Shown in pieces: positions 1 through 64,000 of a DNA stretch of 64,000 nucleotides. The DNA is from Crocinitomicaceae bacterium. GTDB lineage: Bacteria > Bacteroidota > Bacteroidia > Flavobacteriales_D > Crocinitomicaceae. The notes beneath the pieces were generated by a model that was not told where the DNA came from, ran no database searches, and was given only the letters and a program-made list of their open reading frames with translations. Made by a program: the position numbers and the translations under genes. Location: NCBI GenBank assembly GCA_028689775.1, contig JAQVCM010000011.1, positions 87,077 through 151,076 of the forward strand, in the 5' to 3' direction. Each line of letters opens with the position of its first letter. Positions within the stretch are counted from its first letter, which is position 1.

Positions 1-398
1 GAATCAGTGATTCAAAATCCGGTACATTTCAATTCTATTTACCAACTAATCCAAGAGCAGTTTCTGGAAGTTTGGTCGAAAGCGAAGTGGTAGATACCAA
101 CAATGCAATTGACGTTGAGATGAAAACCTTCGACGACATGGTCGCGCAATTAGGTCACAAACACATCGATGTTTTGAAAATGGACATCGAAGGTTCTGAA
201 TACGCTGTACTTGAAAAAATCCTAGAATCTGATGTTACGATCGACCAAATGTTGATTGAATTTCACGACAGACTTTACGATGAGGAAAACTATAAATCAA
301 AAGACATTGTAGCTAAAATGAAAGCAAAAGGATACGAAATATTCGCTTTTTCAAGTAGTTATGAAGAGATTTCATTTATTCATAAAAGTAAATTGTAG
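1..398 (+). CDS. FkbM-family methyltransferase, C-terminal part; the reading frame is open to the window start, so the gene is 5'-truncated
   Basis: The LKMDIEGSEYAVLE motif is typical of the FkbM methyltransferase domain. The frame has no stop upstream of 72. Confidence 0.55.
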   Translation, partial: ISDSKSGTFQFYLPTNPRAVSGSLVESEVVDTNNAIDVEMKTFDDMVAQLGHKHIDVLKMDIEGSEYAVLEKILESDVTIDQMLIEFHDRLYDEENYKSKDIVAKMKAKGYEIFAFSSSYEEISFIHKSKL

Positions 399-428
399 TT
401 GGTACTCACTTAAAAAAAACACACTAAT

Positions 429-1025
429 TTGTCATTCTTCACCGACCTATTCGAACCATTTAGACGCCCAAATCCAAGAATAATGTGGGAACAATTTGCT
501 GCGGAACAAAATGGTCAATATGTCATTGGTCACTACGACATTCCAAATAGCGTTGAAGTTCCATACCGAGATCACACCATTATGTTTGATCGCTTTATTT
601 ACCGAGTTGCAGGCGGAGACGTTCGAGATGTAGCCTACACCAGAATTCGAATGGAATTGAAATCACCAAACGATTTTCGTTTTAAAGTGGTGAATCAAGG
701 ATTTATCAATACCATTGGTAAATTCTTGGGATTTCAGGACATCAAAATCGACAACAAAGAGTTTGACAGTCGATTCATGATACAAGGTAATGACGTAAAC
801 CGAATAAAAAATCTTTTTTCAGACCAAGATTTGCGCTACTACATTCTAAAACAAGAAGATGTACAACTTCAATTGATGTACCAAGAAGGTGTTTTTTATG
901 AACCAATTCAAGAAGGCAACGGAATGATTCACTATCTTTCAGAAATACGTCCTAAAAAAGTCGAGGATTTGAACGATTTATTGAAAATGTATCAACTTCT
1001 TTTAGACAAAATATTGATTTCATGA
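429..1025 (+). CDS. hypothetical protein
   Basis: Clean 198-aa ORF packed tightly with its neighbours. No motif recognised. Confidence 0.4.
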   Translation: MSFFTDLFEPFRRPNPRIMWEQFAAEQNGQYVIGHYDIPNSVEVPYRDHTIMFDRFIYRVAGGDVRDVAYTRIRMELKSPNDFRFKVVNQGFINTIGKFLGFQDIKIDNKEFDSRFMIQGNDVNRIKNLFSDQDLRYYILKQEDVQLQLMYQEGVFYEPIQEGNGMIHYLSEIRPKKVEDLNDLLKMYQLLLDKILIS

Positions 1026-1423
1026 GGTATTTAATATTAATTATTTTCGTTTTAAGTTCTGCAATTTCCTTTTCTCAAATGGACGATAAAGGGACGATTA
1101 AAATGGCATTTAAGCTGGAAGACGTCAACAAAAGTTTTGAAGATATCATTACAATCACCTACTACCACGTTGAGAAAAGGAATACGATTACCGATATTTT
1201 TCTTTTAAAGGCTGGTGAAAAAATTCCCTACAGACTTTTTGAAGTTGGTAAGTATACCATCGAAGTTTCAGGAAATAAAATTCCAGGCTTCATAATTACC
1301 GGTGTTCCTGTAAGAGCGAATATTATTACCATCATCGATGATATAAATCTGAATGATTATCCTGATAAAAATGCGACGATTCACATACAATATAAATCGC
1401 CAACAGGTGATGGTTGTGGTTAA
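1022..1423 (+). CDS. small secreted hypothetical protein (paralog 1)
   Basis: N-terminal signal peptide. Shares an FSQ..GTIKM.F motif with the next ORF. Start overlaps the upstream stop (ATGA). Confidence 0.4.
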   Translation: MRYLILIIFVLSSAISFSQMDDKGTIKMAFKLEDVNKSFEDIITITYYHVEKRNTITDIFLLKAGEKIPYRLFEVGKYTIEVSGNKIPGFIITGVPVRANIITIIDDINLNDYPDKNATIHIQYKSPTGDGCG

Positions 1424-1440
1424 ACTAAAAAATCGACAAC

Positions 1441-1836
1441 ATGAGATTCCTGTTTTCAATCTTCTTACTTTTAAATGCTGGGCTTTCCTTTTCTCAGGAA
1501 CAAGCGTTTGGCACAATTAAAATGACATTTGAATCCGCTGAAATGGATGTAAACAAAGCAGATACGGTTATAATCACGTATATCAATCGCGACAGCAAAA
1601 TTTCAATGACCGATTCCTTGTACTTAAAATCAAGTGATTTAATTCAATGGAAAAAAATGGAGGCAGGAAATTACGACATGCATTTAAGCAGTGGTAAATC
1701 ATTTAATTACACGATTCAAGGCGTTCTTGTTTCAGAAGGGAAAATTACGTTTTTAGATAAAATAAGCTTAGACCATGTTCCCGTTGAAAATCCGAGGAAG
1801 ATCATTAGATGTCATTTTAATATCAACAAAGATTAA
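1441..1836 (+). CDS. small secreted hypothetical protein (paralog 2)
   Basis: Signal peptide. Similar in sequence and length to the 1022-1423 ORF. Confidence 0.4.
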   Translation: MRFLFSIFLLLNAGLSFSQEQAFGTIKMTFESAEMDVNKADTVIITYINRDSKISMTDSLYLKSSDLIQWKKMEAGNYDMHLSSGKSFNYTIQGVLVSEGKITFLDKISLDHVPVENPRKIIRCHFNINKD

Positions 1837-2035
1837 TTTCCAACAACATCGCGCAGATCCGATAAAAAGATTCTACAATGAGTCCGAAGATTTTTCGATG
1901 CAAAAAAGGATCATCGAACTGCCACGTACGATTGGTTATTGCTTTTTTTTAATTTTTGTAGAACCGCAATTTATTTTTGATTACTTTTAGACGATAAATG
2001 ATAGACCTACAGAAATCAAACCAACACCAATCTCT

Positions 2036-2422
2036 ATGAAAACAGTACTTATTGCCATTCTAATCAGTCTTACCAGCTTTGCATTTGGACAGACTGCTGA
2101 CTGTAAACGATTTAAAGAAGGAAAATTTGTCATTCCAAATGCAGAATACGGTAATTCCTATTTGGAAAGAAAAGGAAATATTCAAACTGAAATTGGTGAA
2201 AAATCAGGATTTAAAGCGACTTTCAAAGTGAAATGGATTGACGAGTGTACGTATACACTTCAGCTGAAAAAAATAATTAATAATCCAGATGAAATTGTAT
2301 TTGACAAAGCAACAATCATCACGGTTAAAATTCTGGAAGTAAAGAAAAATTCTTACATTCAAAGGTCCACTTCCAATACGTTCGATACGGTATTTGAAGG
2401 AGAAATATTTGTAAATGACTAA
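2036..2422 (+). CDS. secreted hypothetical protein
   Basis: Signal peptide ending AFGQ. 128 aa. Confidence 0.4.
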   Translation: MKTVLIAILISLTSFAFGQTADCKRFKEGKFVIPNAEYGNSYLERKGNIQTEIGEKSGFKATFKVKWIDECTYTLQLKKIINNPDEIVFDKATIITVKILEVKKNSYIQRSTSNTFDTVFEGEIFVND

Positions 2423-2924
2423 AACAAGACGCACTCATATCGTATTATTCAACGCACTGATCATCGTCAGTTGTGTTTTCAGTTCTTGTAATTCCAATAA
2501 AAACAAGGTTGATATTTCTGAGTTCAATGTCACTAAAAATGCATTAGCAAATCAAGAAGAAGTACTTGTGTTAGCTTGTTCTGAAAATCCAGAAAACGGA
2601 AAGGAAGATTATTTGATTCACATGTTGGTGCAATCGGTAAAAACCGGAGATACCGTCAATGTTCTTTTCCATGGTCCGCGCGAGGTTTATGGTCAAGAAA
2701 TTAAATCCTTCATTGCTCCAGATGATATTTTTTTTAAAGCAAATAGAGCAGCTGATTTTGACATCCAAGCTTTCAAACAAGTTTACAGCAATCCAGAATT
2801 TATTCCTACTGATTGGAGAAAGTATCCGAGTATTCTTGGAGATGTTACAACGCTATACGACACCAATGAAAAATCTACTGATGAATTAATTGATGGCGCA
2901 TTAGAATACATGCAACATAATTAG
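2415..2924 (+). CDS. hypothetical lipoprotein
   Basis: Signal peptide with lipobox-like VSCVFSSC. Overlaps the upstream gene by 8 nt. Confidence 0.4.
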   Translation: MTKTRRTHIVLFNALIIVSCVFSSCNSNKNKVDISEFNVTKNALANQEEVLVLACSENPENGKEDYLIHMLVQSVKTGDTVNVLFHGPREVYGQEIKSFIAPDDIFFKANRAADFDIQAFKQVYSNPEFIPTDWRKYPSILGDVTTLYDTNEKSTDELIDGALEYMQHN

Positions 2925-2926
2925 CA

Positions 2927-3514
2927 ATGAGAAAAAAGCTATCTTATGTACTTGTAAGCATTCAGTTTTTGGCTCTGTTTGCTTTCATTTTCAACATATT
3001 TTTATCTTTCCAGAATTCGAAATTTGAAGGCGAACTTCCCATAACTGCCATTCAAGATATTCAAGAAAAAAATGATAAAATTTACATCGGACTTGGTGCA
3101 TATAAACGGATCCAAGTTTATGATTTGAATGGAAAATATCTGAACTATATCCAGACCAGCAACTTTGTAAAAGATTTTGATTTCTCCATTGATCAGGATG
3201 GAAACGCAACGATCCACGTCATTTATAAACGAGCTGGTTTTCCGAAAAAATTCCCACAACTCAATGGCGATCGCTATTTAAAAGTGAGTCAATTTCCCTT
3301 AAAAATAAACAAGATTGATAAAAACGGCGAACACGAGATTATTCAACAACCAATGCACATGTCTTTTTGGGGCGGAACATTTACTCCTTGGGTGATTGGT
3401 GCGATCTGTGCCTTTCTATTTTTATTGCTTAACAGCGTAATTCTAATGGAAACTTTTGGTTCAAACATTCCAAAAAACGAAAAGGTGAAATCTGCTTTGA
3501 GAAAGATTTTTTAA
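2927..3514 (+). CDS. membrane protein, hypothetical
   Basis: N-terminal and C-terminal hydrophobic segments. 195 aa. Confidence 0.4.
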   Translation: MRKKLSYVLVSIQFLALFAFIFNIFLSFQNSKFEGELPITAIQDIQEKNDKIYIGLGAYKRIQVYDLNGKYLNYIQTSNFVKDFDFSIDQDGNATIHVIYKRAGFPKKFPQLNGDRYLKVSQFPLKINKIDKNGEHEIIQQPMHMSFWGGTFTPWVIGAICAFLFLLLNSVILMETFGSNIPKNEKVKSALRKIF

Positions 3515-3553
3515 ACCGTGCGATCGAAAAAAATCCGACCGCACGGTTCATTA
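3515..3553. terminator. bidirectional rho-independent terminator between convergent genes
   Basis: Inverted repeat ccgtgcg...cgcacgg flanked by A/T runs, lying between the 2927-3514 (+) gene and nrdA (-). Confidence 0.45.
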
Positions 3554-3557
3554 CATT

Positions 3558-5228
3558 TTAAGCTTCACAACTACTACAGCTCACCAAATTGGTCACCATT
3601 TCTTTGGAAACACTTTGACTGCGTTGGTAATAAAGTGTTTTCACACCCAAAGTCCAAGCTTCAATGATTAATTTATTTACTTCTTTAATCGGAAGTAAGG
3701 ATGGAATATTCAAATTCAAACTTTGTGCTTGATCAATGAATTTCTGGCGTATTGCAGCTTGTTGAATAATTTCCAACTGACTGATTTCCTTAAACGTTTT
3801 GAAAACAGCTTTTTCGTTTTCGTCCAATTCATCCAAATGTTGCACACTTCCATTTTGAAGCATGATGCTTCTCCACGTATCTTCGTTATCGATTCCTTTT
3901 GCTTCTAAAAGAATTTTCAAATATTTATTCTTGCGCATAAAGTTTCCTTTCGCAAGTCCAGCTTTGAAATAGTTACTACTGAAAGGTTCAATTCCTGGCG
4001 ATGTTTGTCCTAAAATAGCAGAAGAAGATGTTGTTGGTGCAATCGCCATCAAGGTCGTATTGCGTCTTCCGTATCCTTTCAAAATCTCAGGTTCACCGTA
4101 AATCAAGGCTAATTCTTTGGTTGCTTTTTCAGATTTCTCTTCTAGGTATTTAAAGATTTCAGATGTCAACATTTTTGCCTCCATTCCTTCAAAAGGAATC
4201 ATCTTTTTCTGTAAAAGTGAATGCCATCCAAGAACTCCTAAACCTAAAGCTCGGTGTCTTTTTGCAAATTTATTAGCAGAAGCCAAGTAATAATTCCCTT
4301 CTGTTTTTTCGATGAATTCCTGCAAAACTGCATCTAAGAAAAATATGGCCAATTTAACAGCTTCCGTGTCTTTCCATTCGTCGTACAATTCCAAGTTCAT
4401 GGAAGAAAGACAACAGATAAAAGACTCGTCAATCGAAGAAGGCAAAGCAATTTCTGAACACAAATTACTTGAATTGATTGGCATGTTCAAATCCTTGTAA
4501 ACTTGCGGTTTATTTTTATTTACATTGTCTGTAAAGAAAATATACGGCAATCCTTTTTGCTGACGACTTTCTAAAACTTTCGCCCATAATTTTCGTTTAT
4601 CCGCATCACCATCAATCATTTCCTGCATCCAGTAATCAGAAACATTGACTCCGAAAAACAAATTTTGGATTGGACTTCCGATGTCTTTGATGTTCAAAAA
4701 CTCTTCTGCATCTGGGTGATCAATGTCCAAGTAAGCAGCAAATGCTCCTCTACGAACGCCACCTTGAGAAATGGTATCCATCGCCGTATCAAAAAGTTTC
4801 ATGAAACTCACCGCTCCACTACTCTTTCCATTGTCAGAAACTGCACTTCCTCGTTCTCTCAAATCTCCGAAATAACCAGAAGTTCCACCACCAATTTTGG
4901 TTTGCATGATCACTTCACCCAATTTGTGGGTAATGTGTTCGATGCTATCTGGAACGTGCACGTTGAAACAAGAAATTGGCAATCCTCGCTCCGTTCCCAT
5001 GTTGGCCCAGATTGGTGAACTCAAGCTCATCCAACCTCTTTCTATCATTTCCTGAAAAGCTTCTTTCAATTCAGGTTTGTATAATCTTCTTGCTGCAGCA
5101 GTTGTAATTCGATCAATTGCGCCTTCAACAGTTTCTCCTTTCAATAAATATCCTCTATTCAGGATTTGCTCACTTTCGGAGTTTTTCCACCACAATTTCT
5201 CTCTTTGTTCTGTCTCTATAAATTCCAT
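3558..5228 (-). CDS. nrdA: ribonucleoside-diphosphate reductase large subunit, class I, without an ATP-cone
   Basis: Active-site NLCSEIALPS motif and C-terminal CSSC cysteine pair. It is adjacent to nrdB. The N-terminus lacks the ATP-cone motif. Confidence 0.9.
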   Translation of the reverse strand: MEFIETEQREKLWWKNSESEQILNRGYLLKGETVEGAIDRITTAAARRLYKPELKEAFQEMIERGWMSLSSPIWANMGTERGLPISCFNVHVPDSIEHITHKLGEVIMQTKIGGGTSGYFGDLRERGSAVSDNGKSSGAVSFMKLFDTAMDTISQGGVRRGAFAAYLDIDHPDAEEFLNIKDIGSPIQNLFFGVNVSDYWMQEMIDGDADKRKLWAKVLESRQQKGLPYIFFTDNVNKNKPQVYKDLNMPINSSNLCSEIALPSSIDESFICCLSSMNLELYDEWKDTEAVKLAIFFLDAVLQEFIEKTEGNYYLASANKFAKRHRALGLGVLGWHSLLQKKMIPFEGMEAKMLTSEIFKYLEEKSEKATKELALIYGEPEILKGYGRRNTTLMAIAPTTSSSAILGQTSPGIEPFSSNYFKAGLAKGNFMRKNKYLKILLEAKGIDNEDTWRSIMLQNGSVQHLDELDENEKAVFKTFKEISQLEIIQQAAIRQKFIDQAQSLNLNIPSLLPIKEVNKLIIEAWTLGVKTLYYQRSQSVSKEMVTNLVSCSSCEA

Positions 5229-5287
5229 GTTCTATTTTCTCAAGGATGTTGTTGTTGTTCTTGCTGATGTTCTTGCTGATTTGCCGA

Positions 5288-6262
5288 CTAGAATAAATCG
5301 TCAGCCGTAATGCTTTTGTCGTGTTTAGTATATTCTACGGGTCTTTTCGCAAAGAAATCGTCCAAACTATTGGCAAAAACTTCTTCTTCAAACCAAGCCA
5401 TCGGTCTGTATTCTTCCATCGTGGTGTTAAAAATCTTATCGAATCCAATTTGCAGTAAACTTTCATCCACTCTAAATTTCATGAAATTCAACAAGTCTGT
5501 TTTATTGATGATGTCCAAATCTCCTTCAATGAAAATCCAGTCTAAAATATTTTTCTCTACATCCAACGAATGTTTTACGGTATTGCGAATCATTTCAATG
5601 GTTTCTTCATCAAAAAAGTCTGGATTTTCTTCTCTAATTTTATTGATGATGTAAATTCCACCGTTTGCATGAATCTGTTCGTCCACAGAAGTCCAAGCGA
5701 TGATGTTACTCACATTCTTCATGTACCCTTTGAATCTCGTAAAAGATAAAATGATTGCAAATTGACTGAAGAGTGAAACGTTTTCGATCAAAATGGTAAA
5801 CAAAATCAGCGAAACGACATATTCTTTTCGGTTATCCGATTTCGTGTTTTGCAATACTTCTGATAGGTAATCTACACGTTCCTTAATGACTGGAATCGAC
5901 ATCAAATTTTGGAACTCGTTGTTGTAGCCCAATACTTCAACCAATTTGGAATAAGCTTCCGAATGCCGGAATTCACATTCCGCAAACGTACTTCCCAAGC
6001 CGTTGAATTCTGGTTTTGGAAAATGATCGTATAAATTTCCCCAAAATGATTTCACAGCCACTTCCACTTGTGCAATTGCCAACAAACTGTTCTTAATTGC
6101 CGAACGTTCTGCAGCGTTTAAATGTGAATGAAAATCTTGCGTATCTGCCGTAAAATCGACTTCACTGTGAACCCAGAAGGACTTATTGATTGCTTCCGTA
6201 AATTTTAATATCTCTGGATATTCAAAAGGTTTGTAATTTATTCTCTTGTCAAAAATTCCCAT
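5288..6262 (-). CDS. nrdB: ribonucleoside-diphosphate reductase small subunit
   Basis: Ferritin-like di-metal ligands (EFRH and DEQIH ExxH motifs). A Tyr sits four residues after the first His, at the radical position. Confidence 0.9.
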   Translation of the reverse strand: MGIFDKRINYKPFEYPEILKFTEAINKSFWVHSEVDFTADTQDFHSHLNAAERSAIKNSLLAIAQVEVAVKSFWGNLYDHFPKPEFNGLGSTFAECEFRHSEAYSKLVEVLGYNNEFQNLMSIPVIKERVDYLSEVLQNTKSDNRKEYVVSLILFTILIENVSLFSQFAIILSFTRFKGYMKNVSNIIAWTSVDEQIHANGGIYIINKIREENPDFFDEETIEMIRNTVKHSLDVEKNILDWIFIEGDLDIINKTDLLNFMKFRVDESLLQIGFDKIFNTTMEEYRPMAWFEEEVFANSLDDFFAKRPVEYTKHDKSITADDLF

Positions 6263-7010
6263 TATTGAAATGTTATTAAGTTATCTATTCGTTCTAAAAT
6301 ATTTCAAAGGCCTCTAAATTTGTTTTTTAAAGGTCAAGCGATATCCTCATTTTAAAGTCATTCTTGTCTAACTGCGTTGCTTGCTTCGCAGGTGTGTCAA
6401 ATTCTGTAATGACTTATTTCACAGTTTAATACATTCGTGAGAAAAAAGGTTGCAGCTTTCGATTCACAAAATGAACTTTCAGCAAATTGCAAAAACTGCA
6501 CAACTCTTACTTCTTTCGCGAAAGTATAAGTCATATCAGAAAAGGTAGGTCTCCTGGCTCATGTCTCTTTTTCCGTCTTCCCATTCGTTCTTGGACGATC
6601 AGTGACGTATTGAAAAAAGATAAGGACATCTACAGTTGCGCGACAGCTTGTGATTTGAACACAATTCCCTATTTAATTTCCTTCAAAATCAAACACCATT
6701 TTCCTTCTTATGATAAAATATCTAAGTGTCAAAATTAGTCAAATAAACAGCGATTTTTTCGGCATCGCATGAATAGTTATTGACAAAAGTAGTTTGATTT
6801 AGAACATAGATAGTCATTCGCTTTACCCTCATTATTTTAAGTTTTCAACATTCGCAAGATTGATTTTTATTTTTTATAGTGAGAATGGATTCGGGAATAC
6901 GCAGCTAAAAAAAAATGCCTGAGATTTAAAAAAATCTTGTACTTTTAATGCGTTGAATGTTCGCTTTAATCTCACTTTTACAATCGAACCCAAGTTATTA
7001 AAATACTTCT

Positions 7011-7649
7011 ATGAAGCAACTCCTTACTTCACTTCTATTATTGGTAAGCACTTTTTTCTCATTTGCGCAAGAAGCATTTGAAGCTGAAAAATTTAAAGCG
7101 GCATTGTTTCGAACCAAAACAGGCGCAAAGTTAGTTTATAATGGAGAAATGCATTCGTTCACACTTCAGCTCGAGGGAAAAATTGAACCCACTGAAGCGG
7201 CAAACTTTTTAACGCTCAACAACAATATTCTTCAAATTATGCATGTTCCATTCATGTCAAAGCAGGATTTTGAGAACATGTCAATCGAAAGTCAAAAGAA
7301 AAATTTACTTGGACACATGCGATACGAGTTGGATTATTTTAAAGAAATACTCAAAACTAAAAACCTCAAAGAAACAGCTGAATTTGTAACAATCAACGAC
7401 AAACTTTTTCTCTATTGGACCTATCAAATGCCAAAAATGAAGAATAAATCAGATCAGAAATCCGTTGAAAAACAAGCTTATTGGACGACCGTTTGCTTTG
7501 ATCAAATCTTAATCATCAACAGACCTCTTCAAAAAGTGAAAGAAACAGAGGACGCAAAAGAAGAAATAATTAAGATCGCAAAAACATTGGTTTTAAATGA
7601 CTTTCCGATAGATCTTGAAAATCTTTACAATGAACTTAATAAAGAATAA
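7011..7649 (+). CDS. secreted hypothetical protein
   Basis: Signal peptide ending FSFAQE. 212 aa. Confidence 0.4.
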   Translation: MKQLLTSLLLLVSTFFSFAQEAFEAEKFKAALFRTKTGAKLVYNGEMHSFTLQLEGKIEPTEAANFLTLNNNILQIMHVPFMSKQDFENMSIESQKKNLLGHMRYELDYFKEILKTKNLKETAEFVTINDKLFLYWTYQMPKMKNKSDQKSVEKQAYWTTVCFDQILIINRPLQKVKETEDAKEEIIKIAKTLVLNDFPIDLENLYNELNKE

Positions 7650-7655
7650 AAATCC

Positions 7656-8393
7656 ATGAAAAATTACCTACTCATTTTAATTGCCACGTTTAGTTTTCAA
7701 ATAAGCGCTCAGCATCTACCTAAAAAATACAACGACTTTTATAACGACCTGCTATTTTCTGAACCCAAAGTCAGATCTAAAAAGTTAGATAAAGCCATCA
7801 AAAAAGAACCAAACGAACCTTGGTACTATTGGATGATGGCGAGCTTTCAATCCATCGTTGGAAAAGAAGCAGAAGCCGTAAAAAGTTATGAAAAAGCGAT
7901 CGCACTTGACCCGAACTTTTCAGCTGGACATGGAAGTTTAGCGCGTCAGCTATACACTGGTGAAATTCCGCAGTACGATAAAGCGTTGGTGCACATCAAC
8001 AAAGCCATTCAACTGGATCCTAGTGAAGGATATTACTTCATTGATCGCGGAAACATTTATTTAGCAATGAAGGACTACGATCGTGCCATGCAAAATGCGA
8101 ACTTAGCCTCTAAAAACCAAGCAGATGAAATTGAAGTTGCTCGTTTGAAAATTGAAATACTTCACCAATCAGGTCAAAAAGAAGCGCTTTATCAATTCGT
8201 TAAAGAAAATGATTTATCAGAAGAAGGAACCAGTTTTGGAACAGATTTTATGTTGAAATTAGCATCTGTTTATGAAGAGATGGGAGAAAAAGACAAAGCG
8301 TGTCAATTATACCGATACGCAGTAGAATCCTTCATGATCTTTGATGGAAAAATCCCTGAACACATTACTGAGGAGCTACAAAAGTGTGAATAA
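7656..8393 (+). CDS. TPR-repeat protein, secreted
   Basis: Signal peptide. Repeated A..Y..A..LDPN TPR-like units. Confidence 0.55.
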   Translation: MKNYLLILIATFSFQISAQHLPKKYNDFYNDLLFSEPKVRSKKLDKAIKKEPNEPWYYWMMASFQSIVGKEAEAVKSYEKAIALDPNFSAGHGSLARQLYTGEIPQYDKALVHINKAIQLDPSEGYYFIDRGNIYLAMKDYDRAMQNANLASKNQADEIEVARLKIEILHQSGQKEALYQFVKENDLSEEGTSFGTDFMLKLASVYEEMGEKDKACQLYRYAVESFMIFDGKIPEHITEELQKCE

Positions 8394-8417
8394 TTAAACC
8401 TTAAACGATTTCAAATT

Positions 8418-9134
8418 ATGTACAAGATATCTTTCACATTTCTCTTCCTGTCGCTAGCAATCAGTTCGTTTGCTGCGAAAACATACACCTTGACTTTGAC
8501 TGTAAAAGACAAAACTACTTTACAAGCAATGTCTTTAGCACAAGTTTCGATTTACACTTCTAGTGGAAAAATAGACCTTGGCAAAACAGATGCAAATGGA
8601 AAAATTGAAATTCCGGAACTGGGAGAAAAGAAAATAGATGTATTTGTTGAAGCTCAAGACAGCCGATATCAAACTGTGAGAGAAACTTTTTATAATTCGA
8701 AAAAAGAAAACATCGCTCGTGAAATTGTGATGCAATTTACCTATGAGGAACAAATAAAGATTTACGATGCGCTGGATGAGAAATACAACGATCCAAACGA
8801 ACCCTTTATTAGCGATCTGAAAGATGTCGATACATCAGAATTTAAAGATGCGGAATTTATTGAAGGAAGAGCTGCAATGATGAAGTTTTTGGCAAAGAAC
8901 ATAAAATATCCTGACGACTGTGTAAGAGCTGGGATTGAAGGAAAAGTGTACCTCGAGTTTTTCATTCAAAAAGATGGTAGAATTACGAATGTGAAAGCAA
9001 CAAAGCGAGTGCACACAAGTCTAGATCTTGAAGCATTGGTCGTTGTTCGAAATATGCCTAAATTCAGTCCTGCAACCTTAAAAGGAGAACCGATTAAGCA
9101 AATCTTTCGTTTGACAATTAATTTTAAAATGTAA
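8418..9134 (+). CDS. TonB C-terminal-domain protein, secreted (tandem copy 1)
   Basis: Signal peptide. The C-terminal ~90 aa match TonB_C (KYPDDCVRAGIEGKVYLEFFIQKDGRITNVKA...). The N-terminal half is a beta-rich domain. Confidence 0.6.
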   Translation: MYKISFTFLFLSLAISSFAAKTYTLTLTVKDKTTLQAMSLAQVSIYTSSGKIDLGKTDANGKIEIPELGEKKIDVFVEAQDSRYQTVRETFYNSKKENIAREIVMQFTYEEQIKIYDALDEKYNDPNEPFISDLKDVDTSEFKDAEFIEGRAAMMKFLAKNIKYPDDCVRAGIEGKVYLEFFIQKDGRITNVKATKRVHTSLDLEALVVVRNMPKFSPATLKGEPIKQIFRLTINFKM

Positions 9135-9145
9135 TAGATAAATCT

Positions 9146-9871
9146 ATGAAAATGAAAAAAACCTCCATTTTATTCCTCTTCCTCTCGTTTGCAATGGTTT
9201 CATTTGCAGCGAAAACGTACACCTTGACCTTGATTGTAAAAGACCAAGCAACGCTACAACCAATGCCTTTAGCACAGATTTCGATTTACACTTCTAGTGG
9301 AAAAATTGACCTTGGCAAAACAGATGCAAATGGAAAAATTGAAATTCCGGAACTGGGAGAAAAGAAAATAGTTGTATTTGTTGAAGCTCAAGACAGCCGA
9401 TATCAAACTGCGAGAGAAACCTTTTTTAATTCGAAAAAAGAAAACATCGCTCGTGTAATTGTGATGCAATTTACCTACGAAGAACAAATAAAGATTTACG
9501 ATGCAATCGATGAGGAATACAACGATCCAAACGAACCATTTATTAGCGACCTGAAAGATGTAGACACATCAGAATTTAAAGATGCGGAATTTATTGAAGG
9601 AAGACATGCAATGATGAAGTTTCTGGCTATCAACATAAAATATCCTGAAGTCTGTATATTGGAAGGAATTCAGGGAAAAGTATATCTCGAGTTTTTCATT
9701 CAAAAAGATGGTAGAATCACAAATGTGAAAGCAATAAGGCAAGTGCACCCGAGTATAGACCTTGAAGCGATTCGCGTGGTAAGAAATATGCCTAAATTCA
9801 GTCCTGCAACCTTGAAAGGAGAACCGATTAAGCAAATGTTTCGTTTGCCAGTTAACTTTCTATTACATTAA
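9146..9871 (+). CDS. TonB C-terminal-domain protein, secreted (tandem copy 2)
   Basis: About 90% nucleotide identity to copy 1 over long stretches, with the same domain layout. Confidence 0.6.
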   Translation: MKMKKTSILFLFLSFAMVSFAAKTYTLTLIVKDQATLQPMPLAQISIYTSSGKIDLGKTDANGKIEIPELGEKKIVVFVEAQDSRYQTARETFFNSKKENIARVIVMQFTYEEQIKIYDAIDEEYNDPNEPFISDLKDVDTSEFKDAEFIEGRHAMMKFLAINIKYPEVCILEGIQGKVYLEFFIQKDGRITNVKAIRQVHPSIDLEAIRVVRNMPKFSPATLKGEPIKQMFRLPVNFLLH

Positions 9872-9891
9872 ATAATTTTATAAAAATAAAA

Positions 9892-10611
9892 ATGAAAAAA
9901 ATCTCCATTCTACTGCTCTTCCTGTCGTTTGCAATTGTTTCTTTTGCAGCGAAAACGTACACCTTAACATTAACCGTCAAAGATAAAGTAACGTCAGATC
10001 CACTAGCTTTAACGTCTATTTTCTTACTTTCTACTGAAGGAAAGGTCTTACTCGGTAAAACAGATTTGCAAGGTAATATTGAGGTAGAAGGATTAACGAA
10101 AGAATCAATCACCTTATCGGTTGAAGCACAAAGTGAAATTTACGACGTGAATGAAGTTGTTTTGAGTAATACTAAGCTGAAGAACATCTCTGAAACCATT
10201 TTAATGCGATACACTTATAAAGAACAGATGAAGATTTATGACGCAATTGATGAAAAATATAATAATCCCGATGAAAAATACATTGACGGAATCAAGAAAC
10301 CAGATACTGTACGCATTGAAGATGCTGAATTTATAGGCGGTAAAACGGAACTGATGAAGTTTTTGGCGAAAAACATGACGTATCCCGAAGACTGCATTAC
10401 AAATGGGATTGAAGGAAAAGTGTACCTTTCCTTTTTCATTCAAAAAGACGGAAAAGTTACCCACGTGAAAGCGGTTAGAAAGGTACATCCGAGTCTAGAT
10501 TTGGAAGCCATACGCACCATGCGCAAATCGCCAAACTGGAAACCCGCTACACGCAACGGAGAACCTATTAAATCGGTTTTTTACATTCCTGTTAATTTCC
10601 GATTGAATTAA
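9892..10611 (+). CDS. TonB C-terminal-domain protein, secreted (tandem copy 3, diverged)
   Basis: Same architecture and TonB_C motif (YPEDCITNGIEGKVYLSFFIQKDGKVTHVKA). About 50-60% amino-acid identity to copies 1 and 2. Confidence 0.6.
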   Translation: MKKISILLLFLSFAIVSFAAKTYTLTLTVKDKVTSDPLALTSIFLLSTEGKVLLGKTDLQGNIEVEGLTKESITLSVEAQSEIYDVNEVVLSNTKLKNISETILMRYTYKEQMKIYDAIDEKYNNPDEKYIDGIKKPDTVRIEDAEFIGGKTELMKFLAKNMTYPEDCITNGIEGKVYLSFFIQKDGKVTHVKAVRKVHPSLDLEAIRTMRKSPNWKPATRNGEPIKSVFYIPVNFRLN

Positions 10612-10613
10612 AT

Positions 10614-11216
10614 ATGTCAATAGAAAACATTCCAGAAAGCTATTTGTCGAGCGCTAAAATCGTTCCTGATTTATTCGTCTATGATTTTAAAATGACCAAC
10701 GACGTTGTTAAAAGTAAGGTCAATTTGAGTATGAATATGTTTAGCTTTTTACAAGTTGCAAGAAAACAAGTTCACTTTGCTGGCACGTCGGTTGCGGTCA
10801 ATAAAGATCAGTCCTTGTTGCTGAAAAAAGGAAATTGGCTTTGGACAGAATTATTAGAAACCGAAGCGATTTACAACTGTAAACTCTTCTTCTTTTCAGA
10901 AAAGATCTTGAAAGATTTTTTGGAAAAACACGCGTCTAAAAAATCCGTTTCAAAAGATGATGTTCCCTATTTCATTATTGGAAACGATGCCTATATTATT
11001 TCCTATTTGAATTCCTTAACCAACATCAGTCAAGCGCCATCCGTTTTTATGGAGAATTTACTGGCCGTAAAATTCGAAGAATTGATGCTATACCTGATGA
11101 CTTTGAGAAGTTATCCTCTTGTATTATGCTTGAAATTCAGATTTACAAATAAAAACCAGTCTGTTTTTAGAAGGAGGTTTTACGAATTTAAAGAATTAAT
11201 TTTCGTAACTTTATAG
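10614..11216 (+). CDS. hypothetical protein resembling an AraC-family N-terminal effector domain without a recognisable HTH; may be a truncated regulator
   Basis: 200-aa ORF. The pattern is reminiscent of AraC/ExsA-like N-domains and it ends where an HTH would begin. Weak call. Confidence 0.3.
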   Translation: MSIENIPESYLSSAKIVPDLFVYDFKMTNDVVKSKVNLSMNMFSFLQVARKQVHFAGTSVAVNKDQSLLLKKGNWLWTELLETEAIYNCKLFFFSEKILKDFLEKHASKKSVSKDDVPYFIIGNDAYIISYLNSLTNISQAPSVFMENLLAVKFEELMLYLMTLRSYPLVLCLKFRFTNKNQSVFRRRFYEFKELIFVTL

Positions 11217-11317
11217 TCGGCGAAAACGGCGGATTATTTTGGTTTTAGATACCATTTAAACGAGGTTTAAAACGAATTTAAACTGCTTGATGCGGTTCAA
11301 TAAATCAAAACACAGAC

Positions 11318-12169
11318 ATGACAAAAAACGACGAAATTAAAGAAATGGTGAAGCAAAAATACAGTGAAATTGCTTTACAAGATCAAGATACAAACGCAGC
11401 TTCTTGTTGCGGTAGCGGACCTGTTAGCGAGTCAAACAAGCAAGAAGTTTACAACATCATGAGCGACGAATACGAACATTTGGAAGGTTATACACCAGAT
11501 GCCGATTTGAAATTAGGCTGTGGCTTGCCAACTGAATTTGCCAAAATAAAACCAGGTGATACGGTCGTTGATTTAGGAAGTGGCGCAGGAAATGATTGTT
11601 TTGTTGCGCGACACGAAACGGGAATTACAGGAAAAGTAATCGGAATCGATTTCACTGAAGCGATGGTTGAGAAAGCAAGAATCAATGCAGATAAAATGGG
11701 ATTCAACAATGTTGAGTTTCGATTGGGCGACATTGAAAATATTCCAATTGCAGAAAATGCAGCGGATGTTGTCGTAAGTAATTGTGTGATGAACTTAGTT
11801 CCAGACAAACCCAAAGCATTTGCAGAAGTTTTCCGCATCTTGAAAGCAGGTGGACATTTTAGTATTTCAGACATCGTGTTGACAGGAGATTTGCCAGAAA
11901 AAATCAAAACGGCTGCAGAAATGTATGCAGGTTGCGTGGCAAGTGCCATCTTGAAAGACGATTATTTAGGAATGATTGAAGGTGCTGGATTTAAAAACCT
12001 CGTCCTTCAAAAACAGAAACCAATCATCATTCCAAACGACATTTTGAAAGATTATCTCACGGAAGAAGAAATTACAAAGTACAACGAGCACAAAACCGTT
12101 ATTTATAGCATCACGGTTTATGGTGAGAAAGCAGGAACTTGTTGCGCACCGGCTTCAAATTGCTGTTGA
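11318..12169 (+). CDS. arsM: arsenite S-adenosylmethionine methyltransferase
   Basis: Class I SAM MTase core (VVDLGSGAGND) with the ArsM-characteristic N-terminal CCGSG and C-terminal GTCCAPASNCC cysteine clusters. Confidence 0.8.
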   Translation: MTKNDEIKEMVKQKYSEIALQDQDTNAASCCGSGPVSESNKQEVYNIMSDEYEHLEGYTPDADLKLGCGLPTEFAKIKPGDTVVDLGSGAGNDCFVARHETGITGKVIGIDFTEAMVEKARINADKMGFNNVEFRLGDIENIPIAENAADVVVSNCVMNLVPDKPKAFAEVFRILKAGGHFSISDIVLTGDLPEKIKTAAEMYAGCVASAILKDDYLGMIEGAGFKNLVLQKQKPIIIPNDILKDYLTEEEITKYNEHKTVIYSITVYGEKAGTCCAPASNCC

Positions 12170-12191
12170 GATATAACCAAGGTATTTTTCA

Positions 12192-13025
12192 ATGAACAAT
12201 CCTGTCAGTAATTCCTACAACAAAATCGCAACAATCATCGAGGCGATGCAAGGTGATTTGAAGAAATTTGATTTGCTGAATGTTGTTGAAAAAACAGGTC
12301 TGAGTTCGCAAGAAATTCAGCTGATTTTCAAAGATTGGGCTGGTGTTGGTGTTCGCGTTGAACAGTTTTGGGAATACATGCAAGTACCTCACTTGAAAGG
12401 AATTCTGAACAAGACACAAGCAACTTTATTTGATTCGTTGGATCACGGAGCGAAATTGGAAAATCCAAGAATTCATTCCTCTTTTGTTGAAATCATAGAA
12501 ATGTCCGCAGCAGATTTCAAAAATGGCGAAACACTTGCCATTGAATATCGTTTTTATCAATCCTTTTTTGGAGAAATATTAATCGCATCAACTGCTGTGG
12601 GCATTTGTTATATCGGTTTTTCAGACAATCAATTGGTAGCATTATCCGCATTGGAAAAACGTTTTCCAAAAGCGACCTTCGTTCAAAAAAGCAATGAAAT
12701 GCAGCAAAATGTTTTATTGACTTTCAGTGCTGATTGGAGGAAAATCAAGAAAATAAAATTGCATTTAACAGGAACAGATTTTCAAATCCAGGTCTGGAAA
12801 AAACTACTCCAAATCCCAACAGCTGATTTATCAACTTACGGAAATTTGTCCAAGCTAATCCAAAAACCCAAAGCTGCCAGAGCAGTTGGAACAGCGATTG
12901 GCAGTAATCCCATTGCATTTTTAATTCCTTGTCACCGCGTGATTCAAGGTTCTGGAAACTTAGGCGGATACATGTGGGGCAACACCCGAAAAGCCGCTTT
13001 GATTGCGTGGGAAGCATCGCACTAA
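12192..13025 (+). CDS. Ada-like methylated-DNA--protein-cysteine methyltransferase with an N-terminal AraC-type HTH
   Basis: PCHRV active-site motif (LIPCHRVIQ) and an MGMT N-domain. The N-terminal ~100 aa look like an AraC HTH half. Confidence 0.8.
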   Translation: MNNPVSNSYNKIATIIEAMQGDLKKFDLLNVVEKTGLSSQEIQLIFKDWAGVGVRVEQFWEYMQVPHLKGILNKTQATLFDSLDHGAKLENPRIHSSFVEIIEMSAADFKNGETLAIEYRFYQSFFGEILIASTAVGICYIGFSDNQLVALSALEKRFPKATFVQKSNEMQQNVLLTFSADWRKIKKIKLHLTGTDFQIQVWKKLLQIPTADLSTYGNLSKLIQKPKAARAVGTAIGSNPIAFLIPCHRVIQGSGNLGGYMWGNTRKAALIAWEASH

Positions 13026-13104
13026 TTCGCATCACTGATTCGTGCATCCATCAAAAGCATATTTTACTACCTTTGCTAAATTAATTTTTGCAACACTTTT
13101 TTAA

Positions 13105-13575
13105 ATGAACAACAACGACATTCTTAAAAGACTTCGATATACTTTAGATTTTAACGATACCCAAATGGTAGAATTATTTCAAGCAGCTCCCGCGCCAATC
13201 ACACGTGTTGAAGTGAGCAATTGGTTGAAAAAAGAAGAAGATGAAGAGTTTGCAGAATTATCAAACTTGATGTTGGATGTGTTTTTGAATGGTTTAATTG
13301 AACTCAAACGAGGCAAAAGAGAAGGCGTTGAAGTTGTTGCAAACGAACACCTGAGCAACAACGACATTTTGAAGAAAGTTAAAATTGCTTTGAACTTAAA
13401 ATCGACGGACATCATTGCGATTTTGGCAATTAAAGATCGTAAAATCAGCGAAACTGAATTGAGTGCTTTCTTGAGAAATGAGAACCACAATCACTTCAAA
13501 TCTTTTCAAGATCAATACTTGCGCAATTTCTTTAGTGGCTTACAACAAATAGTACGACCAAAGGAAAATAAATAA
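13105..13575 (+). CDS. DUF1456 (YehS-like) family protein
   Basis: Two copies of the NNDILKRLRY..LDFND / NNDILKKVKIALNLKSTD repeat, characteristic of DUF1456. Confidence 0.55.
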   Translation: MNNNDILKRLRYTLDFNDTQMVELFQAAPAPITRVEVSNWLKKEEDEEFAELSNLMLDVFLNGLIELKRGKREGVEVVANEHLSNNDILKKVKIALNLKSTDIIAILAIKDRKISETELSAFLRNENHNHFKSFQDQYLRNFFSGLQQIVRPKENK

Positions 13576-13714
13576 GCAAAAACTGGAATCATTTCAACTC
13601 AAAAAGTGATTATACTTCTTCATCGCTTGATTCAATCTCTTGATTCTGAATTGTAAATTGTATTAAATGTTTTTTAATTAAAACCCTTTTTTTCTACTTT
13701 TAAAAGAAAAAATC

Positions 13715-14362
13715 ATGGCAAGTAAAAAAGGAACATACGAAGATGTGTACATCAAACACAACGGCGACTTAAGAAGTTTGAAAGAAGATGTCACTGAATT
13801 TTGTGAAAAATACATCAAACCAGTTCATCCAAAAAACTGGGATTGGTCTGAACGCGATTTCGAAAATCCGAAGAACGATCCAACCATTGAGGAAGCTCGT
13901 GCGATTCGCGATGTGATATACAAAGACATGAATAGCAAAAAAGATATGGTTGTTGATTTGTCGACGATGAACAACATCGAAGCAATGAAAGCGTATTTGA
14001 ATCCAAAAAGTAAGCACGAAGCATTCAACATGGAAGAATTTGCTTTTTCATTGAAAGTAGAATTAGAACATGGGAAATTAAAGGCGGTAAATGTCACCAA
14101 CAATCACCCGTTTTTAACAGCGATGATCGCGATGGCGCACATGACGGAAAGTTTGACATATTACAAGCGTTTAGCAGTCATGGAGGCGGAAGGAGAAGTT
14201 TTTGAAATTATGCGCAAGCTCAAAAAAACAAAATCAGGAAAAGAAAAATTACACGAAATGCTCATCGAAACGGAAGAAGAATTGATGGAAGCACGAAAAG
14301 GTTTGCAAGAACGTTTGGATAAAATGGATGATATACCAGCTTTGGAACAGATTGGAGATTGA
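13715..14362 (+). CDS. hypothetical cytoplasmic protein
   Basis: 215-aa ORF with no signal peptide and no recognised motif. Confidence 0.4.
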   Translation: MASKKGTYEDVYIKHNGDLRSLKEDVTEFCEKYIKPVHPKNWDWSERDFENPKNDPTIEEARAIRDVIYKDMNSKKDMVVDLSTMNNIEAMKAYLNPKSKHEAFNMEEFAFSLKVELEHGKLKAVNVTNNHPFLTAMIAMAHMTESLTYYKRLAVMEAEGEVFEIMRKLKKTKSGKEKLHEMLIETEEELMEARKGLQERLDKMDDIPALEQIGD

Positions 14363-14458
14363 TCCATTTGGCGGGAATCCAAACGAACGATTGATTCAGT
14401 TAGCTTGAGAAAAATCTTTATATTTGAAATTCAAATGTCTTCAATTTAACCATATAAA

Positions 14459-14911
14459 ATGATTAAACATTCACTTCTTTTGATTTTATGGAGTTCCTTA
14501 GGAATGTATTCTCCCTCACCTCAAATACTTAAAAAACAAACGAATGACAAATTAGATCTTTCTATTTTAGTCACAAATATAAAAGTTAAAAAAGGGTCGA
14601 TTGTGGTTGGTATTTATGATAATCCGAAAGACTATTTGAAAAAAGGAAAAGCTGCGAGGTTATCCAATCACATCGTTTCTGGAAAACAGCTTGAAATCAA
14701 ACTTAAAAGCATTCCAAAAGGTACGTATGCCATTTCCATTTTCCAGGATTTAAATGCTGACAATAATCTCAACACCAATGCAATCGGAATTCCGATTGAA
14801 CCTTACGGTTTTTCAAATGGATTTAATCGCAAGTGGTCGCAGCCAACTTTTGATCAATGTAAGTTTGAATTCAAGGAGAATAAATCGATCCTCGTGGAAT
14901 TAATTCATTGA
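14459..14911 (+). CDS. DUF2141 family protein
   Basis: Signal peptide and the DUF2141-typical VGIYDNPKDY...GTYAISIFQD core. Confidence 0.55.
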   Translation: MIKHSLLLILWSSLGMYSPSPQILKKQTNDKLDLSILVTNIKVKKGSIVVGIYDNPKDYLKKGKAARLSNHIVSGKQLEIKLKSIPKGTYAISIFQDLNADNNLNTNAIGIPIEPYGFSNGFNRKWSQPTFDQCKFEFKENKSILVELIH

Positions 14912-14984
14912 ATGATTTTTTGGATGCAATTTTTCTCTTTTTCTTCCGTTGTAAATTGCTAATCGAAAAGGCAAGTCGCTACCT

Positions 14985-16325
14985 ATGAAAAACTTGAAAA
15001 ACAACATCTACTTCAAAATCGGAACCATTCTGCTTATCATCTTGTTATTGATGATTCCAACGTCATCGATTAGAGGTTTAATCTACGAAAGAGAAAACAC
15101 ACAAGAAGAAGCAATTCACGAAGTAAGTTCAAAATGGGGAGAAGCGCAAACCATTTCAGGTCCATTCATTTCGATTCCTTATTATCGGTATCATAAAGAA
15201 TATTCGAAAAAGGATTCTACGGAAAAAATCATTCAATTCAAGGAATATATTCACATTTTACCTTCCCAATTAGACATTCAAGGAAGCATTAATCCCGAAA
15301 AAAGATATCGAGGAATTTATGAAATCGTTGTTTACAACTCTCAATTAAACATTTCTGGAACTTTCAATAAATTCGACATCGGCACGCTGGATATTCAGCA
15401 AAAAAACATCTTGTTTGACAAAGCCGAATTCGTTGTTGGAATCAATGATTTACGTGGAATTGAAGAACAAATTAAACTGACTTGGGGAACTGAAAAAGTT
15501 TCATTTAATCCCGGTGTTTCGTCCAATGACGTGGTTGGAACTGGAATCAATGCCTTGCTGAAACTGGATCCAACTGACAGTACGAAATATACTTTCAACC
15601 TGAGTATTCACTTGAAAGGAAGTCAACAGTTGTATTTTACGCCAGTAGGAAAAATCACCGATATCAACATTAGCTCTGAATGGCCAAATCCAAGTTTCAA
15701 CGGTGCTTTTTTACCAGACCACAGAAACATCAGCGAAAAAGGATTCAAAGCCAATTGGAATGTCTTGCATTTAAACCGAAATTTTCCACAAATTTGGATT
15801 GGCGATCAGCATTCGATTCAAGAATCTGCTTTCGGAATTGACTTGCTTTTACCGGTTGATAATTATCAAAAATCATATCGTTCCATAAAATACGCGATCT
15901 TGTTTATCGTCTTCACGTTCTTAGTATTTTTCTTCATCGAAATCCTGAATAAAGTTTTCATTCACCCAATTCAATACATCCTTGTTGGTGTTGCACTCAT
16001 CGTGTTTTATACGCTCCTACTTTCGATCTCAGAACACTTACAGTATAATTTAGCCTTCATCGTATCCGCACTTGCCACACTGATTCTGATTGCCGGTTAT
16101 GTGCGTGCGATTTTAAGTTCGGCAAAACTGATGTGGTTGATCACGGGGATTTTAACAGTTCTCTATTCATTCATTTTTGTAATTATTCAACTGCAAGATT
16201 ACGCCTTGTTAATTGGTAGCATTGGAATCTTTATCATTCTCGGATTGGTGATGTACTTCTCCCGAAAAATCAATTGGTATGACTTGAATTTGGGTGAGAA
16301 AAACGACGAGATGAAAATGGATTAA
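14985..16325 (+). CDS. creD: cell envelope integrity protein CreD
   Basis: N-terminal TM followed by a large periplasmic domain and a C-terminal cluster of TM helices. The IRGLIYEREN...AIHEVSSKWG..QTI.GP N-terminal motif is typical of CreD. Confidence 0.75.
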   Translation: MKNLKNNIYFKIGTILLIILLLMIPTSSIRGLIYERENTQEEAIHEVSSKWGEAQTISGPFISIPYYRYHKEYSKKDSTEKIIQFKEYIHILPSQLDIQGSINPEKRYRGIYEIVVYNSQLNISGTFNKFDIGTLDIQQKNILFDKAEFVVGINDLRGIEEQIKLTWGTEKVSFNPGVSSNDVVGTGINALLKLDPTDSTKYTFNLSIHLKGSQQLYFTPVGKITDINISSEWPNPSFNGAFLPDHRNISEKGFKANWNVLHLNRNFPQIWIGDQHSIQESAFGIDLLLPVDNYQKSYRSIKYAILFIVFTFLVFFFIEILNKVFIHPIQYILVGVALIVFYTLLLSISEHLQYNLAFIVSALATLILIAGYVRAILSSAKLMWLITGILTVLYSFIFVIIQLQDYALLIGSIGIFIILGLVMYFSRKINWYDLNLGEKNDEMKMD

Positions 16326-16527
16326 ACTGCTGTTAATGAAGCAATAAAATACTGATTTTACGATTGAATTTTGAAATATTCAATCGTAATTTAAATGAAT
16401 TTTATCGGATAATTAGGATTGAAAAATGCACTGAGAATGGATGGTGATTGATACATAAAACAGAAATCCTTCCAATAAATTATTATATTCGTACTCCAAA
16501 TAATCGATATCAAAAAGTCCTATTGAA

Positions 16528-16938
16528 ATGAAAGTTATAAAAAAAACCGTAAAAAAAGCTAAAAACATACTATATATCAGCAGTTTAATCATCATCTCAT
16601 CCGCTTGTAAAAAGGACAAAATGATTGATAAAAACAAAGAAATGACTGGAACTTGGAACTCCATTCACACCACTGCAAATTGCGGTGTGAACATCGGAAC
16701 TCCTGTAAACCCAGAATTGAAATTGATCATTGCTGAAAAAGGATATTACCGTTTGTACCAAAAAGATAAGAAAATTGAAAAAGGAAGAATGCTTATTCAA
16801 AACGGGTTGGTAACCTTCAATTGTTCTGAAAACAAAAGTGAACTGGATGGAAAAATTGTCATCAAATTCAACGCGGACTCTTTAAACATTGATCGCAACA
16901 TCTGCAACGATGATTATTACATGCGTTTTGTTAGATAA
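16528..16938 (+). CDS. hypothetical lipoprotein
   Basis: Signal peptide with lipobox ISSAC. Confidence 0.4.
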   Translation: MKVIKKTVKKAKNILYISSLIIISSACKKDKMIDKNKEMTGTWNSIHTTANCGVNIGTPVNPELKLIIAEKGYYRLYQKDKKIEKGRMLIQNGLVTFNCSENKSELDGKIVIKFNADSLNIDRNICNDDYYMRFVR

Positions 16939-16948
16939 AATTTAAAAA

Positions 16949-17380
16949 ATGAAAATAAAACACAAGTCTAAAATCTCCTTTGCTTTACTGGCAATCATCA
17001 TCATACTTTTGATTGCTCCAATTGTTCCAATCATTTTGAATGGTAAAATGGACAAAGACATTGCTTTGAAACTGCTCTTGATGGCAGCGATATTGGTATT
17101 TATTTTACACGTGTTTTTACAAACTTCGTATACGATTGATGGCGGAAAATTAAAAATTAAAAGTGGTATATTTCCGTATCGTCCCATTGAAATTTCAGAG
17201 ATCAGAGAGATCACAAAGACAAGAAGTTTGTGGTCCTCTCCTGCTCCATCGTTTGATCGAATCATCGTAAAATACGGGAAAAGTCAAAGCATCATCCTTT
17301 CACCAAAGGACAAAGTCGCCTTCGCAAAAGATTTGTGCAATATCAATCCAAAAATTGTGAATTTGGTTTTGGAGGATTGA
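16949..17380 (+). CDS. membrane-anchored PH-domain-like protein
   Basis: Two TM helices followed by a bPH-like C-terminal domain. Confidence 0.4.
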   Translation: MKIKHKSKISFALLAIIIILLIAPIVPIILNGKMDKDIALKLLLMAAILVFILHVFLQTSYTIDGGKLKIKSGIFPYRPIEISEIREITKTRSLWSSPAPSFDRIIVKYGKSQSIILSPKDKVAFAKDLCNINPKIVNLVLED

Positions 17381-17418
17381 AATCTGAGCGAATTGATGAT
17401 GAATTTAAACGCTTCTAA

Positions 17419-18108
17419 ATGATCACACTCTCAACTAGAAAAGAAATTGTAAAATCTAAAAAGTTTATCAGTTCTGAACTCACGAAACTTCAAAAAGCAA
17501 TCTACGACGATGAAATCTTTGAAGATGATAAGGAAGATAATGAAGAGCATATTTACGTAGAAATGTACGACGTGATGCATGATGAAGTTCTGAAATATCG
17601 AACATACAACACCATAATTGGACTAAATCATTCCAACATCAACACGTTTACGACCACACTTTCAATCAAATTAACAGAACTCTTCAATGCGATAAACGCA
17701 AGCGAGTTCATTTTGATTTCTCATCTTAAAATGGACTTCTTTGGCAATCGAAAAAACAAATTCAAACCTTTGATGAATGCCTATCAAGCGTTGGAGAAAA
17801 TTACTGGTCAAAAGACGTATGAAGAAGCATTTATTTTTGATCTAACGAGTTTGCCAAACATGATGCAAATCCTTTTCTGGATAACGAGATGTGATGCAAG
17901 CGTTCCAGAATATATTTTTATGTTTGACCAAGAAGAGAAAATTCAAATCTCACTTTGTAAGTATGGAAATATTCACCTTACTCAATTTGACACAGAAGTA
18001 TTGTCCGCGAAAAAATTAACGGATTTGGGTTGGACAATTATCGAGGATGAACTTGACAACTTTAGCCAAGCGGGAGCGATAGAAGGTCGACAATTGAAAA
18101 TGGAATGA
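17419..18108 (+). CDS. hypothetical cytoplasmic protein
   Basis: 229-aa ORF with no recognised motif. Confidence 0.35.
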   Translation: MITLSTRKEIVKSKKFISSELTKLQKAIYDDEIFEDDKEDNEEHIYVEMYDVMHDEVLKYRTYNTIIGLNHSNINTFTTTLSIKLTELFNAINASEFILISHLKMDFFGNRKNKFKPLMNAYQALEKITGQKTYEEAFIFDLTSLPNMMQILFWITRCDASVPEYIFMFDQEEKIQISLCKYGNIHLTQFDTEVLSAKKLTDLGWTIIEDELDNFSQAGAIEGRQLKME

Positions 18109-18222
18109 ATAAAAGGACGACAATACTACTTTCAAAAATAATCAAGATAACCTATGTTAACATAAAAAATCATTACTGTCTGATGAAAAAGATCGTAGTT
18201 TAATTTCCTATCAAGCAAGAAA

Positions 18223-18909
18223 ATGCATCATAAAAAGAAGATAATCAAACGAATCTATTATCCAACAGGACTAATAAGTTTGATATTTCTTCCATTATTA
18301 TGTATTTTGTTTATCAACAAAAATGAACCTTTTAAAGAATACAGAATCATTTCAGCTACATTTGTGACCAATAACAAAAGCTTAGATTTTGCATTTGTGC
18401 CTGCTGAAATTACTTCTAAAAGAGATTTTACTTATTTCACTTTAACAGGAAATGAAAAGGAGGACCAACTGAAAGTTAAACAAGCACGGATCAAAATTCG
18501 CGAATTAGTTCGTTCACAAGATACGACACTTGGTGTATGTTTTAGATTCAACGACCTCGCTAAATTTTGGACATTCGTTAAAGCGATCGAAATTTGTAGA
18601 ACTGAAAATGCGAAACTCTTTGTTCCGTATGAAAATGACATCTGGATTTACAATCTTGCTCCCAAAAAACAAAAAGTAGCAGATGAGTGGGTCTTTGGAT
18701 GCAATATTATACCAGCGACTAATTGCACCGCTGGATTGACTTCGTATCTTCAAGAACAAAAAGATTTAAAGAGGCAAGAAAATATCAACGAGACGAAAGG
18801 ATTAATTAAAAAGTATTCTGTTTCGATTCTACTATTTTTAGGGATGGTTTTTCTCACTGTGAAAAAAGCAAACAAAAAGAAATACAAACATTCAATCAAA
18901 AGACTATGA
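18223..18909 (+). CDS. hypothetical membrane protein
   Basis: N-terminal and C-terminal TM segments. 228 aa. Confidence 0.35.
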   Translation: MHHKKKIIKRIYYPTGLISLIFLPLLCILFINKNEPFKEYRIISATFVTNNKSLDFAFVPAEITSKRDFTYFTLTGNEKEDQLKVKQARIKIRELVRSQDTTLGVCFRFNDLAKFWTFVKAIEICRTENAKLFVPYENDIWIYNLAPKKQKVADEWVFGCNIIPATNCTAGLTSYLQEQKDLKRQENINETKGLIKKYSVSILLFLGMVFLTVKKANKKKYKHSIKRL

Positions 18910-19628
18910 AAATCAGAAAATTAATTACTGTGATTCTAATTTTAATCAACACCAACTCATTCGCTCAATATGCAAACTTTGAGTACAATACCGAACTTTG
19001 TGAGTGCATTGCTAAATTTGACTCGACAAAATATTCGCGCCAGGAACTGCAAAACACCATTGATTATCTATGGAATTCAAACTACATCAGTACCAATTCA
19101 ACGCCCCGAAAACTAGAAGATATTGAAAAATTAAATGTTACTGATCTTCGAAAAGAATGTGATGAAAAAATCAACACGTTAAAGTCACTTAAAATCGTAA
19201 ACGAACCATTTTGGACCAAGCTTTTAGCAGAACAAATCGCTTTTTATGAGAGCACTTGTCGCTTGAAAGAATTTACGATTTTAGCATACGCCAATCCTAA
19301 AATACTACTAACTTATGAACTTGTTGACAGCACGTGTATCTATTACAGAGACGCACTGATTGCTGGCGGAGATCAACTCATCAAAGCTTGGTATGCATTG
19401 CATGAAAAACAAAAAAGCAACAACGGAAGTCCAGAAAACTTACAGCGTCGATTTGACAATAAATACTATTCTGATCATCGATTAGAATATGCCAGAATGG
19501 AAGTCATGAGCTTTGGTTGGTGGAACAGTGCCAATCATTTGTTGCCTCACATCAATACGTATTACGATTACAATGAAGAATTTGAAAAATTATTGATTGA
19601 TATAGAATGCGATTGCGATGAACCTTGA
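18906..19628 (+). CDS. secreted hypothetical protein
   Basis: Signal peptide ending FAQ. Overlaps the upstream stop by 4 nt. Confidence 0.35.
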   Translation: MKIRKLITVILILINTNSFAQYANFEYNTELCECIAKFDSTKYSRQELQNTIDYLWNSNYISTNSTPRKLEDIEKLNVTDLRKECDEKINTLKSLKIVNEPFWTKLLAEQIAFYESTCRLKEFTILAYANPKILLTYELVDSTCIYYRDALIAGGDQLIKAWYALHEKQKSNNGSPENLQRRFDNKYYSDHRLEYARMEVMSFGWWNSANHLLPHINTYYDYNEEFEKLLIDIECDCDEP

Positions 19629-19673
19629 TCCGATAGCTTTCGCGTGGTTGCTCGTGAAATTTTTCAAAATTAA

Positions 19674-20192
19674 TTGCGTTGTTCTAAACTAATCATTTAC
19701 CTATCAACAATGAAAACACAACATTTCATCTTATTCTTGTTTGCATTTCTGATTGGAAGTTGTTCTTCCAACGTGGAGCAAAAACCGCTTGAAGAAAAAC
19801 AAATAGAAAATCCTTGGAAATGGTTGAAAATTAAAGTCGATCAAGAGTTAATCTGGATTCCGGCAACTGAAGATACGTGCTTTTATCGTAAAAAATTCGA
19901 TGAAATTGAAATTTCAAAAGAAGGAGAAAAAAAGCAAAAAATCATCAGCGACCGTTTTGTGTTGAATCAACAACAGCGAGATTCTCTTTTTTTATTGGGA
20001 CAAGACGCGGTTAAAAATTTCGTGGAATCAGATCATTTCGTAACTTGTTATGCTGGTCAATATGTAACGATCACTTTGGAAGGTTATTCGGGTTCCATAT
20101 CTTGTGGATATAACTCTATTTCAGATTGGTCAAAAGTTTCAAAAACACTTTCAAAAATTTCAAAATTGACTTTTGAAAAAGTAAAAAAATAA
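19674..20192 (+). CDS. hypothetical lipoprotein
   Basis: Signal peptide with lipobox IGSCSS. Confidence 0.35.
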   Translation: MRCSKLIIYLSTMKTQHFILFLFAFLIGSCSSNVEQKPLEEKQIENPWKWLKIKVDQELIWIPATEDTCFYRKKFDEIEISKEGEKKQKIISDRFVLNQQQRDSLFLLGQDAVKNFVESDHFVTCYAGQYVTITLEGYSGSISCGYNSISDWSKVSKTLSKISKLTFEKVKK

Positions 20193-20202
20193 AAAGCTAA
20201 AA

Positions 20203-20961
20203 ATGAAATTAATACTCTCCATTCTATCGATTGTCTTTTGTGCTAGCTCATTATTCGCGCAAGAAGAACTAAAAGACATGGATACCATTTTAGATTATAA
20301 AGAGCGATTTTATACAGCTGGTAAATTAAACACCGATTCTCAATACAGTCAATTAACCAATTTTTCTCAAGGCGATTCATTAACTAAAAAAGTAAAAAGC
20401 GGTTTGTGGATAGAATATTTTGATCGAAAATTTGACGAAGTAAGTGAAGCAAAATACAGGTATTACCGATTGGTTGAATACGATGCTGGTGAACAAGTAG
20501 GGAAAATATATTATTTCAAAAAAAATGGCAAGCTCTATCATTCCGAAGTAAGCTATCCGAAAATTAAAGGAGGCATTTATGACGGAACGAGAACCATTTA
20601 TTACCGAAAAAACAAAATTGATTATGTTTTTTACGATCGTTTTGAAAATGATACCACAAGCGGTCAATATGTTTTTTCTACAAGGTATTATTCCAAAGGC
20701 ACGATGAGATCGCATGTCTTGATGGATGAAGCGAACTTCATACACTACATTTGGAAATTTGACAAAACTGGTCGTACAAGGTATGAAGTCAAAATTGATC
20801 GACAAGAATTATACCTCATCAAAAGAAAAGGACGAAATGCTCGCAAAGAAATATGCAGGATTCGGGAAAACGGAGAAACCTACAAGATTATCAAAAAAGA
20901 CGGCGTAGAAATCAAGCGAAAAATTTGGAATTCAAAGGATTTTGGAATCGTTTTTAGATAA
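20203..20961 (+). CDS. secreted hypothetical protein
   Basis: Signal peptide ending LFAQE. 252 aa. Confidence 0.35.
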   Translation: MKLILSILSIVFCASSLFAQEELKDMDTILDYKERFYTAGKLNTDSQYSQLTNFSQGDSLTKKVKSGLWIEYFDRKFDEVSEAKYRYYRLVEYDAGEQVGKIYYFKKNGKLYHSEVSYPKIKGGIYDGTRTIYYRKNKIDYVFYDRFENDTTSGQYVFSTRYYSKGTMRSHVLMDEANFIHYIWKFDKTGRTRYEVKIDRQELYLIKRKGRNARKEICRIRENGETYKIIKKDGVEIKRKIWNSKDFGIVFR

Positions 20962-21017
20962 ATTGCCAAAAAACAGTATATTCGTTTGTATCTTTTGCGT
21001 AACTAAAAATAGAAACG

Positions 21018-21479
21018 ATGAAACTAATTCAACTCTACGATCAAAACATATCAAACAACATCACTTCTGACAAATCGTACATTCAGTTCGAAAAACTAAT
21101 TTCGGAATTGAATAAAAGAGATTTGCCAAATTTACTTGTTGATACATTGAATCCAGAAATTGAAGAAATAAATGCCGCGATTCTCGCCGAAAAAAGATGG
21201 AAAAATGTCATCAAAAAGAAACAATTTAAAATCCTCAGAAAACTTGAAAAAGAATTGAAAATTGTTCCGATCAAATACTATCGCAACCTGTGGATCGCTA
21301 TCGGAGTTGGCGGAATTGGTATTCCGATTGGTTTTTTAATCGGCACAGGTTTGGGAAGCATGGCATTTCTAGGATTGGGAATGCCCATTGGATTAGGCAT
21401 CGGTTTTACGGTTGGAATGGGAATGGATAAAAAAGCAAAATCGGAAGGAAGACAGTTGGCCGTTGAGCTTAAAAATTAA
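21018..21479 (+). CDS. glycine-zipper membrane protein
   Basis: C-terminal GxxxG-rich segment (GVGGIGIPIGFLIGTGLG...GLGIGFTVGMG). Confidence 0.4.
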   Translation: MKLIQLYDQNISNNITSDKSYIQFEKLISELNKRDLPNLLVDTLNPEIEEINAAILAEKRWKNVIKKKQFKILRKLEKELKIVPIKYYRNLWIAIGVGGIGIPIGFLIGTGLGSMAFLGLGMPIGLGIGFTVGMGMDKKAKSEGRQLAVELKN

Positions 21480-21554
21480 AATAAAAAAGTCTAAATTTGA
21501 CCATGGATTGTCCAATCTATTGAGTCATTCTAATAAACCAAAAACGAAGAAAAA

Positions 21555-21959
21555 ATGTACTGTTCAGGATGCGGAAATCAATTACAAGGAGACGAGAAAT
21601 TTTGTCCTGAGTGTGGAAAAAGTACCAGTAACGAGAAAAGCTCACCTGAGAAAAAAGAAGAATTTGAGACTTTGGAATTTAAATCAAGTATTCTTCTCGG
21701 TGGATCAATCTTATCTCCAGAAAAACTGATCATCACCGATACCGCTGTAGTTTACAGAAAACGAAACAAATATTTAATCGGAACGGACGAATCGTCGATA
21801 CCTTTTAGTCGTATTTCCTCTGTTGAAATTAATCGAAAATTAATTGATTCGGATATCCTCATTTACAGCACAGGAAATCAGAAAATTGTCGCGCAAGATT
21901 TTTCGATTTCTTCTGCAAAAGAGATTAAAAGTGAGATTGAGAGAAGGATAAATCGATAA
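21555..21959 (+). CDS. zinc-ribbon domain protein
   Basis: N-terminal CxxC...CxxC motif (MYCSGCGNQLQGDEKFCPECG). Confidence 0.45.
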   Translation: MYCSGCGNQLQGDEKFCPECGKSTSNEKSSPEKKEEFETLEFKSSILLGGSILSPEKLIITDTAVVYRKRNKYLIGTDESSIPFSRISSVEINRKLIDSDILIYSTGNQKIVAQDFSISSAKEIKSEIERRINR

Positions 21960-21970
21960 GCATTCCTGAA

Positions 21971-22285
21971 ATGAGTTATATACTTCTTCTAATTTTCCCA
22001 TTTATCATCTTTCCAATATCAACGATTATTTTGTTGTTTTTGAGGGATGAAGATAAAGCTCGAAAACGGTACTTAAACATCATTTTAATTGCCAACAATC
22101 TTCTATTTTACATTCCAATTATCATTTGGCAAGTTTTATCGTTCTCATCAATAGATACAGAAAGTGAACAAATGAACAATTTATTTGGATTAACCTACCT
22201 CATTCTTTTCCCCGTTTGCGGATTGGCACACGTGACACTTTTGATTTTGAAAATCAGCTTTATTTCGAAAAAATATGAAAATTAA
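21971..22285 (+). CDS. small membrane protein
   Basis: Three hydrophobic helices. 104 aa. Confidence 0.3.
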   Translation: MSYILLLIFPFIIFPISTIILLFLRDEDKARKRYLNIILIANNLLFYIPIIIWQVLSFSSIDTESEQMNNLFGLTYLILFPVCGLAHVTLLILKISFISKKYEN

Positions 22286-22868
22286 AAAATTAACATTGCG
22301 ACTACTTGCAACGCTACTCGCAGCTTTCGCAGGTGTTTGGACATATAAGCATGTAAATCTCAATACCAAGCGCGATGTCGGACAAGAGGTTGATCGGTTT
22401 AACGGTGTAATCGTCTATTACAACGGTGGTGTAGACAATATTTCAGGAAGAAACACAACCAAAGATGGCTATAATTTGGGGTTAAAATATCAGTGCGTTG
22501 AATTTGTGAAACGGTACTATTATGAATATCTCAATCACAAAATGCCGGACAGCTACGGCCATGCGAAAAGCTTCTACAATCCAGCAGTATCGGATGGACA
22601 ACTGAGTACGATTCGAAATTTAACGCAATATAAAAATGCGAGTAAATCGAAACCAAAAGTGAGTGATTTACTTGTTTTTGACGGAACAATTTTCAATCAA
22701 TTTGGACATGTTGCCATCATTTCTAAAGTTAGTAACGATGAAATTGAAATCATCCAACAAAATCCAGGTCCGCTTGCGAAATCAAGAGTGACTTTTTCAT
22801 TGCGCAATGTAGGTGATAAATGGAAAATTGACGATGATGAAATCTTAGGTTGGTTACGCAAGAATTAG
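22275..22868 (+). CDS. CHAP-domain protein, a putative peptidoglycan amidase/peptidase
   Basis: Signal/anchor, then Cys (QCVEFVKRYY) and His (GHVAIISKV) spaced as in the CHAP catalytic dyad. Confidence 0.55.
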   Translation: MKIKKLTLRLLATLLAAFAGVWTYKHVNLNTKRDVGQEVDRFNGVIVYYNGGVDNISGRNTTKDGYNLGLKYQCVEFVKRYYYEYLNHKMPDSYGHAKSFYNPAVSDGQLSTIRNLTQYKNASKSKPKVSDLLVFDGTIFNQFGHVAIISKVSNDEIEIIQQNPGPLAKSRVTFSLRNVGDKWKIDDDEILGWLRKN

Positions 22869-22905
22869 AGAACGTAAAAATTAAGAAACTAGGAAAATCG
22901 AAAAG

Positions 22906-23529
22906 ATGCTGATCTACGGAAAAAGAAAAATTAGAATAAAGAAATACGACGATTTTCACATTCAATGCGAGAATTGCAGCGCTTGTAAACAACGTTTTTC
23001 GGTGTATCAAGCATATTATCATCTCTTTTTTATCCCGATATATCCTGCTAGTCAAAAATCAATTAAGACCATCTGTTTGAATTGCAAAGACAGTTTTAAT
23101 GAACAAAAAGTATTGCATTATTTAGCGAAAACCAAAACGCCATTTTACTTATACACCGGTTTAATTTTATTTGCAAGTCTTTTTATTTCAGTGATTTACA
23201 GCAATATCAATACGCAAAATAAAAAACAAGAATACGCTGAAAACCCCAAGGTGAACGATGTTTATTTGATGAATAAAAAAGACGAAGATGACAATTCAAG
23301 CTATTTCTTTGTGAAAATAAAAAGAATAAGTGGAGATACCGTTGAAGTAATCCATAACGCTTATGAATACAGTAGATTTATTAGCAAATTCGATACAGCA
23401 GATTATTTTGATAAAAGTGAAAGATCTCTGTTCCTGAAATCAGAACTTAAAGCATACATCCACGACAGGAAGATTACAAGCATCAAAAGAGATTATGAAA
23501 AGACGAGTAGATTTAATGTTGAGAAATGA
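22906..23529 (+). CDS. zinc-ribbon membrane protein, hypothetical
   Basis: CENCSAC...CLNC cysteine pairs and one TM helix. Confidence 0.35.
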   Translation: MLIYGKRKIRIKKYDDFHIQCENCSACKQRFSVYQAYYHLFFIPIYPASQKSIKTICLNCKDSFNEQKVLHYLAKTKTPFYLYTGLILFASLFISVIYSNINTQNKKQEYAENPKVNDVYLMNKKDEDDNSSYFFVKIKRISGDTVEVIHNAYEYSRFISKFDTADYFDKSERSLFLKSELKAYIHDRKITSIKRDYEKTSRFNVEK

Positions 23530-23894
23530 TAAATCCAATCAACATCCATCAGCAACACGAACAAATAGAACTTTGTGAAGGAAAATATCTAATTGATTTT
23601 GTTGGTGGTTGGTTTGTAGAGCCAAATGATTTCAAGATACTTTTAAAACTTCAGGGCGATTCTAATGTAGTCGCGATAAATGACATTAAATGGAAAGTGC
23701 AGACCTTCGAATTTGGAGCAAAATGCAAACGGTTTTATGAATTTAAAATCGAACAATCTGGAATTTACACGTGCAACTTTGAAAACAGTGAACGTGTTGA
23801 AATAAAAAGATTTAGCATTCCAATATTCTCGTTTATTTTTCCGAAGTTATATGATAATCGCAAAATAATGATTTATATTTATCGTAAGTTTTAG
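23526..23894 (+). CDS. hypothetical protein
   Basis: 122-aa ORF whose start overlaps the upstream stop. Confidence 0.3.
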   Translation: MINPINIHQQHEQIELCEGKYLIDFVGGWFVEPNDFKILLKLQGDSNVVAINDIKWKVQTFEFGAKCKRFYEFKIEQSGIYTCNFENSERVEIKRFSIPIFSFIFPKLYDNRKIMIYIYRKF

Positions 23895-23915
23895 AAATTT
23901 AAAATTCAGCACAGC

Positions 23916-24473
23916 ATGCACACTCACTTTAGATCGATGTTTTCAAAATTCACAATCACTTGCATTTTGTTCTTCAGTTTTCTGACCGTAAATGGTCAAA
24001 CGAACAAAAAAAGTTATTGGGACAACATTCCAAACGCTGTGGGTTGGATAAACGATTTTGAAAATATTTTTTCAGAAAAAGAAGAACAATTTCTCGACAG
24101 TTTGGTTGCGGCTTATGAAGTTGAAACCAGCGTTGAAATTTATGTAATTACCATACCGGAATTTGCAACAGACCGAAATCGCTTCAATGATCTTGTATCC
24201 GAAATTGGAAAAAAATGGGGCGTTGGTAAAAGGGAATTAGACAATGGAATTCTGATCGCTATTTCGAAAGAAAATCGAGCGTTGAATGTCAATTTCGGAA
24301 CTGGATTTACCGGGCATTTAACGGAAGCGGGAGTAACGGAAATCAATCGCACGATATTGATCCCAAATTTTCAAAACGGAGATTTCTTTATGGGAACTCT
24401 GGAAGGAATCCAAGAAATCATTAAAATTCTCAATCAAATTATCCAAGAAGATAAAGCGAAAATCAAAGAGTAA
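23916..24473 (+). CDS. TPM-domain protein (YgcG-like)
   Basis: Signal peptide. The IYVITIPEF...GILIAISKENRALNVNFGTG pattern is typical of the TPM/DUF477 family. Confidence 0.6.
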   Translation: MHTHFRSMFSKFTITCILFFSFLTVNGQTNKKSYWDNIPNAVGWINDFENIFSEKEEQFLDSLVAAYEVETSVEIYVITIPEFATDRNRFNDLVSEIGKKWGVGKRELDNGILIAISKENRALNVNFGTGFTGHLTEAGVTEINRTILIPNFQNGDFFMGTLEGIQEIIKILNQIIQEDKAKIKE

Positions 24474-24522
24474 AGAATAAAGAGTGAAAAAATCAAATCA
24501 ACTTAAATAAAATTAAATTAAA

Positions 24523-25296
24523 ATGACGAAAACGCTGCTAATTCTTTTAATTCTAACCGTTGGAATTGGACTTAATGCCTGTAACGATAAGGGAAAAACT
24601 CCTGCAAAAAAAGTCGTTGAGAACAGCAAGAAATCGAGTTGGTTTAATTATGATTCCAGTTTTACAGTCAACGATACCATTTTTCTTTACAGAGATGAAA
24701 TCGCAGGAACTTCTCAAGCTGTATTTTTTGACGAGAACCGAAACAGTACTTTTTACGATGATCTCAAAGTGAGTAATGCGGATCTTTCAGAAGATGAAAG
24801 CTATCGATTCTCCATCAACAATTTGAAAGAAAACAACTTAAAATTGATCAAGCAGAAACCGATTATTCCGGACACCAAATGGGTAGTTTTAAAGCAATAC
24901 AAAGGGCAATTTTATGCGTATAAAGTATGTGACTTTTACCATCAGTATCAAATATCGATCAACGACAGCACGTATATTGAGTGGACAGGCGAAGGTCCTG
25001 AAGCAAATCAGATTGAAACACAGAAAAAAATAGATAAAAACACGTATGAATATACGCTTCATGGCGTCATGAACAAGACACAAAAAATACGCATTCACAT
25101 CATCGATAACGAACGCGGAATAGCGGTTTTTGAAAGCGTACATCCAGAATACAATGAAAATAATTTCTTTTTAATGATTGCTTCCGACAAAGTCAAAACG
25201 GTTCCAATTATTGTAAACAATTGTAAAACATCCAAACAAAGCGAGGTACCATTTGAAAAACCAGATTACAAAGCTTTGCTGAAAACCGAAAAATGA
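24523..25296 (+). CDS. hypothetical lipoprotein
   Basis: Signal peptide with lipobox LNAC. Confidence 0.4.
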   Translation: MTKTLLILLILTVGIGLNACNDKGKTPAKKVVENSKKSSWFNYDSSFTVNDTIFLYRDEIAGTSQAVFFDENRNSTFYDDLKVSNADLSEDESYRFSINNLKENNLKLIKQKPIIPDTKWVVLKQYKGQFYAYKVCDFYHQYQISINDSTYIEWTGEGPEANQIETQKKIDKNTYEYTLHGVMNKTQKIRIHIIDNERGIAVFESVHPEYNENNFFLMIASDKVKTVPIIVNNCKTSKQSEVPFEKPDYKALLKTEK

Positions 25297-25398
25297 ATTT
25301 AAAGAATTTAAAGCAGGTTAAAAAAAGATTTAAACACAGTTTAAGGCTCGTTTAAATTAAATTTAAAACTTCCAATAGTTACTTAAAACAATTACTCA

Positions 25399-26001
25399 AT
25401 GTCAGAATTCTGGGAAGAACATTTTATCAAAAACCAAGAAGCTTGGGGCTTTACTCCTGCTCCTTCAGCAATCTTGGCAAAAGATTTCTTTGTTGAAAAA
25501 GGAGTCAAAAATATCCTCATTCCGGGAATCGGATACGGTCGCAACGCACAATTATTTCGCGAAAATGGAATTGCGGTTACCGGAATAGAAATCTCGCAAA
25601 CAGCAATAGAATTAGCTCAAAAACATTACGGAACCGATTTGAAAATTCATCACGGTTCGGTAACAGATATGCCATTTGATGAAAACAAATACGATGGAAT
25701 TTTTTGCTACGCTTTGATCCATTTATTAGGTAAAGAAGAACGAATAAAACTAATCCAAGACTGCTACAAGCAACTGACTGATAATGGTTATCTGCTTTTT
25801 GCTGTCGTATCTACAAAAGCACCACTTTACGGAAAAGGGGAATTAATCAGCAAAGACTATTATGATTTATTCAATGGCGTGAAAATGTTCTTTTACGACA
25901 AAGCGTCCATCAAAGTAGAATTTGAAAAATTTGGATTAGTTGAGATTACAGCAGTCGAAGATATTTTTCCGTTTTATTTGGTGAAATGTCAAAAGAAATA
26001 A
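25399..26001 (+). CDS. class I SAM-dependent methyltransferase
   Basis: Methyltransf_11-like glycine-rich motif (ILIPGIGYGRN) and a downstream acidic motif. Confidence 0.65.
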   Translation: MSEFWEEHFIKNQEAWGFTPAPSAILAKDFFVEKGVKNILIPGIGYGRNAQLFRENGIAVTGIEISQTAIELAQKHYGTDLKIHHGSVTDMPFDENKYDGIFCYALIHLLGKEERIKLIQDCYKQLTDNGYLLFAVVSTKAPLYGKGELISKDYYDLFNGVKMFFYDKASIKVEFEKFGLVEITAVEDIFPFYLVKCQKK

Positions 26002-26043
26002 AACCACAGTTTTTGAAGTGATATTAACGAATGAAAATCGAAT

Positions 26044-26478
26044 ATGAAAATCTCTTATTTAATTGGTTTACCACTTGGATTATTTGCAATATTTAGTGCC
26101 CTCCTATTTCCCACAATGGGATCAGGCGAAAGTTTAGCTGGATTTATTTTGAACGAATCCTACGGCATCGCTTCAATTGGATTATTCATTTCATTCGTAA
26201 TCGCATTGGGAATTGCTGGTCGCTCTGCTTCCGTAAACATCGCGAAACAAAAATCAGTATTAGAAACTTCATTTCGATATACCATCACCGTCAATGCAAT
26301 CATTTGGTCTGTGTTTATCCTACTAACCATCATCAGCAATGATCAAAAAGACTTGTGGTTTTTATTGATTCCGCCATTTATCGCATTTTTGATTAGCACA
26401 TTTGTCACCGCTTTCACCTTCGGACTTTTGATAAGTTATTTGATAAAAACGAAACATATTAAAAAGAGATTCTACTAA
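26044..26478 (+). CDS. hypothetical membrane protein
   Basis: Four predicted TM helices. Confidence 0.35.
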   Translation: MKISYLIGLPLGLFAIFSALLFPTMGSGESLAGFILNESYGIASIGLFISFVIALGIAGRSASVNIAKQKSVLETSFRYTITVNAIIWSVFILLTIISNDQKDLWFLLIPPFIAFLISTFVTAFTFGLLISYLIKTKHIKKRFY

Positions 26479-26626
26479 GCCAAGTTGAATTTATAAAACT
26501 GTAAACAAGCAACTACTCAGAAGTTACTCCTTGATTCAGAAAAACCATTATCTTCACACCATTCAATAAACTCTGTGAACTCTGTGCCTCCTCAGAGATC
26601 TCTGTGTTTAAAAAAGACATCACCAA

Positions 26627-27547
26627 ATGCAAACAACAAATAACATCTTCTTGGTCAGACCTTCCAATTTCGGTTTCAACGCAGAAACGGCTGTCTCCAA
26701 TGCTTTTCAGAATGAAATCAATGAAAGTCAAGAAAGTATCAAACAAAAAGTATGGGAAGAATTTGACGCATTTGCAGCGAAACTACGGTCACACGGCGTA
26801 CATGTTACTGTTTTTGACGACACCATTTCACCGGTAAAACCAGATGCTATTTTCCCAAATAACTGGGTGAGTTTGCATCAGGACGGAACCGTCATTTTGT
26901 ATCCAATGTGCGCTCCGAATAGACGGTACGAGCGAAGAAAAAACATCATCGATTCACTCAAAACAAATTTCAAAATCAGCCAAATCATCGACCTTTCCAA
27001 GTACGAAGCTGAAAACCGATTTTTAGAAGGCACAGGAAGTGTTGTATTTGATCACGTTAACAGATTGGCGTACGCGTGTTTATCTCCGCGAACGGACAAA
27101 GACATCCTTGCTGAAGTTTGTGAAATACTGAATTACAAAGCAGTTCCGTTCCATTCGCACGATCCGGCAGGAAAAGAGATTTACCATACGAATGTAATGA
27201 TGTGCATCGCTGAAAAGTTTGCGGTTATTTGTATGGATAGTATCTCAGATCAACAAGAAAGAGAATTTGTTTCTGATTCACTGACCAAAACTGGTCACGA
27301 AATAATCGACATCAGCTTTGAACAAATGAACCAGTTTGCTGGAAACATGTTGGCGATTAAAACAACGGAAAATCACACGATTTTAGCCTTGTCAAAAAGT
27401 TCGTTTGACAGTTTGACACGTGAGCAGAAAAACAAGATTGAGAAATACAGCGAACTCGTTCCACTCTCCATCAAAACCATTGAAACCATTGGTGGCGGTA
27501 GTGCAAGGTGTATGATTGCTGAAGTATTTTCAGAAAGAATTAAGTGA
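26627..27547 (+). CDS. amidinotransferase-superfamily hydrolase (CtlX / arginine deiminase-related type)
   Basis: The N-terminal FLVRPSNFGFN and C-terminal GGGSARCM motifs match the guanidino-group modifying enzyme fold with a catalytic Cys. Confidence 0.6.
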   Translation: MQTTNNIFLVRPSNFGFNAETAVSNAFQNEINESQESIKQKVWEEFDAFAAKLRSHGVHVTVFDDTISPVKPDAIFPNNWVSLHQDGTVILYPMCAPNRRYERRKNIIDSLKTNFKISQIIDLSKYEAENRFLEGTGSVVFDHVNRLAYACLSPRTDKDILAEVCEILNYKAVPFHSHDPAGKEIYHTNVMMCIAEKFAVICMDSISDQQEREFVSDSLTKTGHEIIDISFEQMNQFAGNMLAIKTTENHTILALSKSSFDSLTREQKNKIEKYSELVPLSIKTIETIGGGSARCMIAEVFSERIK

Positions 27548-27683
27548 CACATCTTTCATCCGCATCACAAGTCAAAAGTAAATTTTTGAATGTCATTAAA
27601 AATCTTTATTTTTGATACATTAAAGTCAATCGTTCTGGACAGTACTCCACAATTAAAAAAGAAATAAAACTTAAATACTACCA

Positions 27684-28352
27684 ATGAAAAGTACATTTTT
27701 AACCCTAATTATCAGCCTTCTAACTTTTTCAAATGGTTTTGGCCAAGAAAATCTGCCACCGCCAACACAAGATGCTGCAACACCAGAATTTGATTATGGA
27801 AGCGTAAAAAACGGAATCTATAAAAATTCATTTTTCGATTTAGAAGTAACTTTCGATCCAGAATGGGCTGTTCAAAATCAGCAACAAGTTGATCAATTAC
27901 TTGAACTAGGTGAAGAAATGATAGTTGGCGATAATGCTGATTTAAAACGGGTCATCAAGGCTTCAAAAATAAATGTCTCTAACTTACTGACAGTCTACAA
28001 ATACGAATTAGGTTCTGCAGTAGATTTCAACCCGAGCTTTATGTTAACCGTTGAAAACACGCAATTAGTTCCTGGAATAAAAAACGGAAAAGATTATCTT
28101 TTTCACGCCAAAAAATTGCTAAGTAAGCTGGAAATGAAATACGTTTTTGATAAGGATGTATATGAGAAAAAGATTGGAAAAACAACTTTTCACGTCTTAG
28201 AAGCTAAAATTGATTTTATGGATTTGAAAATCAAGCAAGATTACATCGTTACCATAAAAAACGGATTTTCAGTGATCTTCATCGCATCGTACAAGACCAA
28301 AGCGGAGAAAAAGGAAGTGTACAAAGTCATCAACAACATTAAGATGAATTAG
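27684..28352 (+). CDS. secreted hypothetical protein
   Basis: Signal peptide ending GFGQE. Confidence 0.35.
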   Translation: MKSTFLTLIISLLTFSNGFGQENLPPPTQDAATPEFDYGSVKNGIYKNSFFDLEVTFDPEWAVQNQQQVDQLLELGEEMIVGDNADLKRVIKASKINVSNLLTVYKYELGSAVDFNPSFMLTVENTQLVPGIKNGKDYLFHAKKLLSKLEMKYVFDKDVYEKKIGKTTFHVLEAKIDFMDLKIKQDYIVTIKNGFSVIFIASYKTKAEKKEVYKVINNIKMN

Positions 28353-28431
28353 AAATCATTTTAAATGCATTCATATCCTCGTCAAGAAATGAAACAAGTG
28401 GCATAGATGGATTCACAAAAACTACTGACAA

Positions 28432-28812
28432 ATGAAAAATAGCACTACACTCTTTTTTATCTTGCTGATCAGTGTTGCGACATGGACAGTGAGTTGTGAA
28501 AAAAACCGCGAAGTAAAATTTTCAGGAATTTATGAATGTGCTGTTGAATACCATTATTGGGATATGACTCCAAAAAATATCGACTCCAATTACGTTCAAG
28601 AACTTGAAATAAAACAAGAAGGAGAAATGTTGTACATTCTTGGAGAAGAAGTTCCAGTATCTTCTGTCAAAGATGGGCAAGAATTCACGAAAGGATTCGG
28701 TCAAAACTATTTTTCAGTTAGTTTTATTAATGGAAAAGTTCACATCCTAAAAAGATCAGGTGGTTTAGGTGGCGGAGCTGGTTGGACATACATCGGAACC
28801 AAAAGAGAATAA
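28432..28812 (+). CDS. hypothetical lipoprotein
   Basis: Signal peptide with lipobox TVSC. Confidence 0.35.
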   Translation: MKNSTTLFFILLISVATWTVSCEKNREVKFSGIYECAVEYHYWDMTPKNIDSNYVQELEIKQEGEMLYILGEEVPVSSVKDGQEFTKGFGQNYFSVSFINGKVHILKRSGGLGGGAGWTYIGTKRE

Positions 28813-28890
28813 ATGAATCAAAATTTCGAAGAGACATTTATGACTTGAATCCAGCGTCTCTTTGTAAAGTCTTAATAACAAGCTCTAAAA

Positions 28891-29427
28891 ATGGAAAACA
28901 AAAAAGGCTTCACCTATTCATTGACCAAGTTCTTAGAAAAGTTCTCAAACTGGAGAATACTCCTTGTTCTACTCGTGTTAAACATCGTTTTCCCAGCGGT
29001 AGTTTTTCCATTATTCCAAGGCGATCCAGCAAATGTTCCTTTGGATTTACAATTCTCTTATTCGCCTACGAAAGCCTACGAACTGCTCGCACAATTCAGC
29101 GCAGCAGATTTAAAACTTTATCGAATTCTAGAATTAACAGGCGACATTGCTTATCCAATCATTTACGGAGTATTCTTATCACTTTTGATTTTTAAGTTGA
29201 GTAGAAATACCATTTTCTCAAGCATTCCTTTATTAGCAATTGTAGCCGATATCCTAGAGAATAGTGGAATCGTGATTCTCATTTCGTCCTTGCCAAAAGA
29301 ACTGCACACACTTGCATCCATCACCAGCATTTTCAGTTCCTTAAAATGGATTTTGATTGTGTGTTCCATGCTGTTGATTATCGTGCTATTCCTGAGAAAT
29401 GTATTTACTTCCAAGAAGAAATTGTAG
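28891..29427 (+). CDS. hypothetical membrane protein
   Basis: Multiple TM helices. Confidence 0.4.
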   Translation: MENKKGFTYSLTKFLEKFSNWRILLVLLVLNIVFPAVVFPLFQGDPANVPLDLQFSYSPTKAYELLAQFSAADLKLYRILELTGDIAYPIIYGVFLSLLIFKLSRNTIFSSIPLLAIVADILENSGIVILISSLPKELHTLASITSIFSSLKWILIVCSMLLIIVLFLRNVFTSKKKL

Positions 29428-29526
29428 GGAAAAAGAAACAAATTCAACGTGTAAATCAATGGATTCATTCCTTCTTGTTTTTTTAAATTCCCACATCATT
29501 CCAAAATTCAATCTTAAATTTACTCC

Positions 29527-29763
29527 ATGAAGATTTTAGTAATTGAAGATGAGATCGAATTACAAGAAGCAATCAAAGATTCACTTCTCAGAGAAAAATA
29601 TACGGTGGAAACTGCAGGCGATTTTCATACTGCTTATGAGAAAATAGCGCTTTACGATTACGATTGTATTTTATTAGACATCATGCTTCCCGGCGGAAGT
29701 GGATTTCAAATTCTTGAAAAATTAAAGGAAATTAGAAAATCCGATAACGTCATTATCAAATGA
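29527..29763 (+). pseudogene. response-regulator receiver-domain fragment (truncated, no output domain)
   Basis: MKILVIEDE...DCILLDIMLPGGSGF is the first ~75 aa of a REC domain. The ORF stops where the rest of the REC fold and the DNA-binding domain should follow. Confidence 0.6.
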
Positions 29764-30059
29764 ACTTTGCGTTAGCGGAAATACTCATTTCACACATCAT
29801 CAGAAATGCCATTTTTCACACCTTCAAATCTGGCAAAATCAAGCTTGCAATCACCAACCAGGAATTCACGATTGCCAATACTGGATCCGAAACTAAACTG
29901 GATTCCCAACTAATTTTCAATCGTTTTGAAAAAGATCAAGCCCAAACCAAAAGCACAGGACTCGGATTGGCAATCTGTAAAGCAATCTGTAAATCGAACG
30001 GAATGGAAATCAGCTATCTCTTTATAAATGAAATGCATGTGTTTCGTGTTAAATTTTGA
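29760..30059 (+). pseudogene. sensor histidine kinase C-terminal HATPase_c fragment
   Basis: N-box (RNAIFHT), G1 (IANTG) and G2 (GLGLAI) motifs only. There is no TM, HAMP or HisKA region. It overlaps the RR fragment in another frame. Confidence 0.6.
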
Positions 30060-30148
30060 AAAAAACAGAAGTACTTGCTTTAAATTCCAGTATCTTTCCA
30101 ATATTGACATTTAGTTTTGTAGTATAAATTAATTAAACAACAAAAAAG

Positions 30149-30580
30149 ATGAAAAACAAAGCAATCAAATTCATGGCTGTTTTCCTTTTAGGAACAGGAT
30201 CCATTTTCGCACAAGATGTACAAGAATCTCAAGTTCCGTCCGTCATTGTAAATAACTTTAAAAAGGAATTTCCAAAAGCAAGTGATGTAGAATGGGAGAA
30301 AAAGGGCGATAACTACAACGTAGATTTCGAGATTGGATGGGGAGTAGATTACGAAGCTTGGTATGCAGCGACGGGAAAATTGATCAAATACAAGCAAGAA
30401 ATTTCAGACGCTAATTTACCGCAAGCTGTCAAAGATGCGATTAAAAAAGACCACGCAGGTTTTCGCATAGATGACGCTAAAAAGTATGTTGAAAATGGAG
30501 TTGAAACCTACCAAGTAAAACTTGAAAAAGGACAAGACGAACGAAAAATCACTTTTTCGAAAGACGGGAAATTAATTTAA
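30149..30580 (+). CDS. PepSY-like domain protein, secreted
   Basis: Signal peptide. Repeated beta-lactamase-inhibitor-like modules (VEWEKKGDNYNVDF...). Confidence 0.5.
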   Translation: MKNKAIKFMAVFLLGTGSIFAQDVQESQVPSVIVNNFKKEFPKASDVEWEKKGDNYNVDFEIGWGVDYEAWYAATGKLIKYKQEISDANLPQAVKDAIKKDHAGFRIDDAKKYVENGVETYQVKLEKGQDERKITFSKDGKLI

Positions 30581-30592
30581 AACTTTTAGACA

Positions 30593-31021
30593 ATGAAAAT
30601 AGCATGGTTTAGTTTCATCTTGTTGACGCTTTCGTTGACGAGTTGTGATAAAGAAAAAGTAATTTCAAATGCGCAATTGCCTTCTGAAGTGAAGAACTTT
30701 GTTTCTCTTCATTTTCCTCAAAACCCAATTATTCATAGCGTTGAAGCCAAAGAAGGGTTTAACAAATCCTATGATTTGATTTTGGAAGGAAATTTCAATC
30801 TTGAATTCAATCGCAAGTACCAAATTGAGGAAATTAAAGGAATAACCGCTTTACCCAATTCTGTAATTCCTGAAAAAATCAGAATTTATGTTCAAAACAA
30901 TTATCCAACAATGGCAATCACCGATTGGGAATTAGAAAAGAAAAATCAAAAAATCGAATTGGATAATCAGCTAACATTAGAATTTACAATGCAAGGTGAT
31001 TATTTAAGAATTGACAACTGA
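30593..31021 (+). CDS. PepSY-like domain lipoprotein
   Basis: Lipobox LTSC. Same repeat organisation as the upstream gene. Confidence 0.45.
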   Translation: MKIAWFSFILLTLSLTSCDKEKVISNAQLPSEVKNFVSLHFPQNPIIHSVEAKEGFNKSYDLILEGNFNLEFNRKYQIEEIKGITALPNSVIPEKIRIYVQNNYPTMAITDWELEKKNQKIELDNQLTLEFTMQGDYLRIDN

Positions 31022-31268
31022 TTCATTCGAGAATCTCCTTTAAATTCAGTTGAACGTATTTTTAGCAAGCTCATTTCGAATCTCGGAATGAGCTTTTTTA
31101 TTTGTAAAAAATAAACGGACAAAAATCCCATTATTCAGATTCAATTCCTTGCATATTTCTGAATTATGCGTACATTTGAGAAAGCATTTTTAAAAGTTAT
31201 AAACGAACCTTCTGGGTCGAAAAAATATACTTTAAAAGAATCAATTCATAAACGTATACCTGATTACT

Positions 31269-31832
31269 ATGTTCGAAACATTAGCAAACCTTGATCCGCT
31301 CCTGAAGACCTTTTGGTATGTCGCCATTCCCGTAAGTTTAATTTTCCTCATTCAAACCGTCATGACTTTTATTGGTGGCGCGGCAGATAGCATTGATGCT
31401 GATTTTGATGGAGATATCGACGGACACGATACGCCCTTTCAACTTTTCTCGTTGCGAAACCTCATCAATTTTTTACTCGGTTTTAGTTGGACAGGAATTT
31501 CATTTTTCACCACCGTTTCCAGCAAATTATTCTTAATCATTTTTGCGATTTTGGTCGGATTCTTATTTGTCTATTTGTTTTTCATCATCATCAAACAAGT
31601 ACAAAAATTAGCCGAAGACAATTCATTTAAAATTGAAAATACCATTGGCAAAACAGCAGAGGTTTACCTTCCAATTCCAGCCAATAAATCTGGAAAAGGA
31701 AAAGTAATGATCAGCGTAAACGGCGCTTTCCACGAATTGGATGCCATGACCGCAAACGACAGAATACCATCCAACGCAATCGTTAGAGTACTCGCGGTTG
31801 ACACCAACATTTTAATAGTAGAAACAATTTAA
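31269..31832 (+). CDS. NfeD-family membrane protein (YqiJ-like)
   Basis: TM helices plus a C-terminal OB-fold-like segment, positioned directly upstream of a flotillin gene. Confidence 0.6.
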   Translation: MFETLANLDPLLKTFWYVAIPVSLIFLIQTVMTFIGGAADSIDADFDGDIDGHDTPFQLFSLRNLINFLLGFSWTGISFFTTVSSKLFLIIFAILVGFLFVYLFFIIIKQVQKLAEDNSFKIENTIGKTAEVYLPIPANKSGKGKVMISVNGAFHELDAMTANDRIPSNAIVRVLAVDTNILIVETI

Positions 31833-31844
31833 TAAAAATAGAAC

Positions 31845-33395
31845 ATGATTGAAAACATGACCCCAATTATCATCATCATTGTAGCAGCAGTCGTTTTTTT
31901 CTCGCTGATTACCGCATTAATATCCAGATACAAACGTTGTCCTTCGGATAAAATATTAGTGATTTACGGTCGTACCGGCGGAACTTCTGCCAAATGTGTT
32001 CACGGTGGTGGTGCATTTATTTGGCCCGTAATTCAAGATTATGCTTTTCTGGATTTGAAACCTTTGTCCATCGATGCCAACTTGATGAATGCATTGAGTC
32101 GTCAAAACATTCGTGTGGATGTTCCATGTCGTTTTACAATTGCCATTTCAACAGAAACGGATAGCATGAATACGGCTGCAGAAAGATTGTTGGGCTTGTC
32201 GTCAGAACAAATTCAAGAATTGGCGAAAGACATTTTATTCGGTCAATTGCGTTTGGTGATTGCAACCATGACGATTGAGGAAATCAACTCAGACAGAGAT
32301 AAATTCTTAGACAACATTTCTAAAAACGTAGACAGTGAGTTGAAGAAAATTGGTTTGAAATTGATCAACGTCAACGTGACAGACATCAAAGACGAATCAG
32401 GATACATCGAAGCTTTGGGGAAAGAAGCAGCGGCAAAAGCAATCAACGAAGCAAAAATTAGTGTTGCCGAACAAGAAAAAATCGGGGAAACCGGAAAAGC
32501 ATTAGCCGACAGAGAAAAAGATACTCAAATTGCAGAAACGCACCGAGACAGAGATGTTAAAATCGCGATCACGCAAAAAGACAGAGAAGTAAGTATTGCG
32601 TCTGCCGCAAAAGATGAAGCGATTGGTAAAGCAGAAGCAATGCGAGATACGCGTGTAAAAACTTCGGAAGCAAATGCAATTGCCATTCAAGGAGAAAATA
32701 CAGCGAAAATTGACATTGCTAATTCCGAAGCATTGCGAAGAGAAAAAGAAGCTGAATCGTTGCGTATTGCCATCACAGCGGAAAAAGTACAACAAGCACG
32801 CGCCTTGGAAGAATCCTATGTTGCTGAGCAAAAAGCAGAACAAGCCCGTTCAGAAAGAGAACGTTCTACGCAAATTGCCAACATCGTAATTCCAGCAGAA
32901 ATCGCGAAACAAAGAGCCATCATTGAGGCACAAGCGCAAGCAGAAACCATCCGTGAAAACGCAAAAGGAGAAGCCGATGCCATCTTTGCAAAAATGGAAG
33001 CCGAAGCAAAAGGTTTATTCGAAATCTTGACCAAACAAGCCGAAGGATACAAGCAAGTTGTCGAAGCAGCTGGCGGAGATCCGACCAAAGCGTTCCAATT
33101 ATTGTTGATTGAAAAACTTCCTGAATTGGTAAAAACACAAGTGGAAGCAGTTAAAAATATCAAAATCGACAAAATTACCGTTTGGGATTCTGGAAACAAT
33201 GCAGATGGAAATGGTTCGACCGCAAATTTCGTTTCAGGAATGATGAAAACCGTTCCACCGTTGAATGACTTGTTTAACATGGCTGGATTGAATTTACCAA
33301 CTTATTTGAAAGGTGCTGAGAAGGAAATTGAGAAAGAAAATGGCTTCGATTCAAGTTCGTCATCTCATCAAGTTGGTGCAGAGGAAGAGAAATAG
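31845..33395 (+). CDS. flotillin / SPFH (band 7) family protein
   Basis: N-terminal TM, an SPFH domain, and a long EA-rich coiled-coil typical of the flotillin (YqiK) family. Confidence 0.8.
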   Translation: MIENMTPIIIIIVAAVVFFSLITALISRYKRCPSDKILVIYGRTGGTSAKCVHGGGAFIWPVIQDYAFLDLKPLSIDANLMNALSRQNIRVDVPCRFTIAISTETDSMNTAAERLLGLSSEQIQELAKDILFGQLRLVIATMTIEEINSDRDKFLDNISKNVDSELKKIGLKLINVNVTDIKDESGYIEALGKEAAAKAINEAKISVAEQEKIGETGKALADREKDTQIAETHRDRDVKIAITQKDREVSIASAAKDEAIGKAEAMRDTRVKTSEANAIAIQGENTAKIDIANSEALRREKEAESLRIAITAEKVQQARALEESYVAEQKAEQARSERERSTQIANIVIPAEIAKQRAIIEAQAQAETIRENAKGEADAIFAKMEAEAKGLFEILTKQAEGYKQVVEAAGGDPTKAFQLLLIEKLPELVKTQVEAVKNIKIDKITVWDSGNNADGNGSTANFVSGMMKTVPPLNDLFNMAGLNLPTYLKGAEKEIEKENGFDSSSSSHQVGAEEEK

Positions 33396-33584
33396 GATGA
33401 TCGTAAGCACTTTGGAATAAAAACACGGGGAATCAAATTTCCTGTGTTTTAGAAGCCTCAAACTAATTTTATACAATCCGAAATTATCAAGAACTGAACT
33501 TCTTGATAATTTGAAATTGCTGGATTCAAGTCATAAATGCAACTTTATCCTCAAACAATAACGACTAACCAAACATCTTAAACA

Positions 33585-34556
33585 ATGAAAAAATCACTTC
33601 TTTTACTTGCAATTATAAGCACATTGAATTCATTTGGGCAGACTGCTACTGAATATTTCCAAAGTGGAATTGCAAAACACGAACAACAGGATTTTAAAGG
33701 TGCGGTCAAAGAATATGATAAGGCAATAAAATTAGATCAAACGAATAAAAATGCATTCTTCAATCGTGGAACGTGTGCGCTTGCGATGACAGATTTCAAA
33801 GCAGCAATGACAGATTTTACCAAAGCTATCGAATTAGACCAAAACTATGCAAATGCATATTACAGCAGAGCAACGGTTTACGTGAGTCAACAAAAATATA
33901 AAGAAGCATTGCCAGATCTCGATAAAACGATTGAATTAGATCCTAAAGTTCCAAATGCATTGACATTGAGAGGACAAATCCGAGCGCAAACTGGAAACAA
34001 AATTGGAGCTTGTGAAGACTTTCAGCAAGCAAAACTAATTGGCGAAAAGCAAGCTGATAAATACCTATCCCAATTTTGTGGAAATGAAAAACAAGCTGTA
34101 GAATCGCTCATCCTCGAGTGGCCAAAAAGCGAAAATTGGAAAATCGGAACGAATCAAGAAAATGATCAAATGACGATGGTTGAATTTATTCATTCGAATG
34201 AAACATTGGAAAAATGGACAGAATTTGGAACGATGATAGCCATTAAAGGAGTGAAAAACGTTGCGATGGACAAAGCAATGAACATGACTTTTGACCAAGC
34301 AAAGCTAAATTCTCCGAAAGCAAAACTGACATTTATTGAAAAAGATGAAAGCGCTGAATATCCTTGGATAATTTTCACAATTGAATGCCCTAATTTCAAG
34401 AATGATAAAACTCCTGAATCGCAACTTTGGTATGTTGTTCAAGGAAAAACTTCCTTATACACCAATTTTAGAGCTGTGAAAAAGGCAACTATTCCTGCAG
34501 AACTTAAAGACAAATGGACTGTCTTTTTTAAGACCGCAAAAATCACATCTGAATAA
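33585..34556 (+). CDS. TPR-repeat protein with a C-terminal uncharacterised domain, secreted
   Basis: Signal peptide. At least four TPR units (AIKLDQTN..AIELDQNYANAYY..TIELDPK). Confidence 0.55.
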   Translation: MKKSLLLLAIISTLNSFGQTATEYFQSGIAKHEQQDFKGAVKEYDKAIKLDQTNKNAFFNRGTCALAMTDFKAAMTDFTKAIELDQNYANAYYSRATVYVSQQKYKEALPDLDKTIELDPKVPNALTLRGQIRAQTGNKIGACEDFQQAKLIGEKQADKYLSQFCGNEKQAVESLILEWPKSENWKIGTNQENDQMTMVEFIHSNETLEKWTEFGTMIAIKGVKNVAMDKAMNMTFDQAKLNSPKAKLTFIEKDESAEYPWIIFTIECPNFKNDKTPESQLWYVVQGKTSLYTNFRAVKKATIPAELKDKWTVFFKTAKITSE

Positions 34557-34638
34557 AAATCCTGCGGCGAACAGAATTTTTCTTACGCGCTATTTACAAC
34601 TAATTATCCAATCTCAAAAAACCTTAGCTTAAAAAAAA

Positions 34639-35196
34639 ATGAAAAATACACTTCTAATCCTCTTGTCAACTTTGACTTTAACTGCATACGGACAAGACAA
34701 ATACGACTACTTAAGCTTTAATAACTTAATAGAAATTGAAGGAACAAGCTTTGTAATTGGAACGATTGAAAATCGGAGCAAAATGGATGGTCTTAAAAAT
34801 AGTTATTTGCTTTTCATTGACACGAAGACTGGACAGACAAATCAAGTTGACTTTCCAAATGAAGGATACTTGGAAAAAATTGAGCAAGTAAAAATTGATG
34901 ATTTAGAAATAAACAAAATCATCGTATCAGCTAAAACAGTTGACTTAGACGGAAAGAAAGGTATTGACTGGAATGATCCAAGACAAATTATCGTTTTATC
35001 AACGGACGGCAAAGAAAGAGTTCAATTAACAGACAGTAAATTATACGTTCGAACTTGGGTAGTAAATAAAAAAACGGGAACGATTGTAATTGCAGGACAT
35101 TACGACACAAACAACAACGGCAAATACGACAAAACAGATAAGAACGAAATTGGGATTTACGACTTAAAATCCTTAAAATTAATAAACAAAATTTGA
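34639..35196 (+). CDS. secreted hypothetical protein
   Basis: Signal peptide ending AYGQD. Confidence 0.35.
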   Translation: MKNTLLILLSTLTLTAYGQDKYDYLSFNNLIEIEGTSFVIGTIENRSKMDGLKNSYLLFIDTKTGQTNQVDFPNEGYLEKIEQVKIDDLEINKIIVSAKTVDLDGKKGIDWNDPRQIIVLSTDGKERVQLTDSKLYVRTWVVNKKTGTIVIAGHYDTNNNGKYDKTDKNEIGIYDLKSLKLINKI

Positions 35197-35453
35197 GATC
35201 AAAAGTCAAAAGTCAAATGCACGCTTGTAGAGAAAAAAGCCGTGGTTTAGTGTAAGAATTTTCGAAAAGCAAACCCAAAAAGACTGAATTCCGTCGTTGA
35301 AAAATAAATAAGATTGATTCCAAATCATAGCGCTCAAATTAAATCCAAATACTTTAATTATATTTAGACCCTAATTGAGAACCACAGTAGAAATGAAAGC
35401 GGTTTGTGTCAAACAAGTGAATTCATTTCAACCTAATTTATAACAGTTATAAA

Positions 35454-36728
35454 ATGAAAAAAGATCAACAAATTTTCGATTTAATCGAAGCTGAAAAAAA
35501 CAGACAATTACACGGTGTTGAGTTAATTGCTTCTGAAAACTTTGTAAGTGAGGAAGTAATGCAGGCAATGGGTTCTGTGTTAACCAACAAATACGCAGAA
35601 GGTTTACCGGGTAAAAGATATTACGGTGGTTGTGAAGTGGTTGACAAAGTTGAGCAATTGGCAATCGATCGTCTGTGTGAACTATTTGGTGCAACTTGGG
35701 CCAATGTTCAACCGCACTCTGGTGCACAAGCAAATGCTGCAGTTTTCTTAGCTTGTTTGAACCCTGGAGATACAATTTTAGGATTTGACTTGTCTCACGG
35801 AGGTCACTTGACACACGGTTCGCCAGTGAATTTTTCTGGAAAATTATACAATCCAGTATTTTACGGTGTAAATAAAGAAACGGGTCAGATCGATTACGAT
35901 GCCATGGAAGAAGTGGCTCGCAAAGAGAAACCAAAAATGATTATTTGTGGTGCATCTGCATACAGCCGCGATTGGGATTATGCACGAATCCGCAAAATCG
36001 CAGATGAAGTTGGCGCTTTAATTTTAGCCGACATCTCTCACCCAGCTGGTTTAATCGCCTCTGGACTTTTAACAGATCCGTTAGATCATTGTCACATCAT
36101 CACAACAACTACCCACAAAACGTTGCGTGGTCCGCGTGGTGGCGTTATCATGATGCGTAAAAACTTTGACAATCCATTTGGATTGAAATGGAACAACGGA
36201 AATCCAAAATCAATGGCTGCATTGTTAGACGCTGCAGTTTTCCCAGGAATTCAAGGTGGACCTTTGGAGCACGTGATTGCTGCAAAAGCCGTTGCATTCA
36301 GAGAAGCATTGTCTCCAGAATATAAAACATACATGCAACAAGTTCAGAAAAATGCGCGTTTGATGGCATCTGAATTGGTGAAATTAGGATATCAAATTGT
36401 TTCTGACGGAACAGATAATCACAGCATGCTGATTGATTTGCGTTCAAAAGGAGTTACTGGAAAGGATGCTGAAAACATCTTGGTAAAAGCCGACATTACC
36501 GTAAACAAAAACATGGTTCCGTTTGATACAGAATCTCCGTTTGTTACTTCAGGAATTCGCGTTGGAACCGCTGCTATTACGACGCGTGGCTTGAAAGAAG
36601 ACGAAGTAATTCAAATTGTGAAATGGATGGATTTGGTATTGACAAACGTTGATAACGAGGCAATTATTGAACAAGTGAAAAAAGAAATCAATGCATTGAT
36701 GAGCAAATATCCGCTTTTTCAAATGTAA
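35454..36728 (+). CDS. glyA: serine hydroxymethyltransferase
   Basis: Full-length match to SHMT, including the PLP-lysine motif [14 protein letters not shown]. Confidence 0.95.
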
Positions 36729-36741
36729 TTGAATAAAAAAA

Positions 36742-36780
36742 ATTGAAAAGCTACTTATTTCTGTAAGTAGCTTTTTTTTT
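36742..36780 (+). terminator. rho-independent terminator of glyA
   Basis: gaaaagctacttatttctgtaagtagcttttttttt is a perfect 11-bp stem followed by a T9 run. Confidence 0.65.
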
Positions 36781-36845
36781 AACAAATAAAACGGATTTCA
36801 ATTTCTACCTTCGTGACGATCAATTCAACTAAATAACAACTAGTC

Positions 36846-37715
36846 ATGAAAAAAACTCTACTCGCACTTTCATTACTAAGCATTAGCTTTGTAAATGCTC
36901 AACTTGAAAATGGAATGGTTGCTCACTTTCCTTTTAATGGGAATTTAAATGACGTTTCGAATTCGGCTATCGTGTCCACCAATACTGGAGGTTCGACTTT
37001 TGGAATGGATCGTAATTCAACTTCCAACAATGCAGTCGTACTTGGAAATGGGAAATACATATCATTCAATAATAATGCAATCAAAACTCAATTTCCAATT
37101 ACAATTTCTGTTTGGGTGAAATTCAATAGTTTTCCTGAAAACAGCAATGTTTTTTCTTCAGACAACGTAACACAGAATTATCATGGTTATTGGATGAATG
37201 TATTGGCATCCGGAAAAGTTGCTCTTAATTTTGGTGCCGGTTTGGGAACTTCAGGTGCTGATAATAGAAGAACATTTTTAGCTAATCAGCAATTAACTGT
37301 AGGAAAATGGCATCACATTGTCGCAATAATTCGTTCACACGATGACATGTCAATCTACATGGATTGTCGAAATTCTCCAGGATCATACAGTGGTACTGGT
37401 TCAACAAGCATTGAATATTCAACAACTAATTCCCGAATTGGAAATGGAGCCTTACAAACTATTGTACCTCAAGGATGGTTCGTAGACGGTTCGATTGATC
37501 AATTAGCGATTTGGAATCGAGACTTATCAAGCGAAGAAGTTTTAAGCTTATGTCAATTAAATTCTACTTTGTCTGTTATAGAAATCCAAAAAGCTTCAAG
37601 AGAATTGGTTAAAATTATAAATGTTTTGGGTCAAGAAGTGAAAGCTACACCTAACACTCCATTAATTTATATCTACAGTGATGGTTCAATTGAAAAAGTT
37701 GTAATTGTTGAATAA
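36846..37715 (+). CDS. LamG-like (concanavalin-type) domain protein with a T9SS type-A C-terminal sorting domain
   Basis: Signal peptide. The LamG-like core (WHHIVAIIRS..IDQLAIWNR) and a C-terminal KIINVLGQEV...IYIYSDGS por-secretion tail. Confidence 0.55.
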   Translation: MKKTLLALSLLSISFVNAQLENGMVAHFPFNGNLNDVSNSAIVSTNTGGSTFGMDRNSTSNNAVVLGNGKYISFNNNAIKTQFPITISVWVKFNSFPENSNVFSSDNVTQNYHGYWMNVLASGKVALNFGAGLGTSGADNRRTFLANQQLTVGKWHHIVAIIRSHDDMSIYMDCRNSPGSYSGTGSTSIEYSTTNSRIGNGALQTIVPQGWFVDGSIDQLAIWNRDLSSEEVLSLCQLNSTLSVIEIQKASRELVKIINVLGQEVKATPNTPLIYIYSDGSIEKVVIVE

Positions 37716-37902
37716 AAACAATTGTAATTTTGAAAGGCTCTTTATGAAAATAAGCGGCTTTTTTTGATAGTAAACAGCTTGATTTAAAAATGAATTTGCG
37801 AAGTAGTATGGTCTTGAAATAGGAAAAAATAGTTATTTTTGAATCTAAAATTCGTATCAATGAATTTTAGATTCTTTTTAAACGTTCTTAATTATTAGAT
37901 TT

Positions 37903-38778
37903 ATGAATAAAATAGTACTCTTAATCACAATTTTAAACTTTGGTTTCTTAAACGCTCAAATTGAAAATGGAATGATTGCTCATTTTCCTTTTAATGGAAA
38001 TCACAATGACATTTCAGCTTCCGTAATTGTAACAAATAATGTTGGAACTACATTCGGAAATGATCGCAATGCAACTGCAAATCAAGCGGTTGAATTGGGA
38101 ACAGATAAATACATTTCTTTTACAGACACCGCAGTAAAAACCAAATTACCTTTAACAATTTCTGCCTGGGTGAAATTTAACTCATTCGCAGAAATGAATG
38201 TCATCTTCGCATCTGATAATGTATTCGATAACTACCACGGATATTGGTTTTATACCGTTCCAAATACAGGGCAAGTTGCTTTCAGTTATGGCGCTGGAAT
38301 GGGCGGAACGAATGCAACAAATAGAAGAACAACGACCACGGACACACAATTATCCATTGGAGTTTGGTATCATCTTGTTGCCGTAATTCGAGCACATAAG
38401 AACATGGAAATTTACTTCAATTGTGAAAAACAACCATTTAGTTACTCTGGTTCTGGAGCTACCAACATGATTTACTCTTCAACCGAATCACGAATTGGTT
38501 CTGCGCCAGGCGATATCACGAATACGAATGGATGGTTTTGCGACGGTTCGATTGACCAACTTGCAATTTGGAAAAGAGCAATTACTCCTGCTGAGATCAA
38601 TTACTTATGCGACATCAACAATACATTATCTGTCATTGAAAATGACACGACAAAAGAACCAAAAGAAATTCTTAAAATCATCAATGTTCTTGGTCAAGAA
38701 GTAGAAGCGACTAAAAACACACCTTTGATTTATATCTACAGTGACGGTTCGACTGAACGAATTGTAATTACGGAATAA
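37903..38778 (+). CDS. LamG-like domain protein with a T9SS type-A C-terminal sorting domain (paralog)
   Basis: About 55% identical to 36846-37715, with the same CTD. Confidence 0.55.
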   Translation: MNKIVLLITILNFGFLNAQIENGMIAHFPFNGNHNDISASVIVTNNVGTTFGNDRNATANQAVELGTDKYISFTDTAVKTKLPLTISAWVKFNSFAEMNVIFASDNVFDNYHGYWFYTVPNTGQVAFSYGAGMGGTNATNRRTTTTDTQLSIGVWYHLVAVIRAHKNMEIYFNCEKQPFSYSGSGATNMIYSSTESRIGSAPGDITNTNGWFCDGSIDQLAIWKRAITPAEINYLCDINNTLSVIENDTTKEPKEILKIINVLGQEVEATKNTPLIYIYSDGSTERIVITE

Positions 38779-38857
38779 GTAGGGATTGCAAATGAATTAA
38801 TGAAAGGCTGTTTATGAAAATAAGCAGCCTTTTTTCTGATTTAAAGAGATGAAAAGA

Positions 38858-39946
38858 TTAGATCAAGGCGCTGATCAAAATGATGAGTAAAATATCAGCA
38901 ACTACAATGAACGCCAACTGAATCAACTCTTTTTTACGCGATATGGCGTTCGCTTGATCAAGTTGTAAAGCTGATGAATCAAGTGGTTCCGCTACATTAC
39001 TTTTCTCTTGAATTGGTTTTTCGAAGCTTGGTTTTTCGAAGCTTTTTGTTTCGACAATTGGTTCTTCAAACGCTGGTTTTTCAAAAACAGGTTCTGATTT
39101 TTCCACTTCTAATTTTTCCGCTTCTAGAATCGAAACGTCCGGTTCTATGACAAAATCAATTGGCTCTGGATTGATATTCAAAGGCTCTTTCAATTCTGGA
39201 GTTTCAACTTGAAAATCAATCGGAAGTTCCTTTTCATCTTGGATTTCTACGTGATCTTCAACAACTTCTTGATTTTCTAGTTCTTCTTGATCATCTTCTT
39301 CTGACACGAATTCTATCAAAGGTTCAAAACTCATTTCAAGTTGTTCAAGTGGTGCTTCAGAAATTTCTTCTATTAGATTTTCTTTTTCTAAATCAGCATT
39401 TGCTATAACATCCAATTTCTCTTCGCCTTCGGAAAGTGCTTCTGAGTTTGAAAAAACACTTTTCCACAACAACAATTCATCTCCAACATGCACCACATCT
39501 CCTGCTTTCAACAAAGCAATTTCAGAAATGCGATTTCCGTTGACATACGTTCCTTGCTCGGATTCTAGGTCGTTGATAAAATAAGAATCGTTCTGATCTT
39601 GAATCAATTGCAAATGATTTTCAGAAACCGAGGGCGCATCCATGATAAAATCGTTTGTCTTCGCTCGTCCAACCGTAATGGTTTTGGGCTGATTAATCTC
39701 TAAAACTTTTTTCCAATCCAAGGCGATTCCATTCCCAAAAGTAAGTTGATCAATGGATTTCAATTCAATGGAATCCACTATTTTATGTCCATTTACAAAA
39801 GTATCTTTGCCAGTTCCTAAATCGGTCAGAAAGACATTTCCTTCCACATCAACAAAAATCTCAGCGTGTTCAGGAGCGATAGAAGGGTCTATAAGAACCA
39901 CATCGTTCTCATCATTTTGTCCAATTTTGATTAGCAAAAAACTCAT
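38858..39946 (-). CDS. FHA-domain protein with two FHA domains, an acidic repeat linker and a C-terminal TM anchor
   Basis: Two G..N.VVL/FIMD...S..HA/HLQL FHA signatures, an EKP/FEKP-rich acidic repeat region, and a C-terminal hydrophobic helix. Confidence 0.7.
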   Translation of the reverse strand: MSFLLIKIGQNDENDVVLIDPSIAPEHAEIFVDVEGNVFLTDLGTGKDTFVNGHKIVDSIELKSIDQLTFGNGIALDWKKVLEINQPKTITVGRAKTNDFIMDAPSVSENHLQLIQDQNDSYFINDLESEQGTYVNGNRISEIALLKAGDVVHVGDELLLWKSVFSNSEALSEGEEKLDVIANADLEKENLIEEISEAPLEQLEMSFEPLIEFVSEEDDQEELENQEVVEDHVEIQDEKELPIDFQVETPELKEPLNINPEPIDFVIEPDVSILEAEKLEVEKSEPVFEKPAFEEPIVETKSFEKPSFEKPIQEKSNVAEPLDSSALQLDQANAISRKKELIQLAFIVVADILLIILISALI

Positions 39947-40103
39947 TTTTTATTTTCAATTAAATTGATGAAACTAAGTTAATGATAAAATTGATTTCGA
40001 ACGTTTTTTGTTTGATTTGTTGTAATTTTCTGTTTTGAAATTCGATGATTGAATACAATCCAAAAACATAGAAACGTAGGTCTAAAGTGTTTTAGTTCTA
40101 TAT

Positions 40104-40176
40104 TCCCGAAGGGATGACATTGTTCTAAAATATGATAAACCAATAAAACCTTGAATCCCGAAGAGATGACATTATT
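40104..40176. promoter_or_regulatory. pair of 21-bp direct repeats in a divergent promoter region
   Basis: tcccgaagggatgacattgtt (40104-40124) and tcccgaagagatgacattatt (40156-40176) are 19/21 identical and 52 bp apart. They lie between the FHA gene start and the SDR gene. Confidence 0.3.
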
Positions 40177-40352
40177 AAACAGCTCCTGGAAATAAATGGA
40201 GATTTCAAAATTTATATTTGAATTAAAACACCATGCAATTCCTTTTTTGAGTATTTTAGTATAAGCTCAATGAACAAGAAGAAATTAGCATTCTATTCAT
40301 TCTGAAAACAGTTGCCAAACAACTAAATAGCATTCAAAATCACAAATTAAAG

Positions 40353-41159
40353 ATGAATAATTTCAAAGATAAAACTGCATTAATCACCGGAGGCGCTTCT
40401 GGGATTGGTAAGATAATGTCGCGCTTGTTGTTAGAGCGAGGTGCGAAAATCATCATTTGGGACATCAATCCGAAAGGAATTGAAGAAACGATCGCGGAAT
40501 TAAATCATTTGGGAACGATTTCAGGATATGTTGTTGATGTCTCAAAACCCGAACAAATCCAAGAAACAGCCGATCAAGTCAAACGTGAAAAAGGTACCGT
40601 TGACATCTTAATAAACAATGCTGGAATCATCGTTGGAAAGTATTTTCACGAACATTCCACTGCTGAAATTTTGGCAACATCCGCAATCAATGCAAGCGCT
40701 CCGATGTTGATTACAAGTCAATTTCTTCAAGGAATGTTGGATCAAAACTTAGGATATGTTTGCAACATAGCCTCTTCAGGCGGATTGATCTCCAATCCTA
40801 AAATGTCGGTTTATGCTGCTAGTAAATGGTCTTTAATCGGTTGGTCTGACAGTCTTCGCATTGAAATGAAACAACTCAACAAAAATGTACAATTTACGAC
40901 CATCATGCCGTATTACATCAACACGGGAATGTTTGACGGTGTGAAATCAAAGATTGCAATTCTGGATCCTGAAGCTGCGTCGCTTTCCATTATCAAAGCG
41001 ATGGAAAAGAACAAGAAAATGGTAACACTTCCAGGCTATATTTACCGCACAACGCGCTTTGCGCAAGCAGTGATGCCGATTAACATGTTTGATTGGTTTA
41101 CGGGTGGCGTTTTGGGAATTTACAAAACGATGGAACATTTTACAGGTAGAAAAAAATAG
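40353..41159 (+). CDS. SDR-family oxidoreductase
   Basis: TGGASGIG Rossmann motif and the YAASK catalytic motif. Confidence 0.85.
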   Translation: MNNFKDKTALITGGASGIGKIMSRLLLERGAKIIIWDINPKGIEETIAELNHLGTISGYVVDVSKPEQIQETADQVKREKGTVDILINNAGIIVGKYFHEHSTAEILATSAINASAPMLITSQFLQGMLDQNLGYVCNIASSGGLISNPKMSVYAASKWSLIGWSDSLRIEMKQLNKNVQFTTIMPYYINTGMFDGVKSKIAILDPEAASLSIIKAMEKNKKMVTLPGYIYRTTRFAQAVMPINMFDWFTGGVLGIYKTMEHFTGRKK

Positions 41160-41252
41160 ATTCAAAGGATTACAAAAGGCGGTCACACAAAATGAATCTA
41201 ACATTCATTTTTTAACTGAAACATACTTTAAACCCGTTTCAAATCCTTACTT

Positions 41253-41702
41253 TTGTATAAAATTCAAACAAATATGGAAGCAATAATTAAAACAAACAAA
41301 GGAGACATGAAAGTTACTTTCTACGACAAAGATGCTCCGAATACGGTTGCAAATTTCGTGAAATTAGCGAACGAAGGGTACTACAACGGATTGAGCTGGC
41401 ATAGAGTTCTTCCTGATTTCGTAATTCAAGGTGGATGTCCAAAAGGTGATGGAACTGGTGGACCAGGATACAAAATCGATTGCGAATTAACAGGTGAAAA
41501 CCAATATCACGATCGTGGCGTTTTATCCATGGCTCACGCAGGAAGAAATACGGGTGGATCTCAATTTTTCGTTTGCCACAGCAGAAATAACACAGCTCAC
41601 TTAGATAGAAATCATACTTGTTTCGGTAAAGTAATCGAAGGATTGGAAGTGATTGATGCAATCAAAGAAGGTGATAAAATTGAATCAATTACCGTTTTGT
41701 AG
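41253..41702 (+). CDS. ppiB: peptidyl-prolyl cis-trans isomerase, cyclophilin type
   Basis: Cyclophilin signatures VIQGG and GSQFFV. Confidence 0.9.
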
Positions 41703-41728
41703 GATTCACATAAAAATAAAAATCTTAA

Positions 41729-41764
41729 AACGGAGAAGATTGTTATCTTCTCCGTTTTTTTTAC
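41729..41764. terminator. bidirectional rho-independent terminator
   Basis: aacggagaagattgttatcttctccgtttttttt lies between the convergent ppiB (+) and T9SS gene (-). Confidence 0.6.
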
Positions 41765-43734
41765 CTCAAAATAGTTATAAATCCTTCTTGTGTTAATTCA
41801 CAAAAAGAATTCGGTTTAGTACAATGTGTTTTGATTTTGTAAAAATAAACCCCGTCCAGAAAACCTTCGCCATTCCACAAATCCGTTTTTCCTACGGGTA
41901 AATTATCGTCGTATCGGTAGACTTCACTCCCCCAACGGTTGAAGATGCTTAATTCAGAATGAACAGGTAAGTTAACCGAAATGCTGAATACATCATGAAT
42001 TCCATCGCCATTTGGTGTGAAAACATTGGGCAAGCTTATTATTAAAGAATCATAGACAAAAATCGATTGATAAGCTGTATCTGAACATCCAATCGCCGTG
42101 TCCCAACCAATGAGTTCAACCAAGTAATTACCTGTTTCTGACAATAAAATGGACGAAACATTGCTCCCAATAAACTCATTATTAAGATACCATTCAAAAT
42201 TAGTTGCGTTGAATGACGTATTCTGTAAGTTTACTTCTAACGGAGGAGGTCCGCTCAAAGGTGTAGCAAAAAAACTCACTTCTGTCGAATTTATTTCTGG
42301 AACAAAAACGGTGGTATCTGTACTGTAGCAACCATTCTTATGGAGCACTCGAAAAGTATAAAACCCAGAACTTAATGCATCGAAATAATTAAGACTGGTT
42401 GTCGCGCCTCCAACAAGTGTGTAGGAAACTATGTTTTGCATGTTAGGGAACGACACTTTGCCTGTATTGGATCCACATTCTGAAGGAGTGATGACGATGT
42501 TTCCAAACTCAGTTTTAGGAAGCACATTGATTTTCAAAGGTTTTGAAACAAAACAACTGTCATTATTCCAGATTTTAACCGTGTAAAAAACACTTGTATC
42601 TGCAGTAAATACGGGATTAGGACAATTCGTGCAACTCAAACCCGTCGTAGGAAACCATTCATACGCTACACCTCCAGAAACATTTAATGACAATTGAGCT
42701 CCATAACACAAGGTAGTATCTCGCGGAACAGTAACAGGAAATGTATCGCAAAAAGTAGAATAGGTTAAAATTCCAGCGGTTACAGGATTGGTGTAATATG
42801 CGTAGCTTGTATTCGGTAATTCATGAACACAACTAAAGTAAAAATCGTTTGATGCATTCATGAGACTTTTTATATTCGCCAAAGCATCCGTACTATCCAT
42901 GATTAAGTCAGGCGTATCATCATCTAACCCTTCCAGTATTCCATTTGAGTATCGAAAATGACCACGTACACCAGTTCCATAATATGGAAATGAACTGGAG
43001 TCAATTCCTCCGATTTTCCCTAGAAACTGACCATTAAATGAAACGTTAGATCCATCACCATTCATAAAATTCATTACACTCCCTACCATTGCAAATCCAA
43101 CGTCTTTAGAATTGTCATGCGGAATGAGATCAACAGATTCAGAAGCAGGTATTTGTAAATTCACATCAGTATCTCCCGTATTTAAAACAATCGAATAAGC
43201 CGTTAAATCACTGGAATTATCCAAGCATTCAACAATCATATATAAAGCTAATACATTATTTTTAAAATCTTTTGGAAGAATTCTAAAATCAACAAGCCCC
43301 AAACTATTACACTGAAAATCAAAACTTAAAAAATGTAAATAGTAAACAAATTTATTATTTACAAAAGGCCATGGTCCAAATCGTGAAGTAATTATGGATT
43401 CTGAATTAAAAGTCAATGAATTGTTATTTATTTTGAAATTAATTGGAATAGAACTTATAGAATCATGCGTTTTAGACTCAATTGCTAATACGTATACATT
43501 CCCAATTTCTGCACATGTTGAACAATCGAAATAAACTTGTCCTAGTACTGTATCATTACTAACTCCTGCGCCCCAACCCAGTCCTACAACGGAGCCTCTG
43601 ATTATATTCGAAATCACTTGATTTTGTTGTGAAAAAGAGAAATTAAAAGAAATTAAAAACAGGAAAATAGCAAAATACCTGCTACTAATGGTAGTAGATA
43701 TCAATTTTACATATTTTCCTGTTTTTGCTGACAT
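41761..43734 (-). CDS. gliding motility-associated C-terminal domain (T9SS type B CTD) protein
   Basis: C-terminal NVFTPNGDGIHDVF...GVYFYKI motif of CHU_C/type-B sorting domains. Large beta-rich N-terminal region. Confidence 0.6.
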   Translation of the reverse strand: MSAKTGKYVKLISTTISSRYFAIFLFLISFNFSFSQQNQVISNIIRGSVVGLGWGAGVSNDTVLGQVYFDCSTCAEIGNVYVLAIESKTHDSISSIPINFKINNNSLTFNSESIITSRFGPWPFVNNKFVYYLHFLSFDFQCNSLGLVDFRILPKDFKNNVLALYMIVECLDNSSDLTAYSIVLNTGDTDVNLQIPASESVDLIPHDNSKDVGFAMVGSVMNFMNGDGSNVSFNGQFLGKIGGIDSSSFPYYGTGVRGHFRYSNGILEGLDDDTPDLIMDSTDALANIKSLMNASNDFYFSCVHELPNTSYAYYTNPVTAGILTYSTFCDTFPVTVPRDTTLCYGAQLSLNVSGGVAYEWFPTTGLSCTNCPNPVFTADTSVFYTVKIWNNDSCFVSKPLKINVLPKTEFGNIVITPSECGSNTGKVSFPNMQNIVSYTLVGGATTSLNYFDALSSGFYTFRVLHKNGCYSTDTTVFVPEINSTEVSFFATPLSGPPPLEVNLQNTSFNATNFEWYLNNEFIGSNVSSILLSETGNYLVELIGWDTAIGCSDTAYQSIFVYDSLIISLPNVFTPNGDGIHDVFSISVNLPVHSELSIFNRWGSEVYRYDDNLPVGKTDLWNGEGFLDGVYFYKIKTHCTKPNSFCELTQEGFITILR

Positions 43735-43745
43735 TTTTACAATTG

Positions 43746-46675
43746 TTATTCAATTACTAATTGTTTTGCATCTTTTACTTCACCGTCGCAAATTAATACA
43801 ACCGTATAAATTCCAGAAGAAAAGTCGGATAAATCGATTGTTAACACGCTTGAGGTACAATCTAAAATGAAATTATTAAAGCCCAATGGATTTTGACTAT
43901 TTACGATTGATAAATATGCTGAAGACGCCTCTGTAATTTGATACTCAATTTTTAAATTAGTGCTTGTAGGATTTGGAGAAAGTGATTTAATATAAAATGG
44001 GTTCACTTTTACTTCTATTTCATCATAATCTTTTACGCCATCTATATTTGCAATAATTTCTAATTTATATTTTTGAGTTATTTCAGGTGTAGCACTAAAT
44101 GAATTCCCTGAATAAATGAGATTTCCATCCTTGTCATACCAATTATATTCAGCATCTTCTTGAATCGTTTTGGCATTTAACGTGGTAGATTCTCCTTGTT
44201 TAATTAATATATCATCGCCTGCATCTGCTTCAAATGGATTTCTTGCATATTTAGTAATATAGTAATGAACCGAACCAGTCCAGTGCTCTCCTATTATAGG
44301 ATCATCATTTGAATACTTTTGAATAACACGATATCCAAAAGTGTTCTTTTCTGTTAACTCTTTCGACAGAAAACTATACCCGAAATAAATAGAAATTCGC
44401 TGATTAGAAGCAAATGGAATATTATTAAACATAACACTATCAGACAATAATTGAATCTTGTTCTCACCAATTATTTTTATATCAGATCGGTCCATGAAGT
44501 TGGGATAAAATAAATTCCATCCTAAATCATCAAACAACAAGGTAACTTCCGCTTCGTCGGTTAGTGATTTTCCAGGCTCACCAGAAGGTTTACAAAAAAT
44601 AATGTCATGATTAAAAGCTTCATCACGCACATTACCTACTGTTACAAAATCCCCAAATGGATATTGTATTCCATTTATAATAGGTTGTTTAATGTTTGGA
44701 TAAATATCATGGATAAATACATTCCGCATGGCTATGTTATTATTTTGATAAACATCTTGTGCTGCATCACCAACATGAACGGTTATGGGATCTTCAACTG
44801 AGTTTTCAATTCTTGCCATAAGACAGTGACCTACATTCTGGTGTGGTGCCCAAGGAAATTCTATGACAATAGATTCTCCAGGAGATAAAGTAGGTATGAT
44901 TTGAGTACCTATTATTGCTCCATAACCATTTTGATCAGTTCCATCCCAATTTCCCGGCCAACTCGAATTAGTGGCAGCAATAGACCTGTATAATCTTAAA
45001 ACTTCTGAACCTAATGAAGGAGTACATCCTCTATTTCCCACTCTCACATATACGTAGAATGAATCCTGAGGATTAAATTCGAAGGATAATGCTTCATGAA
45101 ATTGATTTTCTAAAATAAACCCATCAGGATTGTTGCGAACCCAAATATCAGGACTTTCATCAAAATCCCATGTAAATTGATATCCTGCGTTAGATCCTAC
45201 ATCATTGAAACGATCTCTCATGTATAAATCTACACCTGGGTTTATGCTCAATGATGCAACCTCGACGGCTTTATGCGCATTTACTCTCCCATATCCAAGC
45301 ATTTGCGATTTACCAGGAATAGTTGGAATGAAATCATAATAATATCCACCAACTTTATCGGCAGTAGAAGTAAGTATGTCCTTAATTTCTCGAGCACCGA
45401 GACAAGGATTTTGGGTAAGCATTAATGCTGCCATACCACTAACTAAAGGAGCGGAAAAAGAAGTTCGGTCATATTGATGATAAGAATTCGGATCTTCTGT
45501 TGTCCAAATTGCACTGGCAGGTGCAGCTAAATCTAGCCCACTCCCGTAACTTGAAGCAGAATGTTTTTCATCATTGTAAGTAGTACCTCCAACTCCAATT
45601 ACAAGGGGGTGTACCGCCGGATAACTTAAAACTGGACTGTTACTATTACCTGCTGCAGCAATAATAATCACATTATTATGATATGCATCTTCTATTGCGT
45701 CTTGTAATTCCAAACTTGGTCCGTAGCTAAAACTCATATTGATAATTCTTGCATTCATATCTATAGAATATTCAATGGCTTCAGCAATTGCTTGAGTGAA
45801 TGAAATGCCACATAAAAGTAATTTACAGCCCGATCCATTCCACCCGCCAGCTACTCCAGAAATACCTTTCATATTATGAGTCTTCGCAGATATAACGCCA
45901 CTAACTCGCGTTCCGTGAACAGCATTCATCTTTGTGTTATTTGTATCCTCTCCAAAATGGTACCCCTTCCAATCATCTATGTATCCATTCCCATCATTAT
46001 CTATACCGTCTCCTGTAGATGGGTCATTTGGATTACTCCAATCGTCTTCCCCGTCATTTAGAAAGATATTTTGATAACCATCACTTCCCATCCCTAAATC
46101 TTCATGACTCCAGTCTATTCCATCATCTAACACAGATACAATAATAGGGCTACCTAATCCAGTTTCTATTTCCACGCGTCGTACATGTTAATTTTGTCAA
46201 AATACCACGAACTTGTTGATACTGGGTCATTTGATAACTGTCCTGTCGGTTGATGATAGGAAGGTATATCTACTGCCAATATTAAAGTATTCAAGCTCAG
46301 ATTTCTAGCAAAATCTATAATTGATTCTTGATTCAACGCAATTTCATAATGATACCAACCTATTTTCAACTTTTCAGTTCGAGTTAAATTTAGCGCGTTT
46401 TCAACATTTACAATTTGAGCACTCGTAGCTGAGCTTTTATATTTTACTGAAATTTTATCAGTAGTGACTACGTAAAATTGATTGGTATTGGGATTTTTAA
46501 CTTTCCACACTTGATTAACTAAATGATATTGAAATCCATTAAATGATTCAATAATTTCTATCTGACCAGGTAATTGATTGCTCTGAGCTTTTACGCTCAG
46601 AATATTTACAAACAAAATAACGTTCAATAAAATAAATTTATTCTTGATTCCCAAAAAGACATATAATATTCTCAT
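43746..46675 (-). pseudogene. S8-family subtilisin-like serine peptidase with T9SS type-A CTD, split by a frameshift near 46166-46177
   Basis: The 169-aa upstream ORF (signal peptide, propeptide ...YDAWK) and the 809-aa ORF (..TGLGSPIIVSVLDDGID Asp box, HGT His box, SGTSFSAP Ser box, C-terminal por tail) are contiguous parts of one subtilase in two frames overlapping by 10 nt. Confidence 0.6.
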
Positions 46676-46861
46676 AATTAATTCAAGTTAGATTAAAACC
46701 ATTATTCAATTCACAGCAAGTTAAGAGAAAAATGTGATTTAATAGTTAATATTTAAACTGCTATATCATAAACGTTTGATTATCAGTAATAGTTGCTCAT
46801 TGTCTTGTTTTTCAATATAATTAATTTTTCTAAGACAACTAATTTCAAATTTGTAAAACAT

Positions 46862-46900
46862 AAAAAAGCCTGAAACATCAATGTTTCAGGCTTTTTTATG
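46862..46900. terminator. rho-independent terminator downstream of the djlA-like gene
   Basis: aaaaagcctgaaacatcaatgtttcaggctttttta is a 12-bp stem with flanking A/T runs. Confidence 0.55.
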
Positions 46901-46948
46901 TGATGGAATTTGGTTACTATAAAAGATTAAAAATGAAAATAATCTCGA

Positions 46949-47767
46949 TTATTTAATCCCTTTAACCTTCTTCAAGTTATCGTAGGCATCTTGCACCTTC
47001 TGGAATTTCTCCTTCGCTCCTTTCTGATATTCTTCGCCCATTTGCGCTACTTTATCTGGGTGATAGCGAATGGCCATCATGCGGTATGCTTTTTTGATTT
47101 CGTCGTCTGTTGCATTTTGTTCAATTCCAAGTACTTTGAAATCAGAATCTACGCTTCGGTAGAACATTCCTTTCACACTTTCAAAATCTCTGGAGGAAAT
47201 TCCAAGTAAGGTTGCTATTCTTCTGATCACCATTAATTCAGTTTCGGAAACAACGCCATCCGCTTTCGCAATTCCAAATAAATAATGCAACAACTGAACG
47301 CGAACCTCTTCTTTCGTTCGCATTTGAATGTCTCTACAAATTTGTTCTAAAGGAATGTCGTCTGAATCTAAGAAATTCTTTAACGCTTGTAAATGATTTG
47401 AAGAAAATTGTGGTCCGAATTGTTGTTTAAAAAATGATTTCACATAATCCAATTCAACTTTCAAAACCTTTCCATCAGCACGCATTACGGCTGCTGATAA
47501 AGCAATCAACATCGTTGTAAAATCGGTATTAGAGGAAGTTCGTTGTTGGTAATAAGAAAACAAATCATCAGCTGAATAATGCCTTTTATTACCTTGCTGT
47601 GAATTGGTTGCTTTCGATGGTGCGATTAAATTATCGATGTAACCACCAATAAAAAACCCGAAAATAGCGCCTGAAATACTTTTATTTAGAAGGAAATATC
47701 CTGCAACGGCTCCGATTAATTTAAACAAACTTTTAATTTTTAGGATCTTTTCATTCAAAAAGATCAA
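46949..47767 (-). CDS. DjlA-like co-chaperone (TM anchor, TerB-like domain, C-terminal J domain)
   Basis: C-terminal J domain with HPD ([12 protein letters not shown]). N-terminal TM helices. Located immediately downstream of htpG. Confidence 0.6.
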
Positions 47768-47840
47768 TTTTTCTCAAAGATAGTTTTTTGCCTTGGAATT
47801 AAGTCTCCAAGGCAAAAAACGTTTCTAATTTTATATTAAT

Positions 47841-49745
47841 TTACACTAATTCAATGCTGCGTTCGATGAATTTACTCAAAGCTTCACCTTTCAGCATTCC
47901 TTGTGAAAGCATTGCTAAATCAGTCAATTGTTTTACTTTTTCAACGCGAACTTGCTCGTCTGTATTTACTAAAATTTCACCAACTTTTGGGTGATTGCTA
48001 TTCACAACCAATTGGTAAGATTCTGGAAAAGCTCCGAAGAATCCTGCGCCACCCATTTTTTGTTGCTCCATCATTCGACGAATGAATTCTGGCTGCGTTA
48101 CAATGATTGGTGCTTCTGTCTCACTCATGCTTGCAAATTCAACTTTGAATTTCTCTTTGTTGACAGCGCCTTCAAAAATAACTTTCAATTTTTCCTCGTC
48201 ATCTTTCGATAATTTAGAAGGAATTTCTTCGTCTTTCTTGATCAAGTTGTCCAAAGTGTCTGAATCCACACGTGCGAAAGTCAAATCTCCTTCGTCTTGT
48301 TCCATTTTAGAAACCCAGTGCGGAACCAACGGTCCGTCCAATTCCAATACATCGTACGAACGATCTTTTGCCGCTTTCACAAATCCGTATTGTGCGTCTT
48401 TGTCGTTGGTGTACAAAGCAACTACTTTCTTGTCTTTATCCGTTTGAAGTGTCGCAATTTTTTCTTTGTATTCCGCAAGCGTATAATACTTTCCGTCCGT
48501 TGATTTCACCAAAGAGAATGCTTTTGCTTTTTCTGCAAATTTATCATCTGAAAGCGTTCCGTATTCTACGAATATTTTCAAATCTTCCCATTTTGACTCA
48601 AAATCAGCACGGTCTTTCTTGAACATTTCTGCTAATTTATCCGCAACTTTTTTGGTAATGTGACTCGAAATCTTTTTCACATTGCTATCGCTTTGCAAAT
48701 AAGAACGAGATACGTTTAATGGAATATCTGGCGAGTCAATCACTCCGTGAAGTAAGGTCAAAAATTCAGGTACGATTTCAGAAACACTGTCCGTAATGAA
48801 AACTTGATTACTGTATAAATTGATTTTATTTTTCTGAACTTCTACGTTTTCCTTGATTCTCGGGAAATATAAAATTCCGGTCAAGTTGAACGGGTAATCT
48901 ACATTCAAGTGAATGTGGAACAATGGATCTTCGAAAGACATTGGATACAATTCTCTGTAAAAAGAATTGTAATCTTCTGTCGTCAAATCTGCTGGTGCTT
49001 TCGTCCAAGCTGGTGCTGGATTGTTCACTTGATTTGGAACGTCAATCGCAACGCGTTTTACTTTTCCTGCATCGTCTTTTTCGCCTTCTGGAGAATCAAT
49101 GTATTCCGTTTTATTCCCAAAAATGATTGGAATTGGTAAGAATTTACAATATTTATCTAAAATCCCTTGAATTCTTGCTTTTTCTAAAAACTCGATGGAT
49201 TCTTCGTTGATGTATAAAACGATGTCCGTTCCTCGGTCTGCTTTTTCAATTTCCGTAATCGTATATTCTGGCGAACCGTTACTTTCCCACATCACCGCTT
49301 GCGAACCAGCGTGTCTTGAAAGTGTTCTAATCTCCACTTTTTCAGAAACCATGAACGCGGAGTAAAAACCTAATCCGAAGTGACCGATGATGCTCTCTGC
49401 TCCTTCTTTTCCTTCGTATTGTTTTACAAACTCTTCAGCTCCTGAAAATGCAATTTGGTTGATGTATTTATCAATCTCGTCGCTCGTCATTCCGATACCA
49501 CGATCCGAAATCGTCAATGTTTTAGCTGCTTTGTCTAAAATCACGCGAACTTGCAATTCACCGATTTCACCTTTAAATTCTCCTGTTGCTGCAAGCACTT
49601 TCACTTTTTGAGAAGCATCCACTGCGTTTGAAACCAATTCTCTCAAAAAGATTTCGTGGTCTGAATACAAGAATTTTTTAATGATCGGAAAGATGTTCTC
49701 CGTCTGCACATTAATTTGACCTTTTTTTACCTGACCTGTTTCCAT
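47841..49745 (-). CDS. htpG: molecular chaperone HtpG (Hsp90); start placed at the internal Met (METGQ..) of the longer ORF
   Basis: GHKL ATPase N-box (ELVSNAVDA), G-boxes, and full-length similarity to Hsp90. The 14-aa upstream extension is unlikely to be real. Confidence 0.9.
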   Translation of the reverse strand: METGQVKKGQINVQTENIFPIIKKFLYSDHEIFLRELVSNAVDASQKVKVLAATGEFKGEIGELQVRVILDKAAKTLTISDRGIGMTSDEIDKYINQIAFSGAEEFVKQYEGKEGAESIIGHFGLGFYSAFMVSEKVEIRTLSRHAGSQAVMWESNGSPEYTITEIEKADRGTDIVLYINEESIEFLEKARIQGILDKYCKFLPIPIIFGNKTEYIDSPEGEKDDAGKVKRVAIDVPNQVNNPAPAWTKAPADLTTEDYNSFYRELYPMSFEDPLFHIHLNVDYPFNLTGILYFPRIKENVEVQKNKINLYSNQVFITDSVSEIVPEFLTLLHGVIDSPDIPLNVSRSYLQSDSNVKKISSHITKKVADKLAEMFKKDRADFESKWEDLKIFVEYGTLSDDKFAEKAKAFSLVKSTDGKYYTLAEYKEKIATLQTDKDKKVVALYTNDKDAQYGFVKAAKDRSYDVLELDGPLVPHWVSKMEQDEGDLTFARVDSDTLDNLIKKDEEIPSKLSKDDEEKLKVIFEGAVNKEKFKVEFASMSETEAPIIVTQPEFIRRMMEQQKMGGAGFFGAFPESYQLVVNSNHPKVGEILVNTDEQVRVEKVKQLTDLAMLSQGMLKGEALSKFIERSIELV

Positions 49746-49932
49746 TTTTATGTTGATTTTAATATATAATTTATGCGTTTCGAGCACTTTGCTGTTACCC
49801 CATTCTCAATGACTATGCCAATGGATTTCAGGTGACAAAATGTCGGAAATTGAGCGTCTGTTGTCAGCCAAAAATGTTAATATTTCTATAAAACGTTCAA
49901 TTCTAAAAAATTAAAGACGTATCTTCGATGTC

Positions 49933-50283
49933 ATGAAGAGAATTACATTCATTTTAATCCTGTTTATTTCCTTTGGATTTGTATCTAAAGACAGCTATAC
50001 CGCAACTGGTAAAGCCAGTTTTTACCACGTCAAATTTCAAGGTAAACGCACCGCTTCCGGTGAAGTTTTTGATCAGAATCAACTAACAGCAGCTCACAAA
50101 TCTCTCCCATTCGGAACGATGGTTGAAGTGCGAAACTTGAGCAACGATTCGATTGTCGTGGTAAAAATAAATGATCGATTAAGTCAAAAATCAGGTTTTT
50201 TAATTGATGTGAGTACCAAAGCAGCAAAGCATTTGAATTTCATCCGAAATGGACATGCAAAAGTGAGTGTTAAAGAGATTTGA
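49933..50283 (+). CDS. RlpA-like double-psi beta-barrel protein
   Basis: Signal peptide. GKASFYHVKFQGKRTASGE...AAHKSLPFGT..VEV DPBB motif of the septal-ring RlpA family. Confidence 0.65.
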   Translation: MKRITFILILFISFGFVSKDSYTATGKASFYHVKFQGKRTASGEVFDQNQLTAAHKSLPFGTMVEVRNLSNDSIVVVKINDRLSQKSGFLIDVSTKAAKHLNFIRNGHAKVSVKEI

Positions 50284-50432
50284 AGGTGGATCCGATCGGT
50301 ATCGGAGGGCAGATTAATTAAAGTTACCAGCTGCGTCATTGCTTTTGGCGAAATAGATCATCCACAACCGAACGCCGAACACAAGCTGCTTTATATTAAA
50401 CATTAGGAAGTAAATAGTATCCGCCCGACCAA

Positions 50433-50987
50433 CTACACATCCAAAGTTCCAGGAAACAAGTCTTGTAATTTGTTGCAAGGATAATCAGCGATGACTTCTA
50501 GTGTTTTGTTGAGCCACTTGTCGGGGTTCACGTTGTTGAGTTTGCAGCAGGCAAAAAATGTGTAGAACATAGCCGTTTTTTGTGCGCCGTTGTGTGAACC
50601 GGCAAAAAGGTAGTTTTTGCGACCGAGTGCAACGGGACGGATTTTATTTTCGATAGCATTGTTGTCGATATGATAGTTGCCATTTTCAAGATAGGTCATC
50701 AGACTAGCCCATAATTTAGTACAGTACTCAATAGCTTTTCCAATGAGTGATTTAGGTAAAACGGCATTTCGTTCGCGATGCATCCATTGGCCTAAATCGT
50801 TGATGATTGGAAGCGCTTCCTCCAGCCGGAGAGCATGTCGTTCTTCTGCCGATAAATCTGCTAATTTTCGCTCAATGGTATAAAGTTTTTGGATTTCCTG
50901 CAATACGTATGATCCTCGCTTTTTATCTTGTAGCAATGCTTTTTCAAAATATCTGCGTGCATGCGCCCAACAAGTAAGGCTTAAACG
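50433..50987 (-). mobile_element. IS66-family transposase remnant, C-terminal ~185 aa only
   Basis: CWAHARRYFEKA and YLENGNYHIDNNAIENKIRPVALGRKNYLFAGSHNGA match conserved IS66 TnpC motifs. The frame is closed by a stop at 50988-50990. No tnpA/tnpB or N-terminal part is present. Local GC is elevated. Confidence 0.8.
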
Positions 50988-51046
50988 CTACGCAGCTTTA
51001 GCGAAGTTGCGGTTTTAGCCTTACTTGTTACCCACTGGCTTTCTTT

Positions 51047-52102
51047 CTATTTATTATGACATCTTATACTTTCATTGGGATAATATTTTTTCTTTAACCA
51101 AAATGAAACTCGAACCAAAAAGATAAGAACTGGAACTTCAACTAATGGTCCAACTACACCCGCAAAAGCCTGTCCGGAATTTAGTCCAAATACTGCTATA
51201 GCAACAGCAATCGCCAATTCAAAGTTATTTCCTGCTGCCGTAAATGAGACGGCTGCATTTTCCTTATAGGAAGCTCCCAGTGCTTTAGTAAAGAAAAAAC
51301 TGATGACAAACATTAAACTAAAATACAAAATTAAAGGAACTGCAATAATTAAAACGTCCATTGGAATTTCAACAATTAACTCTCCTTTGAGCGAGAACAT
51401 TATCACAATGGTAAACAAAAGCGCAATTAGGGTTGATGGTGAAATGGTTGGAATAAACTTTTCTGTGTACCACATTTCTCCTTTTAACCTTACCAAAATC
51501 ACTCTACTTAAAATTCCCATTAAAAAGGGTAGTCCTAAATAGATTGCTACACTTTCTGCAACCGTAGCAATTGATATATCCACAATAGCCCCTTCAAATC
51601 CAAAATACGGTGGAAGAACCGTTATAAAAATCCAAGCATAGAAACTATAGGCAAAAACTTGAAAAATACTATTTAAAGCTACCAAGCCTGCTCCATATTC
51701 GCTATCTCCTTCAGCAAGGTCGTTCCAAACCAAAACCATTGCGATACAGCGAGCTAATCCGATTAAAATAACGCCTACCATATATTCTGGATAATCACGT
51801 AAAAAAGTAATTGCCAAAACAAACATTAAAACGGGGGCAATTATCCAATTTAGAAAAAGTGAAATGGAAAGAATTTTAGTGTTTCTAAAAACTTTTGGCA
51901 AAAGCGCATAATTCACTTTAGCCAAAGGTGGATACATCATTAAGATTAATCCTATGGCTATGGGAATGTTCGTGGTGCCTCGACTCATTGAATCAATAAT
52001 GCTTGGAAATGATGGGAAGAAATATCCGACTCCCACGCCCACGAGCATAGCAATAAATATCCATAGCGTTAAATAATTATTGAGAAAACTGATTTTTTTC
52101 AT
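51047..52102 (-). CDS. acr3: arsenite efflux transporter, ACR3 family
   Basis: Ten TM helices, the ACR3 N-terminal motif ([13 protein letters not shown]), and placement in the ars operon. Confidence 0.85.
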
Positions 52103-52115
52103 GTATTACTTCTAG

Positions 52116-52532
52116 TCAATTATCGAAAATGTCTTTTTGCTGCTCAATCACTCCGTTTATATTGCACGATAACTTTACCGTATTGTAGATTGTGCCAAAT
52201 TTTTCAATATTCTTTTTTAGCAATGGGATATTTAAATTTTCATCAGAACTGTAAATCGTTAGTCTGTAATCGATGTTATCCATTTTCAAAGGTTTTTCCA
52301 TTCGTTTAGCTGACACATTTACTGTGGCTTTTGAATAAGTAAACTTCATCATAGCAGAAAATCGCTCGACATTTTTTAGCATACACGAAGCAAAAGCTCC
52401 TAAAAAAAGCTCGGCAGGATTAGGTAAAGTTTCAGCAGATTTTGAAGTTGTTCCAAAAGCTATGTCATTTTGCTTTATTTGAATAGCAGCGTCTTTATTT
52501 GAAAAAGATGATGCCCTAATTTGGTATTCCAT
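52116..52532 (-). CDS. OsmC/Ohr-family protein
   Basis: 138 aa with the conserved Cys pair spacing (ASCM...LSCNI) of OsmC-like peroxiredoxins. Embedded in the ars operon. Confidence 0.45.
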   Translation of the reverse strand: MEYQIRASSFSNKDAAIQIKQNDIAFGTTSKSAETLPNPAELFLGAFASCMLKNVERFSAMMKFTYSKATVNVSAKRMEKPLKMDNIDYRLTIYSSDENLNIPLLKKNIEKFGTIYNTVKLSCNINGVIEQQKDIFDN

Positions 52533-52569
52533 AATTATATCTATTTTATATTAGTCGTTTTGAAAATAG

Positions 52570-53205
52570 TTAAGAAGCTTTTATCTGAGAGAAAACGTAA
52601 AACAGTTCTGTTGCAATTTGCAGACTTCTTTCATTATACTTTTCTGCCTGTTGTGGTGTATTGTCAAATGCTTTTGGGTCTTCAAAAGTTATAGGAATTC
52701 GTTTTTCTGCTCCGCTAACAAATGGACAGGCTTCGTTTGCTGAATCGCAAGTCATAATTGCAGCAAATTCAGATTTCGGGTTAAAATCATCATTCAATCT
52801 TTTTGAAAATCCGATTATTGGATGCTGGTTGTACGCATATTTAATACTGTAAATTGAGTTCTCGTTTTTTGAAATAGTTTTAATCTGAAAACCTGAATTT
52901 TGCAAAGTTTCTGCAACGATTGGAAAAAGTGCCGTACTTTCTGTTCCACCTGAATAACAGAATACATTTTTGATATTGAAATGATAAGCTAAAGTTTGTG
53001 CCCAAACCTGTGATAAATGACTTCTTCGTGAATTGTGAGTACAGATGAAGTTGATTCTGATATCTTGCTGATTTGAAACTTTAGACTGTATAAATTCCGT
53101 TAGTGGTTGTAAAATTGCCTTACGTTCAGTTGAAATTGTTTGAGGATTTAAGGCCTTGATTACTTGTTCAATTTCTGAAAACATTGTTGATTTTGTTATT
53201 GACAT
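52570..53205 (-). CDS. arsC: arsenate reductase, LMW-PTP type, with an N-terminal extension
   Basis: CX5R P-loop (FICTHNSRRS) and a downstream Cys pair (CDSANEACP) of thioredoxin-coupled ArsC. Confidence 0.7.
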   Translation of the reverse strand: MSITKSTMFSEIEQVIKALNPQTISTERKAILQPLTEFIQSKVSNQQDIRINFICTHNSRRSHLSQVWAQTLAYHFNIKNVFCYSGGTESTALFPIVAETLQNSGFQIKTISKNENSIYSIKYAYNQHPIIGFSKRLNDDFNPKSEFAAIMTCDSANEACPFVSGAEKRIPITFEDPKAFDNTPQQAEKYNERSLQIATELFYVFSQIKAS

Positions 53206-53228
53206 TTTCTTAATGTTAAATTATTATT

Positions 53229-53696
53229 TTAGCAACAGCCACTGCCTGGTGTACAAGAAGATCCATTATTATATTCAGATAATTTAACTTTTGGTTTTTC
53301 ACTTGGTATGCCGCATTTATCTTTCGCCAAACAATCGGTTTGTTTATTAGTCAACAAAAAGTTTTTACCGTCAAAATCAAGTCCGAATTTCCCAATCGTA
53401 TTACCTTGATATTCCACTTCGATATCTAAATCTTCAATTCCTAAAATGCGTTCGGATAATTCAATGATGCTTAATAGTTTTTCTGGATGCAATCTGTGAT
53501 CATAGTCATTGGCGTTCCAAAGTTGGAAGTTCACTACCTTCTCGTTTCTCACAGTTCCGCCACAATCAATGAAGTGTTTTGTAACTTTTCCAACTTCTGT
53601 TACGTGAAAGTGGTTGGGTACTAATTCCCCATTTGGTAATTGGAAAGCGATCTTATCCAGTTTATTCAATTTGTTTTTAATTTCTGATAACTTCAT
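53229..53696 (-). CDS. DUF6428-like protein of ars operons with a Cys-rich C-terminus
   Basis: Positioned between arsR and arsC. C-terminal CTPGSGCC. The family assignment is from memory of Bacteroidetes ars clusters. Confidence 0.45.
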   Translation of the reverse strand: MKLSEIKNKLNKLDKIAFQLPNGELVPNHFHVTEVGKVTKHFIDCGGTVRNEKVVNFQLWNANDYDHRLHPEKLLSIIELSERILGIEDLDIEVEYQGNTIGKFGLDFDGKNFLLTNKQTDCLAKDKCGIPSEKPKVKLSEYNNGSSCTPGSGCC

Positions 53697-53751
53697 TTCT
53701 CTATATTTATTTGTTTATTGCGATTTAACGATTGATATAATGAAAAAATAA

Positions 53752-54060
53752 TTAGCAACAATCTGCTTTAGGAATGTCCTGATCTAAAAATTGATGCATT
53801 AACATTTTCATTTTAGTCCAGTTTTCACTGTCTATACAATAGCAGACTTTGACACCTTCGACAGTCCCTTTAATTAGTCCTAAGGTTTTTAATTCTTTTA
53901 AATGTTGTGATATAGTAGGTTGGGCAAGACCAATTTCTTCGGATAAATCTCCGCAATAGCAAGCATCAATTCTAAATAATTGTTGTAAAATAGCTACTCG
54001 AGCAGGATGTCCGAAGACTTTTGCGAATAGAGCGATTTCTTTTTGTTGGTCAGTATACAT
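53752..54060 (-). CDS. arsR: ArsR/SmtB-family metalloregulator
   Basis: Winged HTH (IGLAQPTISQHLKELKTLGLIK) and a metal-binding CYCGDL motif in helix 3. Confidence 0.8.
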   Translation of the reverse strand: MYTDQQKEIALFAKVFGHPARVAILQQLFRIDACYCGDLSEEIGLAQPTISQHLKELKTLGLIKGTVEGVKVCYCIDSENWTKMKMLMHQFLDQDIPKADCC

Positions 54061-54399
54061 TTTTTATATCCCTTCATTGTTTAATTGCAATATTACGATA
54101 AATAATTGAATAGTCTATTCCTTTTTTAAGTTTTGATAGGAACTTAAAATCTTTTACTGGAAATGGTTATGGAAAAATGAAACATTTTTGGTGTATTGCT
54201 CTTTTTTTAGCTTGTGGGTAACGGTTTTCGGCTTTGCGAGGGAGCGGATTTTAAGCACTACCTTTGATACGAAGCACGAAAGTTCAAATTTACGAAAAAG
54301 TTTCAATCGAAGCACTTCACCCGCTCTCTTGTAAAACCGATGTTGAACTAAACCTACGGTAGCCTTCCGCAACTATCCGTACATTTAGCGTTCACTTAA

Positions 54400-54798
54400 T
54401 ACATTTTATATGACAACGAAAAAAAAACGCCGGAAGAAGTAAGGTTCAATAAAGTCCTTAATCGTGCCTGTCGCGAAGTTAATGGCTTTTCAGAACTACT
54501 TCATCGTTTTGAACGGAATATTTCTGTTTTGGGCCGTAGTAAGAAAACGTTTGAGAATTACAGTCGCCATGTTGCAACAATGGCTTTGCACTTTCAGTGT
54601 TTGCCAACTGATTTGGATGCTGAACAAGTGCAAGAATATCTTTTTGAACTGCAAAAACGCAGTAAAACACCTTCGCAATCGTACTTTAAGCATACGGTTT
54701 ATGGACTTCGATTTCTCCTGAATGGATACAAAAAAGAGAAGCTGATTTACTTCCTTGTACGTATTATCACTTGGTTTTCACCTTGCCAAGTGAATTAA
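54400..54798 (+). pseudogene. tyrosine recombinase/integrase N-terminal (SAM-like core-binding) fragment, with no catalytic domain
   Basis: ..RSKKTFENYSRHVATMALHF..LDAEQVQEYLFELQKRSKTPSQSYFKHTVYGLRFLLN has the helical pattern of the integrase N-terminal domain. The frame ends after ~130 codons with no RHRY catalytic region. Confidence 0.4.
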
Positions 54799-54823
54799 AT
54801 TCGCTGCCTTTCTTTTGTTCGCA

Positions 54824-55363
54824 TTAATTGTTCAGTTTTAGTTTCATCATTATGTCGGTCTGCTCGTCATTGCCCAATTTGAAAATATGTTTGTCAAACT
54901 CTACGAAACCGTTTTTCTTATAAAAGTTTATAGCTCTTGGATTTTCTTCCCAAACGCCTAACCAAACAAAGTCAGAATTTTTCTGTTTTGCGACTTCAAT
55001 TGCTTTGTTATACAGAATTTGTCCAACACTCTTTCCGTGGAAGTCTTTCAAAACATAAATTCTTTCAATTTCAAGTCCTTTGTCGTCTTGAAGTTCAGTT
55101 TGTGATTGTCCAAAATTTAGTTTTAGGTAACCAATTACATTGTCGTTATGTGTCGCAAAATAAAACTCTGCGTTCTTGTCGTTAAGTTCAGTTGTCAATT
55201 TGTCGATAGAAAAACCTTCGTTTAAATATTTCGTCATATTTTCTTCGGTATTTCCTGTCGAAAAAGTTTCATAAAAAGTTTGTCTGCCAATTTTCTGTAA
55301 TTGGTCAATGTCGTCAAACGTTACCTTTTTAATTTTAATTTTTGTCATTTCTTTCGTTTGCAA
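54824..55363 (-). CDS. GNAT-family N-acetyltransferase
   Basis: Acetyl-CoA binding motif HGKSVGQILY and overall GNAT fold signatures. Confidence 0.7.
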   Translation of the reverse strand: MQTKEMTKIKIKKVTFDDIDQLQKIGRQTFYETFSTGNTEENMTKYLNEGFSIDKLTTELNDKNAEFYFATHNDNVIGYLKLNFGQSQTELQDDKGLEIERIYVLKDFHGKSVGQILYNKAIEVAKQKNSDFVWLGVWEENPRAINFYKKNGFVEFDKHIFKLGNDEQTDIMMKLKLNN

Positions 55364-55618
55364 TTTCGTCTTCTAAGGTTGCCACTAACGTTTTGCGGCT
55401 GGTGCTCTGTCGTCTGTCCTTGCTAACCATTGTCAGTATTGAGTTTCCGTTTCATTGAGTGTCGGCTGTGCGTTGCGTTTTTAATTTTTTTGAAGGGTCG
55501 GGAAATTTTTTAAAAACAATTTTTTTCTTGCGGTGGCTTTGCAAGCTCTTTGACAAAGCTTTGGTCTGTGCTTGGGCTTGTGCGGCTTTGGCAATGTGCT
55601 TGCAAATAGGGTTGGGCA

Positions 55619-57349
55619 TTATGTAAATACATCTCTAATCAATTTCTTTATTGTAAGGTTCTCAAGTTTAGATGCAATTGGTGATACATTGTCTAAGTTG
55701 TCTTTCCAGTGCATTCCTTCATTGTAAATTATTCCAAGCAGATAATGTGATTCGGGTGAAATAACTCCCATTTCTTCTGCTTTTTCTAATTTTGGTCTTG
55801 TTTTTTTAGTTGTCAAAAATGTGGTTTGAGCAACTGGATTTTGTAATCTATTATATGCTATTTCTTCAATTTTCACTCTTACTCCACCACATACTGCAAA
55901 AGGACAAAATTGTCGGTCATTCAAGTAATTATCTATTTCGCTAAACAGAAACTGATAAAAGTTATCAGACTCGCCCCAAAGCTCTCTTAAACCAAGTCCA
56001 TTAAACTCAGCTCGTTTGTTTATGTGTGTTGGGTAAAAATGAAGTAGGTGTTTTGAAACATCATCTTTAATTGAAATATGTTCTCTATTTCTGAGCAGTC
56101 TAACGATGCTTTGATTGACTTGAATATTTGATTTTTCGAGGTAGTAAACTTTTTGTTTGCTAAAAGCAAAATTCTTAAAATAGTTTGGGTTTAAATGTGT
56201 CAGAATGATTGGGTAAAGTCGCTTCCCTTCATCATTGAAATCTTTTATGAAAGTAGTAATGTAATATTGTGCTGCGGTCAGGTTTGCATCATCAAGGTAG
56301 TCGAACACTTCATCAATTATCAGAATGTTGGCATCTTTTTTTAAATGCTGTCTTGCTCTGAATAACATTGAAATGAAAGTCAAAATATCTCTTTGACCAT
56401 TTGATATATGAATAGCTTCTGGAAATTTCACAACTAATTGTCCACCTGTCTGACTGGCTCTAATTCCTTTCCAAGTGCAATTAAAAGTTGAGAGAGTATG
56501 TTCAAATCGCTGTTTGTCTAATTGGTAATTGCTATAGGCACAAGCTGCCTTGAAATTGTTAGGGTTATTGTTGTATAACCATATTAACTGAATTGCCACC
56601 AAATAGGCTTTGGATTCCGAATTATACCCAACATCAAATTCGTGTATGAGATTACCAATTGTATTTAAATAATCTATTTGTTTTAAGTCATTTAATCTGT
56701 TTGCCGTTATCCAATCTGTTAAAACATCTGCTGTGCCCGCCTGTTGATTTATTTCGTCAATAATAGCATTGATTCGAAGTTGAATTCTTTGACCATTAGC
56801 CCTTTCTAATGCTTGGTAATTCTGACTTAATTTTTCAACCAGCTTTAAATTATTTAGTGCAGCATTACGATTGGGTAATACCCGTGAATTTTGACCAAAT
56901 CTTCCTTGTGATGCCCTGAATTGATTACCAAAAGAAACATTATTAGGTATTCGGTCAACCAAAACTACATCTTTGATTTCAAGCCTTGCACTTGCTCTGC
57001 CGAATTGACTCCCAACTCCTTTGGGCTTTGTTGGATTGTTGATGACAAAAAAATCTAGTTCAGAACTTATTGTGTTTGTTGTTGCAGTGGCTTCAAGTGT
57101 AGCAATAGATGAATCAGGTCTTTCGTATTCGATATAAATTCTTGGTGGTAACGCTGGATTCTCCTGATGGTAGTTTTCTTCTGTTAAGTTAATTCGCCTG
57201 CTATTCATTTCATTGAAAGCCACAGCAAACGAACTTTTACCAAAACCGTTTGGAGCAACTAAAAGACTTGGTTTATTTGGCCAAATATCCAATGTAAACC
57301 TCTTGTGGCCTATGCCTTTTATGTTTTCTATTTCAATGACTTTAAGCAT
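55619..57349 (-). CDS. ABC/OLD-like (AAA_15/AAA_21-type) ATPase with an uncharacterised ~150-aa C-terminal domain; defence-associated
   Basis: Walker A (APNGFGKSSF), signature-like SNGQRD, Walker B/D-loop (ILIIDEVFDYLDD). The C-terminal domain has conserved CPFAVCGG and His residues. It sits 11 nt downstream of the MTase. Confidence 0.7.
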   Translation of the reverse strand: MLKVIEIENIKGIGHKRFTLDIWPNKPSLLVAPNGFGKSSFAVAFNEMNSRRINLTEENYHQENPALPPRIYIEYERPDSSIATLEATATTNTISSELDFFVINNPTKPKGVGSQFGRASARLEIKDVVLVDRIPNNVSFGNQFRASQGRFGQNSRVLPNRNAALNNLKLVEKLSQNYQALERANGQRIQLRINAIIDEINQQAGTADVLTDWITANRLNDLKQIDYLNTIGNLIHEFDVGYNSESKAYLVAIQLIWLYNNNPNNFKAACAYSNYQLDKQRFEHTLSTFNCTWKGIRASQTGGQLVVKFPEAIHISNGQRDILTFISMLFRARQHLKKDANILIIDEVFDYLDDANLTAAQYYITTFIKDFNDEGKRLYPIILTHLNPNYFKNFAFSKQKVYYLEKSNIQVNQSIVRLLRNREHISIKDDVSKHLLHFYPTHINKRAEFNGLGLRELWGESDNFYQFLFSEIDNYLNDRQFCPFAVCGGVRVKIEEIAYNRLQNPVAQTTFLTTKKTRPKLEKAEEMGVISPESHYLLGIIYNEGMHWKDNLDNVSPIASKLENLTIKKLIRDVFT

Positions 57350-57360
57350 ACTTTCGATTA

Positions 57361-60300
57361 TTAATCTTCATCCTCCTCACTCTCATTATCCACCAAAACT
57401 TCCTCTTCCAATTCATCCAATACAATTTCTTCTTTGGCTTCTATGCCGTAAAGGAGGTTTACCATTTCGTCTATTTCGGCTTCTATGGGGCGGAGTTGGG
57501 CGTTCATTTCTGCTCGGTCTATTTCTCCTGCAAAATATTCTTTCTTGATTGCCAAACATTCATCAAACTTTTTGTTGAATGCTTTCAGTTCTTTCTCTGA
57601 AGGAATAATAACTGGTAATTTTTTTATGTCATTAACAGGGATATTTACACTTGTATTGAAGAACTCCCTTAACAATTTGAAATGTAAATAGCTATTCAAT
57701 GTAAGGACAAAATATTTATCGCCAAGAAATGTCTGGTCAAACAAAGCTCTCGACCCATCGTCATTGACAGTTTTTCCTTTCAATCTTGCCTTAAAGTATG
57801 AACTATTTGGGTTTAAAACATTTGTATAACAGAATCCTTCTCGGAAGAAGAACTGTGGGTTTCTTATTACTGGATTTCCTTTGCCTTTGCCAGAATTTTC
57901 ATATAGCCACTTTACAGTTTCTCTGTTCCACAAAATGAAATTATATGTTTCCATAAACCAGCGATTACCTTCTTTATCGCCTTTATCGTATGGCACATAA
58001 ATTTCTTTTTTTGTTTTTATTCCATTATTTTTTTCGTCATCGGTTAATTCATCAACATTGGCAATTTCATCATTTGAAATAATTCGATAAATAAACCCTT
58101 TCCCAAAAACTAATGCACCAAAAGATGATTTGATGTCGTCAAATAATATTCTAATTTCTTTTTCACTTAAGGCATCTAAAACTTCTTTGCAAGTATCTAA
58201 ATCAGATATGTTCCTAAGTATTTTAAACTCGTTTCTAATCTTGGGATGTTTATCTATTGCTTTGAGTAGTTTTTCAGCTCGGCGTAAAGGAATTTTATCA
58301 GCTAAATAATGATTCTCAGATATGCCAATAAACTTACCATTATCGGCAGTTGACATACCAGCTCCTCCATCTGTTAGCAAACCAATCAATGTTAAATTAC
58401 CCTGCTTTAAATTCTTAACATTTTTCTGAAGCTCTCCTCTATTTCTTTCAATTTCTCTTGATGTTTCAATCTTACTCCACCAAGTGTCAAAAACAGGTCG
58501 GGCAGGTTTTACTATTTTTTCCAAAATCTGACAGTTGTATTCTGTTGGTGAGAAAATTGCGTAATTGATGGCTTTACGGTATGGTTCAAATGAAACTTTG
58601 AATTTGAGTAAAGTTGAATTTTCGTCTTTGAATACTTTGTCGCCATCGCAAGTATGAGAATGTTTCCATTTTGGTGTGTCGTGTCCTAATGCACTGAATG
58701 TTCTATCTAAAATACGTTCCCAACTAGAAAGATTTTCTTTTGATGTCCGAATCTGTTTCCATTCTTCTTCTGTAATATTGAAGGATTCAGCATTTGGTTT
58801 TCTAATGTCAATGTAAACTGTCTCAGGTTTATCAATGGCTCTTTCCTTCTTAACCGTGAAAATGGCAGTGTCCACCAATGCGGAAAATGCTTTAGGAGTA
58901 TTGATAATTTCGGTAACTCGGCATACAGGCAATATTTTTTCCTCGTTTACAAATAGACCTTCCTCTGATTGATTTGTTTTGGCAATGCCTAAGAAATGCA
59001 TTCGCATATTCTTTTTGGTTTGCAAAGTCAGGAAAGTGTCGGAAGTAATGTAACTCAACAAACCGCCTGATTTCAGTAATTCAAGCCCTCGGAAAGTAAA
59101 GTGATTGTAAAGGTCATCGCAAAAGCCGTATTCTTCTTCTAACTTTTTGCTAATACCCATACTGCTGATGAGTTTGGTATTTACATAAGGCGGATTGCCA
59201 ATAACAATATCAAAGCCCGGGTTTTTGCTTTCCTTGTTAAATATTCCAGGGAAAACAACTCTTTCAATGAAATAATCTTTAATGGTGTTTTTAAAGATTG
59301 CCAAATTGCCCAATTCTTCAGCCAATGCCTTTTCTTTTTTGCGGAGTTTGGCAATTTCTTTTTCGGCTGCTCGGTTTGAAACCAAATGATTGATACCCGA
59401 ACGAACAGAATTTAATTGTTTGGTAATATTGTCGCTTTGGCTGTCAACAACTCGTTCGAGTAATTTTACAATCTTCTCTTTTATTTCTTCTTTGGTTCCG
59501 TGTCGGTCGCTTTTGGTAATGAAGTACTGATTTTCGAGATTGACTAATTCTTTCAACAATTTCTCATTGTCAATTTGGTCAATCAAATTATTCAGATTTT
59601 GGTCTTTGTAAAAACGGAACAATGAGTTTTTCTTGTAAAACTTAAATTCAAGGTTGGGCAGTGGTTTCAGGTTGTAATTCTCTTTTGAGAAATCAACCCT
59701 TTGCTCCACAATCAACGAAAGCCAGCAACGTAGTTTGGTTATTTCAATCGCATATTCCAACAAGTCCACACCAAACAAACAACTCCGCAATAAGCCCAAT
59801 TTTTTCACATAGCGAATTTGCCCATCAGCAAACATTTCAGAAATATGCTCTCTGAATTGCTCGTCTTTTGACTTCATCATTTCAGCCACCCACACTTTGC
59901 CTTCGGGGTCAACGGTAGTTAGCACTTGCATCATTTCTTCCAACATACCCATTGGGAAAGCTCCCGAACCACAAGCAGGGTCAAGCACGGTTGTTTCCAA
60001 AAGTTTGTGAATGATGGTTTTGCTGTTTTCGGGTTTTATTTCAGTATCGAGATGTTTCAATAAAGTGCTTCGACACATATAAGAAACCACAGGACGGGGC
60101 GTATAGAAGGCACCCGCATTTTTACGGGCTGCTTCTTTGGTATCATCGCTTTGTTCTGCCAACAAGTTTTCAAAAATTCTACCCAACATTTCAGGGTCAA
60201 CGGCAATTTCTTCTTCAAGTGGTGTGTTCTCTGCAATGGTGAATTTGTATCGGGCAAGAATGCTGTTCAGTCCTTTTTCTCTGTCTAAAAACAAGGTGTC

Positions 60301-61398
60301 GGGAACAGCAAAGGCATTATTCACTTTCCCCAAATCGCACCAGTCGTTTGGATGAATGTCGAACAAACCTCCATTCAGGTAAGGTGAAAAGAAAATAGCA
60401 TCTTTGATAGCTTTTTCATCAGAAAAATTTGCAGCATAAACATCAAATACTTTTTTATCACGGTCTTTCTTTTCGCTGTTCAGTGCGTTAAAGAAAAGGT
60501 TTTGCAGAATGAATTTATAATAAGCTGTGCCTTTGCTTTTGGGTTTTATCAGGTCGTTTTCTTCTCCATTTTCAAACTCAGGCAACAATAAACCATCTTT
60601 CACCACTTTGAGTTCTTTCAAAAACCAAATAAAAATCAATCTGGCAATCAGACGAACGGTAAAATCTTTGTGTTTTTCAGAACCTGAATTTTGATCAGGA
60701 ATTTTAATGTCTTTTACTGCTTTATTGAACCAAGCAATAATGTCTTCATAAAAATTCTTGTTGAGAACTGAAATGGAGAATACCGATTGCCAGTAGTAAT
60801 ACAACTGCGTGAAACTCTTAACGGCTTTGCTTCCTGTGGTTGGAATCACCAATTGTTTGAGAATGGCTATATGTCCTCTGTGTGGTTGATTGGTGTCAAT
60901 GTCTTTCAGTAAAGAGACCTTGCCAACTTTTTCACCTTCCCGCCATTCCTGTTTGTATTTAATGCGTTCACTGTTGGCAAACGAAATCAGGTTGCCATAT
61001 TTAAAAATGATGGTTACTGGTGTGTAAGGGAAAGTGCGGTTAAATGCTCTTGTAATTTCAGCTAAATGGCTTCTTGTAATAGGTAAGCCGTCTTTTCTGT
61101 TTTTCAGTGTTACGCCAAAAAGCAACAAGCCGTCATAATCGGCTTTTAGTTTTTTTACTTGTGCTAAATTTTTGAATGTTTCAGTGCCTTCAAAAATGGC
61201 ATCGTTCACCATACCCAAAGCAAATACATCTTCAATGAGTTTATGTGCTTCGTTGGTAGCTTTGAATCGTTCGCCCAATACATCAACTGCTGATGCAGGT
61301 TCGTCAGCCAAATAATCAACTGGCACTTTGAGTTCTTCAAAAAACGCTTTTAAAGCATTTATGAAAGATTCGCTATGGAATTTTGAAATTGAATTCAT
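57361..61398 (-). CDS. MmeI/PglX-family (Eco57I-like) N6-adenine DNA methyltransferase, 1345 aa
   Basis: Motif I DPACGSGAF and motif IV GNPPYV. Family-specific upstream motifs: SPYLNGGLFD, VDPEMLGRIFENLL, GAFYTPRPVV. Confidence 0.85.
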   Translation of the reverse strand: MNSISKFHSESFINALKAFFEELKVPVDYLADEPASAVDVLGERFKATNEAHKLIEDVFALGMVNDAIFEGTETFKNLAQVKKLKADYDGLLLFGVTLKNRKDGLPITRSHLAEITRAFNRTFPYTPVTIIFKYGNLISFANSERIKYKQEWREGEKVGKVSLLKDIDTNQPHRGHIAILKQLVIPTTGSKAVKSFTQLYYYWQSVFSISVLNKNFYEDIIAWFNKAVKDIKIPDQNSGSEKHKDFTVRLIARLIFIWFLKELKVVKDGLLLPEFENGEENDLIKPKSKGTAYYKFILQNLFFNALNSEKKDRDKKVFDVYAANFSDEKAIKDAIFFSPYLNGGLFDIHPNDWCDLGKVNNAFAVPDTLFLDREKGLNSILARYKFTIAENTPLEEEIAVDPEMLGRIFENLLAEQSDDTKEAARKNAGAFYTPRPVVSYMCRSTLLKHLDTEIKPENSKTIIHKLLETTVLDPACGSGAFPMGMLEEMMQVLTTVDPEGKVWVAEMMKSKDEQFREHISEMFADGQIRYVKKLGLLRSCLFGVDLLEYAIEITKLRCWLSLIVEQRVDFSKENYNLKPLPNLEFKFYKKNSLFRFYKDQNLNNLIDQIDNEKLLKELVNLENQYFITKSDRHGTKEEIKEKIVKLLERVVDSQSDNITKQLNSVRSGINHLVSNRAAEKEIAKLRKKEKALAEELGNLAIFKNTIKDYFIERVVFPGIFNKESKNPGFDIVIGNPPYVNTKLISSMGISKKLEEEYGFCDDLYNHFTFRGLELLKSGGLLSYITSDTFLTLQTKKNMRMHFLGIAKTNQSEEGLFVNEEKILPVCRVTEIINTPKAFSALVDTAIFTVKKERAIDKPETVYIDIRKPNAESFNITEEEWKQIRTSKENLSSWERILDRTFSALGHDTPKWKHSHTCDGDKVFKDENSTLLKFKVSFEPYRKAINYAIFSPTEYNCQILEKIVKPARPVFDTWWSKIETSREIERNRGELQKNVKNLKQGNLTLIGLLTDGGAGMSTADNGKFIGISENHYLADKIPLRRAEKLLKAIDKHPKIRNEFKILRNISDLDTCKEVLDALSEKEIRILFDDIKSSFGALVFGKGFIYRIISNDEIANVDELTDDEKNNGIKTKKEIYVPYDKGDKEGNRWFMETYNFILWNRETVKWLYENSGKGKGNPVIRNPQFFFREGFCYTNVLNPNSSYFKARLKGKTVNDDGSRALFDQTFLGDKYFVLTLNSYLHFKLLREFFNTSVNIPVNDIKKLPVIIPSEKELKAFNKKFDECLAIKKEYFAGEIDRAEMNAQLRPIEAEIDEMVNLLYGIEAKEEIVLDELEEEVLVDNESEEDED

Positions 61399-64000
61399 TA
61401 TTTACTTATGATAAACCAAGTGATTAAATCGAAATTGTCTTTATTGAATTTCTGCGAAGCAGATCCTTCATTTTTTAATTTTTGAATGGTGGTTTTACTT
61501 CCTGATTTCAGTTTGTTCAACATATCGAGTGAAGCTTTTCCCATTTTTTGTTTTACTGTGCCATCTTCCTGCACTTCTTCTTCCGTTGCCTGACTTTTTA
61601 ACCAAGTGCTTAATGCAGCCGATAAATGTTCGATAGATTTTGGTTCGCCTTGGTCAATGGCTTTTGGCACAAAACGAACTTCTTCTTTGTGTTTTGCCAA
61701 AGCGTCCAATACTTCTTTTTGGTTTAAGAATACCGATTTGCCCGAATGGTCAATGTAAATGAGTTCGTAACCCTTGTATTCAAAATTATTGGCTTTGGCA
61801 GGTTTGCTTGGATAGCCCAACAAGGCAATCATTCCTTCTTGTGGGCAAACTTCCTGAATGGCTTTAAACCCTGTGTAAATGCCGTTTGGAAGCGATTTAT
61901 AAAACTGCTCGTTCTTTCGCAGTTCTTCTAGCAATTCCTGACGGAAGGTTTCTAAAGACAAGTCATCAAAGCCTAATGATTTTTCGGTGTCAATTTCATC
62001 CCAAGAAGATTGCATTTGCTCCAACATCCTTGCTTTTTGTTTCTGCTCCAGATTTTCATCTTCTGCCATTTCTTTGAATGTGTCGGAGAAATCTAAATGA
62101 ACTTCCGAACCTGCCAATTTCATTGCAGCCATTCTTTGTTCAATTCTGCCTTGTAAATTCAAATAAGAATTGATGTTGTTGGATGGCCAGAAATTAATGC
62201 CAAATATTTTTGTGTTTGGCGAACCCAAACGGTCAATACGACCCATTCGTTGAATAACACGAACAGGATTCCAGTGAATATCATAGTTAATTACCAAATC
62301 ACAATCTTGCAAGTTTTGTCCCTCACTCAAAGCATCCGTTGCTATCAGAATATCAATCGGGCTTTGCAGTTTTTCATAAGTCCGTTTGTCGTTCTCTGCA
62401 ATCCAATGTTGCCATTCGTCAAACTGTTGGTTTAAAGAAAGTTCTTTGCTTGATGGTTCAAATTGCCATTCCTTTTCTCTGTATAATTTGGTGAAAGGAG
62501 CAAAGCGTTCCAAAATAGGTTCATACTTTTTGGTTTCTCCTTCTTCATTCCAAACGGTCGAAGTATCGCCACTTACAGCAGCCACTTTATCAAAACCTCT
62601 TGATTTCAGTTGGTCAAAGAGATAAAAAGCGGTGTCTTTGTAAACGGTAAAGATTAAAACTTTTGGATTACCATTATTATCACCTGACTGTCTTTTCTTT
62701 ATAATTCGGTTTATCAGTGTTTCCAGTTTATCATCTTCGCTGCTGTGGTTGCGTGGCTTCTTAATCTCTTTCGCAATTTTCCTTTCAAACTGAATTAAGT
62801 TCGATTGCAATAATTGCAATGCTTCAATATCTGCTTTTAAATCCTTCTTGTAGTTCTCAATATTGCCCGAACGGTCAATGTCCACCAATCGGGTTTTACG
62901 TTTCTTGCCTAAGGTGAAATCTTCTATTTGAGCTAAAATATCATCATCATCAAAGAGGGAAGGTTGGGCTTCATTCCAACCTGTTTCCTTCTTAGTTTCC
63001 TGATATTGCTTTATTCTATCGAGTGCATTTTGATGATGAGCTAAAATTTTTTCTGTGGTTGATTGAAAAGAAAACCAAGAAGATTCCAGTCGTTTCACCA
63101 ACAAGATATACATCATCTTCACCAAGAAATGGTCACGCTGTTTTTCATCGTGTAAAATGTCGGCATCTTCAAATTCGTCAATGTAAAATGAAGGTTGATA
63201 ACCCGAAAGCATTGGCGGAAAATGGTCGAAGAGTTCTTCAAAGCTTTCAAAGTTTCCGATTTGTTTGGGTGTGACGAAAATGTTTTCGGGCTTTGATTTT
63301 TTCGGAAACTCCAAACCGTCCTGATGTCCTTCAATCATTTTGCGGGTTCGTGCAACTGTTAAAGAATCAGTCAGTTTGAAAAAATTAGGCGGTAACTTCT
63401 TAATGAATTCACCAATTTTTGGGTCAGGTTCTTGTGTCCATTCGTTGAATGCCTTTTGTGCTGCTCTAAATGTGTAATCAATGTTTTTAATGTCTAATGA
63501 TTCTTCAAAACCTTTTGCATTGCCGCTAACAATTAGTTTGAATTGATTCCGAATATCCATGAACGAATTATTGATTGGCGTTGCGGAAAGCATCAATACT
63601 TTCACATCTTCGTTTTGTGAAAGAATCTGGTCAACCAAAAATTTGTAGCGTTTGGATTTATCGTTTCGCAAATTGTGGCTTTCGTCAATCACAAACAATT
63701 TGGGCTTTTCATTCAAAAACATTTTGTCTGCTCGGTCGTGGTATTTCTCCATCAAATCGTCTGTAAGGTCAGTATGAAATCTCAAGAAATATTCAAACTG
63801 GTCTTTCTCAAATTTAGAGTTTTGATTCTTCTGGTAAATTCGCCAGTTGTATTGCAGTTTCTTTGGGCAAATTAAAATCACTTCACGTCCTTGTAACTGA
63901 TAGAATTTCATTACTGCCAAAGCAGTCCAAGTTTTACCCAAACCCACTGCATCGGCTAAAATTGCTCCGTTATGTTTTTGAAGCATTTTAATCAAACTCA
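61398..64000 (-). CDS. SNF2-family helicase; the N-terminus runs off the window end
   Basis: Motif I (LADAVGLGKTWT), motif II (DESHNLRN), motif III (LSATP), motif VI (QRMGRIDRLGS). Its stop overlaps the MTase start (TAATG). Confidence 0.8.
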   Translation of the reverse strand, partial: SLIKMLQKHNGAILADAVGLGKTWTALAVMKFYQLQGREVILICPKKLQYNWRIYQKNQNSKFEKDQFEYFLRFHTDLTDDLMEKYHDRADKMFLNEKPKLFVIDESHNLRNDKSKRYKFLVDQILSQNEDVKVLMLSATPINNSFMDIRNQFKLIVSGNAKGFEESLDIKNIDYTFRAAQKAFNEWTQEPDPKIGEFIKKLPPNFFKLTDSLTVARTRKMIEGHQDGLEFPKKSKPENIFVTPKQIGNFESFEELFDHFPPMLSGYQPSFYIDEFEDADILHDEKQRDHFLVKMMYILLVKRLESSWFSFQSTTEKILAHHQNALDRIKQYQETKKETGWNEAQPSLFDDDDILAQIEDFTLGKKRKTRLVDIDRSGNIENYKKDLKADIEALQLLQSNLIQFERKIAKEIKKPRNHSSEDDKLETLINRIIKKRQSGDNNGNPKVLIFTVYKDTAFYLFDQLKSRGFDKVAAVSGDTSTVWNEEGETKKYEPILERFAPFTKLYREKEWQFEPSSKELSLNQQFDEWQHWIAENDKRTYEKLQSPIDILIATDALSEGQNLQDCDLVINYDIHWNPVRVIQRMGRIDRLGSPNTKIFGINFWPSNNINSYLNLQGRIEQRMAAMKLAGSEVHLDFSDTFKEMAEDENLEQKQKARMLEQMQSSWDEIDTEKSLGFDDLSLETFRQELLEELRKNEQFYKSLPNGIYTGFKAIQEVCPQEGMIALLGYPSKPAKANNFEYKGYELIYIDHSGKSVFLNQKEVLDALAKHKEEVRFVPKAIDQGEPKSIEHLSAALSTWLKSQATEEEVQEDGTVKQKMGKASLDMLNKLKSGSKTTIQKLKNEGSASQKFNKDNFDLITWFIISK

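Follow-up and report, generated by a model that had tools for sequence, protein, structure and literature searches.

Background

In CALINs and sedentary chromosomal integrons, cassettes lie on one strand, are parted by imperfect palindromes of ~60-140 nt with AAC...GTT ends, have their crossover at G|TT and start with a sequence complementary to their own inverse core; one cassette can recur in several arrays, a group II intron can sit at a crossover point, and defence genes occur among the cassettes. All of these traits are shared by the locus described here and its relatives (for the defence genes, in contig L172). Group IIC introns are known to target attC, and the IS91 family has an established capacity for ISCR-type co-mobilisation of neighbouring genes. 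Reports disagree on the occurrence of integrons in Bacteroidota (PMC8618304 versus bioRxiv 10.1101/2024.07.02.601686). In a Flavobacteriales genome, that of Riemerella anatipestifer, the 3' UTR of aph(3')-IVb has been described as carrying attC-like stem-loops (PMC13148043); this is a single-gene unit that, judged by its description, is similar to the cassettes considered here in that it integrates without flanking homology and carries an attC-like hairpin after the gene; that report names neither a recombinase nor a cassette rule for the unit. A XerD-like integrase in tandem with an IS91-family transposase (ISWz1-type) lies beside tetX/catB/aadS in Chryseobacterium, Myroides and Elizabethkingia (PMC11194056, PMC10973501), two reports in which a tie to attC-type sites is not mentioned.

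Here we describe a window of 64,000 nt, the whole stretch of DNA analysed, in which the interval from 50325 to at least 55618 probably represents part of an integron-like array of gene cassettes that has decayed within the chromosome of a Crocinitomicaceae bacterium (Table 1). Unlike those of CALINs and chromosomal integrons, the cassettes here can be of operon size (~3.2 kb, 4-5 genes, with their own regulator), the palindrome body behind a given inverse core varies by context, canonical IntI, attI and Pc were not found, and the host is a Flavobacteriales lineage.

Results

Table 1. Features of the variable segment and its flanks (window coordinates)
Feature	Position	Strand	Remarks
RlpA-like (DPBB) gene	49933..50283	+	Left flank, outside the variable segment; Pfam PF03330 and TIGR00413
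Left limit of variable segment	50324..50325	.	L003 and L004 end there
92-nt GC-rich relic, origin unassigned	50325..50416	.	Between left boundary and IS66 end
IS66 remnant	50417..50974	-	Last 558 bp of a 2,240-bp element; right terminal inverted repeat and C-terminal third of tnpC
Candidate short attC palindrome	50966..51034	-	Arms of 18 nt, loop of 25 nt; follows immediately on the ars inverse-core box
ars cassette	51027..54221	-	arsR, DUF6428, arsC, osmC, acr3 and own 160-nt upstream region
ACR3	51047-52102	-	TIGR00832, 441 bits (cutoff 283)
OsmC	52116-52532	-
ArsC, LMW-phosphatase type	52570-53205	-	Weak LMWPc match (E 1e-3); CX5R motif visible
DUF6428	53229-53696	-
ArsR	53752-54060	-	HTH_5, 46 bits
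attC-type palindrome, 136 nt	54215..54350	-	Between integrase remnant and ars cassette
Integrase+IS91 unit relic	54342..54806	+	Left end GTTGAAC|TAAACC, integrase pseudogene, IS91 transposase piece
GNAT (PaiA-like) cassette	54803..55388	-	Gene at 54824-55363
GC-rich spacer	55389..55618	-	Ends with family-typical attC 3' end (CAGCCGCAAAAC G)
Defence-like genes	55619..63995	-	AbiLi-like ATPase (576 aa), type IIG-like methyltransferase (1345 aa), HKD+SNF2-type helicase; PADLOC and Pfam

The segment is accessory. Two independent metagenome assemblies that share the rlpA end (L003 and L004) match the window identically to 50324 and both stop there, and a protein identical to the window RlpA adjoins htpG on other contigs. 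Within 10 kb upstream of htpG in 80 related Crocinitomicaceae genomes, none of the rlpA, IS66, ars, GNAT or defence genes was found; the gene order is therefore not conserved as core genome, in agreement with the first-pass annotation, which had described the segment as a mosaic island and had correctly placed the IS66 remnant, the intact arsR-DUF6428-arsC-osmC-acr3 operon, the N-terminal remnant of a tyrosine recombinase and the GNAT gene. Its figures on composition need correction. The window has a GC content of 35.4% and not ~33%, and of three spacers called GC-rich, 50284-50432 and 55364-55618 are so (44.3% each, ~97th percentile for its length and >99th percentile, respectively), while 54150-54450 is at 38.2% overall and owes its GC-rich part to the 136-nt palindrome (43%). 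The ars operon, with 33.6% GC and an ordinary tetranucleotide profile, gave no foreign signal, and the defence genes are also ordinary in composition. A search for att-like direct repeats flanking the segment, which that annotation had proposed, yielded no credible ones, and the 64 kb window holds no tRNA; the locus does not match a classical genomic island or integrative element, which would have an integrase beside a tRNA or other att target, flanking direct repeats and atypical composition. At the left edge, the 92-nt relic falls outside the IS66 homology, folds weakly and was not recognised by the attC covariance model. At the other side, the helicase gene runs past the window edge, so the far end of the defence genes lies outside the window; a Logan contig carries the same three defence-like genes.

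The ars operon is of the ACR3 type, with repressor, arsenate reductase and efflux pump genes all intact; plasmid homologues of its ArsC are annotated as protein-tyrosine-phosphatase. It belongs with the Bacteroidota operon type arsR-DUF6428-phosphatase-acr3, whose order recurs in nearly all of 80 metagenomic loci and on Empedobacter and Pedobacter plasmids, whereas the OsmC-like gene between arsC and acr3 is limited to the closest relatives (L089, L090, L155), and attC-type sites frame the operon only in this lineage and a few others. The cassette starts with TTACCCAC directly after G54222 and ends with GTGGGTAAC at 51035-51027, and these two ends are complementary at 9/9 positions. Its DNA is 92-95% identical to that of contigs L088 and L089, and in both the homology stops at 51026/51028 and 54225/54226 with all flanks different, so that the cassette is known from three contexts. 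In L088, three small ORFs lie upstream of ars on the same strand, with one palindrome after each. The palindrome body that follows the ars inverse core differs between the window and L089.

The GNAT cassette behaves similarly. It starts with TTAGTGGC directly after G55389, and a protein identical to the window GNAT is encoded on at least seven contigs, where the DNA is 99.5-99.8% identical and five different upstream flanks are all joined at G|TTAGTGGC. In the window, the 3' inverse core and attC of this cassette were lost to the IS91 relic; intact copies end in GCCACTAAC followed by an attC (48 bits with the covariance model for the copy in L170), and their inverse core is complementary to the cassette start at 9/9 positions. 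After the same inverse core, the palindrome body in L170 differs from that in L172. In L173, a group II intron 3' end (RF00029, 47.9 bits) terminates exactly where the GNAT cassette begins. The spacer between GNAT and the defence genes opens with GCCCAAC (55617-55611), immediately behind the ATPase stop, and a hairpin spans 55538-55606; the covariance model does not recognise this spacer as a whole, its 3' half is unstructured, and a 55-aa ORF in it is probably spurious.

The attC-type sites were assessed with a covariance model built solely from foreign sites, the window being excluded. Five foreign palindromes of ~136 nt were aligned with 86.6% of cells paired, and compensatory changes occur in 10 of the 15 inner-helix pairs, values reached in 0/500 shuffles. 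The model scores 98 bits on Sphingobacterium pWB1 and 68 bits on the site after tet(X2); on clinical Flavobacteriales plasmids, tet(X2) is flanked by hairpins of the same type. Among the 80 relatives, whose htpG-linked DNA amounts to 1.27 Mb, the model has no match at E <= 0.1. In the window it matches 54350-54215 over its full length (41.3 bits, E 2.6e-8; nhmmer, window excluded, E 0.006), a site with inverse core GTTCAAC at 54348-54342 and crossover G|TT at 54222/54221. This site is probably degenerate, because alone it folds no better than shuffled sequence (z +0.9). The palindrome downstream of ars folds well as DNA (-20.5 kcal/mol, z -4.5) and is a weak match at 51020-50978 (19 bits, E 0.012). 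The window thus has two attC-type matches on the minus strand, 3.2 kb apart, where CALINs are defined by at least two on one strand within ~4 kb. It also shares with CALINs the complementarity of cassette start and own inverse core and the recurrence of one cassette in different arrays with G|TT breakpoints, but not an attC carried unchanged by its cassette. Across 7 distinct cassettes, among them ars, GNAT and the tet(X2) cassette of a Myroides plasmid, start and own inverse core are complementary at 9/9 positions in 7/10 comparisons and at 7-8/9 in the others; an eighth, a four-gene 3.2-kb unit in L170, fits at 9/9 by direct reading.

Both mobile-element remnants derive from insertion sequences. 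The IS66 fragment (Pfam PF03050/PF13817 and NF033517) has a tnpC ORF at 50433-50936, protein homology to ~50978 and DNA homology to intact copies over 50417-50974, with 79-81% identity to four IS66 copies in L085. It shares with the IS66 family the C-terminal DDE domain and IS66_C motif, and its intact right terminal inverted repeat (50417-50437, GTATCCGCCCGACCAACTACA, a single occurrence in the window) is of the type seen in complete copies of 2.24 kb, where 8-bp target duplications are present. In contrast to the full tnpA-tnpB-tnpC element with two inverted repeats, only the last quarter remains, and the second end and the duplication are absent. Homology begins at CTTGTTGGGCG, the truncation falling exactly at an internal GTTGGGC that abuts the palindrome downstream of ars, which would agree with a deletion by microhomology or with recombination at a core-like secondary site.

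The other remnant keeps 465 bp of about 2,330 bp of an integrase+IS91 unit, an internal deletion having fused the two genes. Of the ISWz1-type arrangement (an integrase ORF, then a Y2 HUH transposase, between conserved ends) the relic retains the left end together with 103 codons of the integrase and 29 of the transposase. Homology to Phage_int_SAM_4 integrases runs from ATG 54410 to ~54720, with a frameshift in the A9 run at 54419-54427, and fragmentary members of the ISWz1-type integrase family match it at their N-termini with 63-77% identity. The 87-nt transposase piece at 54720-54806 (codons 75-103), which the first-pass annotation had missed, is 83% identical to its IS91 partner, a gene that in L087 matches NF033538 with 318 bits. 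Intact units occur in L168 and L169, and on Bacteroidota plasmids intact copies adjoin tet(X2), catB and aadS. With ISWz1-type units the relic has the left-end sequence CGATGTTGAAC|TAAACCT in common. As regards an attI site and Pc promoter at the array head, all five copies have GTTGAAC within a conserved stretch of 70 nt that separates the start of the integrase from the first palindrome, and the integrase is that of an IS91 unit. The unit follows the cassette rule itself, its start GTTGAAC being complementary to GTTCAAC near its right end. A Logan contig of the same strain, L002, ends at 54371, inside this repeated region. The relic is the sole recombinase in the window, which has no intI. 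Its integrase homologues are ~31% identical to IntI1 and score 91-110 bits per half against TIGR02249, below the cutoff of 265, and the C-terminal match skips profile positions ~170-238, the region with the IntI-specific insertion; a complete integron, with an IntI bearing the family-specific extra domain next to the array, is therefore not what is seen.

Discussion

The decayed array that we consider probable would be read on the minus strand, from the GNAT cassette (55388 to 54803) to the 3.2-kb ars cassette (54221 to 51027), each beginning just past the G of a GTT core site and closing with an inverse-core box, xxxxxxAAC, that is the complement of that cassette's own start, with attC-type imperfect palindromes parting neighbouring cassettes. 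Two insertion sequences would have entered later and then been mostly deleted, the integrase+IS91 unit landing between GNAT and the attC preceding ars, and IS66 landing downstream of ars. Cassettes may move when a tyrosine recombinase cuts folded attC sites at G|TT, and the putative enzyme would be the IntI/XerD-like integrase found in tandem with the IS91 transposase. The context-dependent palindrome bodies suggest exchange at both ends of the site.

Some observations sit less easily with an array. No canonical IntI, attI or Pc was found, the window sites are poorly structured or weak matches, and the two other GC-rich spacers are unrecognised; the ars cassette, with its own regulator and promoter region, is at 3.2 kb and five genes far above typical cassette size; and palindrome bodies vary behind one inverse core, whereas classical integron cassettes keep their own attC. 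The poor structure of the 136-nt site and the spacers, the lack of an integron integrase nearby and the differing palindrome bodies, together with the fact that most of the 80 metagenomic ars loci are without such sites, could be put forth for an ordinary chromosomal variable region, where terminators or REP/MITE-like repeats would account for the palindromes, and homologous recombination between them, in place of site-specific cassette recombination, for the breakpoints in common. We regard this as unlikely: the breakpoints are sharp to a single base at G|TT and AAC with unrelated sequence beyond, terminators would give no cause for a 9-bp complementarity specific to each cassette, the stems covary by compensatory changes, and one crossover point is occupied precisely by a group II intron.

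An ISCR-like delivery, where one-ended transposition by the rolling-circle IS91-family transposase mobilised the DNA next to its integrase-proximal end, namely ars in the window and tet(X2) on Myroides p63039, and the palindromes are bystanders or termination signals, would draw on an ability established for the family and would account for the left end of the unit abutting a palindrome, and then opposite-strand cargo, in five of five copies. It is nonetheless quite improbable, given that ars has the same boundaries in L088 and L089 with no such unit in the sequence examined, that GNAT cassettes move without the unit, and that the unit itself obeys the cassette rule. The first-pass annotation had instead proposed one integrative element, bounded by the integrase and by IS66, that carried in ars and the defence genes together as a block before it decayed. 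Remnants do lie on both sides of ars, and the whole segment is missing beside htpG in the 80 relatives; the remnants, however, are unrelated insertion sequences with their own ends, neither a tRNA target nor flanking direct repeats exist, and ars and GNAT are each individually mobile, with their own core sites and different neighbours elsewhere, and did not arrive together through the remnant integrase. L174, moreover, has the same GNAT and IS91 relic as the window beside another upstream neighbour. This explanation is largely refuted and very unlikely to hold, which leaves the earlier interpretation only partly supported.

Beyond the probable array, it is conceivable, though we hold it only tentatively, that Flavobacteriales possess a distinct integron-like system, in which an IntI/XerD-like recombinase without the IntI extra domain, in tandem with an IS91 transposase, recombines attC-type palindromes of ~136 nt at both core boxes and moves genes as well as operons. 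If so, this system would move ars, a rhodanese/TauE operon, GNAT and tet(X2), and plasmid resistance genes beside such sites or units (ermF, catB) may move likewise; the integrase+IS91 unit has cassette-like ends of its own (start GTTGAAC, inverse core GTTCAAC).

Gene content and limits of the segment

The htpG and TerB/DnaJ genes remain linked in 80 related genomes, in which rlpA, IS66, ars, GNAT and the defence genes are all absent up to 10 kb upstream of htpG, and the segment can be regarded as accessory DNA, as the first-pass annotation had proposed. Comparison with relatives for an empty-site allele did not define a clean one, since HtpG identity to the nearest reference genomes is only 88% and the genes that these have upstream of htpG are unrelated, this side of the gene being variable across the family. 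The nearest HtpG matches, together with the NCBI MAG relative of the integrase fragment, assign the window to a Crocinitomicaceae (Flavobacteriales) genome. On the left, two independent assemblies that are 100% identical over the rlpA end both stop exactly at 50324, which marks where the variable DNA begins on this side. Its other limit is outside the window; the sole methyltransferase contig, a same-strain Logan contig with the defence-like block, stops within the window's range, its ends being at ~55536 and ~63902.

All the genes named at first reading were found by profile searches, and are collected in the table with the matches to R1, our covariance model of attC-type sites. Within the defence-like block, the helicase (PADLOC C3a139, E 6e-58) leaves the window unfinished, the Eco57I/type IIG-like methyltransferase has 1345 aa and the AbiLi-like ATPase is of the SMC type with 576 aa; the three genes do not cleanly fit any single named system.

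Features of the segment, with R1 matches in the window and on other contigs
Feature	Location	Strand	Basis
RlpA-like gene	49933-50283	+	profile search
IS66 transposase C-terminal fragment	50433-50936	-	profile search
attC-type site	51020-50978		R1, 19 bits, E 0.012 (weak match, candidate site)
ACR3	51047-52102		profile search
OsmC-like	52116-52532		profile search
ArsC, LMW-phosphatase-type	52570-53205		profile search
DUF6428	53229-53696		profile search
ArsR	53752-54060		profile search
attC-type site	54350-54215	-	R1, full length, 41.3 bits, E 2.6e-8
Phage_int_SAM_4 fragment		+	profile search
PaiA-like GNAT	54824-55363		profile search
Defence-like block, three genes	55619-63995		HKD+SNF2-type helicase, type IIG-like methyltransferase, AbiLi-like ATPase
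Palindromes flanking ars	L088 and L089		R1, 21-37 bits
attC-type site	pWB1		R1, 98 bits
attC-type site directly after tet(X2)	p63039		R1, 68 bits

The idea that the ars and defence genes were imported finds no echo in their composition, as GC, GC3 and tetranucleotide profiles are all ordinary, and the GC-rich parts are limited to the IS66 relic and the spacers. Two of the three spacers first described as GC-rich are so, 50284-50432 and 55364-55618 (44.3% each, in the 97th percentile or higher for stretches of that length, in a window of 35.4% GC); 54150-54450 has only 38.2%. The search for att-like direct repeats that had been proposed for the edges came down to chance-level matches, none of them credible; no tRNA was found in the 64-kb window, and an Rfam scan of 49500-56500 gave no match. 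Elsewhere in the window, the genes between the TerB/DnaJ and PPIase genes (41761-46675; a CHU_C-domain protein of 657 aa, an S8 peptidase of 809 aa and a 169-aa ORF) have no homologue there in the closest relatives (88% HtpG identity), and have the most atypical tetranucleotide profile of the window (z up to 4.1).

The ars and GNAT modules have precise boundaries

In 80 metagenomic loci that carry a close relative of DUF6428, arsR-DUF6428-arsC-acr3 is the usual order, and Empedobacter and Pedobacter plasmids have it too. In the three closest ars loci, protein identity is 92-100%, and the DNA homology of the window to contigs L088 and L089 breaks at 51026/51028 and 54225/54226, with every flank different. 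In the reading direction of its genes, CG|TTACCCAC opens the module and GTGGGTAAC closes it, and the two are perfect 9-base complements. We found no description of ars as a cassette in the literature. DUF6428, on which the literature searched holds no mention, is kept in nearly all the Bacteroidota ars loci examined; its cysteine-rich tail (...SSCTPGSGCC) and that of ArsR (...KADCC) suggest metalloid binding. Exact-protein look-ups returned no record for ACR3 or for the integrase fragment in its NCBI version.

The GNAT module behaves in the same manner. Seven contigs or more, each set from a different sample, encode an identical 174-aa protein; the DNA is 99.5-99.8% identical from window position 55388 (up to 55393 in some loci) to 54803, and five different upstream flanks meet it at ...AAC G|TTAGTGGC. 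Where the cassette is intact it closes with GCCACTAAC, exactly complementary to its start, and on L170, L171 and L175 it is followed by a 136-nt site (48 bits, E 1e-10); L172 and L173 have a different, longer palindrome 3' of GNAT, and in the window and L174 an IS91 piece cuts the cassette at 54803. On L173, a group II intron (RF00029, 47.9 bits) has its 3' end exactly where the cassette begins. Both modules have boundaries that are precise to a single base and common to several contexts. In a more distant ars locus (L092, 6720-7953), arsR is immediately preceded, on its own strand and with no IS between, by a GNAT 72% identical to that of the window, and the adjacency of GNAT and ars may be older than the IS91 insertion.

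A family of attC-type sites and the complementarity rule

In integrons, a cassette opens with bases that pair with the inverse core in its own attC. On L088, three small same-strand ORFs precede ars, each followed by a palindrome of ~136 nt of the form ...ATAAC AGCACCTA...GTGCTTCG...TAGCTGC-AAAC|GTT..., and the stretch behind each GTT is complementary to the xxxxxxAAC box in the palindrome that comes next downstream, in keeping with this rule. We tallied this complementarity in ten comparisons covering seven distinct cassettes: the three of L088, three copies of ars (window, L089 and L088), one on the related contig L085 that IS insertions have since enlarged, tet(X2) on the Myroides odoratimimus plasmid p63039, and GNAT in two comparisons. 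It was 9/9 in seven of the ten and 7-8/9 in the rest. By direct reading, a four-gene unit of 3.2 kb on L170 also fits the rule, with start GTTAGCGTT and own inverse core AACGCTAAC. The first cassette ORF of L088 has a DUF805 RNA motif in its leader (1012-1079; Rfam, 78 bits, above the gathering score).

When five palindromes, none from the window, were aligned, 86.6% of cells were paired and compensatory changes were present in 10 of the 15 inner-helix pairs, values reached by none of 500 shuffles. The sites form a family with covarying structure, and R1 was built from these five. The window site escaped an HMM built on three L088 sites by themselves, and was detected only with two L085 sites added and structure included. 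No match at E <= 0.1 was found by R1 in 1.27 Mb around htpG from 80 relatives. The short palindrome after ars is strong (z -4.5), and the window's own 136-nt site has no folding advantage over shuffles (z +0.9).

The spacer at 55389-55618 has a start, GCCCAAC, directly after the ATPase stop and a family-typical end, CAGCCGCAAAAC|G, and half of it is unstructured. The attC model recognised neither 50325-50416 nor 55364-55618, so the attC likeness of both by eye is unsupported, except for the ...GCAAAAC|GTT end of the latter. A very basic 55-aa ORF (55452-55619), with an ATG overlapping the ATPase stop (TAATG), lies wholly inside this hairpin-bearing, GC-rich spacer and is probably not a gene. 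A run of more than 35 small plus-strand ORFs with short gaps (7011-31021; ~130-280 aa), including repeated TonB_C proteins, a TPR protein, a Methyltransf_31 protein and many without a Pfam match, was considered as a second array and ruled out, having neither attC-like palindromes nor model matches. In the gap that separates the 169-aa ORF from the TerB/DnaJ gene (46858-46901), 21-nt arms form a perfect inverted repeat around a 2-nt loop; the repeat is probably a bidirectional terminator, and its attC-model match is weak and at chance level.

Two unrelated insertion sequences

The IS66 and integrase remnants had been taken as the two ends of a single element; their identities and extents show them to be two unrelated insertion sequences instead. 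Complete IS66 copies on L085 are 2,240 bp long, with tnpA, tnpB and tnpC, terminal repeats GTATCCCCCCGACCAAC... and, at one copy, an 8-bp target duplication. The window retains only the last 558 bp (50417-50974, 79-81% identity), with the right terminal repeat intact (50417-50437) and the second absent throughout the 64 kb. The homology starts at CTTGTTGGGCG, where the relic is cut at an internal GTTGGGC. That the palindrome arms after acr3 are largely IS66-derived was ruled out, as the alignment shares CTTGTT only, and we infer that IS66 was truncated by recombination at a core-like, secondary site and not by deletion at a 6-base microhomology. The 92 bases from the IS66 repeat to 50324 match nothing searched.

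The integrase gene starts, judging from its homologues, at ATG 54410 (MTTKKK...); a run of nine A (54419-54427) breaks its frame, and similarity is lost near 54720, after ~103 codons. An NCBI MAG protein is 99% identical to the fragment. Directly after the relic, 54720-54806 encodes EWIQKREADLLPCTYYHLVFTLPSELNSL, which has 83% identity to residues 75-103 of an IS91-family transposase (NF033538, 318 bits) that lies 3' of a homologous integrase on L087. Intact integrase and IS91 units, a 948-nt integrase plus a 1,098-nt transposase in ~2.33 kb, occur on p63039 and on the Sphingobacterium faecium plasmid pWB1, where tet(X2), catB, aadS and erm(F) adjoin them. The intact integrase of pWB1 is WP_260950206. 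The apparent lack of full-length proteins among the listed homologues is an effect of the listing and not biology, since intact IS66 and integrase genes exist. For the N-terminal half of the integrase the best profile is TIGR02249 (integron integrase), with a score below cutoff; the C-terminal match to TIGR02249 omits the part of the profile with the IntI-specific insertion.

In all five copies examined, the left end of the unit, GTTGAAC|TAAACC, abuts an attC-type palindrome with its cargo on the opposite strand, this cargo being tet(X2) on p63039, a 107-aa ORF on L087 and ars in the window. The right end has GTTCAAC and then a hairpin, so the unit itself obeys the cassette rule. The same-strain Logan contig L002 terminates at 54371, 30 bases into the left end of the unit, which fits a multi-copy repeat in that sample. 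A poly-A frame loss near the integrase start is also seen on L087 (~6040; A8, against A9 in the window), intact homologues having MTTKKK..., and could be either slippage-prone phase variation or a homopolymer sequencing error.

A probable cassette array and its origin

The "island" is probably a worn piece of a cassette array, with both mobile-element remnants as later intruders, not its vehicle. On the minus strand, the order runs from the defence genes through a degenerate, site-like spacer to the GNAT cassette and the inverted integrase and IS91 relic, then through the 136-nt attC-type site to the ars cassette and the short strong palindrome, and closes with IS66 cut at GTTGGGC, the 92-nt relic, the boundary at 50324 and rlpA. 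It can be hypothesized that the cassettes moved by tyrosine-recombinase cleavage at G|TT of the folded sites, with the IS91-linked integrase as the candidate enzyme. Of the known kinds, it comes closest to an integron cassette array without integrase (CALIN) or to a sedentary chromosomal integron. Against a simple integron, no canonical IntI, attI or Pc was found, the 136-nt site of the window folds only as well as shuffled sequence, the same inverse core occurs with different palindrome bodies across contexts, and the ars cassette is operon-sized and brings its own regulator.

Reviews count Bacteroidota among the phyla with integrons (PMC8618304, PMC9668308), and in a recent preprint it figures as a phylum previously without them (10.1101/2024.07.02.601686). 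In Chryseobacterium and in Elizabethkingia ICEs, a "XerD + IS91" tandem adjoins tetX/catB (PMC11194056, PMC10973501), and for Riemerella a 2026 paper describes attC-like hairpins that follow aph(3')-IVb, naming no recombinase (PMC13148043). In the papers on these three genera, tetX, catB, aadS and aph(3')-IVb adjoin "XerD + IS91" and such genes integrate without homology, with no mechanism given. If the cassette reading is true, a whole arsenic-resistance operon acts as an integron-type cassette, in a phylum with barely described integrons. On plasmids of clinical Myroides and Sphingobacterium, sites of this family flank tet(X2) and are found near erm(F). The window itself is a worn example; of broader interest are a site family that it shares with resistance plasmids and a candidate recombinase, which together with the rule pairing cassette start and inverse core make the question of mechanism directly testable.

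Cassettes that adjoin this GNAT or members of this attC family include a GmrSD_N defence protein (L172, 812-2185) and a DUF6364/PIN toxin-antitoxin pair (L085, 13842-14517). Chromosomal integrons are reported to store defence systems, to which these cassettes are a parallel.

Follow-up and report, generated by a model that had tools for sequence, protein, structure and literature searches.

Among the closest described counterparts of the locus analysed here is the group of Type-2 BREX-related (BR), Hma and Gao_RL-MANTIS systems, which combines a DUF499 AAA+ ATPase, an N6-methylase and an SNF2 helicase-nuclease (PMC12839542; bioRxiv 10.64898/2026.09.23.753747). Within this group, an HKD-SNF2 fusion was proposed to be the primary effector of Type-2 BR systems, 98% of which also contain a stand-alone DUF3780 gene (PMC12839542). 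A Cj0031-like methylase beside a PLD-SNF gene was noted earlier (PMC9881135), and related Bacteroidota loci that have an SNF2 or PLD-SNF gene as a neighbour have been classified as type IIG (PMC5608340, PMC9881135). As for ATPases, the ABC-HEPN fusions encoded in restriction operons include the anticodon nucleases PrrC and RloC (PMC1484252, PMC3710099), and the triad of PrrC, R320-x3-E324...H356, has been defined by mutation (PMC1484252).

The present locus reaches the end of the window (the whole 64,000-nt stretch of DNA that was analysed) and consists of three co-directional minus-strand genes encoding a helicase, a methylase and an ATPase (Table 1). Their tight packing, claimed in an earlier note made from the DNA letters, was recovered from the reading frames, including the single base shared by the helicase stop and the methylase start and the 11-nt gap in front of the ATPase gene. 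The same note had placed the genes in an island with IS66 and integrase remnants, of which the IS66 transposase fragment was located but no integrase was found in the 35-56 kb part of the window among reading frames 100 aa or longer; an arsenic-resistance cluster also lies beside the locus. The analysis described below makes it probable that the locus is a composite, in which a restriction-modification pair of helicase and methylase is followed by an independent single-gene ATPase module.

Table 1. Positions of the features described in the text, numbered from the first base of the window.
Feature	Coordinates	Strand	Basis or remark
Helicase ORF, partial	61398..64000	(-)	3' 866 codons of the predicted HKD-nuclease/SNF2-helicase gene
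TAATG stop/start overlap, helicase/methylase	61396..61400	(-)	read from ORF coordinates; base 61398 common to helicase stop codon (61400-61398) and methylase ATG (61398-61396)
Methylase ORF	57361..61398	(-)	1345-aa gamma-class N6-adenine DNA methyltransferase
SAM-binding motif I DPACGSGAF, aa 473-481	59956..59982	(-)	translation
Catalytic motif IV NPPY, aa 735-738	59185..59196	(-)	translation
11-nt spacer, methylase stop to ATPase ATG	57350..57360	(-)	ORF coordinates
ATPase ORF	55619..57349	(-)	576-aa ABC-type ATPase, C-terminal all-helical HEPN-like domain
ATPase C-terminal domain, aa 400-576	55622..56152	(-)	predicted effector domain
R491 codon	55877-55879	(-)	invariant in ATPase C-terminal domain
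E495 codon	55865-55867	(-)	invariant in ATPase C-terminal domain
H547 codon	55709-55711	(-)	invariant in ATPase C-terminal domain
Conserved non-coding stretch	55370..55618	(-)	travels with ATPase gene
Imperfect hairpin, start of the stretch	about 55526-55594	(-)	fold prediction
IS66 transposase fragment	50433-50936		

The helicase reading frame remains open up to base 64000, that is, it runs off the window edge. The alignment of the window sequence with full-length homologues, which have a length of about 1128-1131 aa, starts at homologue residue 264, which places the ~263 N-terminal codons, HKD motif included, beyond the edge. Pfam detected SNF2-rel_dom, ResIII and Helicase_C in the visible portion, and the best PADLOC match was the 'HKD+Snf2' profile C3a139 (1.9e-57, from profile position 225). 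H111-x-K113...G132-S-S-N135 does not vary among 36 homologues and shows at least 95% conservation among 55; the SNF2 motifs, too, are invariant. Read from these motifs, the full-length helicases (~1130 aa) join an N-terminal HKD (phospholipase-D-type) putative nuclease to an SNF2 motor. Because this domain falls off the window, its presence in the window's own protein is presumed from the homologues, one of which (L004) is 97% identical and gives a sub-threshold PLDc_2 match.

The 1345-aa translation contains every motif that the earlier note had quoted for the methylase, namely SPYLNGGLFD, VDPEMLGRIFENLL, DPACGSGAF and GNPPYV. Motif I DPACGSGAF precedes motif IV NPPY, as in a gamma-class N6A methylase with its target-recognition domain (TRD) in the same chain; D473, P474, G477, S478 and G479 of motif I and the whole of motif IV are invariant in 45 homologues. 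Eco57I (6e-25) and N6_Mtase were the Pfam families matched, and the family profile recovered CamA (3e-42), BseCI, BrxX/PglX, TaqI and, weakly, MmeI, all restricted to the C-terminal half of the methylase and the TRD. Most of the conservation falls within residues 1-800, and the variable remainder (800-1345) is predicted to be the target-recognition region, as expected of a specificity domain. Conservation is strong in the N-terminal ~400 aa, where many charged residues are invariant, and residues 1-400 matched no Pfam family or solved structure.

A self-sufficient type IIG enzyme, with this N-terminal region as its nuclease and the HKD-SNF2 protein separate or accessory, would account for that conservation, for the best PADLOC model (type IIG REase_MTase, 3.9e-62, with PglX and DrmMI at only about 1e-20) and for the published annotation of related loci. 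The single-chain gamma-class methylase with its TRD is indeed shared with MmeI and Cj0031-like type IIG enzymes. We nevertheless consider this account improbable, as no PD-(D/E)xK, MmeI-nuclease or other nuclease model matched the N-terminus, the Pfam MmeI_Mtase match was below cut-off and covered the methylase core only, and the helicase is not only co-conserved with the methylase, often with overlapping stop and start codons, but far better preserved than it (mean column identity of 64% versus 33%). Unlike type IIG enzymes, the locus places a predicted HKD-type nuclease on a separate SNF2 protein, and the methylase has no recognisable PD-(D/E)xK domain. With type III and ISP systems, the locus shares the pairing of a methylase with an SF2 motor-nuclease. 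The motors of those systems (Res in type III) are not known to belong to the SNF2 family, and their nucleases are of the PD-(D/E)xK or Mrr kind.

The co-conservation was revealed by a methylase scan, which retrieved 78 distinct loci. Both genes are present in the same order, helicase upstream, in 69 of the 78, and the helicase and methylase thus constitute a widespread conserved two-gene module. The pair is spread over Bacteroidota, Desulfobacterota, Nitrospirota and others, and a partial methylase match was obtained on a cyanobacterial plasmid. They are directly adjacent in 36 of these 69 loci and interrupted in the other 33 by YhcG, KilA-N, Abi_2 or PDDEXK_3 genes, the usual passengers of restriction operons; the same families and EVE recur as extra genes near the pair, and no further gene family occurs in more than 17 of the 78 loci. 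Upstream of the helicase, the genes are unrelated and mostly housekeeping (PKS, PALP, a permease and lipid-A enzymes among those sampled), with another defence gene in one case. The earlier note had left the part of the system past position 64000 out of view. The helicase does continue there but, given a self-contained pair with unrelated genes upstream of it, further system genes are not expected, and the hidden part should hold the helicase's own HKD nuclease domain only.

Fragmented, decaying copies were encountered in several loci, as would be expected of defence genes that are dispensable and move horizontally. SNF2 proteins also act in transcription, and RapA is among the helicase profile matches, so that an orphan methylase and an SNF2 remodeller might be imagined to serve epigenetic regulation or chromatin-like remodelling instead of defence. 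Such a role appears extremely unlikely in view of the invariant HKD nuclease motif fused to the motor, the hypervariable specificity region, the Abi_2, YhcG and KilA-N passengers embedded in the pair, the decaying copies, and the arsenic-resistance cluster and IS66 fragment adjoining the locus here. Most likely, the two genes are a minimal ATP-dependent restriction-modification pair. In the mechanism we propose, the methylase would read a short DNA target via its variable C-terminal region and mark host DNA, while unmarked sites would lead to the loading or licensing of the SNF2 partner, a translocase that would travel on DNA at the expense of ATP and cut it. The single N-terminal HKD motif in each chain implies that cutting probably needs two chains together.

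The earlier note had recognised a defence-related locus matching neither canonical BREX nor canonical DISARM, which is supported. DISARM class 1 resembles the locus in that an SNF2 helicase lies beside an adenine methylase of large size. PLD/HKD chemistry is common to both as well, but it resides in a separate DrmC protein in DISARM and is fused to the helicase here. DrmA, DrmB (DUF1998) and DrmC (PLD) are absent between 50 and 64 kb of the window, and none of them is conserved in the 78 loci. NCBIfam scored the helicase far under the family cut-offs for DrmD (133.7 bits against 610, and 95.5 against 950), a gap that the ~263 N-terminal residues missing from the query cannot make up, and DrmMI models were weaker on the methylase than type IIG models. 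With BREX, the locus shares the methylase core and part of the TRD region of PglX/BrxX (1e-18 to 4e-21 versus solved BrxX structures). The PglX scores again fell far short (BREX-1, 90.4 against 500; BREX-6, 62 against 900; BREX-2, 18 against 400), and PglZ, BrxC/PglY, BrxA, BrxB and BrxL are absent from the window neighbours and the 78 related loci.

The likeness to Type-2 BR is one of architecture, comprising an SNF2 helicase with a predicted N-terminal HKD effector, an adenine methylase and a restriction-like ATP-dependent logic. The methylase of the locus is nonetheless Eco57I/TaqI-like with a novel N-terminus rather than of the DUF1156 type, and the PADLOC match to HmaA (9e-16 only) extends over generic helicase motifs. 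The window ATPase is ABC-type instead of DUF499 and lacks a conserved association with the pair, no conserved ATPase of ~1000 aa was seen near the pair in the 69 loci, and no DUF3780-like conserved small gene was found beside it among the part of the neighbours scanned with Pfam. With no PglZ, BrxC, DrmA/B/C, DUF499 or DUF3780 gene conserved among the neighbours scanned, the locus is therefore not BREX, DISARM, Hma or "BR".

The third gene encodes an ATPase in whose N-terminal head the Walker A, signature, Walker B and H-loop motifs are all intact. For this protein, Pfam returned only a sub-threshold SMC_N match. It had been called ABC/OLD-like; the ABC type holds, but the protein is not OLD-like because it is without a TOPRIM domain, its C-terminus being all-helical and the downstream gene encoding a GNAT acetyltransferase. 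A resemblance to AbiLi, Septu PtuA, Gabija GajA and OLD is likewise limited to the ATPase head, with no TOPRIM or HNH domain or partner here. The C-terminal domain, described previously as Cys/His-containing, is all-helical and not a Cys/His metal-binding module.

The ATPase family comprises 593 clusters at 50% identity, and its genes are located at the 3' end of systems of different kinds (type I, type II, Mrr-helicase, HKD-SNF2): homologues of 85-88% identity lie behind type I hsdRMS and behind an Mrr-helicase, one of 82% identity is preceded by a type II M+R pair, and plasmids carry distant members that stand by themselves. In none of the 78 methylase-retrieved loci is the ATPase next to the pair, and among the 50 loci that extend far enough downstream, 36 show no ABC ATPase in the slot behind the pair. 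The ATPase gene is accordingly an exchangeable add-on outside the conserved pair, and the single three-component DISARM/BREX-related system suggested in the earlier note is not supported. Conservation in unrelated contexts, which the same note had named among the grounds for refutation, was found in part, namely for the ATPase homologues behind different restriction systems.

It is still conceivable that in this lineage the three genes act as one integrated system, in which the helicase-methylase machine requires the ABC ATPase as a loader, sensor or motor subunit, given the 1-nt overlap and 11-nt spacer, and the recurrence of the three-gene order in four loci, two with the same 11-nt spacer (L082, L089) and two with one extra gene in between (L084, L097). 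A precedent from a related class is MANTIS, where methylation depends on the AAA+ ATPase MtsA (bioRxiv 10.64898/2026.09.23.753747). The distribution described above and the ABC-type rather than DUF499/AAA+ nature of the ATPase render such an obligate role unlikely.

PrrC and RloC are roughly 400 and 800 aa in size, as opposed to the 576 aa of the ATPase, and resemble it in joining an N-terminal ABC ATPase, its motifs intact, to a helical C-terminal domain that bears an invariant R-x3-E...H set, and in being encoded within restriction operons or at their ends. No AAA_13, PADLOC PrrC or RloC match was obtained at E <=0.01, and no sequence relationship is detectable. R491-x3-E495 and H547 match the PrrC triad in pattern only. 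The present family occurs with several restriction types rather than type Ic alone, and its members also stand alone. HEPN-like fold matches to the C-terminal domain were weak, and R422, H437, R491, E495 and H547 are invariant in 117 sequences that are ~30% identical. By analogy with PrrC, we read the ATPase as a putative autonomous, restriction-linked back-up effector. Its position directly behind a restriction operon would allow co-expression; the ATPase head may hold the C-terminal domain silent until restriction is being defeated, upon which the domain would be released to damage RNA as a second line of defence. Alternatively, the C-terminal domain could be a non-catalytic sensor or binding domain without RNase activity, like the HEPN-fold repressor MtlR, in which case ATP-driven binding of, for example, DNA ends or a phage protein may modulate restriction or recruit an effector. 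This is rather unlikely, five invariant polar residues at such divergence being more typical of an active site and the R-x3-E...H pattern resembling a mutationally defined triad.

A bolder pair of propositions, held jointly and only tentatively, is that the helicase and methylase represent a distinct minimal class of ATP-dependent restriction-modification needing no loader ATPase, and that the ATPase founds a new large ABC-ATPase/HEPN-like family of general 'restriction-failure' guards, mobilised as a cassette with its own 3' hairpin-bearing stretch onto the 3' end of restriction systems. As such guards would sit on mechanistically different restriction systems, the trigger would have to be common to all of them, for instance a DNA mimic with anti-restriction activity or foreign DNA that has survived, instead of contact with one restriction complex as in PrrC-EcoprrI. 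The conserved non-coding stretch 3' of the ATPase gene, for which Rfam returned no match, begins with the predicted hairpin (minimum free energy -21 kcal/mol, z -1.7), 80% of whose alignment cells are paired across 11 sequences with weak covariation, and the same stretch lies behind ATPase homologues that have different upstream systems.

At the end of the window lie three co-directional minus-strand genes, which an earlier note had read as one DISARM/BREX-related defence system of non-canonical make-up. On sequence grounds, they comprise a predicted two-gene restriction pair and, behind it, a putative guard gene that is exchangeable and belongs to a large family lacking annotation. The layout described in that note was reproduced: all three reading frames were found (see the table), the stop codon of the helicase overlaps the ATG of the methylase at base 61398 (TAATG), the methylase stop and the ATPase ATG are 11 nt apart, and all four reported methylase motifs occur in the translation. 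Pfam matches were obtained for the helicase (SNF2-rel_dom, ResIII, and Helicase_C) and the methylase (Eco57I and N6_Mtase), while the ATPase matched SMC_N only, below threshold.

Features of the window and of related genome loci (L numbers), with their coordinates
Feature	Position	Strand	Remarks
ABC ATPase ORF	55619-57349	minus	576 aa
Methylase ORF	57361-61398	minus	1345 aa
Helicase ORF	61398 to window edge	minus	frame still open at base 64000
GNAT acetyltransferase, then arsenic-resistance-like cluster, then IS66 transposase fragment	window 50433-55363		downstream of ATPase; IS66 fragment 167 aa
Conserved 3′ stretch	window 55370-55618	minus	also L080, L084, L086, L088, L089, L091, L097, L099, L102
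HSP90-like HATPase protein and TerB-DnaJ fusion	window 46949-49787	minus	648 aa and 272 aa
Cobalamin riboswitch	window 6527-6715	minus	Rfam RF00174, 88.6 bits
Passengers between helicase and methylase	L003, L012, L014, L017, L020-L022, L030, L037, L039, L040, others
Second methylase-like ORF	L054:19576-21312	minus	578 aa
c3 ATPase	L021-L025, L027, L029, L036, L041 (13714-15447), L043, L047, L050, L065, L071, L072, L074
Zinc-ribbon-like protein	L087:3289-3783, L093:1629-2123, L099:6143-6637, L104:6079-6573, L102		164 aa; remnants in L083, L122
Other HEPN-/PrrC-type genes near ATPase homologues	L131:3-2084, L131:9051-9932, L087:2718-3278

The region past position 64000 was inferred from homologues, the sole other contig with an identical methylase (L001, 8.4 kb) being shorter than the window. 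Full-length helicase homologues comprise approximately 1128–1131 residues, and the window sequence aligns from their residue 264. Their N-terminus, corresponding to the region off the window, gives a sub-threshold PLDc_2 match and carries H111-x-K113 and G132-S-S-N135, motifs that show no variation among 36 homologues and at least 95% conservation among 55. PADLOC matches the window fragment best to its 'HKD+Snf2' model (1.9e-57), entered at profile position 225. Given the HKD motif in the homologues, the unseen stretch is predicted to be the HKD nuclease domain of the helicase itself and not further genes. Upstream of the helicase, the genes sampled in other genomes encode a polyketide synthase, a PLP enzyme, an AMP ligase, an amino-acid permease, PagL, a lipid A acyltransferase, and similar products. 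The helicase is highly conserved (mean column identity 64%), and its family profile matches eukaryotic SNF2 remodellers and RapA.

A scan of one genome per species with the methylase yielded 78 distinct loci, in 69 of which the helicase precedes the methylase in the same orientation. The two genes are directly adjacent in 36 of the 69 and are separated in 33 by one or two genes (YhcG/DUF1016 nuclease, KilA-N, Abi_2, and PDDEXK_3), all typical passengers of restriction operons. Besides the pair itself, each gene family is present in at most 17 of the 78 loci. EVE-domain and deaminase/HATPase_c_4 genes were seen 3′ of the methylase in other loci. The helicase and/or the methylase is broken into several ORFs in L014, L018, L019, L066, L077, and L079, which suggests decaying copies.

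Conservation of the methylase is limited to residues 1–800; the C-terminal ~550 residues vary freely, and this variation points to their behaving as a specificity domain. Among solved structures, the methylase family profile matched CamA, BseCI, BrxX/PglX, and TaqI, with MmeI matched weakly, always within the second half of the methylase core and the recognition domain; its first ~790 positions matched none of the solved structures, and a single-sequence phmmer search of these with the methylase returned nothing. An invertible or phase-variable methylase was rejected, the 50–64 kb portion of the window being devoid of meaningful inverted repeats. L054 has a second methylase-like ORF on the opposite strand, ~5 kb downstream of the main one, possibly as a spare specificity module for use in inversion, an arrangement reported for related enzymes (PMC9881135). 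A Prevotella 'type IIG' locus with an SNF2 helicase upstream is a putative homologue of the window locus, and its methylase expressed alone writes m6A at GGYGAB (PMC5608340).

The non-canonical character ascribed to the locus was borne out, and the genes are real. For DISARM, the window helicase scores 134 bits with one NCBIfam DrmD model (cut-off 610) and 96 bits with another (cut-off 950); for BREX, the PglX models gave the methylase 90 bits (cut-off 500), 62 bits (cut-off 900), and 18 bits (cut-off 400). PADLOC ranked type IIG (208 bits) far above PglX and DrmMI (~68–70 bits). The HKD-SNF2 effector is common to the pair and the Type-2 BREX-related systems, but the defining genes of the latter, a DUF499 AAA+ ATPase and a DUF3780 gene (found in 98% of them), and their DUF1156-type methylase (PMC12839542) are all absent at the window locus. 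Hma and MANTIS/Gao_RL are also centred on DUF499, unlike the window locus. From these comparisons of family membership, the pair is filed as a predicted minimal restriction-modification system driven by ATP, which varies the theme of a methylase with an SNF2 nuclease and lies outside every named system. If it works as proposed, it would be the simplest known form of the defence logic on which DISARM, BREX type 3, Hma, and MANTIS are built, and would reveal which of their parts are dispensable. The pair is frequent among Bacteroidota and sulfate reducers, bacteria in which gene-transfer barriers hamper genetic work, and its methylation motif, once known, would aid the transformation of these organisms.

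The reading of all three genes as a single system was rejected on the co-occurrence data, since a tblastn search of the 78 loci retrieved with the methylase did not find the window ATPase in any of them; with the DrmD and PglX scores also under their cut-offs, the three-component DISARM/BREX-related system was not upheld. The ATPase has a large family of its own, with more than 2500 protein matches in a 90%-clustered set and, in a 50%-clustered set, 593 matching clusters (308 below 1e-30), nearly all of 570–610 aa and aligned end to end. Pfam, NCBIfam, and PADLOC (2023) offer no model for it, and the accessible part of the 2013 HEPN survey supplement contains no Leadbetterella entry in its text. 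Homologues follow type I hsdR-M-S operons of two different lineages (12 loci), the HKD-SNF2 pair (5 loci, or 7 counting the window and L001), and a type II methylase with a BsuBI/PstI endonuclease, then Hachiman; another context is an Mrr-helicase-HA protein, and further ones are defence islands with GmrSD, an AAA_13 protein, or ArdA-bearing elements. The preceding system changes even between homologues 82–95% identical to the window protein, nucleotide conservation starts at the ATPase start codon, and homologues of ~31% identity are solitary on Sinorhizobium, Agrobacterium, and Brochothrix plasmids. The linkage is modular, with tight spacing behind any preceding operon, and the gene is regarded from its contexts as a separate, exchangeable guard module. 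Found with four or more kinds of restriction system, the family is a candidate new back-up or abortive-infection effector, suited to asking how guards sense the failure of unrelated first-line systems.

In seven loci, a protein of 164 aa lies directly 5′ of the ATPase and may be an optional partner; it has a CxxC...CxC zinc-ribbon-like motif, matches no Pfam family, and is absent from the window. Also near ATPase homologues are genes for a member of the AAA_13 (PrrC/RloC) family and, just 5′ of the ATPase, for DUF4145/MtlR-like HEPN proteins.

AlphaFold2 modelled the ATPase confidently (pLDDT 95) from an alignment of 117 diverse homologues, in which R422, H437, R491, E495, and H547 are the invariant polar residues and N543 is conserved at 90% or more. 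The arginine of the canonical HEPN Rx4-6H motif is missing, the sequence there being Y-N-x3-H. At the level of pattern, R491-x3-E495...H547 resembles the PrrC triad R320-x3-E324...H356, which was defined by mutation (PMC1484252), and the C-terminal domain is tentatively considered HEPN-like. Membership of OLD/TOPRIM, PARIS, Septu, or Gabija was rejected, as the likeness is confined to the ATPase head. The family profile matched ABC heads only among solved structures, in which single-sequence phmmer found nothing; comparing the C-terminal domain with the PDB in Foldseek yielded no significant match, and Pfam and PADLOC scans of 41 such domains yielded nothing consistent.

A census of the 50 loci in which 1.8 kb or more follows the methylase found another 575-aa ABC ATPase (cluster c3) immediately 3′ of the methylase, the slot of the window ATPase, in 14 (15 loci overall), nothing co-directional in 11, and assorted genes in the rest. 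The c3 protein has an AAA_23/SMC_N head and a C-terminal end with invariant R541-x2-N544-x3-H548. Distant homology to the window ATPase was rejected, since hmmsearch found nothing and hhalign aligned the Walker A region only; the two are different ABC families, c3 representing a putative second, independent ABC plus HEPN-like solution at the same position. ABC-HEPN fusions inside restriction operons are an established theme, the paradigm being PrrC, a nuclease that its restriction enzyme keeps silent and a phage anti-restriction factor frees (PMC3710099, bioRxiv 10.1101/2024.01.29.577857). Embedded ABC-HEPN guards and HKD-SNF2 effectors have both been described already, and nothing here is categorically new.

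What the sequences show directly is domain content, intact catalytic motifs, the conserved pairing of helicase and methylase, a variable specificity region, and the modular, tightly spaced linkage of the ATPase; the proposed mechanism goes beyond this. The methylase would mark self DNA and, at unmarked sites, recruit or license the HKD-SNF2 motor. Cutting would require two HKD-bearing chains, because each chain has one HKD motif; known single-HKD nucleases work as dimers. The ATPase would act as a co-transcribed second-line effector, its nucleotide-driven head gating an RNase-like C-terminal domain. Its place behind restriction systems of differing mechanism, and its occurrence on its own, make a general signal a likelier trigger than contact with one specific restriction complex.

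Directly after the ATPase stop codon, a ~250-nt non-coding stretch is conserved regardless of the upstream system. It opens with an imperfect hairpin (TTTGCAAGC..TTGCCAAAGC / GCTTTGTCAA..GCTTGCAAA), which RNAalifold did not recover and manual pair counting supports weakly, and continues into an A/T-rich tract; in the window, the copy apparently lacks a middle block found at other loci. No Rfam family was found for the stretch, which may function as a terminator, as an RNA element, or as a site of recombination, and the 32–43 aa ORF called within it is probably spurious.

Of the proposed island with IS66 and integrase remnants, the IS66 transposase fragment was confirmed, and the ORFs of 100 aa or longer in the 35–56 kb region included no integrase. 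The island setting is backed by the GNAT, arsenic-resistance, and IS66 cargo beside the locus, the arsenic cluster comprising ArsR, DUF6428, a low-molecular-weight phosphatase (LMWPc)/ArsC-like protein, OsmC, and an ACR3-type (ACR3/SBF) carrier. Elsewhere in the window, an HSP90-like HATPase protein adjoins a TerB-DnaJ fusion in an unusual pairing, and a cobalamin riboswitch is present.

Follow-up and report, generated by a model that had tools for sequence, protein, structure and literature searches.

An ABC ATPase with a fused, predicted HEPN-like C-terminal domain recurs behind many kinds of restriction-modification system

Genes at the locus and the protein family

The window, that is, the whole 64,000-nt stretch of DNA analysed here, carries a complete gene for a fusion of an ABC ATPase head with a separate C-terminal domain (C-domain; Table 1). 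The open reading frame is real, as judged by its full-length homologues and by very strong purifying selection (dN/dS 0.035–0.094 against orthologues, with synonymous sites saturated). It closes a same-strand run of three genes encoding, in order, a SNF2-family helicase, a methylase and the ATPase; the first two share 1 nt, and the ATG of the ATPase follows the methylase stop codon after a gap of 11 nt. Pfam searches identify the gene downstream of the ATPase as a GNAT acetyltransferase. Among the PADLOC models, the SNF2 gene matches 'HKD+Snf2 C3a139' (1.9e-57); its orthologues are 1129 aa long, and the one at locus L005 has an N-terminus weakly resembling a PLD (HKD) nuclease (PLDc_2, 5.7e-5). 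The methylase matches REase_MTase_IIG (3.9e-62) and, more weakly, PglX and DrmMI, and its NCBIfam matches fall under the cut-off.

At 90% identity, homologues of the fusion protein (E<=0.001) fall into more than 2,500 clusters, many of them full-length and 70–94% identical to it. At the 50% identity level there are 308 representatives with E<1e-30, and among the matches listed nearly all are full-length proteins of 565–620 aa. The family occurs mainly in Bacteroidota, and also on alphaproteobacterial and Bacillota plasmids. All members are annotated as 'hypothetical', and the effector part has no domain model. The family is distinct and unnamed, and may be listed in the ABC ATPase classification of Krishnan et al. 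2020.

Table 1. Features of the fusion gene and of the genes and element flanking it (window coordinates).
Feature	Residues (aa)	Position (nt)	Strand	Remarks
SNF2-family helicase		61398..64000	(-)	First gene of the run; Pfam SNF2-rel_dom and Helicase_C; N-terminus lost at window end
Eco57I/type IIG-like N6-adenine methyltransferase	1345 aa	57361..61398	(-)	Pfam Eco57I 6.1e-25, N6_Mtase; PglX-like C-terminal region
ABC ATPase–C-domain fusion ORF	1-576	55619..57349	(-)	ATG start, 576 aa and stop; complete
Head, N-lobe	1-134	56948..57349	(-)	Walker A APNGFGKSS, aa 32-40, nt 57230-57256
Helical insert	135-296	56462..56947	(-)	Between the ABC lobes, at the coiled-coil place of Rad50/SMC
Head, C-lobe	297-403	56141..56461	(-)	SNGQRD, aa 316-321, nt 56387-56404; Walker B/D-loop; H-loop
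Walker B/D-loop IIDEVFDYLDD	344-354	56288-56320	(-)	
H-loop LTH385		56195-56203	(-)	
C-domain	404-576	55622..56140	(-)	All-alpha, 173 aa; HEPN-like, predicted metal-independent RNase
Key C-domain residues	R422, H437; T517/K520		(-)	
Key C-domain residues	R491-x3-E495	55865-55879	(-)	
Key C-domain residues	Y542-N543-x3-H547	55709-55726	(-)	
CPFAVCGG	482-489	55883..55906	(-)	Not conserved
Conserved 3' element, non-coding		55475..55611	(-)	Directly past the stop codon

An intact ABC head with a variable helical insert

The AlphaFold (AF2) model of the fusion protein (pLDDT 95.5, pTM 0.88) consists of the head, a helical insert and an all-alpha C-domain. The original prediction had described an SMC/ABC-like ATPase head, and the motifs it quoted, APNGFGKSS, SNGQRD, IIDEVFDYLDD and CPFAVCGG, are all present. 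In an alignment of 120 sequences, the head residues N34, K38, S316, D321, D346, D350, D353 and H385 are invariant, and A32, P33, G35, G37, S40 and E347 are at least 90% conserved. Pfam returns SMC_N alone, with a sub-threshold score of 24.6 bits against a 40-bit cut-off; a profile search of the PDB matches aa 1-46 to PtuA and Rad50, and Foldseek relates the head fold to PtuA, Rad50 and SMC heads (E 1e-7 to 1e-6). These matches bear out the predicted class, and by its motifs and its model the head is a catalytically intact Rad50/SMC/PtuA-class ABC ATPase. PADLOC yields matches to AbiLi, PDC-S46, ATPase-Toprim, mad8, mad3 and PtuA (PtuA E 0.0066), and none of its defence models matches beyond the generic ATPase N-terminus.

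The two ABC lobes are separated by the insert, whose helices span residues 144–289 (DSSP on the AF2 model) and form a compact bundle of about 160 aa without a coiled coil. Variability along the protein is highest here, with a median identity to the query of 22% compared with 37–50% in the lobes, and no column in it is conserved at 90% or more. The insert may represent a sensor or a partner surface.

The SMC_N match, the likeness to Rad50 and SMC heads and the strong purifying selection could all be read as signs of a housekeeping ATPase of the SMC/RecF/RecN kind, acting in DNA repair or chromosome maintenance. Selection of this strength indeed counts against a defence role, as it is unusual for a defence gene. 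However, the hallmarks of housekeeping SMC, Rad50, RecN and RecF proteins are lacking here: there is no coiled coil, NCBIfam equivalogs stay far from threshold (recF 12 vs a 172-bit cut-off), and the genomic context varies and includes plasmids and defence islands. Conserved synteny with replication or repair genes was not seen in the contexts sampled, and no housekeeping family matches the C-domain. We regard a housekeeping function as exceedingly improbable.

A C-domain with a possible degenerate HEPN-like motif

The all-alpha C-domain is modelled with high confidence (pLDDT 97.5). The original prediction had left it undecided whether a nuclease partner was fused or missing; the separate, conserved 173-aa domain speaks for a fused effector. 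A search for the C-domain in other architectures yielded only copies of this protein that had lost N-terminal sequence; the domain was never seen apart from this head. Across sequences that are 28–63% identical, R422, H437, R491, E495 and H547 are invariant and T517, K520 and N543 nearly so. The conserved residues are thus Arg, His, Glu, Thr, Lys and Asn, with no Cys among them; as a set, they are of the kind typical of metal-independent RNases.

The proposed Cys/His nature of the domain, suggested by CPFAVCGG, did not survive alignment. The fusion protein has four Cys in total, none of them invariant; at position 482, 103 of 120 aligned proteins (86%) have Asp and 9 have Cys, and at position 487, 88 (73%) have Cys. 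A zinc or Cys/His domain was rejected because the Cys residues are not conserved.

In the HEPN motif Rx4-6H, the Arg is usually followed by N, D or H (PMC3710099). The position of this Arg is taken here by Y542 (Tyr in 81%, His in 10% and Phe in 8% of sequences), so that the canonical motif is not present; the 95% conserved N543 and the invariant H547 would correspond to the polar and His positions of a degenerate Rx4H, Y-N-x3-H. Some HEPN families likewise lack the Arg and keep other conserved basic residues, and an upstream conserved acid is described as well (PMC3710099); the invariant E495 of R491-x3-E495 is such an acid. The C-domain is probably a four-helix bundle of HEPN-like fold, with a putative RNA-cutting function.

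For the C-domain, Foldseek finds no PDB match at E<0.5, the sequence matches neither PDB nor PHROGs entries, and no Pfam HEPN family is matched at the sequence level. For the C-terminal 170 aa of the window protein and of 54 relatives, Pfam TOPRIM, DUF4435, HNH and anticodon-nuclease models give nothing at E<=10. The similarity to TOPRIM, DUF4435, HNH or OLD effectors that had been considered is thus not found, and the C-domain is all-alpha.

The lack of both the canonical Arg and a significant Foldseek match would fit an HEPN-like C-domain without catalytic activity that serves in binding or regulation, as in MtlR. On this view the protein would use ATP to sense or clamp nucleic acid or protein and, instead of cutting RNA, would signal to other factors or regulate them, for example neighbouring restriction enzymes; the best-matching heads, of the Rad50/SMC/PtuA type, do partner separate nucleases. 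However, the five strictly invariant Arg, His and Glu residues together with T517, K520 and N543 form an active-site pattern, the HEPN domains argued to be inactive are those without conserved charged residues (PMC3710099), and no conserved partner gene exists to take up a signal. This explanation appears rather unlikely to us.

One protein behind many restriction systems

A restriction-modification (R-M) or methylase gene adjoins the ATPase gene in roughly 19 of about 49 contexts (about 40%), and five kinds of system lie directly 5' of it: type I, type II, type III, Mrr-helicase and PLD-SNF2 plus Eco57I-like methylase. The suspected link to R-M loci is thus recurrent. Type I (L001, L004), type II (L003) and PLD-SNF2-methylase loci precede orthologues of 82–92% identity; for proteins of 82–88% identity the preceding systems are type I, type II and Mrr-helicase, and for a 55%-identical protein it is a type III system. 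Further examples adjoin type I (L008, L014, L016, L028), type III (L043) and Mrr-helicase (L006) systems. Plasmid-borne and distant members lie next to a C5-methylase, TIR clusters, Shedu SduA or Vsr/C5-methylase genes. In about 60% of the loci examined the gene lacks an R-M neighbour, some of these loci lying amid ordinary metabolic or polysaccharide genes.

Across the loci examined the neighbours are heterogeneous, and no partner gene is conserved; in particular, no TOPRIM or DUF4435 gene is a conserved neighbour, and no HNH nuclease gene of the kind found in Septu (PtuB) adjoins the gene in the window. A 164-aa Cys-rich ORF lies directly upstream in five loci only and is absent in the window. 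The context changes from locus to locus, and the gene does not show a different, genus-wide conserved setting. As the same protein stands behind many types of R-M system or alone, it is an autonomous module rather than a component of the system next to it. The more specific claim that it is the effector arm of this particular SNF2-methylase module does not hold, since 82–92% identical proteins follow unrelated R-M types, and the gene often stands alone.

Alternatively, the ATPase might be the obligate third subunit of a PLD-SNF2 plus Eco57I-like methylase system, a machine resembling DISARM or BREX. The tight operon in the window would agree with this, as would the recurrence of the SNF2-methylase-ATPase trio (L005, L024, L093-L098) and the weak similarity of the upstream genes to DrmD, DrmMI and PglX. 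But those similarities score far under the curated cut-offs, an EVE gene can sit between methylase and ATPase, and at L005 both the SNF2 and the methylase genes are frameshifted while the ATPase is intact. Genomic context largely refutes an obligate subunit, as relatives follow type I, type II, Mrr-helicase or type III systems or stand alone, and we deem it very unlikely.

A conserved 3' flank

DNA homology among the loci is confined to a segment that starts about 5 nt ahead of the ATG and ends 70–220 nt past the stop codon, and includes a conserved non-coding 3' element. Copies of this element (nhmmer) follow the closest orthologues, with additional ones at L006 5261-5341 and L012 8122-8241. 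Its predicted fold is weak (z-score -1.95), and it has no match in Rfam.

An integron-like cassette with an attC site was considered because the 3' flank is conserved and several loci carry repeat copies on the same strand. This was not supported: the element occurs only after the closest orthologues and in the two extra copies, the repeats of other loci are unrelated and locus-specific, the putative R'' and R' sites lie much too far apart, the fold is weak, and a nearby integrase fragment is convergent and decayed. A small ORF over the stop codon, called in L094, was also discarded; by eye, the differences between copies are not biased towards synonymous changes.

The gene and its 3' flank behave as a discrete unit, while the genes upstream of it are exchanged, and some loci are islands with integrase or IS remnants and relaxases, or lie on plasmids. 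In view of this, and of the ATPase that stayed intact beside broken R-M genes at L005, the unit could be a selfish toxin or addiction module that stabilizes mobile islands or R-M cassettes by post-segregational or stress-triggered killing and does not mainly protect against phage. However, no conserved neighbour resembles an antitoxin, the 164-aa upstream ORF being too sporadic, and the layout of a sensor ATPase plus an effector is typical of abortive-infection defence. A mainly selfish role seems distinctly improbable. Addiction and phage-defence roles can coexist.

Relation to known ABC ATPase and HEPN systems

The PrrC anticodon nucleases (E. coli EcoPrrC and relatives) share the overall plan of the family: an N-terminal ABC ATPase and a C-terminal all-alpha domain, a metal-independent HEPN-class RNase in PrrC and predicted to be one here, within a single polypeptide genetically linked to R-M loci. 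PrrC and RloC cut tRNA in the anticodon loop and leave 2',3'-cyclic phosphate ends, and the nuclease domain of PrrC has an Arg-Glu-His triad. The residues essential in PrrC are R320, N321, E324, R349, N352 and H356 (PMC3025547), and two spacings recur in the family, R-x3-E (R320/E324; R491/E495) and N-x3-H (N352/H356; N543/H547). In contrast to PrrC, which has about 380-400 aa, the family protein has 576 aa, carries the 160-aa helical insert, and lacks both the LARP motif and an Arg at the position of PrrC R349. Moreover, PrrC is embedded in a type Ic hsd locus and silenced there, whereas the family gene lies 3'-terminal to, or apart from, many types of R-M system.

At the sequence level, Pfam AAA_13 and the PrrC and RloC models of PADLOC do not match the fusion protein. 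A PrrC profile was built from 31 sequences retrieved from metagenome contigs by means of the LARP peptide KYGDSNKSFSY; it is shallow (Neff about 2). Against the C-domain part of this shallow profile, hhalign aligned R491xxxE495K of the family on R320NLYE324K at a probability of 0.2% and E 0.32, which is not significant. Full-length profiles align in the Walker A region only. The PrrC/RloC analogy drawn in the original prediction thus extends to architecture, but not to membership of the sequence family.

RloC, a Rad50-like anticodon nuclease, combines an ABC head that contains an insertion with a C-terminal HEPN-class RNase, often has no link to R-M genes and is regulated by its own ATPase (PMC3710099; PMC3458546). 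The family resembles it in having an insertion-split head followed by a C-terminal HEPN-class domain (an RNase by prediction only in our case), but differs in that a compact helical bundle without conserved Cys replaces the long coiled coil and CxxC zinc hook. For the ATPase part, the closest solved structures and profiles are PtuA of Septu and of retron-Eco7/Ec78, defence ATPases with helical extensions. PtuA pairs with the separate HNH nuclease PtuB, whereas the effector-like domain of the family is fused and all-alpha. OLD, Gabija GajA and PARIS AriA-AriB are likewise ABC ATPases of defence islands coupled to a nuclease, which in the family is putative; however, their TOPRIM or DUF4435 domains are absent, and the weak ATPase-Toprim and AbiLi matches cover generic ATPase motifs only.

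Compared with stand-alone HEPN proteins and toxins (HepT/SO_3166, HI0074, TTHA0636, sacsin HEPN and MtlR), the C-domain has Tyr, His or Phe in place of the Rx4-6H Arg; about 55 additional N-terminal residues, of which R422 and H437 are invariant; and an insert that holds T517 and K520. The family gene has no MNT antitoxin partner.

A proposed ABC-gated RNase

On these grounds, and by analogy with the plan of PrrC and RloC, we propose that the family is an autonomous, single-polypeptide module of the abortive-infection type, in which an ABC head gates a putative HEPN-like RNase; we rate the chance that this is correct as slightly better than even. Both the RNase activity and the defence role are inferred. 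ABC heads dimerize around two ATP molecules, the Walker A motif of each head pairing with the signature motif of its partner, and HEPN RNases are active as dimers; head engagement would therefore control the juxtaposition of two C-domains. Nucleotide-dependent engagement or release, set by what the variable insert senses, might bring the C-domains together and switch on a metal-independent RNase site, for which H547, N543 and E495 together with the substitute basic residues R491, R422 and K520 are candidates. Cleavage of tRNA or another RNA of translation would then arrest the infected cell. At the ends of R-M operons, such a module could act as a second line of defence after restriction has failed, without depending on one partner.

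A bolder version, which we advance as an unlikely one, holds that the family is a so far unrecognized, type-independent 'guard' of restriction systems, an ABC-gated RNase with a non-canonical HEPN site (Y-N-x3-H plus R-x3-E) that senses failed restriction in general. Possible triggers would be anti-restriction DNA mimics, unmodified replicating DNA or DNA ends, and not a specific R-M partner. A guard of this kind would explain why one nearly identical protein accompanies type I, II, III, Mrr and PLD-SNF2 systems, and would also account for the unusually strong purifying selection.

The ABC-ATPase-gated RNases PrrC and RloC are textbook examples of suicide as a second line of defence tied to restriction and, to our knowledge, the only such families studied. 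As the R-M-linked ABC plus HEPN design has been recognized since 2013, the proposal is not conceptually new. If it is correct, the HEPN RNases would gain a new variant of their active site, the gating of a fused nuclease by an ABC head could be studied in a tractable single-gene system, and the annotation of defence islands in Bacteroidota would improve. The structure of the family protein is now predicted with very high confidence, and the candidates for catalysis have been narrowed to a few invariant residues.

The ATPase gene belongs to a large, uniform family

The ATPase gene begins with ATG and runs on the minus strand (ORF listing and translation), and all motifs quoted in the original prediction were located in it. 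It closes a co-directional run of SNF2 helicase, methylase and ATPase: its start codon lies 11 nt beyond the end of the methylase gene, and 255 non-coding nt separate its own end from a GNAT gene, after which comes an arsenic-resistance operon. In the source, a Crocinitomicaceae MAG, the product (MDD2983733.1) is annotated 'hypothetical protein'. The arsenic-resistance-type operon encodes an ArsR regulator, DUF6428, a low-molecular-weight phosphatase/ArsC-like protein, OsmC and an ACR3/SBF-family transporter; nearby, a tyrosine recombinase and an IS66 transposase are represented by fragments. The region from ~50 to 64 kb has the appearance of a genomic island in decay, comprising the R-M-like operon, the ATPase, the GNAT gene and the ars operon. 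Elsewhere the window holds tandem TonB_C and Laminin_G_3 paralogues.

A word-indexed search matched more than 2,500 clusters (90% identity) to the ATPase at E≤0.001; the best 120 are 71–94% identical, full-length nearly throughout, and all annotated 'hypothetical' or with generic ATPase names. Hosts span many Bacteroidota genera (Leadbetterella, Pedobacter/Hufsiella, Flavobacterium, Sphingobacterium, Myroides, Emticicia and others), and tblastn found full-length members of ~31% identity on plasmids, conjugative or mobilizable, from Sinorhizobium, Agrobacterium and Brochothrix. When 1.84 billion cluster representatives (50% identity) were scanned exhaustively with HMMER, 308 matched at E<1e-30; since nearly all the matches listed are 565–620 aa long and align end to end, the architecture is fixed. 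Against orthologues, dN/dS is 0.035–0.094 (Nei–Gojobori), with synonymous sites near saturation. By these sequence comparisons the gene is real and its family large, uniform and unnamed; no source annotation names it, and the 2020 ABC-ATPase classification might list it. In Sediminibacterium roseum (L042) the gene has decayed, its last 101 codons alone remaining 3′ of a type I R-M operon that resembles the one in L004.

Features of the window, of the ATPase (aa) and of other genome loci carrying homologues (L-numbers, locus-internal coordinates)
Feature	Location	Strand	Remark
SNF2 helicase gene	window 61398 to beyond 64000	-	cut by window end
N6-adenine methylase gene, Eco57I/type IIG-like, 1345 aa	window 57361..61398	-	1-nt overlap with helicase gene
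ATPase gene, 576 codons	window 55619..57349	-	
3′ element, ~137 nt, after ATPase stop	window 55475-55611	-	conserved in closest orthologues
Further 3′-element copies	L006 5261-5341, 11753-11887; L012 4453-4559, 8122-8241; L001 11749-11815		
Walker A, APNGFGKSS	aa 32-40		located in translation
Signature, SNGQRD	aa 316-321		located in translation
Walker B region, IIDEVFDYLDD	aa 344-354		located in translation
Cys motif, CPFAVCGG	aa 482-489		located in translation
N-lobe, beta-rich	aa 1-134		AlphaFold2 model
Helical insert	about aa 135-296		AlphaFold2 model
C-lobe	aa 297-403		AlphaFold2 model
C-terminal domain, all-alpha	aa 404-576		AlphaFold2 model
Type I hsdR-M-S directly 5′ of ATPase	L001, L004, L008, L014, L016, L028		L001 gap 2 nt; L012 partial
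Type II N6-methylase + BsuBI/PstI enzyme directly 5′	L003		
Type III mod-res directly 5′	L043		
1547-aa Mrr-helicase directly 5′	L006		
PLD-SNF2 + Eco57I-like methylase directly 5′	window, L005, L024, L093-L098		EVE gene between, sometimes
C5-methylase operon directly 5′ of homologue	Agrobacterium plasmid		ORFs overlap
PLD(HKD)-SNF2 helicase + 1234-1345-aa methylase pair	window 57361-64000; L005 2491-9989; L094 1305-8398	- (window)	
EVE-domain gene, 132-134 aa, between methylase and ATPase	L024 6679-7077; L094 8405-8809; also L095-L098		
164-aa Cys-rich ORF	L004 9487-9981; L010 1162-1656; L012 2183-2677; L013 9413-9982; L014 9489-9983		17-19 nt 5′ of ATPase
182-aa ORF between hsdS and ATPase	L004 8928-9476		
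ATPase gene remnant	L042 10043-10351		
18-nt tandem repeat	L001 6849-6992		about 6 copies
Arsenic-resistance-type operon	window 51047-54060	-	
Tyrosine recombinase fragment	window 54464-54798	+	Phage_int_SAM_4, 2.9e-6
IS66 transposase fragment	window 50433-50936	-	
Three TonB_C paralogues	window 8418-10611	+	tandem, ~240 aa each
Two Laminin_G_3 paralogues	window 36846-38778	+	tandem; repeat blocks 72-83% identical in DNA

An intact ABC head with a variable insert

ABC proteins generally need a head-to-head dimer, with Walker A from one head and the signature motif from the other. In an alignment of 120 relatives, N34 and K38 (Walker A), S316 and D321 (signature), D346 (Walker B), D350, D353 and H385 (H-loop) are invariant, and E347 is at least 90% conserved. 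In the AlphaFold2 model built from this alignment (pLDDT 95.5, pTM 0.88), the helical insert stands where Rad50 and SMC have their coiled coil; conservation is lowest in this insert, where no column reaches 90% and the median identity is 22%. Judged from the alignment, the ABC-type ATPase site is intact and the insert variable. Foldseek of the model against the PDB returned only heads of Rad50, SMC, cohesin, Septu PtuA and retron-associated PtuA (E 1e-7 to 1e-6), and a PDB profile search matched PtuA and Rad50 via the first 46 residues and the region of the signature and Walker B. That the ATPase is a housekeeping SMC/RecF-like protein is hardly credible, given its lack of a coiled coil and of any equivalog match, and its variable contexts.

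A candidate active site in the C-terminal domain

The C-terminal domain of the window protein had no Pfam match at E≤10, and none recurred across 54 relatives; NCBIfam, PADLOC (2023) and PHROGs gave no match covering it, so that no model in these four collections recognises the effector domain. PDB sequences left it unmatched by single sequence and by profile, and the Pfam/PDB check proposed in the original prediction yielded no family. Apart from the ABC head the domain was seen in truncated fragments only. Candidate HEPN-class structure matches for it are MtlR (3brj, 6kcr; the top match), TTHA0636 (1wwp), sacsin HEPN (3o10), HI0074 (1jog), HepT SO_3166 (5yep), AF0298 (2hsb) and the HEPN toxin 8xdj; Foldseek of the domain against the PDB gave nothing at E<0.5. 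The Cys motif highlighted initially does not typify the family: among relatives, 86% have Asp at position 482 and only 73% retain C487, and the ATPase holds four Cys in total.

Invariant in the C-terminal part of the 120 sequences are R422, H437, R491, E495 and H547. Y542-N543-x3-H547 has exactly the Rx4H spacing, with an invariant His, an Asn conserved to 95%, and Y/H/F at the Arg position; E495 supplies an invariant upstream acid, and R491, R422 and K520 are basic and invariant or nearly so. HEPN domains are marked by Rx4-6H, in which a polar N, D or H follows the Arg, together with a conserved acid upstream; some families have lost the Arg and retain other conserved basic residues, and inactive domains are those that lack conserved charged residues (PMC3710099). 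We regard this Arg/His/Glu/Asn set as a candidate active site. A non-catalytic HEPN-like sensor domain, which would agree with MtlR heading the structure matches and with the absent canonical Arg, is unlikely in view of the five strictly invariant charged residues.

PrrC and RloC have nuclease domains that are divergent HEPN domains (PMC3710099). An alanine scan of EcoPrrC identified H295, K299, H315, R320, N321, E324, R349, N352 and H356 as essential (PMC3025547), and the R320-x3-E324 and N352-x3-H356 spacings match R491-x3-E495 and N543-x3-H547 of the ATPase. From 48 metagenome contigs with the PrrC LARP peptide we derived 31 distinct PrrC proteins for hhalign. Full-length profiles aligned around Walker A only, and the C-terminal domains reached Prob 0.2% and E 0.32 with a shallow PrrC profile, the best path setting R491xxxE495K on R320NLYE324K. 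These values do not support PrrC-family membership by sequence; of the initial PrrC/RloC-like reading the shared design stands, and the likeness is one of design and, probably, of superfamily. The design, an R-M-linked ABC ATPase with a HEPN-class RNase, has been known since 2008–2013, but each sequence test run separates the present family from PrrC and RloC, and it has another insert and a degenerate Rx4H motif. It is a good and cheap experimental target, not a surprise.

A self-contained unit beside many restriction systems

Context was sampled at 39 species-level genome loci, with further look-ups and three plasmids, and neighbours were classified by seed searches, clustering and Pfam. The gene adjoins many R-M types, but roughly 60% of the loci, from a set of about 49 biased towards close relatives, have no adjacent R-M gene. 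There the neighbours are heterogeneous, and no family accounts for more than 3 of the 149 ORFs around the gene. Neighbours recorded are TIR clusters, Shedu SduA, AIPR, AAA_15 and Mrr, along with metabolic or polysaccharide genes of an ordinary kind. L005 has fragmented, pseudogenised SNF2 and methylase genes beside an intact ATPase gene whose product is 92% identical to that of the window. DNA homology between loci extends from ~5 nt before the ATG to 70–220 nt past the stop. From the swapped upstream systems, the loci without R-M genes, the gene-limited DNA homology and the undetached C-terminal domain we conclude that the gene is a self-contained unit, often but not obligatorily appended to any type of restriction system. 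The promiscuous contexts contradict the suggestion that it is an arm of the neighbouring SNF2/methylase module, and make an obligate subunit of that system very improbable. A selfish addiction module for its island fits the data and is compatible with a defence role too; we consider it rather improbable.

What is firm is that an ABC ATPase carries a conserved all-alpha C-terminal domain and that its gene often lies beside R-M genes; on function beyond that we infer. On balance we lean towards an autonomous abortive-infection-type module on the PrrC/RloC plan with a predicted RNase C-terminal domain. HEPN RNases work as dimers whose site is composite, and two such domains would form one here. 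The insert would sense a signal and control whether the heads, in an ATP-dependent way, engage or disengage; their movement would juxtapose the two domains for metal-independent RNA cleavage, and hence translation arrest in the infected cell. The same logic applies to PrrC and RloC (PMC3710099) and to ABC-ATPase defence systems generally (bioRxiv 10.1101/2024.01.29.577857).

Several neighbours merit mention. EVE domains, one of which is encoded between methylase and ATPase in some loci, are described as modified-base readers. PADLOC labels the SNF2/methylase pair 'HKD+Snf2 C3a139' plus type IIG, and the pair's DrmD, DrmMI and PglX matches score far under curated cut-offs; it appears to be a candidate two-gene restriction system outside the standard named types. 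The 164-aa Cys-rich ORF (...ETCMMCGNEK...VGCTCAEK...) of five loci, 74–93% identical among copies, without a Pfam match and missing from the window, may be either an occasional partner or a further hitch-hiker. The 182-aa ORF of L004 has weak MtlR and DUF4145 (HEPN-family) matches and would be a second HEPN-type gene within one type I operon. In the Leadbetterella type I R-M operon (L001), the 18-nt repeat AAATCTGGAGGCAATGCA adjoins a Y1 (IS200-like) transposase gene.

A conserved 3′ element

The non-coding element after the ATPase stop carries an inverted repeat, TTTGCAAGC...GCTTGCAAA. A weak RNA structure is predicted for the element (z -1.95), and an Rfam search gave no match. In L006, extra same-strand copies flank the Mrr-helicase and ATPase genes; in L012 they come after the next gene. 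Possible roles for the element are terminator/UTR, recombination site and regulatory RNA.
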